From assembly GCA_009914755.4 (NCBI GenBank), contig CP068257.2, positions 30,944,001 through 31,008,000 on the forward strand: DNA of 64,000 nucleotides. Reading direction: 5' to 3'. This document shows, piece by piece, positions 1 through 64,000 of this stretch; positions within the stretch are counted from its first letter, which is position 1, and every line of letters begins with the position of its first letter. The DNA comes from the human T2T-CHM13v2.0 reference genome, Homo sapiens. Both the position numbers and the translations under genes were made by a program. Under the pieces are notes generated by a model. The model ran no database searches and was not told where the DNA came from. It saw only the letters and a program-made list of their open reading frames with translations.

Positions 1-2076
1 GATCGCTCATGCTACTGTTTGTGGTTTAAGAACGCCTTTAAGCGGTTTTCCACCCTGGGTGGGCCAGGTGTTCCTTGCCATCATTCTGGTAAACCCACAA
101 CCTTCAGCGTGGGCATCATGGCCATCACGAACATGTCACAGTGCTGCAGAGATTTTGTTTGTGGCCAGTTTTGGGGCCAGTTTATGGCCAGATCTGGGGG
201 CCTATTCCCAACAAGAGACAAAATAGCATCCTGTACTGTGGCTCCCAAGCTAACAGCGCCACCCCTGTTCAGAGGAGTCCACGCCGACAAGCAGCAGGTG
301 CAAGACCGCAGTGCAGAAGCAGGGAGCACGGGAGGCTGCGAGCCCTCAGACTCACGGGTGGAGACAGTGCCACACACATCACCTCCGCAGCCTGCACCCA
401 CGGAAACAAAGCCCCCAAGTCCCCTCGGCCCCAGCCAGACGCTTGCTGCTGTGAGTGTACTCAGAGGGAAGCAGCCGGGAGGACTTGGAATCTGCTCCAC
501 AGCAAGAAGTGCTAAGGGTTAGGATCTTGTTTGAAAGGCATGTACCCGTGTCCTTGGAAGAACACAGGACTCCAGGGAGCACCATGCTCACCCAGGGAGG
601 TGAAATTGTGTGGTGAGGAGCTGATGGGATGTGTGTGTTTGGGTACAGAACCTCTGCTTCTCTTTACAGATGATAAGCACAAAGGGTCACCTTTGGAGGA
701 GCTGAATTGTTAGATGACGATCTTTGTCCCAGGAGAGTGGCACTCTGATTCTTGTGGCCAGCGTATTTGGGTATTGTCTCTTCATCAGCTGACAGAGGTG
801 AAATTTTTCCAAAAGCAGGTTCCAATGCCTAAAAGACAAAATGCAGGGAAATTCTTCACATTTTCGAAGGTAAAATAAATTCAAATTTTAATACAATGAA
901 GAATAATTGGAATGTCCTAGAAAAAAATAGGGTACAAGGTAGGGGGACTTGGACTGGGTTTTCCCCCTAATATGTTGATAAGAACAGAAACCCTCACCAA
1001 GCGTTTGTGAAGGAACCTTTGTGGAGCCGATGTTTGCTTTGTGTTTCTTATTGTGGTTCCTTGTTTCAAAATGATCACAGGATCCCAAAGGCTACAGAAC
1101 AAACAATCCCCAACATATCTTCCTTTAGGCTCCTGTGTCTTCAACCGGGAGTGTGTTAACGGAGGAAGAAAATGTGATACTACTTCTAGTGTTGTCTCTA
1201 CAACTTGTCTAAGATCCAAAATGCAAATTCCCAACTTTCCCTGTTATCAGCAGACTGACCTGGAACAGGGTGATCCTTCAGGTGGGATGAGGTATATTAG
1301 GTCTGGAATGCTAAATTATTCACCGTTCTGCCCTCTGAGGAGGAGAAGGGAATGAGAAGGGGAGAGGGTTGCTATGAACGAACCCTTAATATCAGATCCA
1401 GAGTGGCTCACCCACACAGCCATGCCCGCGTTCTGTGGGTGCTCGAGTCTCAGCCTTTTAGATATTCAGTCCCTAAAACGGCGACTACACACAGATACAC
1501 CTTCGCATATTTAAAGTGTGGGATTCACATATCCCATCCTGTTTCTTCAAATCAGGTATGCTCTTGTGAGCGTACATCCTGTTCTTATAAATAGCCCCAC
1601 GGTGACCAGTGCAATGCACAGAATGGAAAAATATTTGGAAATTCACCAAGCTCTAATCTCAAAATAAGAGAATGATCAAAACTGCAGGGCATGTGAAGAC
1701 TGAATAAGACTTCATTGACTCTTAGGGTAATTGTTATACAATGACCCAAATGGGGCAGTAGATACTATTTTTTAGGAACTGGCATACAATATATGTAGGG
1801 AAAAAAATCCCTGTGAGTCTTCTTGGGTTCTCCCCACAGAAGGTGGACAATCCCGGCCAGTATTTGTGGCAATTTCCCCCACTCTTCCTCTGACAGAGGA
1901 ACAGCCTGCCCAGCTTCTGCTCTTCCTTCCGCAGAAGGACTCGGCGCTTTGCTGTGCTGAGAGGCTAAACTCACTTTCTTTCTGAGGCAGCAGAAGCCAT
2001 CTCCATGGAAACAAAGCTCTCGCAGAGCTCCCGAAGAGTGGGAATAACTTCCAAGATTTCCCGTAATTTCTTGTAG

Positions 2077-2402
<326 letters not shown>

Positions 2403-2471
2403 GTGGCTGTTTTTGCTGTGCTTGGAGAACAAACCACAGAGCAGTCTCCTCTGGAATGTATTCGGTGGGTG

Positions 2472-2474
<3 letters not shown>

Positions 2475-2516
<42 letters not shown>
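2475..2516 (+). repeat. (GT)n microsatellite, ~21 repeats
   Basis: Uninterrupted gt run. Confidence 0.95.
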
Positions 2517-2517
<1 letters not shown>

Positions 2518-2879
2518 GTAATCACTGTGCTGTATCGGAAATATTCTAAGTCCTGGAAGTACCGATTTAAAAGTTCACACAATAAATGCAGCTAGGAAAT
2601 GTTAGTACTTTTCTTAATCCACTAAGAAATATCCCCACTTACGTTTGGAGGGTGTTCATGTGGTTTCATGTGTTGTTACCTGTATGTATAATTTTAATGA
2701 TTCAAGTTATTTAGATCCATATGCAGGAAACAGAACCCAGACAAGGCAGTGATAACACTGGCCACATTCACACTCTCTTAGGCTGGTTCTTTGAGCGGTG
2801 TGATCAAACGTGAAAGCTCAGTGTTCTGTAGAGGCAGGCTGGTGCTGGGAGGCACCCACTACTTCAGCATGAGAATGCT

Positions 2880-3520
2880 GGTTCTTCGTTCGGGATAGAG
2901 CAGGTTAGTGATACAGGATGGGGGCAGGAAAGTCCTGGGTGGAGAAGAACGGGGTCCCTGGCTAGGGCTCGACCCCTGGGCCTGTGCCCATGGACCTACG
3001 CATTTCTGCTTTTGTGCCCAAATGTTGCATTTCCCAAGACCACCGTGGCCTGCCACACTCCCATCCTATGCCTATAAAAACCCCAAGACCCTAGCGGGCA
3101 GAGACCAAGCGGCTGGATGTCGAGAAGAACACACCGGCAGAAGAGCACACCAGCAGACACAGCAGACGCCAGCAGGCCATCGACTGGCGGAATGACACGG
3201 AGTTTGCTTGGGGTGGTCAGGGGAGAGCCCGGTCACTGGGCAGCCCAACTCCCAAGGGGAAAACTGCCTTCCCACTCCATCTCCCTTCTGGCTCCCCCAT
3301 CTGCTGACAGGTATCACCACTCAATAAAAAACCTTGCACCCATCCTCCAAGCCCATGTGTGATCTGATTTTTCAGGTACACCAAGGCAAGAACCCAGGAT
3401 ACAGAAAGCCCTCTGTCCTTGTGATAAGGCAGAGGGTCTAATTGAGCTGATAAACACAAGCTGCCTACGGAGGGGTAAACTGAAAGAGCTCCCGCACTGT
3501 AACACACACCCTCTGGGGCT
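2880..3520 (+). mobile_element. Possible solo ERV LTR (low confidence)
   Basis: cctataaaaaccc (a TATA-like element) at about 3071. About 250 bp further on there is ccactcaataaaaaacc (AATAAA), followed by tgtgatctgatttttcag. This resembles a U3-R-U5 layout. No family could be assigned. Confidence 0.3.
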
Positions 3521-3739
3521 TCAGCTGGAAACATTCACCCCCAGACACTGCCGTGGGGTCAGAGCCCCATAGCCTGCCGGTCTGTACACTCCCCTAGAGG
3601 TTTGAGCAGTGGGGAACCAAAGAAGCGAGCCACACCCCCATCGCACACCCTGCGAGGGGGACAAGGGAACTTTTCCCGTTTCAACAGGTCTCTATTGCAT
3701 TCTACACAGCTGTCCTAGAGGATGAACAGAAGGACACCA

Positions 3740-3910
3740 GGCTACTGAGCTGGCTCTGGAGTCACCCTGGGTTCAAATCCCAGCTCTACGTTCTCCAGCC
3801 CGTGGCCACGATGGGGTTAGTAATAGGATCCATTTCATAGGGTCGTCATAGAGAGTAAGACCGTAAAGCTCCGTACCTAGCCCATGTAAAGTCCACAGTA
3901 AGGGTTTGCT
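3740..3910 (-). mobile_element. MIR SINE fragment
   Basis: ggttcaaatcccagctct... resembles the reverse-complement MIR core. Confidence 0.5.
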
Positions 3911-4198
3911 GCTGTTGTCCTGAGACATCATGAGATGTCTTAGAATTCTGGACTTGAGACACACGGCCTGGGGGCGGCAATGCTTCTGTCTGCTGGAGTG
4001 CCAGGTGAGAGGCCTGATGTATCCAGTTCTTATTAATCATTACTTACGGGAAATGGAGTTGATGGAAAGATAGCAACCCCTCCCACCACCCGGAGCGTGA
4101 GTGATACCGCGTCATTCAGCAATAAAGCCCACATCTTTATGGGGACGCTATTTTTACATAACGCAAACGGTACAAAAACATAAATGCGCTTTTGGTAC

Positions 4199-4405
4199 CA
4201 GAGTGTGCGATTCTTGCCCCGCGTGTGGGGACGCTGCAGATTTCTTCCTGGCTTTCCACCGCTGCAGCTGCAGAGCTCTCAGCTTTTCTCGGAGCTCCAT
4301 GTTCTGCTCCCTCAAAGCATCTATATGACTCCGGAGTTTTCCATGAACATCAGCCCACAGAGACTTCTGTCTCCCAAGCTCTTGGTGGAGTCTGATGATC
4401 TGCTG
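4199..4405 (-). CDS. TCP10L: TCP10L coding exon 2 (QQIIRLHQELGRQKSLWADVHGKLRSHIDALREQNMELREKLRALQLQRWKARKKSAASPHAGQESHTL)
   Basis: The minus-strand translation matches the remembered TCP10L protein. Acceptor ttacag| lies just above 4405 and donor |gtacca at 4198-4197. Phase 0 to 0, 69 codons. The 3' boundary is less certain. Confidence 0.6.
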
Positions 4406-4546
4406 CTGTAATGGCTGTTATTGGGAAGAGAACACCAGAAAAACCTCTCAGATGTCACAATGGGCACATTTATCTGCAAAATACTCAAGCCCTCTCTGAT
4501 GTAAGACCAACACTATTTCTGGAATAAAAGACACCCGATGAGATAA

Positions 4547-4942
<396 letters not shown>

Positions 4943-4985
4943 TAACCAGATAAAGATGGTTAGTGAATTATGATTTTTTTGTTAA

Positions 4986-5291
<306 letters not shown>

Positions 5292-5308
5292 TAAAAATTA
5301 TGGAAGCC

Positions 5309-5636
<328 letters not shown>

Positions 5637-6161
5637 TCAACCTAACATGTTAGCCTTCCCCTGGGATCCTTCACTGGATCGTAGAGCCTCCAGCCTTGCT
5701 CTGAGAATAAGTGGGATCGTGATAAAGGTACAGTCCTGCACTGGGTGGCCCTGGCCACAGGGACCCGTGGGACTTTAATGACAGCAAGCACTGTCCAACA
5801 GGGTCCAATGAGGAAGATGGTAAAAATCAGGAAACTTGCTGGGATGATGTGAGGCATGTCAACTTTCTGATTTTCTTTAATGAAGTTTTTAAAGTCTGGT
5901 GCCTTCTCCTGGATTAGAGGAGAAAAGCTGGAATGTTAATATTTTCTTTAACTCCCTGCCCTGCCTCCCATCCACCAAGAGATACGGTTGCAGAGGGGGA
6001 AAGAGCCACATGCCCCTTGGAGAGGAAGTACAGAATCAGTGTCCCGGGGTGGTGCATTCCTACAGGGGTCCAGCAAGGGAAAGTCCAATGACGGGCCTCA
6101 GGGACAGGAATCAGGGTCCCGCCTGGTGGGACTAACTCTGTCCCCACAGAGCTCAACTCAC

Positions 6162-6305
6162 TGGCATCTCCCCAGTGTTGCAGTCCTCCGTGAGAACCTC
6201 GGCTGCCACAGCTGTCTTCTCCATGACAGCCCCAGCTCCTGGGCACGGGTCCTCTGGGTGGGTGCCCTCTTTGGGGTCCCTGGCCTCGAGTTGACCTGCC
6301 AGCAT
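6162..6305 (-). CDS. TCP10L: TCP10L exon 1 coding part (MLAGQLEARDPKEGTHPEDPCPGAGAVMEKTAVAAEVLTEDCNTGEMP)
   Basis: ATG at 6305-6303 on the minus strand and donor |gtgagt at 6161-6160. 48 codons matching the recalled TCP10L N-terminus. No CpG island, consistent with a tissue-restricted promoter. Confidence 0.7.
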
Positions 6306-6591
6306 CCTGGTTGGGAAGGGAAGGGCTATGGGGACACTTGAATGCAGCCCTCCTACCCCGTCAGTGTGGGCTGAAGGCCCCAGCCCCAAACTAAGGGTGA
6401 GCAGGACCCGCAGCCGCTCCTTCTCCCCCTGGGTCATGTGCACATTCCCAGGCCCGAAGCTGACCAGGTGAAAGGACACCACAGACAGAGGGACTGAGCT
6501 GTCCACACCTGGCTCTCCACCATCCTCCGTGGAAAATGCTTTAGATCCTAGAAGATCAGCCTGACACCTAACACACTCCAGTCATCCAAAG

Positions 6592-6770
6592 AGGGGTGTG
6601 AGTGGGGTGTGAGCCGGTGTGAGTGGGATGTGAGTGGGTTGTGAGCAGGATATGAGCGGAATGTGAATGGATGTGAGCGGATGTGAGCACGATGGTCTTG
6701 GGGTATGAGCAGGTGTGAGTGGAATGGTCTCAGGGTGTGAGCAGGTGTGAGTGGAGGGTCGCATGAGACA
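6592..6770 (+). repeat. ~11-bp tandem repeat (gtgtgagtggg/gatgtgagcgg variants), ~15 copies
   Basis: Degenerate tandem copies 290-470 bp upstream of the TCP10L ATG. Confidence 0.8.
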
Positions 6771-8194
6771 CCGAGGGAATTCTCAGCCCTTTAATCAGCA
6801 CCCACCTGGAGGGGCACAGGCAGACCCTCCACCGTGTTGAGTATGTGTCTTGAACCATCAGGGTGACATTTGTGAATTCATGGTGAAGATGTGGAAAGGA
6901 AACACCTTTTTATAGGTACAGCATTTATGCCAGTTCTAGGAAGTTCACAGCAATTAGAGAACAAAAACGAAAGAGAAAAACGCAAAGCTTTCCTGCAAGC
7001 CTGCAGGGTCGTCTCTGAAAGCTGCCTCCACCCCTGCCTTGCCCTGTCCGTTTTAGGAAGCCAGTGGCCCCCAACGAAACCCCGACTGTTTAATTCATAA
7101 ACTTCTAACTGTGTGAGAAGGAACAGTTTAACCACAGTGATCGGAGAAATGCTATTTAAAAGAGAGTCTCCTGATGGAAGCGAATCGAAGGTCTAGAGCA
7201 AGACCTACCAGTAACCAGATCACTGCCATTCCTTCCCCGCGGAGACTGGGAATGTTTCTGCGGAAGTGGGCTGGGGTCACGGTCCTCACAGCCCTGAGAA
7301 AGCTCCTTCTTTCCTGCTCCTCTGAGGGGACACCCCAGTGTCCTCGGCCCCAAACTCATGACCCCCTCAGTCCAGGGAAGACCCTTTCCTTCAGCCCCAC
7401 CACCAGACCTCGTCACCTCACCTGGTCCCCAACAGTCACTACTGCCAGGATCAGATCATCTGGGCCATGTCCCCACAGTTGTCCCCAAGCCCTCCTGCCT
7501 CATATCCAGAGACCAGAGAGCAGCGGACAGTTCCAACGGACTTTCTGTCTTAAAGGGACATGAACGTCTCACTCAGCGTCACCACTGTACCAGCTCAGAT
7601 AATAATTAAACATCCCCAAACCTGCAATTCTTAATATAGAAGCTCATCGTCAGTGGAGTCCATCCATCCACAAAGGACATTGGAGAGAGTCAAACTACTC
7701 CTCCAAATTGACAAAAACCATGTGTTTTATATCCAGTCTTCAATACGCAACGTGTAGTAAGAGCTCATTTCTCTGAGCATACATTCTTGGAGAAATACAA
7801 ACTTTCTTCGGATATCAAATTATTTACTAGAAAAAACATTTTTATGAAGGGAAAATAATATATGTGAGTTTAAATAGGAGACAGGATTCAAAGTTTCATC
7901 ATTTCACTAAATGCATCTCCATCTGAATTGTCCGTGTGATTTTTGTGATAGAGAAGAGAATGAGGAGCAAGCAAGAGTCGATATTCCTGTTAAACCCTGG
8001 CTGTCCTTCTCATCCATGGTGCTGCGTGTGGACAACATACACCTGGGGCTCACCTGAGCCTGCTTGGGACGTGTGTCACTTGGATAGTTCTGCAAGCGAT
8101 TCGCATGCAATAGGCAGTAAATGCCGACGTCATGAATGAATGAAGAGAATACTACAAAGAGGAAACAGAAGGCACTTTTGTCCCCATGTGTCAT

Positions 8195-9170
8195 TCTAAC
8201 TGTGAGAGTGTGTGTGTGTGTCTTGAGGTGTGCGAGTGTGTGTGTGTGTGTCCTGAGGTGCGTGAGAGGTTGTATGTTTGTCCTGAAGTGTGTGAGAGTT
8301 TATATAGGTTTCTGAGGTATGTGAGGGGTTGTGTGTGTCCCTGAGGTGTATGAGGTGTGTGTGGGTCCTGAGGTGTGTGAGTGGTTGTGTGTGGGTCCCT
8401 GAGGTGTGTGAGAGGTTGTGTGTGGGTCCTAAGGTGTGTGAGTGGTTGTGTGTGGGTCCTAAGGTGTGTGAGAGGTTGTGTGTGGGTCCTAAGGTGTGTG
8501 AGTGGTTGTGTGTGGGTCCTAAGGTGTGTGAGAGGTTGTGTGAGTCCTGAGGTGTGTGAGAGGATTGTGTGTGAGTCCTGAGGTGTGTGAGGGGTTATGT
8601 ATGGGCCCCTGAGGTGTGTGAGGGGTTTTATGTGTGTCCTGAGAAGTGTGATGAATTGTGTGGGTCCTGAGGTGTGTGAGGGTTTGTGTATGAGACCCTG
8701 AGGTGTGTCAACATTGTGTGTGAGACCCTGAGGTGTGTGAGGGGTTGTGTGTGGATTCCTGAGGTGTGTGAGGGCTTGTGTGTATGAGCCTGAGGTGTGT
8801 GGGTTCCTTATATGGGTTCCTGAGGTGTGTGAGGGGTTGTGTGTGTGTCCTGAGGTGTGTGAGGGGTTGTGCTTGGGTCCTGGGGTGTGTGAGTGGGTGT
8901 TTGTCCTGAGGTGTGTGAGAGGTTGTGTGTGTGTCCTGAGGTGTGTGAGAGTTTGCGTAGGTTCCTGAGGTATGTGAGGGGTTGTGTGTGTCCTGAGGTG
9001 TGTGAGAGGTTGTGTGAGTCCCTGGGGTGTGTGAGAGTTTGTGTAGGTTTCTGAGGTGTGTGAGAGTTTGTGTAGCTTCCTGAGGTGTGTGAGAGGTTGT
9101 GTGAGTCCCTGAGGTGCGTGAGGGGTTGTGTGTGTCCTGAAGTGTGTGAGAGGTTGTGTAGGTTTCAGGC
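8195..9170 (+). repeat. GT-rich minisatellite, 30-bp unit (gggtcctaaggtgtgtgagaggttgtgtgt), ~32 copies
   Basis: Visible periodicity. It produces the repetitive artefact ORFs 8329-8581 on the plus strand and 8708-9313 on the minus strand. Confidence 0.9.
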
Positions 9171-10042
9171 TTTGCAGCTCCCCTCCTGAGCCTCAGCCGG
9201 GCGGCTCCCAGGGCAGGGTCCCCCCATCCCTGTCTCTGCTGCGGCTCTCTGTGTGTTGCTCTTCCCGGCCTGGCCAGGACATTTTCTTCATTGAGTCTTC
9301 CCCAGATTCTCACCCTGCAGCAACCACGTGCGGCAGCAGGTCAGGGCGGAGGCTCCTGGGCGTTTGGACTGTGGGGCCCTTCTCTTCTCTCTGATAAGGC
9401 CCCGGTTTTCTGTTCAGCCTCGCGGTGCCTTAGCCGCATTTCAGGCATGGTCTTCCAGGGCCCTCTGGTCTGAACATTCTGTAGAGGAAACCACGGCACA
9501 CCTTTCACTCATCTTTTAAAATCAGAAGCCAGTTCCTGAGCTGGCTGCTTGGAGTAGCAGCAGATACACTTTTTAAAGTAGCTTATGTGTTTAAATTTCT
9601 GGTTCAAAGGACTACTTCTATAGTGGTACAGACCCTGACAAAAGAAATCACCTTTTCTAAATATCATCACTGCAAATGGGCAATATGACCTGGGAACTGG
9701 TGAGATGCCATTGAGATTGGAGCCCACCCCACCAGAGCTGAGTGAATTCTTGGATGACTAAATGTCGGAATAAGTTAGGGAGGGGTGCATGTCATCCAAA
9801 GAATGACATGAGCTCACTCTGTGCCTCAAGTGACACAGATCATAGTAGATTCCAGCGAAATACTTGCAGCTGTGTTGAGTTCCTCAAACTACCACAAAAT
9901 TCTTATGGCAAAACTTGTGAGAGGTGAAGATAAGAGAGTGTGAGCCCTGTGATCGAATCCAAATATGAATTGTAAAATATGCCTTAATACTATTACCAGT
10001 AGCTGTAGTGTACAATGATAGAACCAAAAGATAAAGATTTTC

Positions 10043-10369
<327 letters not shown>

Positions 10370-10467
10370 CTAGTTGTCCCGTCAGTGGTGCATTTCAGCA
10401 CACTCAAAACTCCATGTTTCTTTTGGATTTTATGAGCTGAGTCTGAATGTTATAAGTGACACACTCC

Positions 10468-10750
10468 TTTTTTTTTTTTTCTTCTTCTTGTGAGACAAGG
10501 TTTTGCTCTGTTGCCTAGGCTGGAGTGCAGTGGCACCATCTCGGTTCACTGCAACCTTGACCTCTTAGGCTCAAGCAATCCTCCCACCTCAGCCTCCCTA
10601 GTAGCTAGAACTACAGGTTCACACCACCACACCCAGCTAATTTTTGAATTTTTGGTAGAGACAGGTCTCGCTATATTGCACTGGCTGGTCTCGAACTTCT
10701 GGACTCAAGTGATCCACCTGTCTCAACCTCTTAAAGTGCTGGGATTACAC
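10468..10750 (-). mobile_element. Alu SINE
   Basis: Reverse-complement Alu. Confidence 0.95.
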
Positions 10751-12124
10751 ACTCTTTAAAAATGTTCTCTGTACAATATTTCGTAAAGGTTGAGAATAAG
10801 GAAAGACATTGCCCCTTTAAGCAAAGTGGTAAGGCAACATATAAAAACGACTCAATCCACAATAGTGAGAATTTCCGTTAATTACATTCTAAAGTTTTTT
10901 TGTTTAAAATGAATTGAGGGAGTACAGTATGCTCTTCAAGATAATGAACAGAGAAAAATGCCCAATGACTGCTAGCCATCCCAATAATGTATTTACTCTA
11001 CGTTGTGTTATTTTGTTTCTGCAGTAGGACCCAACTGATTAGAAAGGAAATTACATAGTCAGTGACCAGCTGAGACTGAGTACGGACAGAGGAAGAAGCT
11101 AACTTACATCTAAAGAGACCTGAAGTCAGGAGACATTTCTAGATAAACCCCTCAGCCAGATAACATCAACCCATGACTTCCAATACCATTGCTGAAGAGG
11201 TCACAGAGGAGAGAGAATCCTGAGAAGATTTTTAAAATCTGAAAGTTCTTGTATTAAAAGAAGTGGGAAGTTTCTTGGTATGTGTATGAAGCCTAAGATT
11301 GAGATAGTGGTACTGAGGGTGGCATGATACCCCATTGAGGCTGGGAGTTTTATTTCTTTTAAGTCTTTCTGTAGGTATACCTCTGTGGGTTCCTGCCACT
11401 TCTAAACCATAGTTATAAGGCCAATAAATACATAAAACAATCTTCCTACTGCTCGCAGGCACCATGCTCTTCCTAATAGCTCTATAAGAACCCTTTATTG
11501 CTCGTGACCCTGTGTCCACATTATGCTATCTGATTATTCATAATTTTTCTCGGATCTGCTTGATATGAAACATGGATACAGCCATATTTGAAGGAACATG
11601 TTACAGGAAAAGAAACCCCGACCTCGGAATCTGAGGATTTGTATAATTTGGACTTTACACAAAATAATTATGTAATTTTGGGCAAGTCCCTTAATACAGT
11701 ATTTGAACTCAATTTTATTGCCCCTTTTAGGTCTAAACTCTCAGCTGTGAGTACTAATTTGTGGCGTGATGGTGAGGTGAAATGGCAGAGGCCCATGGCA
11801 CATCATTGCAGAATATGCGTTAGACTTTCACAAGTCATCAGTCATGAATTTCAGGATCTGGCTGCTTGTCTTCATGGGAGACGTCAGGTACAGCTTGCAA
11901 TTAGCTAAGGGGTTCATCTTACAATACCTCTAATTACTGCTTTAGCTAAAAGCCCCCATGAAAGACACAAGTTTACCACATCATATGAACCCATGGTAAA
12001 TATTTTGTGACCTGATACTTATCCAGTCAGTGCTCTGTTAGCCAGAACTAAATAGTTGCCAGAAAAATGAAAACTAATATTCATAATACTGGTCTTGAAA
12101 TACTACAAAATCATGGGACAAAAT

Positions 12125-12235
12125 CAGCTAGTCGGGAGACTGGAGTGGGAGGATCACTTGAGCCCAGGAGGCAGAGGCCGCAGTGAGCTGAGATTGTGGC
12201 ACTGGACTCCAGCCTGGGTGAGTGAGTGAGACAAT
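12125..12235 (+). mobile_element. Partial Alu (right arm)
   Basis: gggaggatcacttgagcccaggaggcagaggccgcagtgagctgagattgtggcactggactccagcctgggtgag. Confidence 0.85.
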
Positions 12236-12430
12236 GTCTGAAAAAGAAGGAAAAAGAAATAAAGAAAGAAAGAAAGAGAAAGAAGAAAGAAAGAAAGAAA
12301 GAGAGAGGTAGGGAGGGAGAGAGGGAGGAAGGAAGGAGAAAGAGAAAGAAAAAGAAAGAAAGAGGAAAGAAAGAGAGAGAGAGAAAGAAGGAAAGAAGGA
12401 AGGAAAGAAGGGAGGGAGGGAGGGAGGGGA
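12236..12430 (+). repeat. Purine-rich (GAAA/GGAA)n simple repeat
   Basis: Long aagaaagaaagagag...ggagggagggag run following a partial Alu. Confidence 0.9.
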
Positions 12431-12439
12431 GAGGTTTGA

Positions 12440-12650
12440 AGAGGCTCACTCTGCCTGAAGACAGGAAGGGACCAGGAGCCGAGGCGCTCTCAGCCCCAGA
12501 AAGGGCAAGGAAGCAGAGCCCACCTCCAGCCTCCAGAACGAATGAGCCTGCCAAGGCCTGGGCTGTAGCTCCACGAGACTCAGCCAGGATTCTGACATAC
12601 AGAACTGTATGAGAACACGATTGTTGTTTTAAACCACTACGTGTCGGTAA
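12440..12650 (+). mobile_element. MaLR (MST/MLT-type) LTR 3' fragment
   Basis: ...ccagaacgaatgagcc...cagaactgtatgagaacacgattgttgttttaaaccactacgtgtcggtaatttgttacggcag matches the MaLR LTR terminus. Confidence 0.6.
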
Positions 12651-14635
12651 TTTGTTACGGCAGAAACTCTTCTTAAATGTGCATTTCTAGGCCTCACCCG
12701 TATAAATTCGGATTCAATAGTCCCGGGCTGAGAATGTGAATTTTTAACAAGCGCCCCAAGTTACTCTGATGAGGTGCCGAGAATAACACTTTAAGAAAAC
12801 ATGGCTGACAGTAAGCAGCAGAAATATGAAGAAATAACCAGCACTACTAACTCTGCACAGACAGAAATGCAGGTTCCAGAGATTGATGAGGCTCTGATGA
12901 TGAAGGGGCATCTGAGCCAGGATGGGTCTCACATTTCCAGCCAGAGAGGAAGGAGGAGGCTGAGTGGCTGCACAGTGGGGAAGCCCGCAGAGGGGAGAGT
13001 CTCCTCTCGGATGCACTGGGTCTATGGCATGGCTGACCAGGTGCCCTAATGCAGGAGGCATCGGAAACTGTGGGCTCGAAGCCAAGCTATAAGCGGCGCA
13101 CTGAAGATACAGAGGAAGAGTTCGCTGCACAAGGTTGATAGTCAAGGGGGAAAAGTTAGATCGGGTAATTGGAGTTATGAGGAGAGCGGAACGGGGCAAG
13201 GATTCCAGTACTGGAGAATGTCTGGTTTACTGTAGCCAAGATATTTTAGTTTAGGGCATAATTTAAAATGCTCCCTTGACTCCTCCACCCCATGGAAGGT
13301 CTCAGGTTGAGGGGCCCAGCTAGTCCTGAATGAGGTCCTCTGTGACCACCAGCTCCTCTTCTCTCCTTCCCTCTGCCATAGTGAAGCTCTCTATTGTGGG
13401 ATTTGGGCATATGAGGGGCAGGCCCACCTCCCCTAGATGTCACCTCTCTGCCTTCTGAGTATCAAGTCAGTCTCTTTCTCCCTAAGCCTCCCAAACTGTG
13501 GGGACTTACGTGTCAGTGTCATTTCAGTTGTTGTATGATTATAGATACATGAAAAAGGAATATTTAAAAATTGTCCTGACCTCCCTCCTCCCGACCCCTG
13601 TAGGAACCCACCACTTAACCACACAAGGGCCCAACTCATCGAGCATTACAGCTTGGGGAAGAAACGCCAGCCGCGAGCCAGAGAAACAAAAACGAGGGGC
13701 TGTCCCTAAAATGCAGGATCCAAGGGCCTGGAGCTGGAGAGAAATCAGGCAGCACCTCACAGAATCCAGGCTCACAGAAAGTCTGTTTCGATCAGAATTT
13801 AAAACAACCCTCTTCCTGCTGCAACTCTTCAGGCCACTGACAAGGTGACAGGATCACATTTTGTACAGGATACAAACATATTCCCTATGGGTGGACAAAA
13901 CGACCCCGTAGCCCATCTACACCAAGGAGCTGCACCTGTGCCCTGTGTAGCCAGATGCAATTTTCTATTATTGGAAAATCCACTTTAAGTTGTTCCTTAG
14001 CAAATTCTTCCCAAGTACTGTTTCCTTTCCTCAATTCCTGGCCTAGCAAGTCTAGAAAGAAAACAAAAAGAATGTAAAATGTTCTTGGTTGACTTTACTC
14101 TTAATTACTAAAAAGCAAACAGAGAAAATTAAAATCAAACACATGCAAAAAATTCTTCTAGAGCCTTGCACACAATGCCAGTTCTTGAAATATTTCATAA
14201 AGCAAAGCTAATGAAATAAACAAAGACGTGGCTGAAAGGATATGCATTGTACTGTGCTTATGGAGCCACATTGCTCACTGCATCTCTCGCTCCACTGCCG
14301 CCGGGCTCATCTGCCAGAAGCCTGTTCCTGAGCTGATTGGGGTTCTGGTCCAGGGGTCCCAAGGAGCGAGGCCCAAGCTCAGGAGGACAAAGAACGACCA
14401 CCTGGAAAGTGGCAAAAATCTGTAAAAAAATAAAATCTGAGTGGGCCCAAGGGGCACCTGGTCTCAAGAGCAAACGCTGTGTCCAGAGCCTCATGTCCGG
14501 AGGCCCAGCCCGACTCCCTGGCTCTTACAGCCCCGAAGCCCAGAGACCACCCCAGCCCGACTCCCTGGCTGAGACTTCCCGCCCGGATGCCGTGAGATCG
14601 TCCCAGCCCATGCTGAGGTCAGTTTGTGCTGTTAT

Positions 14636-14638
<3 letters not shown>

Positions 14639-14666
<28 letters not shown>

Positions 14667-14952
14667 GAGGAGTCTCACTCTATTGCCCAGGCTGGAGTAC
14701 AGCGGCGCTATCTTGGCTCACTGCAAGCTCTGCCTCCCAGGTTAAAGCAATTCTCCTGCCTCAGACTCCTGAGTAGCTGGGACTGACTACAGGCGCCCGC
14801 CACTACGCCCGGCTAATTTTTTGTATTTTTAGTAGAGACGAGGTTTCACCATGTTAAGCAGGATGGTCTCGATCTCCTGACCTCGTGATCTGCCTGCCTC
14901 GGCCTCCCAAAGTGCTGGGATTACAGGCGTGAGCCATTGCGCCCAGCCTCGG
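14639..14952 (-). mobile_element. Alu SINE
   Basis: (T)30 then a reverse-complement Alu. Confidence 0.95.
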
Positions 14953-17787
14953 GCAAGCCTATTAAAAACTTCCTAGTGTGCCTCCTCATTTGCACAAGGA
15001 TGTGTGGTAAAGGGTTAACTCAGCAGGCTTGGGGTGTCCAAACCCTGCACATTCAGAGAAAGGTCTGGCCCTGTCCTTCTTCCCAGAGGATACCCTTTGA
15101 GCCCTTGGATTATCTTGCTTGATAAGAGTGTTTACGTTTACCTGCGGCCTCCAGCCATGGCCAAGAGTTCATGGAGTTCATGTTAACAGTGATTTATGTG
15201 GACCCTAGAGCCACACTACATCAATTTGACCTCTGGGATAGCTGGACTGGGTGACTAGGATTAGCCAGCGGAATGATTCAGGCCTATGTGACCGGCTCCC
15301 AGGAGAAGCCCTGGACCCTAAGGCTCGGGGGCTTCCCTGGCAGGTGGTGTTATGTGCACACTGGCACAGTTGTTGCCGACAGAATTAAGTGCACTGGTGT
15401 CTCCTTCAGGTCAGGACGGCGGGCAGCTCACAGCTGGCCTCTCCTGGACTGTGTCCCAAGCACCTTTTTCCTTTGCTTATTTTAATCTGTGTCCTTTTGC
15501 TATAATAAACAGTAACGTTCTGTGAATCCTTCTAGTGAATCATTGACCCTGAGGGTTGTTGGGGGCGTCAGACACAAAGGGGATAAGGACACCTGCCTTG
15601 ACTGCCTCAGAGGGGTCACAGGGAGCTGAGATCCAGCTGTCACAGTGAGGCCATGCAAGTCTGGGGGTTCTTATGACACAGAATTCTAGTGAGGCAAACA
15701 GTACTTTCAGACTGAATAAAGGAGGGGTGTTATTCACTTCCAGCGTCTGTCATCTGCCGAAAGCTACGTGCCCTCTCCACGGAAGATACAGGGGCAGGAT
15801 CTCCCATCCACAGCAGGCACACAGACTCCCAAAGGCCCTGTGCACAGAGCTCTGGATTAGGAACAGATTCCCCCCCCACCGCCCCCCGCCGCCGGGGAGA
15901 GCCCCACACTGCCTTTTCCTCTCAGGATGCCTGACACCATTTAGGGTGGGATGTGGGAAGCTGGCTTCAGGATCAGACCTGAAGACAAGTAGCTGACCTG
16001 GGGGTTGAGCCAGGGCTCACACCTAGGCCCTTCTCCAGGGGGGTTTACCAAAACCAGCCCCATGTCCTGTAGACCTGACTTTTGTCAACACACACATATA
16101 TCCTCCCCTTATGCACAGGTGTTTATGTAAAAGCAATGTATGTTTATATGCCAAGGTGACTTAAAAATTACAAAGTGCGGTACAAACATGTTATTTACGT
16201 TGTGATGAGGATGACAAGGTTTGGATTTCATGCTGTGTGTAATGATGTCAGTTGGAGTTCTTCTTGGGATAAAGGAGGGCAGGCGGTCAGCACAGTTCCT
16301 GTTCTGTGAATCAAGGACCTTCGTTCAAGCAGTCCTTACTGGACACCTGTGTCCTCATCCTTGCTAATACGCCAACCAGCCACACACACTGCACCACAGA
16401 GTCCCTATGTCATACCAGCCCTGCAGGCACCTGTTTCTTGGCACCAAGTGTCTTTCATGAGTGTGAACCCATCTGATGTTAGTGGCCAGTGGGGAAAATG
16501 CCCATGGGAAGTGGAGTGTCGGGGGAGCCCGAGCCTGTGGCCTGGCCATTCTGCACAGTGAGTTGCGGCCAGTACGTTATGTGCTGATGCAATTCATAGC
16601 TGCTCAGCACGACTCTGCCCAGATTCCGTTTATTATCCTACTAAATAATTATTTTCATTGTCTTCATCTTTTTAATTGCACTACTGATGTCTTTATCTTA
16701 AAATCTGAAGAAGGCTCTCTCCATGGGGCAGACTTTGTCATTTACAAGCTAACTGGTGAGAAATTGAAGGGGAAAGTGCGATCACGTTAAGTGCCTTTGG
16801 AAGACCACAATCGGGATGCACAATCACTCAATTATAACTTGGTGGGAAGGGAAGCAGGGAGGTTTGAGGAGGTGAGAGGCGAGACTCTGGTTCAGAAACC
16901 TGTGCTCAGGCCTGAGTCCCTCTCATTGGCCGGGGGTCTTGCAGAAGACACGGCCTCTCTCTGAGCTCAGTTCCTGTATCTGCAGGGACCATGACCCATC
17001 AGCCAGTTGGTATGAAGAGTAAATGGGGGAACCCATGGGACAGCGTGCAGGAAACTCCAGAACGCTGCATATTTCTCTGCATTTTGTGTGTATGACAAGC
17101 CATGTGGGGGTTGTTATTTCCATCAAGCACTAGATGAAATCCATTCTGCTCGATTCTATCTAGTTGTTGCCTTCCTAGAAACACAGGAATAACCTGCAGC
17201 ACCACCCCCTTCTGTTCTGTGGCATTGGCACAATCAAGGAATCTACTTTTGTGCTTTTACACATTGAACTGACAGGTAAGGTCAGGCATCGACTGTCACA
17301 GGGGCCAGTGGAGAGGTAGGAGGGACGCCCACATTCGATGAATCCTGCATCACGGTGTTGGACTTCTTGTTCCACGGTGTTGGACACTAAACTTGTTCAC
17401 ATTCAATAACTTGAGCACGAATAAAGGCAGCTCATAGTAATAACACCTGATGGGTACAGGCCCTGTGCTCTGCTCTAAACACTGCTCCTGTTACCCCTAC
17501 AAGACATGGGCCCTGCATTTCACAAACATGAATTCTGAAGACCATGAATAACTGTTCTGGCCCAGCTCTATTGGGCCCTAACTCTGTGCCCGGGGTCGGG
17601 ATGCGGGTTGTATTTGGAGCCCGTTGCAGATGCGGATTCGTCTGCTCCACGCAGGGTGCTCTGACGTACTCTGTGTGGCCTGGAGCTCAGAAACCTGTGC
17701 TGGACTCAGTGCCTGCAGACGCTGCCCCTGGGTAGCTGTTTTCCAGGCGTCAGGAGACATGCTCCAGAGGCTCCAGAAGCACAGACG

Positions 17788-18143
<356 letters not shown>

Positions 18144-18437
18144 TTACATCACAAATCAGATTAAGGAAAATAAATGTATAGGGAAAAGAGTTAGCAGGTT
18201 GCTATATAATTAGATTAGTCAAATCGTGTTTCAACAAAAATCAGCAAAAACATTCTGTGAGCATCAATTGGTTATGTGGAGTTCATGATAGAGAGTGCAG
18301 CATATCTTATTACTTGTAAGCTGTATGCTACATATCCTTGATATCAGCAAAATTTATAACAAACTTACATCTGTATTTATATGCACATGTATTTTGGGAA
18401 AGCTATTGTTAAACATTTAAGAGTGTACCACTATCAT

Positions 18438-18763
<326 letters not shown>

Positions 18764-19009
18764 CTACATAAATACATACACTGAAAATGCATAATAACTT
18801 CAGCTGCTCTGATACCAAATGCCAACATCCATGAAAATGTCCTACAAGAGAGGGAGGGAGCTGCATCAATTGCGCTGATGACCCTGGGCCAATTGTCCTA
18901 AGATCTGTTAGGTCTGTGATCTGGGAGGGCCCTGGAGATCCTGAGGCAGCAGGTGAGGCCTGAGGCCTGGGACCCCAAACCCAGCTAAAACTAAAAACTA
19001 AAAACTCTT

Positions 19010-19520
19010 AAGTGTAGAGTTCAGTGATACTCACATTCTTGTGCAACCATCAGCACCATCCATCTCCAGAATGTTTTTATCTTCTCAAACTTAAACTCTA
19101 TACCCATTAAACAGTAACTCTCCATCCTTCCCTGCTGTCCCCAGCCCCTAACAACCATCATTCTGCTTTGTCTCTGGATCTGACTACTCTAGGAACCTCG
19201 TATAAGTGGAATCTTACAGTATTTGTCATTTGGTATCTGGCTTATTTCACTCAGTGTAATGTCATCAAGGTTCATCCCTGTTGGAGCATGTGTCAGGATT
19301 CCCTTCCGTTGTAAGGCTGAATAATATTCCATTGTACGGATACACCACCTCTTGTTGACTCATTCATCCTCTTGTTGACTCATTCATCTGTGGATGGGCA
19401 CTTGGGTTGCCTCCACGTTTGAGTTATTGTGAATCATGCTGCCGTGGACGTGGCTGTACTGCAACTGGTTTTGCATTTATTTGAATAGGTGGATTTCAAA
19501 GGTACAAAAGACCATCCTGT
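19010..19520 (-). mobile_element. L1 (LINE-1) 3'-end fragment, antisense on plus
   Basis: Classic L1 3' antisense text: ...ggatctgactactctagg...tataagtggaatcttacagtatttgtc...ggctgaataatattccattgta. There is an internal 19-bp duplication at 19354-19391. Confidence 0.75.
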
Positions 19521-19645
19521 GAACCGTGACTCCCTCCCAGCCCATCCTCCAGGCCCCCTAGAGTTTTAACCACAAGCAGCCATGGTCACCAGTTTCTTGT
19601 GATCTTTCTAAGAGTATGTGAGCATATGTGCTATGCCATGGTAGA

Positions 19646-19965
<320 letters not shown>

Positions 19966-20289
19966 AACAACAGTGCCCTCGTTCCCATGATCTCACAGTC
20001 CATCCAGGGAGACAGACTTGTAACCGAATGCCATGATTACAACCAGCTCAATGGGAGATGAAGAAGGAGGTGTGTTCGGAAACCTGGGAACTGAGGAGGG
20101 AGTGGGCTCTCAACCTTAACATGGGCTGCGGGAGTTGGGCAAGAATCAGAAACAGATTATGTAGATGATACTGGAACTGTGTGGTTTCCCATTTGCAAAA
20201 AAAAATTAAAATTATATTTTACAATGTTAGTATATTCTGAGCATTTTAAGAAGTAAAGTCCACTTTGATAAAAGGAAGAATGTCTATCT

Positions 20290-20535
20290 TCCTTGTATAT
20301 ATATCTATTCCTATAGAATACCCATTTGTGTCTTAGTTTGTAAGAGCTGCCATAACGAAATACCATGGACTGGGTGGCTTAAACAACAGACATTGATTTT
20401 CTTACAGTTCTGGAGGCCGGAGGTCCAATATCACAGCATTGGCAGGGCTGGTTCTTCCCAAGGCCCCACTACTTGTGTTGCAGATGGCGGCCTTCTCCCT
20501 GTCCCTTTCCTCTGTGTACATAGATCCCTGGTGTC
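20290..20535 (+). repeat. Ancient interspersed repeat fragment (class not resolved)
   Basis: ctgccataacgaaataccatggactgggtggcttaaacaacagacattgattttcttacagttctggaggccggaggtccaa is a very common human dispersed-repeat motif. Confidence 0.4.
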
Positions 20536-20539
20536 TCTT

Positions 20540-20826
20540 CTTCTTCTTTTTTTTTTCTTTTTTTTTTTTTTGTTGAGATGGAGTCTCGCTGTGTCACCCA
20601 GGAGAGCAATGGCATGATCTCGGCTTACCACAACCTCTGCTTCCTGGGTTCAAGCAATTCTCCTGCCTCAGCCTCCCGAGTAGCTGAGATTACAGGCACA
20701 CACCACCATGCACAGCTAACTTTTATATTTTCAGTAGAGACCATGCACCATGTTGGCCAGGCTGGTCTCGAACTCCTGGCCTCAGGTGATCCACTCGCCT
20801 TGGCCTCCCAAAGTGCTGGGATTACA
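20540..20826 (-). mobile_element. Alu SINE
   Basis: Reverse-complement Alu. Confidence 0.95.
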
Positions 20827-22996
20827 GTCTCCTCACCTTGGGCAATTTAATCCCTCTGGACTTTGGTTTCCTAACTCGTGAGATGACAATAGTAGTTTCT
20901 TTCTAATTTGGCTGTTTTTAGGTATAAACGAAAAGAATATATAGGTAAAGTGCTTAGTACAACCGTCTGGGAAATAGCAAAGTCCCCATAATGCCAGCTG
21001 CCGTTACTGTTATGTCTAGTATCGAACTTCTCCTGGAAATCAGCCACCTCTCTCCTTGAGCCCTGTCCAGGGCCAGTGGGTTTTTGGTAGTGTAGAGGGG
21101 CAACTCCTATCTTGCAAGGAACGGCAAGAGGTCGGGGCAAGCAGCTCTCTCTGGTCACTTCTTCAAGGGGGTGGTTGCTGAGGCTTTGGAAGGGAATTTA
21201 GTGAGCTCAGACCCTCTCAAGGCTACTGTGCTCCAAGTATGTGGCAGTTCATTTCAAGCTTGATGGCACACTCTTTGCAGAGCAGTTGCCAAGGAACGAG
21301 GTAATCTTGTGACAGAAATACTGCCTGATGCTGTCAGTTTGATGGTCGAAAAGGTTTTAGGTGGTATCAAATTTTATTACTAGCATTCCTGGTCTCCATG
21401 AAAGAACCACATAAGAAGACAAGTTATGTCAAAGGACAAAACCACAGACCTAGATGGGCACCGTGCATACAGCAGACACTTGGTTTCCTTTTGATATTGA
21501 CTCAAACAGGGACTGGATTAAAAAAAGAAGAAAATAACAACAAGACCACAGACTTAAGCTGATCAGTGGTCTAACACTGGCAAGATTACTTTTGTTGATA
21601 AATTGATTTCTTGGGAAATCCTGGGAAAGTTCCTGGACGTGACCCTGTGGTCCTACCACCACTAGCTACCTGTGACCTTGGGTGAGTCAGCAAGTGGATG
21701 CAAAGGGAACACACACAGCACGGTGCCACAGCGGGCACCACCTGCCCCCCGCCGTCACAGATGGCTTGCAAATAAGCTACTCACGTACTTCCTGAGATCT
21801 GCTGCACCCAAACACACCAAGCTCAGAGAGGCTTTTGAGGCAGACAAGGGCAGGGAGAGAGGATGGTTCTTCTCGCATGGGTATTTAAGGAGTGTAGTGT
21901 CATGCGTGAGTGACTTTTTGGTTAGTAAGTTCTGCTGATTACATGAAGCAATGGGATAACTATCACGGCCAAAAGAGTATTCCTACTGCAGGCTCAGTAA
22001 GACTTTCTAATGATATTGAAGTAGTAGTTCCCTGAAAAGAGCTACTATGATCACATGGCTTGGTTAACTGTTTCTTACAAGTCTGAGCATGAATTTAACA
22101 CACACGAACTATACACTGACAAAGACAGGATGCTCCTGAAATAAAATCACAGCATCTTATTGCATATACTACATCATCCAAGGTCAAAACCCTTTCATAG
22201 AGACATTTAAAACTATAACCAAGTAAAAGAGAAAATAGATGCAAATTTGCTTTTACAAAATTTGAAAATCAACCAAAAGAGTAAGGCACAAGATGCAGTC
22301 AGCTACAAAGCACTTCAGAGAACAGCGCTTTGCTCTCAGGTCTGGGACCCACCCCCTGGGCAAGGCCGCCTGGCAGCAGGCAGGAACCAAACCCCTGCCA
22401 CCTCCACTCACTCCCAGGGTTCCTCTTTGCAGGATGGTGGGGAGCGCAGGCACCAAGGCAGGAAGGCCAGGGCAGGAAGATGCCCCGCGTCCTTCACTTT
22501 CCCTCAGTGTGAGCACACCAAGTTCCCTCTAACCAGGAGAACAGGACCCTAGGCACCAAAAGTCAAGCATGAGGGACTGCCACAGGCAGTCTGGCAGGTG
22601 TCTTTCAGATGCTAAAGTGCCAGGGTTTGCAGGATACTTGGATGGTTTACAGTGATGATGAGTTGGAGTCTTTAAACTCAATGGTGTCCTAGATACTCAG
22701 TTAGGATGATAGTGATCCCATCCATCCCGTGGTTGGTCACTGAGCTGCGTACGAAGCTGGCCTAGAATCAGACCCCGCATCCATAGGGAGAAATCATCAC
22801 CCTCTACCGGGATCTGGATTTGTTTTCAGGATCTATTCTCATGAAGGAGACTTGAGAAGCTGAGAAACTCCAGAAGAATTTAAGTTTCAAAGTCAGATGA
22901 GTTTGCTACTCAACCTTCATCATGGTTGTAGCTTTCGCTCCCAGAATACAAGGCCAGAGAGGCACCAACCAGGAGGCAAACTTCACCTTCAAGGCC

Positions 22997-23106
22997 AGGC
23001 AACGCCTGGCTACAGTTAGACCCCGCAGCAGGGTTAAAGAAGGCTACAGTTAGACCCCGCAGCAGGGTTAAAGAAGGCTACAGTTAGACCCCGCAGCAAG
23101 GTTAGA
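22997..23106 (+). repeat. Minisatellite, 34-bp unit x3 (gctacagttagaccccgcagcagggttaaagaag)
   Basis: Three near-identical tandem copies. Confidence 0.85.
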
Positions 23107-23289
23107 GAAGTCTCTCCAGCAAGGCTGGGAGTTCAGCTTCCAATAGATCTAGAGGGCCAGGAGAAAAAGCATGCTGAGTGCCTGGCGGCATCTAGTGGTC
23201 ACTAGTGGTCACTGCCAGTCATCAGCTTTCCTCCAATAAACCAGTTATCATGAGAATATAAAACAATCAGGAAGAAAAAAAAGTGTAGC

Positions 23290-23597
<308 letters not shown>

Positions 23598-23659
23598 AAA
23601 AGTTTAGTATTTTATCAAAGAAAACCATGACATACTAAATAGTCCTGAAACAAAAACGA

Positions 23660-23863
23660 TTTACACATTTTCTTCTGACTAGGTATTTATTAAGTTCTAA
23701 AACCTTGAATAACTGCTATTTTAAAAATTCACACTAAAAGAAAACTAGAAATGTTAACATCTTTTACAGAGGGCAGTAAGTGGCCTTTTTTTTTTTTTTA
23801 AATTATAATTGCCTAGGAGAAAGGTGAGCTAATCTCTTTGGAAGTGTCATCAGCTGGTGAACT
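23660..23863 (-). other. CFAP298: CFAP298 3' UTR (approximate), poly(A) signal AATAAA on minus at 23691-23686
   Basis: Stop codon TGA at 23866-23864. First AATAAA downstream on the minus strand (plus-strand tttatt at 23686-23691). The cleavage site is inferred, not seen. Confidence 0.45.
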
Positions 23864-23974
23864 TCATCTTGGTCTCCACTTTATGTCTTTCACTCCATGA
23901 AAATGTCTTTTCAAAGCAGTGTTATCCGCCCATGGTGAGTTTAAATAGGCATCATCATCATTTTCTTCCAATCT
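23864..23974 (-). CDS. CFAP298: CFAP298 exon 7 coding part (RLEENDDDAYLNSPWADNTALKRHFHGVKDIKWRPR*)
   Basis: Acceptor tttccag| (AG = plus 23976-23975). 36 codons plus TGA stop. Matches the CFAP298 C-terminus. Confidence 0.85.
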   Translation of the reverse strand, partial: RLEENDDDAYLNSPWADNTALKRHFHGVKDIKWRPR

Positions 23975-24272
23975 CTGGAAATAAGTATGTTTTATTCAGG
24001 CAGGCATTTCAGGAAAGTGTTTTGCACATAAAGAGACTGAAGAAAGAGTCCATGACTGACCTCCCCCTCTCCCTGCCCTCTAGGAGCAGGATACTGCCAT
24101 GTCTAACACCAGGGGACACCTGGCAGGACCCCGACAGACCTGCAGACAGAAGCTCTAGAAAGACCCCTCCCCGGCATTCTGCAGAGCTCACTGCTCCCCA
24201 GCAGCCCCAGGTAAGGCACACAGGCTATGTGTGGGCGCCAGCACTGCAGAAAGCCCATCTGTCCCCTGCTAC

Positions 24273-24368
24273 CTTGAGCTCCTCTTGTCTTCTGTGATAG
24301 TACAGCATCAGCTGCTTCTGCTCCTCACTGCTAATAATAGGCTCTCGGGCTGGAGCTCCCTGTCCCCT
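24273..24368 (-). CDS. CFAP298: CFAP298 exon 6 (RGQGAPAREPIISSEEQKQLMLYYHRRQEELK)
   Basis: Acceptor ctttgcag| and donor |gtagca. 96 nt, phase 0 to 0. Confidence 0.85.
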
Positions 24369-25161
24369 CTGCAAAGAGGAGAGCAGAGCAAATTGTGGAT
24401 TAAGGTGTTCTTAGAGTGACAATCCTGAAGTTACAACAAATGTTTTACGATTGCCTTTGCCGGCTACTAAAGATAAACAGGTCCCCCATGTCTGATCACC
24501 CGAAGTGAAGCATCAAGGGAAGCCTTGGTCTTGAGCAGCCCTGAGCCCTGGACTCTCACTGTGTGGAGACCAGAGGCTGCACGATACCATCTCTGTCTTG
24601 ACCATTCCCAAGGCAGACACTGCAGGCAGGTCCAGTGGGAAAGGGAGGATGCTCAGAGCCACGGACTCTGGATCTACATAAGGTGGAGGGCCCCATTTCC
24701 CCAAAATCACAGCCTAGTGACGTAGGAGCACCCACAAAACCAAGGCGGCCCCTCAGGTTACAGCGCTACACGATGTCCTTCAAAGGTCTCGAACCTTTCC
24801 TCCTCCCCCTCCTGTACACAGCATCAGCAGTTTGAAAAAGCCTGAAATCAGTGACGGGCGAAATTTTACATTTCAAGGAACATATCTGTTTACTTGCAGC
24901 CCTATTTTTACGCTTGAAATTAACATAGTATATTTCCTCTCCCCCACATATTAAAACAAACTCTAGATATTGGTACTCAATCCATATTTTCTTCCAGTTT
25001 TTGTTGGTGTGCAGGAAGAGGATATTTTTAGTTTAAACCCGAGCCAATAAGATTAAAATATTTGTACCAGTAGTTTAAATCTTTCGGATTCACTGTACAT
25101 TTTTATCAGTTTGAAGGGAAATAACAAAAACTACTGACACATTAAAGCAAAAAGTACTTAC

Positions 25162-25293
25162 TTGCTGAATCTTGGCGATAATTTTGGTTTTTTCATTCTT
25201 CCCCACGTAGTCTGAAAGCTTCTTCGTTCTTCTCAGCTCCTTGGCTGCCCACCACAGCTGCGCCTCTGCCTCTTTAATGACGTTGAGCCCTGC
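25162..25293 (-). CDS. CFAP298: CFAP298 exon 5 (AGLNVIKEAEAQLWWAAKELRRTKKLSDYVGKNEKTKIIAKIQQ)
   Basis: Acceptor ccccag| and donor |gtaagtac. 132 nt, phase 0 to 0. Confidence 0.85.
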
Positions 25294-26125
25294 CTGGGGC
25301 CAGTCGTAAGAATGGCTTGACTGTGTGTTCCCACCCAGGGGGCAGAGCCCAGCTGAGCCCCTCCCAGCAGGGGGCAGGGGACAGATTTCTCCCCGTGCTC
25401 ACCATGGGAGGCCTGACTCCCGCACCTCACTCTAAGTCCTTGCTGACTTTAGTACCTTCCCTGTTAAGTTTCCACTCATGCCCTGACTCAGTTAACTTCC
25501 TCCTCTGGACAACAGGGAGATCCTATCTCATTTGCACCTTGATCCATATAGTTCGTCTTAGACAGATCTGTAGGCCACTGCCAGGGAAGGGCACTGGCAT
25601 CGTGCTGGGTGTTTAAATCGAGGTATAAAGGGGCTGCCTGTTTACTTCTGCATATTTCATTTATTTAACATGGCTTAGACAAAGAATATTGTCCAATAGG
25701 ATAAGAAGTGAGAAAACCCAAGGAAAATGGAACATGAGGGTCAGAAAATAACATGAAGCAACAGGTAAGACTAGAAACACAAATTTCCATGCAAAGGGAC
25801 TGACGCATTTGGGTAGAAATAGGAAGAAATTAGGTAGCTGGCTTCCTAGCAGCCAAAGACAGTGGAAATGTTTGCAGTCACTCCTGATGAGCGGCCTCAC
25901 AAACTGCGTCCACTGCCTCCTGTGTGTGGGGCCAAACCCCTCACTCATGAGTACCCACTCTCAGGGGCTGCTCCTGAATTCAGAACTCTGCTCTGAAGCA
26001 GGGCATAGCAAACCTGAAAGCTGTGTAGGGAGCAAAACACTACATCCAGAAGAGGGGCATCAAATCTTAAGGGCTTTGGGGGCCAGGAACTCAACCTCCA
26101 GAGTACCCACTCACAAACTACGTAC

Positions 26126-26284
26126 CTGTGTTCCCGACAAGTCTTCCTTATTTTCAAACTCCATGCGGATGGGATCATACGGTGGCAACCCCATGGGGTA
26201 AACAATCATCACCGCGCCTCGAAGCTGGTCCAAGGCATCTTTCACCATCTCCATGGTAACACAGACACCGGCTTCCACTTGTTT
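26126..26284 (-). CDS. CFAP298: CFAP298 exon 4 (KQVEAGVCVTMEMVKDALDQLRGAVMIVYPMGLPPYDPIRMEFENKEDLSGTQ)
   Basis: Acceptor ttgcag| and donor |gtacgt. 159 nt, phase 0 to 0. Corresponds to the ORF-track minus ORF 26111..26302. Confidence 0.9.
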
Positions 26285-26892
26285 CTGCAAGCAGAAAGCC
26301 ATCGTTATCTACAGTGTGGCTAATCACTTCCATAAATTCGATCAAGATCTTGTACAAGACCCTTGCCAGATACTGCCAGAGCAACAAAAAGAAATCAAAC
26401 AGTTCTTGCTCCCAGAGTGACTACCATCTATTTCAGGGGCTGAGCGAAGCACACCGTGGCCTGTATTATAAAGCAGACGGTGAGCAGCACTGAGCATGGA
26501 GTACAATGAAGTGCAAAGAATTCTCAAAGGAGAAAGAGCCCAATGCTGGCAGCACAGATGGCAGTGAGGATCGGGAGATACGGCAGGGGGAGCAGGCACC
26601 GCAGGTGGGCCTCGAAATGCAGATGGGCTGAAAAGGTACAGATGGCAGCAGGTGCTTCAGGACAAGCTGAAACAAAGAAAAGCAGGCGCCAGCCCCCTCA
26701 GCATGGGGCAGGAAGGAGAGAAGATGAGGCCAGCTCTAGCTGGATCAGCTGAAGTTTGTTTTTGAATGGCCACAAAAGCCAGGCTGAAGAGTTCACCTTT
26801 CCTCTGTTAGGCCACGGGAAGCGACTGCCTTTTCTGGGAAGGAGTGGTAATGTTGAGAGATTTATCTTGTAGCTGATATAGAACAGACCTAG

Positions 26893-27344
<452 letters not shown>

Positions 27345-29293
27345 TTATAACGAGCCCCTTCTCACCATACCTGAGCTTGTGCTAATACAGTAACCTGTAG
27401 TCCGCGCTGGGTTTCAAGGAAGGGGCTGGCCGTGCCTGGGAGACCAAGCACATAATTAGAGGGTTGGAGCTTTCGGCCTCACTCCCTTCCTCCACCTCCA
27501 GGCGCTAGAGGTTGGGATCAAACACGTGGCCAGTGGTTTAAGCCATCATGCCTACTGAACAAAAACGCTATAAAAATCCCAGACATCATGGCTCAGTGAA
27601 GCTTCCTGATTGGTGAAGACGTTGATGTGCCGGGTGACACACATCAGTGGGGGCGTTGTGGGAAGCTCCAAATTTGTAGTCAAGCTGGACACAAGTATGG
27701 GTGGCCTGGGGACCTCACGTGCAGCTGGTGTCTGAAATAAGAGGAGTCTTGTTGGTGATCTCACCCTTTAACTTTTAGGTCTGATGCTAACTCCAGGCAG
27801 TTAGTGTCAGAATTGAAGGATCTGCCCTTGACCTGTGGGGTCTGTGCTGTCTCTGAGTAGTTAGTGTCAGAACGGAATTGAATTGACTGGCAGGACCCCC
27901 AGTGGGCATCAGAATGCAAAAGGCTACAGGAGAGCCTTAAAGAAAGCCACAGCTGTGGAAGTGAAAGGAAGAGGTGGACTTAAGAGGCATCATGGGAGCA
28001 GACGGTACAGAACCCCACTTCAAACCTAGAGGTGACAGAAGGGAGAAGTGTTGAAGATGACACTGAGGATTTGCCCTATAAAACCAAGACACTGTGGTTC
28101 TGTTACTGGAAACAGAGAAGCTCATAGGAGGTGCTGATTCTCAGGGACAGAACAGAGAGGGAGAGGAGTGAGGAAGCAAAGAGCTCATTTCTAGAAAACT
28201 GGACTTCAAAGTGCTGACTGGGTGTTCAGATAGAACCATCTCACAACCAGCTGGAAATTCAGGTTGGAAGTGAAGCAAGATGTCAGGGGGAAAGGATGGA
28301 AGCTTCAGAGTTATCTGCAGAGGGTGGAATTTGCATTTGGCAGAGTAGATAAGATACTGAGAGAGGAAGAAGACCAAGGATAAAAAGTACTTTCAGAAGT
28401 ACACAGGCAAAGGGGAGAAGTGAGGCGACCGAGAGAGGAGTTCCACAGCAAAGTGTGGGGAGAAGGGTGCAGAACAACAGCCAGACCACTGTTTTCTTGC
28501 CATGGCCTGAGACGTGCTCACATGCCTAGATGCCATCACCACGCAAACGACGGGCTCAACCAGGGCCTCTCCTGTAGAGCTTCATAAAGCCTTTCCTATA
28601 TTAACAGGCACAGAGCTTCAGGGCAGCCTTTGCTGAGGCTCTTCAAAGATTAGTCAAAAGCTTGGTAAGTTTGAGAAATATTGGTTTAAAAATAACAGTT
28701 CTGCTGAGCAAACCAGGAGAAGCAGAAGAAAAAGTGGTGATCAGTCAAGAGACTTGCAGTTGAGAGCGGTAGCAACTAATATCACCAACACACAAATACA
28801 AGCAACAGATACAGATACCACTTCTTTCAATAGCCTTAAATTCTCTTCCTCCAGATACACATTATCTGTATATCAATGGTATAAATTTACGCTCCTCCCT
28901 CTATAAACTAGCCTTTGTATAAAATGCTGAAGACAATTACAAAAAACCATTTATATCAAATACATATTAAGTCAATCAAGTGTCTGGAGAGCTACTCGAT
29001 GGCCACAATATTCAAATCTCCCCTACTTAACTTTGTTAAGTTCTTCAAAAAGGTAAAAGAAATGAAATCAACATTTGTATTATACATATTTGTATTATAC
29101 GTGAACCTATATTTACATAAGCCAACAAAAATTTGTGTCTGCCTGGAGGAACGGAGAGGCCTCTGGGCAACCGTCAGGATTATGAAAGGAAAAGCTACAG
29201 CCTACCCCAAATACGCTTGTTTCCTTTGCCTCCGGAAGGCTGAAAGAGAAGGCTGGCTGAGAGGCAACTCTGGAAGCCAGAGTTGGAGTTTTA

Positions 29294-29631
<338 letters not shown>

Positions 29632-29649
29632 TCATTTAAAAAAGCCAAC

Positions 29650-29717
29650 CTTAGATATTATTGCTTTGGCTTCTTCTATAGTCTTCTTTAACACTTGCTT
29701 CATCTTCTCATTTGGAG
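29650..29717 (-). CDS. CFAP298: CFAP298 exon 3 ([23 protein letters not shown])
   Basis: Acceptor ttttatag| and donor AAG|gttggc. 68 nt, starts in phase 1 and ends in phase 0. Confidence 0.8.
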
Positions 29718-30341
29718 CTATAAAAATAAAAAGGAGAGAGGGAGAAAGAGCTGTCAAATACAAAGCCTCTTCTGAAATACCTCAATCCCCTCTGTCTGAG
29801 TCAGGGGGTAAATGAACTGAGAGAGAGTGCGAGTGTGGAATTTAGGGAAGAGAAGCAAGAAACCTGGCTGCCGGAAGTTAGGTGAAGACCTCTTCCCAAC
29901 AGCAGAGACCTGGAGTGTGCTTTACGCAAAGTGGCAAAGGCTACAAAAAACAGAAATGCATGTCGTTGGGTAAACAGGGCCGGTGAACTTTTTCTGGAAA
30001 GGGCCAGAGAGTAAAATTTGAGGCTTTGCAGGCCACACAGTCTTGTTGGGTGGGATAACTCAGCTCTGCCACGTAGCACAAGAGCAGACAATACTTAAAT
30101 AACTGGGGTAGCTGCGTCTCCTTACAATTTTATTTACAATAGGCAGCTGGCTAAATTTGACCTGTAGCCCATAATTTGGTGACCCCTAGATCAGGAAAAA
30201 ATAATAACTTGAAAGCTTAGAAGCCAAAAAAAAAAAAAAAAAGAAGAAGAAGATGGAATGCCCAAACCTAGGGAAAATGGGGCAAGTTGAAACCATACAT
30301 TCCTAGTAAATAACAGTATTAATTAGACATTGAAAATATTA

Positions 30342-30686
<345 letters not shown>

Positions 30687-31500
30687 TTAATTTAAGAACA
30701 TATTACATATTGGTTTAATGATGAATAATGAACTGTTAACTGGTTCTCATATTTTTTTTCCTCATCTTACCACATCTTCTTACGTAAGAAAGCTGTGGAA
30801 GACAACCATTTTTCAGGTTAACATTGAAAGGAAAAAATACTAGGAATTCTTACTATCCCTGATATTTAAAAAAATGTATTTTTGAGCTGCTAAAGGCCTT
30901 GCAGGAATACTGTTCTTTTACTCCTAACAGTGTTTTAGGGCTGTTCAATTACAGTGTTTTAAATGGCGCTTTTAATGCAGGTTAAAAAGAATAAGCTATC
31001 AAAAAGGATTATCATCAATTCCACATGATCAGCCAAACACTGAAAGGAGAGGAATTTCCTCAGTGTTTTGCCGTGTACTGAAGTGCTCTGCCCCAGAGAG
31101 AAGCATGTCCTTGATCAGGGAAGTCCATGTGCTGACATGCTTTCCCTTTCCTCTTTCACACAGTCCATCTCGAAAGATCCCCCAACATTTGCGAACAGTA
31201 ACAAAACACAACTCTGAATACATTGCGGTGAGGACCTGCCAACAATTATTAGGTGGAAACACATGAAATTGCCAATACTCAACCATTTTTGAGCTACAGA
31301 AGGGAAAGGGTCATTTCATCTGGTTCGTCGAATACATATAAAAGCAAGCTGCAACTTATTAAAGAGCAAGACAAAAGCTTCCTTTATCTACCTAATTCAT
31401 CCTAGATTAGAGTTTTACCAAAGGAGCTACAGAGTACAGTATTTTGTAAGTCTGTAGAGAAATGACGAGGTCAATTTTTAAACGTAAAGAACTGCTTTCT

Positions 31501-31775
31501 CACACCTGTAATCCCAGCACTTTGGGAGGCCGAGACCGGCAGATCATCTGAGGTCACGAGTTCGAGACCAGCCTGGCCAACATGGCAAAACCCCGTCTCT
31601 ACTAAAAATACAAAAATTAGTCAGGTGTGGTGGCACATGCCTGTAGTCCCAGCTACTCAAGAGGCGGAGGCAGGAGAATCGCTTGAACCTGGAAGACAGA
31701 GGTGGCAGTGAGCTGAGATTGTGCCACTGCACTCCAGCCTGGGCTAGAGCAAGAATCCGTCTCAAAAAAAAAAAA
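31501..31775 (+). mobile_element. Alu SINE, 5'-truncated (its A-tail ends 64 bp from the 5' splice site of CFAP298 exon 2)
   Basis: Alu consensus. Confidence 0.95.
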
Positions 31776-31838
31776 AGGAACTGTTTTCATACTTATGCCT
31801 GTATCAAGCATGCACATAGAAGAGAAATCCTCACTTAC

Positions 31839-32006
31839 CTTGCCCATTCCTTCGTCCAATATCATCCTTTTTAAACACTGCACCTCCGCTGGGTACGCAT
31901 TTTTCACCCCATTCATCCTTCAATTTCAATTCTTCAATCTGATCATCGGTCAGTCCTTGCATATTAGGAGGGAGAAATATGCCATGTTCGGCTAATTCTT
32001 CCATTT
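31839..32006 (-). CDS. CFAP298: CFAP298 exon 2 (EMEELAEHGIFLPPNMQGLTDDQIEELKLKDEWGEKCVPSGGAVFKKDDIGRRNGQ-)
   Basis: Acceptor tttttaag| and donor CAAG|gtaagt. 168 nt, with phase 1 at both ends. Confidence 0.85.
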
Positions 32007-32167
32007 CTTAAAAATAAGTGAAAGACAGTATCACAATCATAACACCTCATACCCCATTGGAATGTAAGCTCCAAAGAGTCAGGGGTCTTGCCCATCTGGC
32101 TCACTATTTTATGGAACAAACATTTATATGCCACTTGCTATGTGCCAGACCTGGCCTGGGCCTTTGA

Positions 32168-32551
<384 letters not shown>

Positions 32552-33012
32552 TGAATTTTCAGTTCACTAATGTGACTCTTAGCATTCAGCACATTTCCAA
32601 TTTATAACGTTATAGGAAAAGAAGATGAATTCCTTTTCTCCTCAAATGCTTTAACTTAAAAATAACATTTAATATTGAGTTTGTGTTGGAACCTCAATTA
32701 AGAAACTACACATAAGTTTCATGAAAAGAACCATGACCCTCAGGAATTTCTCCACGGTGCAAAACTCACATATTCATATAATGTAATCAATACATTTCAT
32801 AATAAATCACATATTCATGCAATTTAATAAATCACATAAATGAATATACTATTTATTGCAAATAGTTACGTTTGTATATTCTATATATACACGATAGTTA
32901 TATAAACAGTAATATCCTAGACCACATCAGGAAGTATCATCCCGTCAAGTTCAAAAACTATGCTGTCTAATGCGGCAGCTACTCGCTCCACTTGGCGATT
33001 TAAATTTATTTA

Positions 33013-33440
<428 letters not shown>

Positions 33441-34105
33441 ATGCAAATGTAAAATTCGGTTGCCTGGCCGCACTAGCCACATTCCAAATGCTCTACGGCC
33501 ACAAGTGGCCGGCAGCTGCCCAATGGACAGCACAGATGGGGGCCCTTCCACCGCCGGAAAGTTCTGCGGCAAAGCGGGTGCCCTGGAACCTGCGCGGGGT
33601 AGGGAGACGGCGCCGCAACGCAACAGGCCGTTTCCAGGGCGGGGAAAGATCACCAAGGCTTCCTCAACTGTAAGGGGCCGTCCCAAAGCCAGGTGGCTCG
33701 CTGCTTTACATTGGGCGACTAAAAATAGTAAATTCAGCTTTTAAAAGCCCACCTAGTTCTCATCTCACCCCTCACACGTGATTAATTGCACTAAGTCTGC
33801 TGTTCAGCCCGGCCTTTCGGCTCCCTCCTCCCTCCCCAGCCCATTTCCACTTATTCGCAGCACCCCAAATCCTGGCTCCGAGAGGCACCTGGGCCCACCT
33901 CCCAGCCCGGGGTGTCAGACAGGCCGGATCTTCTCCGGTTCCTTATTCATCTCCGGTTAACCCTAGTGTCCCGTTTCAACCCCGGCTGCTGCAAATCTCT
34001 TCAATAATCTTCACAAACCTGACCCCTCGGCCCACCCTGCCCCTCTTTCTCCATCCCACGCCGGTCTCTCGATCTGTCCGGGATGGGCCCACCCGCGAGC
34101 CGCAC

Positions 34106-34244
34106 CTGAGCAGAGGCGCTGCACCTTGAGCCGCCCATTATAGACCCGGGCCACCTGCACCGTGAGCTCCTCCAGCTCGGTACTCCCAGGCGCCTGCAGC
34201 AGGAACTGGCTCTCGTCGCCCCGCTTCACGTGCAGCAGAACCAT
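34106..34244 (-). CDS. CFAP298: CFAP298 exon 1 coding part (MVLLHVKRGDESQFLLQAPGSTELEELTVQVARVYNGRLKVQRLCS-)
   Basis: ATG at 34244-34242 on the minus strand and donor TCAG|gtgcgg. 139 nt. The 5' UTR extends upstream to an unseen TSS around 34.3-34.45 kb. The seven exons sum to 873 nt, giving 290 aa plus stop. Confidence 0.9.
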
Positions 34245-34418
34245 GGCGGTCCCGCCGAGGTACTGAGGCGTTGAGAAGGCCCCGGCTGCGTGGCCCGCGG
34301 GTCCTGCCGGCCGAGGGTCGCCGGATCGCCAGCAGCTGCGACGCACTAACAGCCGCTCACAGTCCGGAATCCCACGCTCCCTAGCCCGCGGTGAGCGGGG
34401 GAAACGGCACTCGCTCCC

Positions 34419-34427
34419 GGAAGTGGA
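34419..34427 (+). promoter_or_regulatory. ETS/GABP-type motif CCGGAAGTG
   Basis: Exact CCGGAAGTG about 180 bp upstream of the CFAP298 ATG in the gene's sense frame of reference. A second identical copy lies at 34627-34635. Confidence 0.5.
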
Positions 34428-34626
34428 TGTTGCCAAGAGCAACAGTGAAGCAGAGTTAAAGAGCCGCCAGCTCAAGCTCAGAACCCGAGTGGGGGAGGCT
34501 GGGGTGCACCGAGGCCCAGCAATCCAAGCCCGTACGGAGCTGCGGCCGGGGAAACCACCCACACAGTCTGAGAGGACAGCTGATTCTGAGCGGACCGACG
34601 GAAGGAGATTCGCAGAGCCCCTTCCC

Positions 34627-34635
34627 GGAAGTGAC
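34627..34635 (+). promoter_or_regulatory. ETS/GABP-type motif CCGGAAGTG (second copy)
   Basis: Identical 9-mer 208 bp from the first copy. Paired ETS sites are typical of CpG-island or bidirectional promoters. Confidence 0.45.
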
Positions 34636-35220
34636 TGTTGTCGCGGCAACTGCCAAAACACAGACCAAGTCGCTGAAGGGGAGGGCGGACCTCCCAATCG
34701 ACTGGTCTGGGGCCCGAGATTTCCACTCAGGGAGATACGTGGGCTGAGATGGGAGTTACTAGATGGGGAACGGGAAATACGGCGGGAACCACAATCGCGC
34801 AGTTCCGCAGCTGCCGCCCCACAACCGCTCCACATTCCAGCGTCCCTTCCGCCGCTTTCAGTCTCCACTTCCGGCAACGTTTCCACGCTGTTTCCGGCCT
34901 GGGAAAGTTCGGCGGCAGCGACCCAGAACTGAGTCTTGCTGTTCGCTGCTGTTTGCGCGGGTCAGCTTTTCAGGACGGAGGGGCCAGGGCGAGTGTCCGC
35001 ACTTCTTCGTTCAGGTTGATTTGGATGGCGTTGCTGGGGTAGCTCCAGCGGCCCCTGCCAGAGCGACCCTCCCAGAAATATCCAGCCATCCTCCAGCGGA
35101 CTCTTGCTGAAGGCAGTCGGCGTCAGTCGCTGTTTATTCCGGGCCCCACAGATCCAGAGTCACTGCTCTCATGGAGCTTATATTTTAGTGTGACAAAAAG
35201 AAAACAAAAATAAATGGACA

Positions 35221-35521
35221 GGCCAGGAGCGGTGGCTCACGCGTGTAATCCCAACACTTAGGGAGGCCGAGGAGGGCGGATCACCTGAGGTCAGGAGTTC
35301 GAAAGCAGCCTGGCCAACATGGTGAAACCCCTTCTCTACTAAAAATACAAAAATTAGCCGAACGTAGTGGCGCGTGCCAGTAATTCCAGCTACTAGGGAG
35401 CCTGAGGTGGGAGAATTGCTTGAACCCGGGAGGCGGAGGTTGCAGTGAGCCTAGATCGCGCCACTACCCTCCAGCCTTGGCGACAGAGTGAGACTGTGTC
35501 TCAAAAATAATAAATAAACAA
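35221..35521 (+). mobile_element. Alu SINE
   Basis: Alu consensus. Confidence 0.95.
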
Positions 35522-35587
35522 ACGGACAACACAAATTCAAATACAGATCTAAAGAAAACTAAACAGGTTGATGGACTTCTTATGTTT

Positions 35588-36679
<1,092 letters not shown>

Positions 36680-36761
36680 TAAAATGGGCACAATATCCCT
36701 AAAGTTTCACATTCCGAAACATTTTTTAAATATTTGCTTTTTAGAAATTTGTTTCAATTAA

Positions 36762-37430
36762 GAAACTGCGGTATACACACACAATGAAGTATTATTCAGC
36801 CTAAAAAGGAATAAAATCCTCTCCGCTGCAGAAAAAATGGATGAGATTGCAGGTCTGTATGTTAAGTGAAATAAGCCAGGCACAGAATGACAAATATTAC
36901 ATGTCCTCACTTATACGTAGGAACAAAAAAGAAAATCTTGGCCAGGTGGCTCAGGCCTGTAATCCCAGCACTTTGGGAGGCCGAGTTGCACGGATTACTT
37001 GAGGCCAGGAGTTTGAGAGCTGCCTGGCTAACATGGTGAAACCCCGTCTCTACTAAAAACACAAACAATTAGCCAGGCGTGGTGATGCGTGCCTGTAGTC
37101 TCAGCTACTCGGAAGGCTGAGGCCCAAGAAGCGCTTGAACTCGGGAGGTGGAGGTTGCAGTGAGCCTGGACTGTGCCTGTATGCTCCAATCTGGGCAATG
37201 GAAAGAGACTCCATCACACACCTACAAACAAAAGGAATCTCAGGAAGGTGGAGAGTATAAAGGGGGTTAGCAGACGCTAGGAAGAAAAGGGGTGGATGGG
37301 GAATGAGGAGAAGTGGATAATTGGGTCCCAAAATACAGAAAGATGGAGTAAGTGAGTTCTAGTGTTTGATAGTACAGTATGAAAATTTTAGTTCACAAGA
37401 ATTTCTTGCATATTTCCAGATGCTTTGGTA
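36762..37430 (+). mobile_element. L1 3'-end fragment interrupted by an Alu at 36940-37220
   Basis: tattcagcctaaaaaggaataaaatcc...gtgaaataagccaggcacagaatgacaaatattacatgtcctcacttata is the L1 ORF2-end and 3' UTR sense strand. Confidence 0.7.
36940..37220 (+). mobile_element. Alu SINE nested in L1
   Basis: Alu consensus, older and diverged. Confidence 0.9.
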
Positions 37431-37497
37431 AGAAGCTTCCTAACTTTCTCATTATGCTGGTTTTTAAGCTCTTGTCTTCTGCTCTTGAAATCATGCT

Positions 37498-38035
<538 letters not shown>

Positions 38036-38833
38036 TAACCCCAAGTGCTAAAAGTATAATATGCCTCAAAGAAAACATTGGCCACACTTTCATGACATCA
38101 GATTGGGCAATGCTTTCTGGGATATGACACCAAAAGCATAGGCAACGAAAGAAAATTAGATTCCTTGGATTACATCTAAATGACAGACACTTTTGTGCAT
38201 CAAAAAACACTGTGAACTGAGTGAAAAGATAACCCATGGATTCGGAAAAATATTTGCAAATCATATATCTGAAAAGAGGCTGATATCCATCATGTATAAA
38301 GAACAGCTAGAACTAAGCAACAAGAAACCCAAAGCATCCCATTGACAATGGTCAGAAGACTCGAGTAGACGTGTCCCTAAAGAAGATACAGCAATGGCCA
38401 ATAAGCATCTAAGATGATGTTCAAAATCACTCATCATAGGGAAGCGCAAATCAAACCAATAATGTGATACCACACATTAGGATGGATATGATAAACAAGC
38501 ATTGGTGAGACTAGAGGGAAGTAGGAATGCTCGAATATGATTGCAGGGAATGTAAAACCGTGAAGCAACAGTGAAAATAGTATGGCGTGTACTGGAAAAA
38601 TTAGAAACAGAATTATCAGATGTTCCTGCAGTTGCATTTGTGGGTACCTACCAAAAAGAATTAGAAGCCAGGAGTGGAAGAGATATTTGTACACCCATAT
38701 TCATAGCAGCATTATTCACAACAGCCAAAATGTGGAAGCAACCCGAGGGTTCGTGGACAGATGAATGAAAAAGCACACTGCAGTTCATTCATACAGTGGA
38801 AGACTATTCAGCCTTCAAAAGGCAGGCACTTCT

Positions 38834-39216
<383 letters not shown>

Positions 39217-39249
39217 TTATCGTCAGTGAAATAAATAAATCCCAGAAGG

Positions 39250-39598
<349 letters not shown>

Positions 39599-41249
39599 CT
39601 AGAGTAGTTAAACTCATAGAGTTGTGAACTAGAATGGTGGCCCCCAGGGGTGGGCGAGAGAGAGGAATGGAGAGTTTGGTGAATGGGTGCAATTTCCATT
39701 TTGAAAGATAAAACTGTTCTGGAGATGATGGCGGTGATGGTTGCTAAACAATGTGAATGTACTTAATGTCATTAAACTGTAAACTGAAAAACAGTGGAAA
39801 TTGTAAATGTTTATACTGGCCATTCTATAGGAAATAATATATATTTATAATTTTTAATATTTATATGTGGTATATTTTCCCATAATCAAAGATGAAAATG
39901 AAAGCAGTTGGATCTTTAAAAAGGAAAGAAGCGAATAATACGTACCAGCTTTCTCCTGATTAGAGGAAGAGCCCCAAAGCTTCTATGGACACTCACTTTT
40001 CTCTTCTTCTTGCATTATTATGAGGAAATCCTTAGAGGTTGGGGAACTTGGGTGACTTTGGCTAATGAGGAGCTCTGTGCCTTGAGGCCCCCAGGCCACA
40101 GAATAGTAAATACTCAGTCTGTGCCTCCAGCCCTGCAGTGTGAGGTTCCAGTCCTGTGGGCTCCACACCCGTCACCTGTATCAGGAGGCTCATGTCTCAC
40201 CCTGTCTTCTTGCCAGCCTTGAGGACGGAGTCTGAGCCTCCATCATGCACCACGCAGGGAGGACAGTGGACCTGTTCTCCGTGGTCACGGCCTAGCAGAG
40301 GGGAAGGGCAGTTCAGTGAGTGCTGAGGGACCGCTGGGAGGCTTGTTTTGTTTCCTCATCCTCAAGACAAACAAGAGAGTGCGGTGGGCAGATGGGAGGA
40401 GACCAATGTGCAAACTGTCCACTCAGCAGACTGTGGAGTTTCTGTTCTTGGTTGTGGTGGGGGGTCTCAGAAATCTTATTCAAAATTTTGCTTTCCTCCC
40501 CCACTGGTTGTCCTTTTCATAGACATCTCATCCATGATAGCAGGGAATGAGTCTCTCTAAACTATTCCCTAAGAACAACAAAAAGATTATGAAGGTGATG
40601 ATGAGGATAAAGAGGATGATGACAGACACCATGGCACCATGAACCCTTACTGAGGGCTTCCTAAAGGCCAGACTCTGAGCTCTGTGCTCTATGCAGCTTG
40701 TTTCATTTCATCTGCGTAGTCTCCCAGTTATTAGTGCACATTTCATTATTATTTTACAGACTAGAAAAGGAGCAACGCATTTTCATATAACTTGTACCAG
40801 ATCATGAAGTCAAAAAGGGTGAAGTCCAATTTGAACCAGGCAGTCTAAGTCCAGACACATGGCATTTGGCCAGTCCTCTCCCTGCATCCAACCTGCCCTC
40901 TCAAATCCTTGTCACTCAGGCCGATGCCCCTGCTCACTGTGCCCTTCCCTTTGGGGGTTCCTTGTAGACCACAGCTAGACCAGTGGGTGCCACAATCACT
41001 GTGTCAAGTATAGAAAGGGCAGCTGAGATCACATCAAGGATTCCAGAAAGAATTAGTACAGGATCATTCGGGATGCATCTCTCCCTTGCCCCTGTTCCTG
41101 GCTTTCCTTACAGCTCTCGACTTCCTCAAAGGAGTCATCAGTTCGGAGATTGGCTTCCATTCCTATTGAGGAAGCTGGAAACCGTTTCAAAAATGCTCCT
41201 CAGATGTGCCTGTGGTTAAGACCTCTGAGCTCTGCTTAAAACTTTTTGA

Positions 41250-41599
<350 letters not shown>

Positions 41600-42109
41600 T
41601 TAGAGTCTGGCCATGAATTTGGAATACCACCCTTTCTACTTATCTGTATGGCAAAGGGTGAGACGTCCATCCTCTGAGACTCAGCACTCTCATCTGAGTT
41701 GATCTAGTTGATCCAATGGAAGTGAGCGATGATGAAACCGATCGTGGGTGCCCGCTGCGTGATCTCTATGTGATGGATGCATAAAGTAAAGGCAAAGTGA
41801 ATTTTAGATACATTCATTAATATTTTAAGCTTAAAGTCCATACAATTCACCGGAAATATCCCCTGACCTGAAGTTCTGGTTTCCCTGCATTCCAAACAGG
41901 ACATTTTGTTTTGTCTTTGTCTCGGTAAGTACTGAGTATTGTGAGAGGAACAAGTGAGTGTCTTCTGTTTCTGATTCCCCAGAGTCTATATCTTGCTTGG
42001 CACATAGGAGATAGCAAAAGGAAACATCTATGTCAATTACTGAATCGACACTTCCTTGGTTCACAAACATTGGCTGTCATCAGCGTGACTTCGACTTACT
42101 TGATTCTTT

Positions 42110-42407
<298 letters not shown>

Positions 42408-43089
42408 AAACGTTCTTATGAAAATTCTAAGTCCACCTAAGCTAAGGACAGGAGTTATAGCTTACATGAATTTTAAAACAAGATGCACCGATTTGAGTAA
42501 GCAATTACTCTCTTGAAGGAGAAAAGTCAGAAAGCATAATGAAATCACTAGGACCTAACTGGCATGTGGAACTATTTTCTGCTTATGAACTATCAACTTT
42601 AATTTCATTTCCAGATGGCATGGTTTCAGCTGTTATACAGTGTTTATAAATGTTCTAAATCAAGGGAATTTGTATCAATCTATTAGAATAAAATAAAATA
42701 TTTGAGTTCTTAATTTCCTTTAATTAGGATAACCTTTTTCTTAAAGTGAAGAGAATGGTTTTATTACATATTTTTCTTCGGAAAAGATAGGCTATATTTT
42801 CTAGCAATTACGAATTTGTTATATATGATGATCTGGTTCTTGGAACATTCTTGAATCTAGTGTCTCTAAGGCAGGTGTGTAGAGCAAGAAGTGAATAACA
42901 CAGAAATCAATGATGAAAGCATTAGAAGACAATTGAGTTTGTCAGAACTGTAAAATATTGCTGAGTGTGGATTGCTCTGAAATCTGAAAACATGACTTGT
43001 GAATTGCTTATATCCAAAATGCAGACACAATGCTGGGTGTTGGTTTACTTGTTTCCGGTTTTTCAACCCTCTTTTCTAAGCAAAAGATG

Positions 43090-44020
43090 TCCAAACTATA
43101 CAGACCCACAGAATCTAACAGATGTCTTTATATTCCTCCTCCTAGAACTCTCAGAGGATCCAGCACTGCAGCTGGTCGTCACTGGGCTGTGCCTGTGTGC
43201 CTGGTCACGGTGCTGTGGAACCTGCTCAGCATCCTGGCCGTCAGCCCTGACTCCCACCTCCACACCCCCATGCACTTCTTCCTCTGCAACCTGTCCTTGC
43301 CTGACATCGGTTTCACCTCCACCACGGTCCCCAAGATGATCGTGGACATCCAATCTCACAGCAGAGTCATCTCCTATGCAGGCTGCCTGACTCAGATGTC
43401 TCTCTCTGCCATTTTTGGAGGCATGGAAGAGAGACATGCTCCTGAGTGTGATGGCCTATGACCAGTTTGTAGCCATCTGTCACCCTCTGTATCATTCAGC
43501 CATCATGAACCCGTGTTTCTGTGGCTTCCTGGTTTTGTTGTCTTTTTTTTTCTCAGTCTTTTAGACTCCCAGCTGCAAAACTTGATCGCCTTACAAATCA
43601 CCTGCTTCAAGGATGTGGAAATTCCTAATTTCTTCTGTGACCCTTCTCAACTCCCCCATCTTGCATGTTGTGACACCTTCACCAATAACATTATCATGTA
43701 TTTCCCTGCTGCCATATTTGGTTTTCTTCCCATCTCGGGGACCCTTTTCTCTTACTATAAAATTGTTTCCTCCATTCTGAGGGTTTCATCATCAGGTGGG
43801 AGCTATAAAGCCTTCGCCACCTGTGGATCTCACCTGTCAGTTGTTTGCTGATTTTATGGAACAGGCGTTGGAGGGTACCTCAGTTCAGATGTGTCGTCTT
43901 CCCTGAGAAAGCGTGCAGTGGCCTCAGTGATGTACACAGTGGTCACCCCCATGCTGAATCCCTTGATCTACAGCCTGAGAAACAGGGATATTAAAGGTGT
44001 CCTGTGGCAGCCGTGCAGCC
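43090..44020 (+). pseudogene. OR7E-family olfactory receptor pseudogene with at least 3 frameshifts and no intact start
   Basis: OR signature peptides are spread over three frames: [124 protein letters not shown]. The closest recalled family is OR7E. I cannot verify the locus name (possibly OR7E23P). Confidence 0.8.
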
Positions 44021-44104
44021 GCACGGCAGCACAGTCTCATCTCAATATCTTATCTGTTCCATTCCTTTTGCAGGATGGGTTAAAAAAGGCAGCAAGGTCA
44101 AATA

Positions 44105-45885
44105 AGAATGACATCCCAGGGTGAACACCCACTGTGATATTACGAGTAATACCTCCCTAGGATATAAAAAACACTGTCACAGAGTATACACATGGGGTAC
44201 ACCCACTGTGATATTAGAAGCAATATCTCCCTAAAATATTATGAAAAATATCACAGGGTGTGCAGAGACTGTGTGATATTAGGAGTCATATTTGCCCTGG
44301 TTATTACGACTAATATCAAGGGTGTACACACACGGGGTAAACTTACTGTGATATCAGGAGTTGTATCTCCCTGGGATATTATGAATAATATCACAGGGTA
44401 TACACTATGTGTGTACATCCACTGTGATATTTGAAGTAATATCTCTCTATGAGATTACAAATAATATCAAAGTGTGTACACCCCTGTGACATATTAGGAG
44501 TAACATCCTTCTAGGGTATTACAGATAACGTCACAAGGTGTACACCTTCTGTGACATTTTGTGCACCCTTTGTGACATTAAAAGAAACAACCCCCTAGGA
44601 TATTACGAATAATGACACGGGCGGTTTACACACATGGTGTACACCTCCTGTGCCATCAGGGGTAACATTCCCCTAGGATATTACGAATAATATCACAGCA
44701 GGTGAACACACATGGTGTACACCCCGTGTGACATTAGGAGGAACATGCCCCTAGGGTATTAGGAATAGTATCACAGGCGTTGAATACGCATGATATACAC
44801 CCCCGGTGACATTAAAAGTAACATCCCCCTAGGATATTAACAAGAATATCACAGGGAGTACACCCCATGTGACATTAGGAGTAACATCCCCCGAGGATAT
44901 AACGAATAATATCAGAGGGTGTACACGCATTGTGACATTAGTAGTAACAGCCCGCTATGATATGACGAGTAATATCACAGGGTGTACACCACGTGTCACA
45001 ATTGTAGTAACATTCCCCTAGAATATTACGAATAATATCACAGGAGGTACAGCCCCTGTGATTCACGAGTAACATTTCTATAGAATATTACAAGTCATAT
45101 CACTGTGTGACTCTGTGTACACCCCATGTGACATTGGGAGTAACATCCCACAAAACTATTACAAATAATATCACAGGGTGAACACCCTCTGTGACATGAG
45201 GAATAACGTAGTTTTAGGATATTATGAATGATATGACAAGGTGTACACACCCTGTGATGTTAGAAGCAACATCCGTCTAGGATATTAGGAATAATATCAC
45301 AGGGAACACACCCCCTGTGACATTAGGATATTACAAATAATATCACAAGGTGTACACGCATTGTGACATTAGTAATAATATCCCTCTCATATACTATGAA
45401 TAATATCACAGGGGGTACATCCCTGTGACATTAGGAGTAACATCCCCCTAGAATATGATGAATAATATTGCAGGGGGTACACACCCTGTGACTTCAGGAG
45501 TATCACCGCCCTGGAATATGAGGAATACTGTCCCAGGGTATTAACCCCCTGTGACCTGAGGAGTAACATCCCGCTGGAATATTATGAATAATATCACAGT
45601 GTGTACACCAACTGTGATATTAGGAGTTCTATTTATTTTTAGGATATTAGGGATAATATCACAGCAGATATACACAAATAGTGTGTACACCTACTGTGGT
45701 ATTAAAAGTTATGTCTCCCTAGGGTATTGCGAATAACATCACAGTGGGTGTACACCCACTGTGATATTTGAAGTAATATCTCCCTAAGATATGACAAAAA
45801 ATATCAAAGGGTGGACCCCGTCTGTGACATCAAAAATAACATCTCTTGTGGATATTCCGAATAATATCACTGGGGAGTGTGTATT
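44105..45885 (+). repeat. Satellite-like tandem array 2: ~64-74-bp unit, ~27 copies, dimer of ~32-bp subunits each carrying GATATTA-N4-TAATATC
   Basis: Periodic gtgtacaccc.ctgtgacattaggagtaacatccccctaggatattacgaataatatcacagg. It starts about 90 bp after the OR pseudogene. Confidence 0.9.
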
Positions 45886-46485
45886 GGGGAAGGGGGCCTG
45901 TGGGGAGAAAGTGTATGACTGAAGGCCTGGAAATGCCCAAAGCCAATCCCGGCTTCATAGGAAGACTGATAACTGATAGTGGATAGAAGGGGGATGGAGC
46001 CTTAGGGGGAAGATGTGTTATTATTTCTTGTACTGTTGAGACAGGGATCACCCAAACGCTGGAACAGGCAGTACTGGTCTGATTGGCAAATGTCTATCTC
46101 GCCGGAAGGAGAAATGGGCTACTATGTTTTCTTAGCTCCTGACTGCCCGCCATAAGGTCATGCCCTTTCTCTTGAATCCAATTCTGTACCCATCAACTTC
46201 TTAAAATTTTACAGTATAGCCTTCCAGATAGAGAGCTACATGTCCACAAACTTACATATTTTACAGGGTCTCAATATAATTTTTAATAATATTGAGAAAT
46301 GTAGAAAATCGTTGCATAAGAACCCATGTACTGACCATCCAGTTTTGTTTAAATATGTAGGTTAGTAATCATCTAGTGATTATTAAAATCACCACAGATC
46401 AAGCCTGTGCAGTATCTTTAAATTTGTCAGCCCTGGTATTCGTTGTCCTCATGACTTTATTATAACTGCATTCTGTTCAGCATTT

Positions 46486-46782
46486 TCTTTTTTTTCTTTT
46501 TTCTCTTTTTTTGAGACAGAGTCTCACTCTTGTCGCCCAGGCTGGAATGCAGTGGCTCATTGCAACTGCTGCCTCCTGGGTTCAAGCAATTCTCCTGCCT
46601 CAGCTTCCTGAGTAGCTGGGATTACAGGCGCCTGCCACCACGCCCAGCTAATTTTTGTATTTTTAGTAGAGACGGGGTTTTGCCATGTTGGCCAGGCTGG
46701 TCTCGTGACCTCAGGTGATCCGCCCGCTTCAGCCTCCCAAAGTGCTGGAATTATAGGCGTGAGCCACCACCTGGCCCTGTTC
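46486..46782 (-). mobile_element. Alu SINE with 17-bp TSD ctgttcagcattttctt
   Basis: Reverse-complement Alu with a perfect flanking duplication. Confidence 0.95.
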
Positions 46783-47346
46783 AGCATTTTCTTAAGGTCC
46801 TTTTCTTCTCATACAGGTCTTGTCTTAAATATCTGTGGTTAGCTCTTTCTTGGTGTGGTTTCAGCAATCATAAATCATGCAAAGCCTGTTGTCTTGCCCT
46901 CAGGCACCCAAGTGACTTCTGAATCTGAAGACCAAGATGACACCTGGTGTGTGGTCTTGTGAGTTTTGGCTGGTTTTCTCTTAGTGTTTTAGGTGCTGTT
47001 TCTGTTCTAGGATGAAGAGCATCTTATGACCATTTGTATCTGTTAAGCAATTCATCAGTGATTAACGTCCTGGTCTGGATAATTTATGAGTCATTCATGA
47101 TGGCTGCTGGATGTCAGGCAGCCAGAAAGAAAAAGAGAAAATTTAACTCTATTGACTGCTTTTTTTTTGTCCTAATACACTACAGATACAGTTAAAGCCC
47201 CCACATACCTCTTTCTAATCCCATTCTCTTCTTCTTCTCCAGAGGTAAATTGCTATTCTAAATTTGGTGTTTATCATTTCCATTGCATGTTTTTTATACC
47301 ATTAACGTGTATGTACCCCTAAAAATATATCCTCGTGTATTTTAAA

Positions 47347-47646
47347 TTTTTTTATTTATTTATTTATTTATTGAGATGGAGTCTCACACTGTCGCCCAGG
47401 CTGGAGTGCAGTGGTGCAACCTCGGCTCACTGCAACCTCCGCCTCTCAGGTTCAAGCGATTCTCCTTGCCTCAGCTTCCCAAGTGGCTGGCATTACAGGC
47501 GCCCGCCACCAAGCCCAGCTGATTTTTTTGTATTTTTAGTAGAGATGGAGTTTCACTATGTTGGCCTCGAACTCCTGACCTCGTGATCCGCCCGCCTTGG
47601 CCTCCCAAAGTACTAGGATTACAGGCATGAGCCACCGCGCCTGGCC
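47347..47646 (-). mobile_element. Alu SINE
   Basis: Reverse-complement Alu with a TSD-like ttttaaat. Confidence 0.95.
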
Positions 47647-48129
47647 TTTTAAATGTTATATAAATGGTGTCTTACTATTTTGTATCTTGCTTTATGGCTA
47701 CACCGTGAGGTTTTCTCATATGTTCTTTTCACTCACTTATTTTCACTGCTGTCTACGATTCCACTGTATGACTATGCCACTCCACTCCCCTGTTGATGTT
47801 TATTTGTGGTTTTCACCATTACAAACAATGCCTCTCATGCTCCACAGGTCCTAGTTTCTCTAGAAGTCGGATTTCTTATTGATAGGGTATATGAATTTTA
47901 CCTAACATTGTTAAATTGTTTTCTTGAGCTGATGTGCCAGTTTACCCTTTCACCAACCATGTTAAGAGTTCCCCTCTCTCCATATAATTGGTAATCCTTG
48001 ATACGGTCAGACATTTTTCTAACATTAATAAATTGGTGTTTTAATTTATACATCAGTTTCTTGTGAGTTTGCTTATTACATGCCTATCACCCTTGCTATA
48101 GTTTCTGGTCCTGCAGAGCTCAGAATCTG

Positions 48130-49470
<1,341 letters not shown>

Positions 49471-49526
49471 AAGAATTTCAAATATCAATCAGACAGGTCT
49501 GAAAAAAGGCAATACTAGCCTTGGCT

Positions 49527-50141
<615 letters not shown>

Positions 50142-50328
50142 GGCCTTTTAATTTGGGTCTCTTTAGGCAGTCCCTTTTTCTGACTGGCTATTTTTGTCCC
50201 AATTCCTCTTTGCCCCCCACTTGTTCCTTCTACTTTGGGTAAGAAAAATCATTCATATTTCTTGTATTATTTTCAAGTCAGCATGTTTTTGCGTGAGGGC
50301 CTCTCTTATGGAATAAGTGCATGGACTT

Positions 50329-50546
<218 letters not shown>

Positions 50547-50759
50547 ATGGACTTTTTAATAATGATTAGTAATCTCGGAAAATCTTCTTAGTTTTAGAGG
50601 AAGCACTATCTGGAGAAATGAAAATAAGGTCTTGAATTAAAATATCTGATTCGGCAATAAGGGTTAAGCTTATTTTGTTTGAACGTCACCAAACTTGTGT
50701 ATGTAAAGTACAAGGAAAATGGCTGAGAAAAATTCTTCCCTTTCTAACAAAGAAGTCAG

Positions 50760-52995
50760 CATGGTAAAGACAGATATATTTATTTCATATGACAGCACGT
50801 TTCACAGGATATGTACAGAATGTCTGTGTACCACTGACTTTAATACTGTACTTCTATAAAGTTTATAGTTATAAATATTGTATGCCACATAAGCAATAAA
50901 ATTCTTACATATAAACAGCAATCTAATATAGAGAACACAGAGTTCACAAAGAGATCCTTAGTGTCTAACTTCTGCTCTGCTTTTAACAGAACTAGTAAAT
51001 ATTTAATAATACATAGAATAATGGCTAGTTATTTGCAGCATACCTTTAACTTTCATAACTTTGTGCATTTTCAGCAACTTGCCAAGTATAATTTTCCTGA
51101 TAAAGGCTGGGCTGCTGATATGTATATTTTAGACAGTAGTTTATATTCAATAGGAAACATTGCTCACAGATCTGCAATTTGCACTAGTGAAGTTTACCTA
51201 ACAATGAATTATTTTGCTAATGGAGAGCAAATACCATATACACTAGTCACATGGATGTTAAAGCCACAGTTTCAACAAGTTAATTCACATTTTGAAGCAA
51301 CTGCTTATAGTAATACTGCTGTTTAAGACGCTACTGCTGAAATGATTAGAACCTCCAAAAAGCACAATATAAAACTCACAAGAGTTATTTCTAACAGCAA
51401 ATCTTGGCTGTTAACAGAGAAGATTACTTCTATAAATATAGTATTTTGATAACATTTGAGCATTTAGAAAAATGCTTTTTTTCTAATAGATTTGCTTTAT
51501 AAGTGCAGTGCAGTTTGCTGTGCTTTTAACATTCTACATATTCGTAGCCATGAACGCTATTTTTTGATATTCCCTCAATGTACATCTTTAAAGGTTAAGT
51601 GTGGACATAGGAATTTAGGTGGACATATACAACTCTTTATATAAAAGGAATGTTAATGTAAGTCTTAATGGGTAAAGATGATTGTAACTGAAACTGACAA
51701 AGAAACAACTATTGCTCAAGGAGTTTTCTGATTGGTTTACTTAATGATATCAAAATACTACATTCTGTAAAAATTCTGTGTACTTCTTCAAAAAATTAAT
51801 AAAAGCGGGATCAGTTGCATATTGGCAGTGCAGGAGACAAAATCCGCAGCTACTTTGAGGTATAGCCTCTAAAAACTTAAAGCAGCATCATAGATGTGTT
51901 ATGTAGCCTCGTAAGAGGGGGGAGAACACACACTGGGTATATTCCCAATTCAAAGCACTCAGGGGACAGCTGCTTTCCCTGCTAAAAGCAAAGTTCCAGA
52001 GCAAAAGCAGCAAAAAGAAAATATGGGAGGGATATGGGCAACGTATACTCGAACGTACGCAGAGAAGAGAGTACGGTTAGCTCTAATATTTCTCATTGAA
52101 CTTGGTGGTATGTGCCTTCCCTGCATATAAGGCCATAGTGCTTTTTTGGGAGCGCTAGAATATCCATCCACTTGACAGTGACCACAAAATAGGCTGTTTC
52201 CAGCTGCAAGAACCTCCTCCTGGAGAAAAGCGTATGAAGGTGCTGGAGTGAAAAGTAACAAGGTTGTGTGTATTTGAAGGGGTTGGGTGTGGAACGGTAG
52301 AAAATTCTGATTCTGTGGTGAGATTATTCTAGTTTTGAAAACAAAATTAATGAAAGGTCCAAATTACATTTGCAGCCATCTTTTTGGTAATGTGATATTG
52401 AAAAAGGGACTTTGTTGGAACTTTTAGGTATAATTTGGTCTGAGTTATAGCCTAGAAATTAAAGTATGAATTGTAAAAATATGTAAATGTATACAGAAGT
52501 ACATGTGTTTGTATGTATTATATATGTACACATACCTATACTTTTTTCCTTTAAAGCAATGCCTTTCAAAACTCTGTTCACTGTAACCTTGGCAGCTCTT
52601 TGGTAAATACTCAAAGATACCAATTGTTAACAAGTATGAGAGGGCTGGTGGAAATGTCAGCTGAAAGTTGGGTGGGCTTTTTGAGATTCTTCAGAAGACT
52701 GACCGAAAAGTTTCTGAATAAGGACTGTTTTCTAAAGTATAAGTACTTTTTATGGCTACTACTGTCTCCTATTCATCCAAAGAGAAATACATCAAAACTC
52801 CAGTTAACAATGAGAAGGGTTTTTCCTTATTTCCAATATACACATAGTCCAACTCTGTACACATCAAATAGTGGTGTTTTGTGAAGATATCAGTGCACTT
52901 ACAATGACTTATTGCACATAATGAAATACTAATGCCCAATTCTCTTAGCTCTATCCTGCCAAAAGCAAGTACCCACTGTTTTCTATTGCATGGCG
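50760..52995 (-). other. SYNJ1: SYNJ1 3' UTR (extent inferred)
   Basis: Follows the stop codon at 52998-52996. Candidate minus-strand AATAAA at 50784-50779. The ~2.2 kb length is compatible with remembered transcript size. No direct evidence for the cleavage site. Confidence 0.35.
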
Positions 52996-53835
<840 letters not shown>

Positions 53836-54291
53836 TCAGTTTATATTTACTCTTAATACCCCCTATTCTTCCTGTCTCAATTATTCTTCCCTTTTAGGGG
53901 CAAGCATGTAAATTTAGAAACTAAAAAGTAGCTTTGTGTAGTTTGTTACTCCGGTGGTTTAAATAACATGAAACACCTACAGTCTTTAAAAACTTCTTTC
54001 TAAATAAATCCTTTCTAATTAAATCCATTTTTAAATCCCTCAAAATCAAAGAGCTTATTTCATTCATGCAAGTTTTGAAATGGTAAGAAGGAGAATTGTA
54101 CAGAATTAACAAATTTGTTCATGCCCAGTTCTATCACATTTCAGCATGAACTTAAGAAATCCATACTTATAACTTATGCTAAATCTATATAAATAAAATT
54201 CTAACACCCATCTATGATGATGATGTGGTTTCATTGTTCTTTTAAGTGTGTTTTCTAAAATTAATGTTACTATGGAAATTCAATTTTATAG

Positions 54292-54695
<404 letters not shown>

Positions 54696-54746
54696 CTGAC
54701 TTTTAATGTAAGCTCTCCTTTGTTGAATAAACTGAGTAATGTGAGG

Positions 54747-55410
<664 letters not shown>

Positions 55411-57194
55411 TCATAAGCAAATTAGCTTATCAGGCATACATTATTAATTTTGAAAAAAATGTATATAATTCTTAAAACTAGGGTAGATGACTTGGACACT
55501 TATGCTAACTTAAGAAAACTTCAGGGTTGGATACGATAGGGCAAAAAAAAATTCAGTTCAAGACTGGCAATGTAATAAAATGAGCACTGCCCAAAAGGAA
55601 TTTGGATAGTTGTTAAAGCAACATAACTATACTTTCATGAAATATATTGGAAAAAAACAGCAGCAGTCTCAATAAAATGTAACTGCATACTATGAAACAC
55701 TTAGTTACTGCTTAAGAATATGGAAGGATGTTCACTTGTAAAAGGAAATGGATGACTTAAGTGAATAACTTTCAAGTATCTGTTTTATTCAACTATCCTA
55801 GAATATGCTTTATAATTGGTTGAAACAGTATATTTTTCTTCAAACTTAGTGTGATAAATTTGTACAAAACTAAAGAGAAAACATGTCACAGACTTTAAAC
55901 TGTACTCTAAATGTCTTAGGTAAGTAGACCTATATGTGGAAATGTACTTAAAAGGAAATTTATATAGATATTATAAAATTAACTCTATATTACCAAAAAT
56001 CTCTGGACTATTTATAGTTAATACAAAATGAAATACTTCTGTCTGAGACAAAATTCTCCTATGGCAGATAGAATCGTCTGCAACACAGACATTATAGGAA
56101 AGGAGAATTTTGTGCTCTGCCAGCTTAGAACAGAAGTCACCTGCTGCATCAGTGCTATACATTTAAACACCTTTATTTGCATATATAAGAAAATTTTTAT
56201 TTCAAAATAAGTTAATTTGATAGAATCAGGATCATTTTTCCCAGACTTGAAATTACAATGACAACCACATCACCATTCATCACATTAGAATTAATTTGTA
56301 ATCTAAGCAGGATTTGTGATGACAATATTAAAATTGGTGCTATTTTTACAGAGAAAGGTGTTGGAAGGACCTTTAGATAATCTTGTTATACTGGTAACTT
56401 TCATCTTTCTAAACCATCAATTCTTCCTTACCAATAACAATCTTGCTACTAAAACCATTTGAAAAAATATTTCCCCCAAATATTTTTTCCTAAAAAACAT
56501 ACTGAATTTTGTGTTTATGTAATTACATAAATGCCATTGTTAAAACCAAGAACCGATCTGGTTTTGCCAAAAAGGCCTTCATATACCTAAATCTTACTTT
56601 CTTGAAGTTACACGTTTTAGTTTTGTTAATTTTCATAAAAAAATGAAGCAAAAAGTGGTAAAGCATTAGCAAGAACAACTACATGGTTCCTAAAATCCAA
56701 AATACTAAGAAAAAGAAAAAGCAGGTTTTATGGTATGATAGAATTTATTAATGGAGACAGGTGGTTTTAAAAATGGGTGAAACTTTAGATGTATGAAGCA
56801 GAGATTCATACATCTAATGTGTTGAGACGGATGAAAACACATGTAAGATTGATAAATTGTCAGATACCTGTTACCCTGATGGTTGCTCCTGCTTTGAGAA
56901 AGGAAACAGACATCAAAGGAAAGAGTTAGGAGGACAATCCGAGATCAACCAGCAACCCTAACAATTCAGTCAACAAAATGCTTTCTAAGTTACAGACAGA
57001 ACCCAAGAGCAGCAATATTTGCAGGTTGTAACATAAATTCAAAAGACAATTCCAATTCCTTTTATAATTTTGTTGAATTAGGGTCCAGACTTTAGTTTTG
57101 TCTGAGGTTGATTACTAACCAGTTCAGTTTTGTTATTCCAAAAATAATACTCCAAATGATTTCAGAGTTCTAAAATATTTTAAGCAACCTGTTA

Positions 57195-57610
57195 TGGACT
57201 GAATATTTGTGTGCTCTCCCCTCCCAAATTCATATGTTGATTCCATAAGCCCCTGTGTGATGGTATTTGGAGGTGGGGCCACTAGGAGGTAATTAGAGTT
57301 AGATGAGGTCATGAAGGTGGGACCCCATGATGGAATCAGTGTCCTTATGAGAAGAGACACCAGAGAGCGTGTGCAAGGGTGTGTGCATGCTCTCATTCCA
57401 GGCACCACATGCAATGAGGCTGTGTGAACACACAGTGAGAAGGTGGCTGTCAGCACACCACAAAGAGTGCCCTCACCAGAACTCAACCATGCTGGCACCC
57501 TGATCTCAGACTTCCAGCCTCCAAAACTGTGAGAAAATAAATTTCTGTTGTGTAAGCCACCCAGTCTATGGTATTTCATATGTCAACCCAAGCAGACTAA
57601 GACACAGCCT
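57195..57610 (+). mobile_element. MaLR MLT1-type LTR
   Basis: cccaaattcatatgttga...gaggtaattagagttagatgaggtcatgaaggtgggacc...cagcctccaaaactgtgagaaaataaatttctgttgtgtaagccacccagtctatggtatt matches the MLT1 consensus pattern. Confidence 0.7.
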
Positions 57611-59326
57611 TAGGATAGCCTAGGGATGTCATTATTAGAGAAAATGGCAATGTAATGGTACAAAATGGTACCATTTTTGGTACATACTATTTTGCAAAAA
57701 GACTACCCTACTGAAAATTAGTACTCATCCAGCTTGTTTTATCTTACTCAAATTTTCTGAAGGATGATACTCTTAATATCATTAATTTACTTCATAATGT
57801 ATTAGTTGGAAGGTACAAGAAACTTGTACCTTACAAGAAATTTGGAATTTACCTTTGTTTAAAAATGAAATCATAATCCCTCTATAATATACCATTATTT
57901 TTTAAAATCTAGTATCCTCAAGCAAGTTTTGAGGTAAATCTTCTCCAATATCTAAACCTATTACTAAATAGCAAAACTAATTTTGACAATTCAGAGACAT
58001 CACCCAGAAATATATTAAGTACTTTAGAATTTCCTGCCTAGTAAACATGAGACTCTTATTTAACACTCAGAGTTTTATGTATCAGCTCTGGCAGTGGACA
58101 GGAGATCAGGAATAGGTTTATACTGAGAGGTACAAGGTTGCTGTATCCTCCATTAAATGGGTCTAGAATGCTGTGATTTTTCTACCAGGTCTCACAGTAA
58201 CAGTATAGCAGTGAGTTCGGTTCCTTTACTTCCAGTTGCATTTCCTTATTTCTGGCTCTCAGCTGATAAAGATGACTAAGATGCTAGAAGTCAGATAGAT
58301 AAGTGAGGATTTTTTATACTTTGTAAAGGACGTATAACATGTTATATAATCACTCGAATTAAACGAATCTCTTCTATACAAAATTATAAAGTCAAAGGAT
58401 AAATAATAAAAAGTAAAACTGGGTCATATACATTATGTTTTAAATACCTTGTAGATTTGGAATAGGATAAGTAAAGACTTGTAAAAATTACAAATGTTCA
58501 ATTCTAAAACTATTTCATGTCATTACAAAATATCAAACTTGTCATATTTAAAAATCTCACCATCAGGTTTGAAAATCTTGTAAATTGTTCAACTTAACAG
58601 CTACTTCCAATAATTTAAAATTTTTTTTATTATTTTTAAAATAGGCATTATTTTACGGTTCAAAATTCAAAAGGTACAAAAAGATAGAAAGACTCCTCCT
58701 CACCTGCCTCCTGGCCCCCAGCATTGGGCATTCCCTGGAGGAAACTGTAACCACTTTGTGATCCCTCACAATGACACTCTGCATGTAAACAAGACCCCAC
58801 CCTCCAAGAAAGAAAAGTGTGTCTGTGTATCTAATATTAAGGAGTTTGATATCAATGACTGAGGCAAAAAGATACTTCAGGATTTGAAACAAATATCTTT
58901 GTCTTTTTGATGAACTGACAACCATGAGATTCAAGAACACAATCTAAGGGGGCACACACAAAGCATGTGCCCGTCGGCCACCAAATCGCTATACTCACTT
59001 CAATGAAAAACATAAAACAATGGAAAGTTTTCTGAGAAAATGATATGTGTCTTAGAATGATTTTATAATGATAACTACAATCTCAGCTAACAGTTTGCAC
59101 CTCCGGAAGTTTTTCAGAGTACTTTATCTACTTTTGTATTGGTCTAAGGACACTTAAACCATCAGAGTTTTAGTAATTATGGCACGCAACTACAATGAGA
59201 TGGATGCCCTAAAACAGTCCTAGAAAGCTCAGAGTGGCTAGTTGAAAAAGTTTTTTGCCCTTCAATTACATTTTAAAAACTACAAAAGAGTATACAAGAA
59301 AATAAGAAAAATTCACGATTCACTAA

Positions 59327-59718
<392 letters not shown>

Positions 59719-60055
59719 CTTCATCCTCAATTTTCTAAACTAAAAAAATATAGAATTCTTTTTGGTATTAACCAGCTTAAGGGAACATTTATTTTTCTGT
59801 ATTATATATCCTTCAACTTTTACAAATGTGACTTAATAAATGCTAACTGCTAACTTTATTCATATTGTATTGAATCATATTTACTTTAATATCTGTTTTC
59901 ACCCTGTAGACACTTAAGAAACTGCTCACTTCTGCCAACTAGCTGGACATACCTATATATCTGTAAAAATAAATGTAAACTATTACTTATAAATGTGTTA
60001 AAGGGACATTGCCAATACGTATTATTTCTGTATTTCAGATCTTTCCAAAGTGTAA

Positions 60056-60345
<290 letters not shown>

Positions 60346-60416
60346 CTCATCTCACAGTTTTTTCAAAAGAGTTTAATGAGATACTTTTAAGGAAAGATCA
60401 CTTTGAAAATTCAGAG

Positions 60417-60823
<407 letters not shown>

Positions 60824-60878
60824 TTATAACAGGCAATAATTAAAATAGGTATGTTCAAAGACTAAATCATATGCATCA

Positions 60879-61154
<276 letters not shown>

Positions 61155-61408
61155 TTAGGTATATTCTAGAAAACCATGTTTTTTTCCTTCTTTAGTGAAA
61201 TGTTAGGAGAACATTCTAGTTATTTCTTCCCCCAATAAGTAGCCTCATTTCTTGTGGTATAATGAAGGAAGGATATAGCTATCTGAATATATGTTGTAGA
61301 AGGTGGGAGATGACAGAAGGAAAAAGAGAAAAATATACAACAAAACCAGTACAGTATTTCTAATATAGTATCTACCTTTCTTTTCTCTCAATTTTTAAAA
61401 ATTTTTGA

Positions 61409-61783
<375 letters not shown>

Positions 61784-62284
61784 CTACAGATAGGAAACAT
61801 AACACTTGAGACATTTACTTACCTTCCACAGGTAAAATTCTGTGAAAACATTTGCTTTTGCATCTCATTTACTTTCTTCTATGGTATTAGTCCCTAATTT
61901 GTCATTTTAAGTGCTCTCTACTTGAAGCCATTATAATGATGAATTTTAAAATCTTCCTGTTTACTTCTGACTATTTACTATGTGCCAGACATTATGTTAA
62001 TTAAGTACTGTACAGGCATTTCCATTTCATCTTCAAAATATCCCTCAGAAGTAGGTATTATTTTATCATCTCTATTTTAAATTAAGATGAAGAAATATAT
62101 ACAACTTGCCCAAAGCCACACAGAAAGCAGAGCCAGGATCCAAACTCAGGTCTGACTGGCTGCAGGGCTAGGGTTCTTAACCATGTGCAATGCTGTCTTT
62201 ATGGGGAAAACTGGGATGATTTTAAAATATACAAGGAGATAGAGAGATACATACCTGAGCAACTAGGAGACTTTGGGGAAAAAA

Positions 62285-62597
62285 CACCCTGAGATTTGTT
62301 TTTTTTTTGGTTTTTTTTTGAGATGGAGTCTCACTCTGTGGCCAGACGGGAGTGCAGTGGCACAATCTCTGCTCACTGCAACCTCTGCCTCCTGGGTTCT
62401 GGCACTTTCCTGCCTCAGCCTTCCGAGTAGCTGGGACTACAGGCGCCCGCCACCACACGCGGCTAATTTTTTGTATTTTTAGTACAGATGGGGTTTCACC
62501 ATGTTGGCCAGGATGGTCTCGATCTCCTGACATCATGATCCACCCGCCTCGGCCTCCCAAAGTGCTGGGACCACAGGCGTGAGCCACCGTACCTGGT
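62285..62597 (-). mobile_element. Alu SINE
   Basis: Reverse-complement Alu. Confidence 0.95.
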
Positions 62598-62735
62598 CAA
62601 GATTTGTTTTTTAAGAGATGGGGTCTTGCTATGTTGCTCCAGCTAGACTTGAACTCCTGGGTTCAAGCGATCTTTCCAATGTAGTCCCCTGCGTAGCTGG
62701 GACTACAGGTGCATGCCACTGCCACCCAGCCATAT
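62598..62735 (-). mobile_element. Partial Alu/FLAM-like fragment
   Basis: agagatggggtcttgctatgttgctccagctagacttgaactcctgggttcaagcgatc... Confidence 0.7.
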
Positions 62736-63734
62736 ATATTGCTTTTAAACACAGAAGTACAACTTTTGAATGACTAACTCAATATTCCGAATTAAATACA
62801 CTGAAAGACTCATCAGTGAAAAATATTTTTTCTATTTTCATATGTTTGCTGAAGGATCTAAGCTAACAATATTTATTTTAAGCAAAATATGAACTTTTAA
62901 ACTCACAAAAATCCTGACTTTCTTTTCCTATACTTATGGTATTCAACAGAATCAAGAAAGTTCTTGTGCCAAGTGTGGTCATGGGATCAGTGAATGGCAA
63001 ATTTCCCTTTTTTTGAAAAAAGGAGGATAAATATTTGAAGAGTAATATTACATATAAAAAAGAACCTTCAGATTGTTAAGTGGACAGCTACAACAGAAAA
63101 GACAAAAAGCTTCTATCTTCATAGGAAGTGGTTTCCTCAGTTCTCACAATCTTAATAATCTTAATTTCTAGGTACAGTAATAGCTCTCAGTTTCCTACTC
63201 TTCAGATATGGGCCTCTCAGTAGTCCCAGCTCCTACTGGACTAGCCTAAGTCACTGATTACTGGTTTCTATTTGCTCTTTCTCTCTGTTCTTGATTACCT
63301 GTTATAGTCCAGAGAAAGTTTTCAAATAATAAAAAACCTATGTGTATAAGAGAACATATAAACATACAGAAAAGACACATTCATCAGGTAGGGAAAAATC
63401 CTGTAACAACATCTACTCTCCTATTTCTAATACCTTTACGGAATATGATGAACCTGATCAAGAAAAAAACCAGAAAGAGAAAAAAACCTTTAGAACCAGT
63501 TTTACTATACTGAATTTATCATTTTTTTTTCTGAAATGTAATTAAAATCCTTTTTAATGAAGGATTACTTTATATCTTCATTAATTACTCAGGTAAAATG
63601 ATAAAAAGCTGCCCAAATCCATCATTTCCTCATATACTGAGACTCTTAAGATATTTATTTAGTGACCATAATTGTTTTAAGTGTATCACTTTTATCCAAA
63701 TAATGAAGTTTGTTATTTTTGAAGAGTATGTTAA

Positions 63735-63989
<255 letters not shown>

Positions 63990-64000
63990 TCATATATTTA

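What the first reader, a model, noticed from the sequence alone, without database searches (positions are those of the whole stretch)
43090..44020. OR7E-family olfactory receptor pseudogene stranded between SYNJ1 and CFAP298
All hallmark OR motifs are present (LHTPMYFFL-like, MAYDRYVAICxPLxY-like, KAFSTCxSH-like and PMLNPxIY) but are spread over three reading frames, with no intact start codon. This is a decayed single-exon OR of the 7E type, a family known for dispersal by segmental duplication. Its placement in a non-OR gene neighbourhood, flanked by satellite arrays, suggests arrival as part of a duplicon.
Basis: partly seen in the sequence, partly recalled or inferred. Interest (0 to 1): 0.5.

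Follow-up and report, generated by a model that had tools for sequence, protein, structure and literature searches.

The report
Dead OR7E smell-receptor gene in Xiao duplicon
This is the already catalogued human olfactory-receptor pseudogene OR7E23P. It sits inside a published 10-kb "Xiao" duplicated segment that was pasted between SYNJ1 and CFAP298 in the ape ancestor, so it is real but ordinary and already known.

Summary
The finding is real, and its interpretation is right in substance. Window 43019-44022 (+) is a decayed single-exon olfactory receptor of subfamily 7E.
- **Family:** Pfam 7tm_4 E=2e-35. It is 81-89% identical to primate "OR7E24-like" proteins, 72% to OR7E24, and 51-57% to the 7A/7C/7D/7G proteins listed.
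- **Location:** It lies between CFAP298 (all 7 coding exons, minus strand, 34244-23867) and the last coding exon of SYNJ1 (53814-52996, minus strand).
- **Already named:** The literature places OR7E23P beside SYNJ1 and C21orf59. All four published junction primers for the "21q-32 Mb Xiao" element match the window exactly.
- **Empty site:** The orthologous locus of an Old World monkey (Nasalis) lacks window 35603-45868 (10,266 bp) and carries 189 bp of other sequence instead. Part of that 189 bp is conserved in tarsier. So this was an ape-lineage insertion with a target-site deletion and no target-site duplication.
- **Structure of the insert:** SATR-like satellite array, then a 7.5-kb unit of the ancestral 7E gene cluster, then a second SATR-like array. 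It has no HERV-E arms.

The motifs use two reading frames, not three. The ATG used by intact monkey homologues is preserved at 43019-43021.

The oldest disabling lesion, a 4-nt insertion, is shared with paralogues, so the gene was probably dead on arrival. Novelty: already known. Interest: low.

The parts
35603..45868 (+). Whole inserted duplicon, the published '21q-32 Mb Xiao', 10,266 bp. It is absent from the orthologous Old World monkey locus.
   Evidence: Window 33419-35602 and 45869-53995 align to Nasalis L003 10836-8694 and 8504-413, and nothing between them aligns. The junctions were read. Published primers H21-32L and H21-32R match exactly at 35119-35138/35890-35909 and 45499-45518/46088-46107.
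35603..36242 (+). Left SATR-like satellite array, about 8 copies of a 75-nt unit. It is a different subfamily from the right array (about 63-65% identity) but in the same orientation.
   Evidence: TRF. Left array compared with right array. The array begins exactly where homology to Nasalis ends.
36241..36570 (-). Alu element lying between the left satellite and the start of the core.
   Evidence: Member of repeat families D3 and D9. A T-run at 36238-36271. Homology to the monkey 7E locus starts at 36571.
36571..44104 (+). Core: one unit (inter-gene DNA plus one OR) copied from the ancestral tandem 7E OR cluster, with later Alu insertions.
   Evidence: Colinear with Cercocebus atys L002: 36571-37484, 37846-41027 and 42218-44104 at 84-88%. 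L002 carries another 7E OR about 11 kb upstream. Also colinear with Rhinopithecus L005. The remaining pieces, 40802-41256 and 41634-42002, match the next unit of L002.
43019..44022 (+). OR7E23P coding-region remnant. The ATG at 43019-43021 is preserved.
   Evidence: Codon-aware alignment to the intact Cercocebus CDS, 91.2% nucleotide identity. tblastn with Colobus P0005. Pfam 7tm_4 E=2.2e-35.
43195..43196 (+). Site of a 4-nt deletion (TCCA) in TM1, giving the first frameshift along the gene. Private to this copy among those compared.
43428..43431 (+). 4-nt insertion (GAGA) just before the MAYDRF motif. It is shared with the bonobo paralogue, the ENA-contig paralogue and a Rhinopithecus copy, so it is the oldest lesion.
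   Evidence: Five-way alignment.
43543..43544 (+). 2-nt insertion in a poly-T run, which returns reading to the other frame.
   Evidence: Shared with L006. A T-run is prone to recurrent slippage, so sharing is weak evidence here.
43849..43851 (+). In-frame TGA (TTA>TGA, Leu277 of the monkey protein), private to this copy.
44007..44014 (+). 8-nt tandem duplication that shifts the frame of the C-terminal tail, private to this copy.
44105..45868 (+). Right SATR-like satellite array (63-78-nt units) starting about 85 nt after the OR.
   Evidence: TRF. The same OR|satellite junction is present in bonobo L001, Rhinopithecus L005 and contig L006 but not in Cercocebus L002. The array ends where Nasalis homology resumes.
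34107..34244 (-). Context: CFAP298 coding exon 1. Its ATG at 34244 is 1,359 bp from the left junction. The remaining six coding exons run down to 23867. The 34107 end is inferred from where the tblastn match to the protein stops, not from a mapped splice site.
   Evidence: tblastn. 100% identity to Pan CFAP298, PF11069.
52996..53814 (-). Context: SYNJ1 last coding exon (proline-rich tail). Its stop is 7.1 kb from the right junction.
   Evidence: ORF. It is orthologous to the 3' end of the gene called in Nasalis and tarsier with Syja_N, Exo_endo_phos2 and DUF1866 domains.

Best explanation
The sequence is OR7E23P, a non-functional single-exon olfactory-receptor gene of subfamily 7E. It is a passenger in a solitary 10.3-kb 'Xiao' core duplicon.

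**Origin of the duplicon (shown).** It is one unit of the ancestral tandem 7E OR cluster, consisting of about 6.4 kb of inter-gene DNA plus one OR. SATR-like satellite arrays cap it on both sides.

**Insertion (shown).** It lies 1.36 kb upstream of the CFAP298 start codon and 7.1 kb downstream of the SYNJ1 stop. It is absent from an Old World monkey orthologue. It replaced 189 bp of ancestral DNA and left no target-site duplication.

**Timing (from the literature).** PCR found the locus in all apes including gibbons and not in monkeys, which the authors date to about 18-25 Myr ago.

**Mechanism (inferred).** This was a break-and-repair type duplicative transposition with both breakpoints inside satellite arrays. 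It was not retrotransposition.

**State of the gene (shown for the lesions, inferred for the timing).** The 4-nt frameshift at 43428-43431 is shared with paralogues, including a copy in an Old World monkey, so the OR was already dead when it moved. At 21q it later gained a 4-nt deletion, a nonsense codon and an 8-nt duplication. The 2-nt poly-T insertion is shared with the closest paralogue (L006), so when it arose is unclear. The gene does nothing as a receptor. Any effect on CFAP298 regulation is untested.
For: - **OR identity and subfamily:**
- **Disabling lesions and which are shared:**
- **Flanking genes:**
- **Empty orthologous site and exact junctions:**
- **The 189 bp is ancestral:** the Nasalis segment is partly alignable in tarsier, at positions 213-326 and 398-788.
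- **The core is homologous to monkey 7E loci:**
- **Satellites:**
- **Published identity of the element:** primers match exactly. [quoted passage not shown]
- **Xiao described as an OR7E gene flanked by SATR2, SATR1 and ERV1:** PMC5088589.
- **OR7E23P named next to SYNJ1 and C21orf59:** PMC2674219.
Against: - I could not compare the window with the HGNC/HORDE OR7E23P record itself. The name is assigned from position plus the fact that the window holds only one OR.
- The published Xiao architecture has SATR-HERV-E-SATR arms and a total length of about 30 kb. This copy has only satellite caps and is 10.3 kb.
- The literature reports target-site duplications at most Xiao loci. None is present here.
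- The empty site was seen in one monkey species plus tarsier. Presence in gibbon rests on published PCR, not on sequence I examined.
- 'Dead on arrival' assumes the shared 4-nt insertion is identical by descent rather than spread by gene conversion.
Confidence: 0.93

Rival explanations
1. The duplicon moved as a composite LTR-retrotransposon-like element, the hypothesis Ji & Zhao and Li et al. raised for Xiao/DA. On this view it used HERV-E arms and left a target-site duplication.
For: PMC2700803 reports 4-9 bp TSDs at most un-rearranged Xiao/DA loci. It also reports amplification timing that coincides with group I HERV-E activity.
Against: - At this locus there is no TSD and 189 bp of target DNA is missing.
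- No HERV-E sequence lies inside the inserted block. All of it is accounted for by satellite, Alu and 7E-cluster DNA.
- The cargo contains unspliced inter-gene DNA.
- The authors themselves say there is no evidence for retrotransposition.
Confidence: 0.04
2. The OR is an ancient resident of this locus, a relic of an old OR cluster at 21q, and the monkey lineage lost it.
For: None beyond its presence in the window.
Against: - The block is absent in Nasalis, and unrelated DNA that is partly conserved in tarsier fills the gap.
- Tarsier also has only about 8 kb between SYNJ1 and CFAP298.
- The block is 84-88% identical to paralogous monkey 7E loci over 7.5 kb, including non-coding DNA.
- PCR was negative in monkeys and lemur.
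Confidence: 0.01
3. The OR is still a working or segregating gene, and the lesions are reading or assembly errors or are polymorphic.
For: The ATG, all hallmark motifs and about 83% amino-acid identity to intact monkey proteins are retained.
Against: - Restoring an ORF needs four independent repairs: three frameshifts and a nonsense codon.
- One frameshift is shared by paralogues in three species.
- Key motif residues have changed: MAYDRF to MAYDQF and PMYFF to PMHFF.
Confidence: 0.01
4. The inserted block has been co-opted as a regulatory element or non-coding transcript that affects CFAP298, whose start codon is only 1.36 kb away. This is not exclusive of the main explanation.
For: Proximity only.
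Against: There are no expression or chromatin data here. CFAP298 protein and gene structure are conserved with or without the insert.
Confidence: 0.04

Closest known systems
OR7E23P (HGNC olfactory receptor family 7 subfamily E member 23 pseudogene, 21q22.11)
   Same: It has the same chromosomal neighbourhood: within 100 kb of SYNJ1 and C21orf59/CFAP298 (PMC2674219) and listed as 'pseudo' at 21q22.11. It is the only OR-like sequence in the window, it belongs to subfamily 7E and it is disrupted.
   Different: No difference is known. The reference record itself could not be fetched for a base-by-base comparison.
Xiao core duplicon (Ji & Zhao 2008; Li et al. 2009, PMC2700803; Mohajeri et al. 2016, PMC5088589)
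   Same: It has a 7E-OR-derived core flanked by SATR satellites and is ape-specific. The published locus-specific primers for the 21q-32 Mb copy match exactly. The Xiao internal-junction primers match with 2-3 mismatches at 40052-40544.
   Different: This copy is 10.3 kb with satellite caps only. It lacks the HERV-E (ERV1) parts of the canonical SATR-HERV-E-SATR arms and has no target-site duplication. It is solitary and is not part of a DA block.
Intact Old World monkey 'OR7E24-like' genes (e.g. Cercocebus atys L002 ORF 11749-12759; Colobus P0005)
   Same: About 91% nucleotide and 83% amino-acid identity, the same start codon and a single coding exon. The same upstream inter-gene DNA runs for about 6.4 kb.
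   Different: The monkey genes are open and sit in a tandem OR cluster with no satellite within 10 kb.
Human OR7E24 (the intact 7E gene on 19p13.2, the region named as Xiao's donor in PMC2700803)
   Same: Same subfamily. The Theropithecus OR7E24 protein (representative of a 100-member cluster) is 72% identical.
   Different: OR7E24 is a more distant branch than the 'OR7E24-like' genes. The direct progenitor is therefore another member of that cluster.

Membership tests
Olfactory receptor (class A GPCR, Pfam 7tm_4) | Significant match to the OR profile across the seven-helix region | tested here: met
   7tm_4 E=2.2e-35, profile positions 4-273 of 280. 7tm_1 E=3e-25.
Olfactory receptor (class A GPCR, Pfam 7tm_4) | Hallmark motifs LHTPMY, MAYDRY, KAFSTCxSH and PMLNPxIY in the right order | tested here: met
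   LHTPMH, MAYDQF, KAFATCGSH and PMLNPLIY are all present and colinear with the monkey protein. Two motifs carry substitutions.
Olfactory receptor (class A GPCR, Pfam 7tm_4) | Coding region in a single exon | tested here: met
   Colinear with the uninterrupted 1011-nt Cercocebus ORF, differing only by 2-8-nt indels.
OR subfamily 7E (HORDE/HGNC rule: above about 60% amino-acid identity within a subfamily; rule recalled from memory) | Closest to 7E members and clearly more distant from other family-7 subfamilies | tested here: met
   81-89% to OR7E24-like proteins, 72% to OR7E24, and 51-57% to the 7A/7C/7D/7G proteins listed.
Pseudogene | Reading frame disrupted relative to intact homologues | tested here: met
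   Three frameshifts (-4, +4, +2), a TGA and an 8-nt duplication.
Xiao duplicon | Core of about 10 kb derived from the 7E OR cluster | tested here: met
   36571-44104 is colinear with monkey 7E loci at 82-88%.
Xiao duplicon | SATR satellite arrays at both ends | tested here: met
   Arrays at 35603-36242 and 44105-45868. The names SATR1 and SATR2 could not be assigned because no repeat library was available.
Xiao duplicon | HERV-E within the flanking arms (SATR-HERV-E-SATR) | tested here: not met
   The whole inserted block is accounted for by satellite, Alu and 7E-cluster DNA, and the sequence outside it is orthologous to the monkey locus. This copy is a core with satellite caps.
Xiao duplicon | Target-site duplication of 4-9 bp (reported for most loci) | tested here: not met
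   The left flank ends ...GGGAATG and the right flank starts CTGGGGAG.... There is no duplication, and 189 bp of ancestral sequence is lost.
Xiao duplicon | Insertion present in apes and absent in Old World monkeys at the same site | tested here: met
   Absent in Nasalis by sequence. Presence in all apes comes from published PCR.
Xiao duplicon | Identity with the catalogued 21q-32 Mb copy | tested here: met
   All four junction primers match 20/20, in the correct orientation and straddling both junctions.
Segmental duplication (at least 1 kb and at least 90% identity to another genomic copy) | A paralogous human copy at 90% identity or more over 1 kb or more | tested here: inconclusive
   - 95.5% over 1.1 kb to contig L006 (an ENA metagenome contig whose human origin is presumed, not shown), but 86% over 3.2 kb when the satellite is included.
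- 92% over 1.2 kb to a bonobo paralogue.
- No human genome was available to search.
OR7E23P (HGNC entry) | Sequence identity to the reference record | not testable with these tools
   Only positional evidence from the literature.

The most novel reading that the evidence does not exclude
The OR-plus-satellite module, including its first frameshift, may be older than the published 18-25 Myr origin of Xiao. A Rhinopithecus (Old World monkey) locus carries the same 4-nt insertion and the same OR|SATR junction as a lone copy, with no second OR within 10 kb either side. So a proto-Xiao may already have existed, or even dispersed, in the catarrhine ancestor. At 21q the element integrated by break repair with a 189-bp deletion rather than by a transposon-like mechanism.
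Probability: 0.3. Interest if true: 0.3.

Novelty: already known. Interest (0 to 1): 0.1.

Why it matters
It matters little as a discovery. The pseudogene has an HGNC name, and the duplicon that carries it has been described, dated and PCR-typed across primates.

Its value is as a clean, solitary example of the Xiao core duplicon, the element found at the breakpoints of the 8p23.1 rearrangements. Here both junctions and the empty ancestral site can be read base by base. At this copy the integration removed 189 bp and left no target-site duplication. That argues for a break-repair mechanism rather than the transposon-like mechanism proposed for the family. It also shows that the receptor was very probably dead before it spread.

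Tried and rejected
- **Papers not held.** Newman & Trask 2003 (PMC430936) and Ji & Zhao 2008 (PMC3092482) could not be read. Their content is cited only through later papers.
- **Ape orthologues not retrieved.** Look-ups for gibbon, bonobo and human CFAP298 isoforms (P0214, P0225, P0198) found no gene on record. Ape orthologues were therefore not examined, and the window's species was not confirmed by direct record matching.
- **First blastn unusable.** The first comparison with paralogous loci was swamped by Alu hits and crashed on a file name. It was redone with length filters.
- **Paralogue search gave only one partial match.** I looked in the bonobo paralogue L001 for a full-length Xiao to compare. 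Homology there stops 155 nt upstream of the ATG (window 42864), and an Alu sits at the OR/satellite junction. It helped only for the coding region and the satellite.
- **189-bp segment not relocated.** I checked whether the 189-bp Nasalis segment had simply moved elsewhere in the window or into the paralogues. There were no matches.
- **No retroviral remnant.** I checked whether window 40.8-42.4 kb hid one. It matches the next unit of the monkey 7E cluster plus two Alus.
- **IFITM-like gene is monkey-specific.** I checked whether the CD225/IFITM-like gene next to Nasalis CFAP298 is present in the window. It is not.

Full report
**1. What is at the coordinates**

Reading 42700-44500 and translating three phases shows an olfactory-receptor-like sequence on the + strand.
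- [23 protein letters not shown] and [17 protein letters not shown] are in the phase of position 43030.
- [15 protein letters not shown] and the N-terminal [15 protein letters not shown] are in the phase of position 43031.
- The third phase carries nothing OR-like.

A stitched translation hits Pfam 7tm_4 at E=2.2e-35 and 7tm_1 at 3e-25.

**2. Family**

A search of the large protein collection returned 7,990 proteins at E<=1e-20.
- The hits with the highest identity are all called olfactory receptor 7E24-like: Old World monkeys at 81-85%, Pan paniscus at 89% and Pongo at 79%.
- OR7E24 itself is 72% identical.
- The family-7 members of other subfamilies that are listed (7A, 7C, 7D, 7G) are 51-57% identical.

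**3. How it is broken**

The Cercocebus atys locus L002 holds an open 1011-nt homologue. A codon-aware alignment gives 91.2% nucleotide identity and the following lesions in the window:
- a 4-nt deletion between 43195 and 43196;
- a 4-nt insertion at 43428-43431;
- a 2-nt insertion in a T-run at 43543-43544;
- TTA>TGA at 43849-43851.

A multiple alignment adds an 8-nt tandem duplication at 44007-44014.

The frame path uses two phases, not three: ATG phase, other phase, ATG phase, other phase.

The ATG at 43019-43021 aligns with the start of the Cercocebus ORF and of the 336-aa Colobus and Rhinopithecus models, which begin MQTQCWV. 'No intact start codon' is therefore not correct. Other gene models (macaque, OR7E24) use a spliced upstream start, so the true start is model-dependent.

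**4. Which lesions are old**

In a five-way alignment the 4-nt insertion at 43428-43431 is shared by:
- the window;
- a bonobo paralogue (L001);
- a contig from an ENA metagenome that is the closest paralogue found (L006, 95.5% identical in the OR and presumably human DNA);
- a Rhinopithecus roxellana copy (L005).

Only the intact Cercocebus gene lacks it. The 4-nt deletion, the TGA and the 8-nt duplication are private to the window copy. The inference is that the receptor was already frameshifted before this copy was made.

**5. Neighbourhood**

- tblastn with the CFAP298 protein, written from memory, finds all seven coding exons on the minus strand from 34244 down to 23867.
- The same protein is 100% identical to chimpanzee CFAP298 (PF11069) in the database.
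- A 272-aa proline-rich ORF at 52996-53814 (minus strand) is orthologous to the 3' end of the gene called with Syja_N, Exo_endo_phos2 and DUF1866 domains in Nasalis and tarsier. That gene is synaptojanin.

**6. It is already named**

- PMC2674219 states that the 100-kb region around a SYNJ1 SNP also contains C21orf59 and OR7E23P.
- PMC12779367 lists OR7E23P as a pseudogene at 21q22.11.
- The window has only one OR-like sequence.

**7. It is inside a published duplicon**

- PMC2700803 describes Xiao as a roughly 10-kb core from the 19p OR7E region flanked by SATR-HERV-E-SATR arms.
- PMC5088589 describes the Xiao core as OR7E flanked by SATR2, SATR1 and ERV1.
- The supplement of PMC2700803 gives the primers H21-32L and H21-32R. 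All four match the window 20/20, at 35119-35138 and 35890-35909 and at 45499-45518 and 46088-46107, straddling the two ends of the block.

The window element is therefore that published copy.

**8. Direct test of 'arrival'**

The orthologous locus of the proboscis monkey (L003) aligns to window 33419-35602 and 45869-53995, with nothing in between. The window's 10,266 bp (35603-45868) are replaced in Nasalis by 189 bp (L003 8505-8693).

That 189 bp has no match anywhere in the window or in the paralogous loci. It is partly alignable in tarsier, together with both flanks, so it is ancestral.

The junctions read as follows:
- Left: the flank ends ...GGTCAGGGAATG and the satellite begins TACACC....
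- Right: the satellite ends ...AATAATATCA and the flank begins CTGGGGAGTG....

There is no target-site duplication, and at most 1-2 bases of possible microhomology. My inference is that integration was by break repair with loss of target DNA, not by a transposon-like cut-and-paste or a retroviral mechanism.

PMC5088589 notes coordinated loss of sequence at another integration of this duplicon family.

**9. Anatomy of the block**

| Window | Content |
|---|---|
| 35603-36242 | Satellite, 75-nt units |
| 36241-36570 | Alu |
| 36571-44104 | 7E-cluster unit |
| 44105-45868 | Satellite, 63-78-nt units |

- The core is colinear with Cercocebus L002 at 84-88%, where a second 7E OR lies one unit upstream. 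It is also colinear with Rhinopithecus L005.
- The stretches not covered by the main alignments are Alus or match the next unit of L002. There is therefore no room for HERV-E, and this copy is a core with satellite caps.
- The two arrays are different subfamilies in the same orientation.
- I could not assign the names SATR1 and SATR2 without a repeat library.
- The Cercocebus locus has no such satellite. The bonobo paralogue, contig L006 and Rhinopithecus L005 have it at the same junction after the OR.
- SATR satellites are abundant in macaque genomes (bioRxiv 10.1101/2025.08.04.668424).

A simple reading (inference) is that the progenitor was a tandem array of satellite-core-OR units, and that the copied piece was cut from satellite to satellite.

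**10. Rough dating (inference)**

- The orthologous flanks are 89-93% identical between the window and Nasalis.
- The core is 82-88% identical to the monkey 7E loci, so those are paralogous branches older than the ape-monkey split.
- The closest paralogue found is 95.5% identical in the OR. That fits dispersal roughly 20 Myr ago and the published window of 18-25 Myr.

**11. Verdict**

The finding is correct in substance, with two wrong details (frames and start codon). It concerns a catalogued pseudogene in a catalogued duplicon.

The new small points are the exact junctions, the 189-bp target deletion without a duplication, the absence of HERV-E arms in this copy, and the shared frameshift that also occurs in an Old World monkey copy. 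None of these changes the classification, which is already known and of low interest.

Noticed in passing
window 9160-19657: About 10.5 kb downstream of the 3' end of CFAP298 has no counterpart in the Nasalis orthologue. Two window Alus (10042-10347 and 19645-19941) both match the single Nasalis Alu at the gap. This suggests an Alu-Alu recombination deletion in the monkey or an ape-lineage gain.
   Followed up: partly
L003 25131-25469 (Nasalis), corresponding to window about 20200: Nasalis has an intronless 112-aa CD225/IFITM-like ORF just 3' of CFAP298. It is absent from the window and is probably a monkey-specific retrocopy.
   Followed up: partly
window 8201-9159: TG-rich minisatellite with a 30-nt unit (58-nt higher order), about 32 copies at 79% match. 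It ends where the 10.5-kb lineage difference begins.
   Followed up: no
L005 4971-12805 (Rhinopithecus roxellana, 130.9-Mb chromosome): An Old World monkey copy carries the Xiao-type core, the same 4-nt frameshift and the same OR|satellite junction as a lone OR. Its left flank (4971-5651) recurs inverted next to the bonobo paralogue's OR (L001 9669-9009, 85.6%). I did not resolve whether this is the 19p-type donor or a dispersed copy.
   Followed up: partly
L006 (ENA ERZ1034174 NODE_212, 5,357 nt): A metagenome-assembly contig is a primate 7E pseudogene plus SATR arrays. It is 95.5% identical to the window in the OR and is presumably host (human) DNA in a metagenome. After the right-type satellite it carries the left-type satellite in inverted orientation.
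   Followed up: partly
window 23008-23110: Three near-perfect (97%) copies of a 34-nt unit lie just 3' of the last CFAP298 coding exon.
   Followed up: no
window 34011-35110: A GC-rich stretch with long overlapping ORFs on both strands surrounds CFAP298 exon 1. It looks like a promoter CpG island and lies only about 0.5-1.4 kb from the left end of the inserted duplicon.
   Followed up: no
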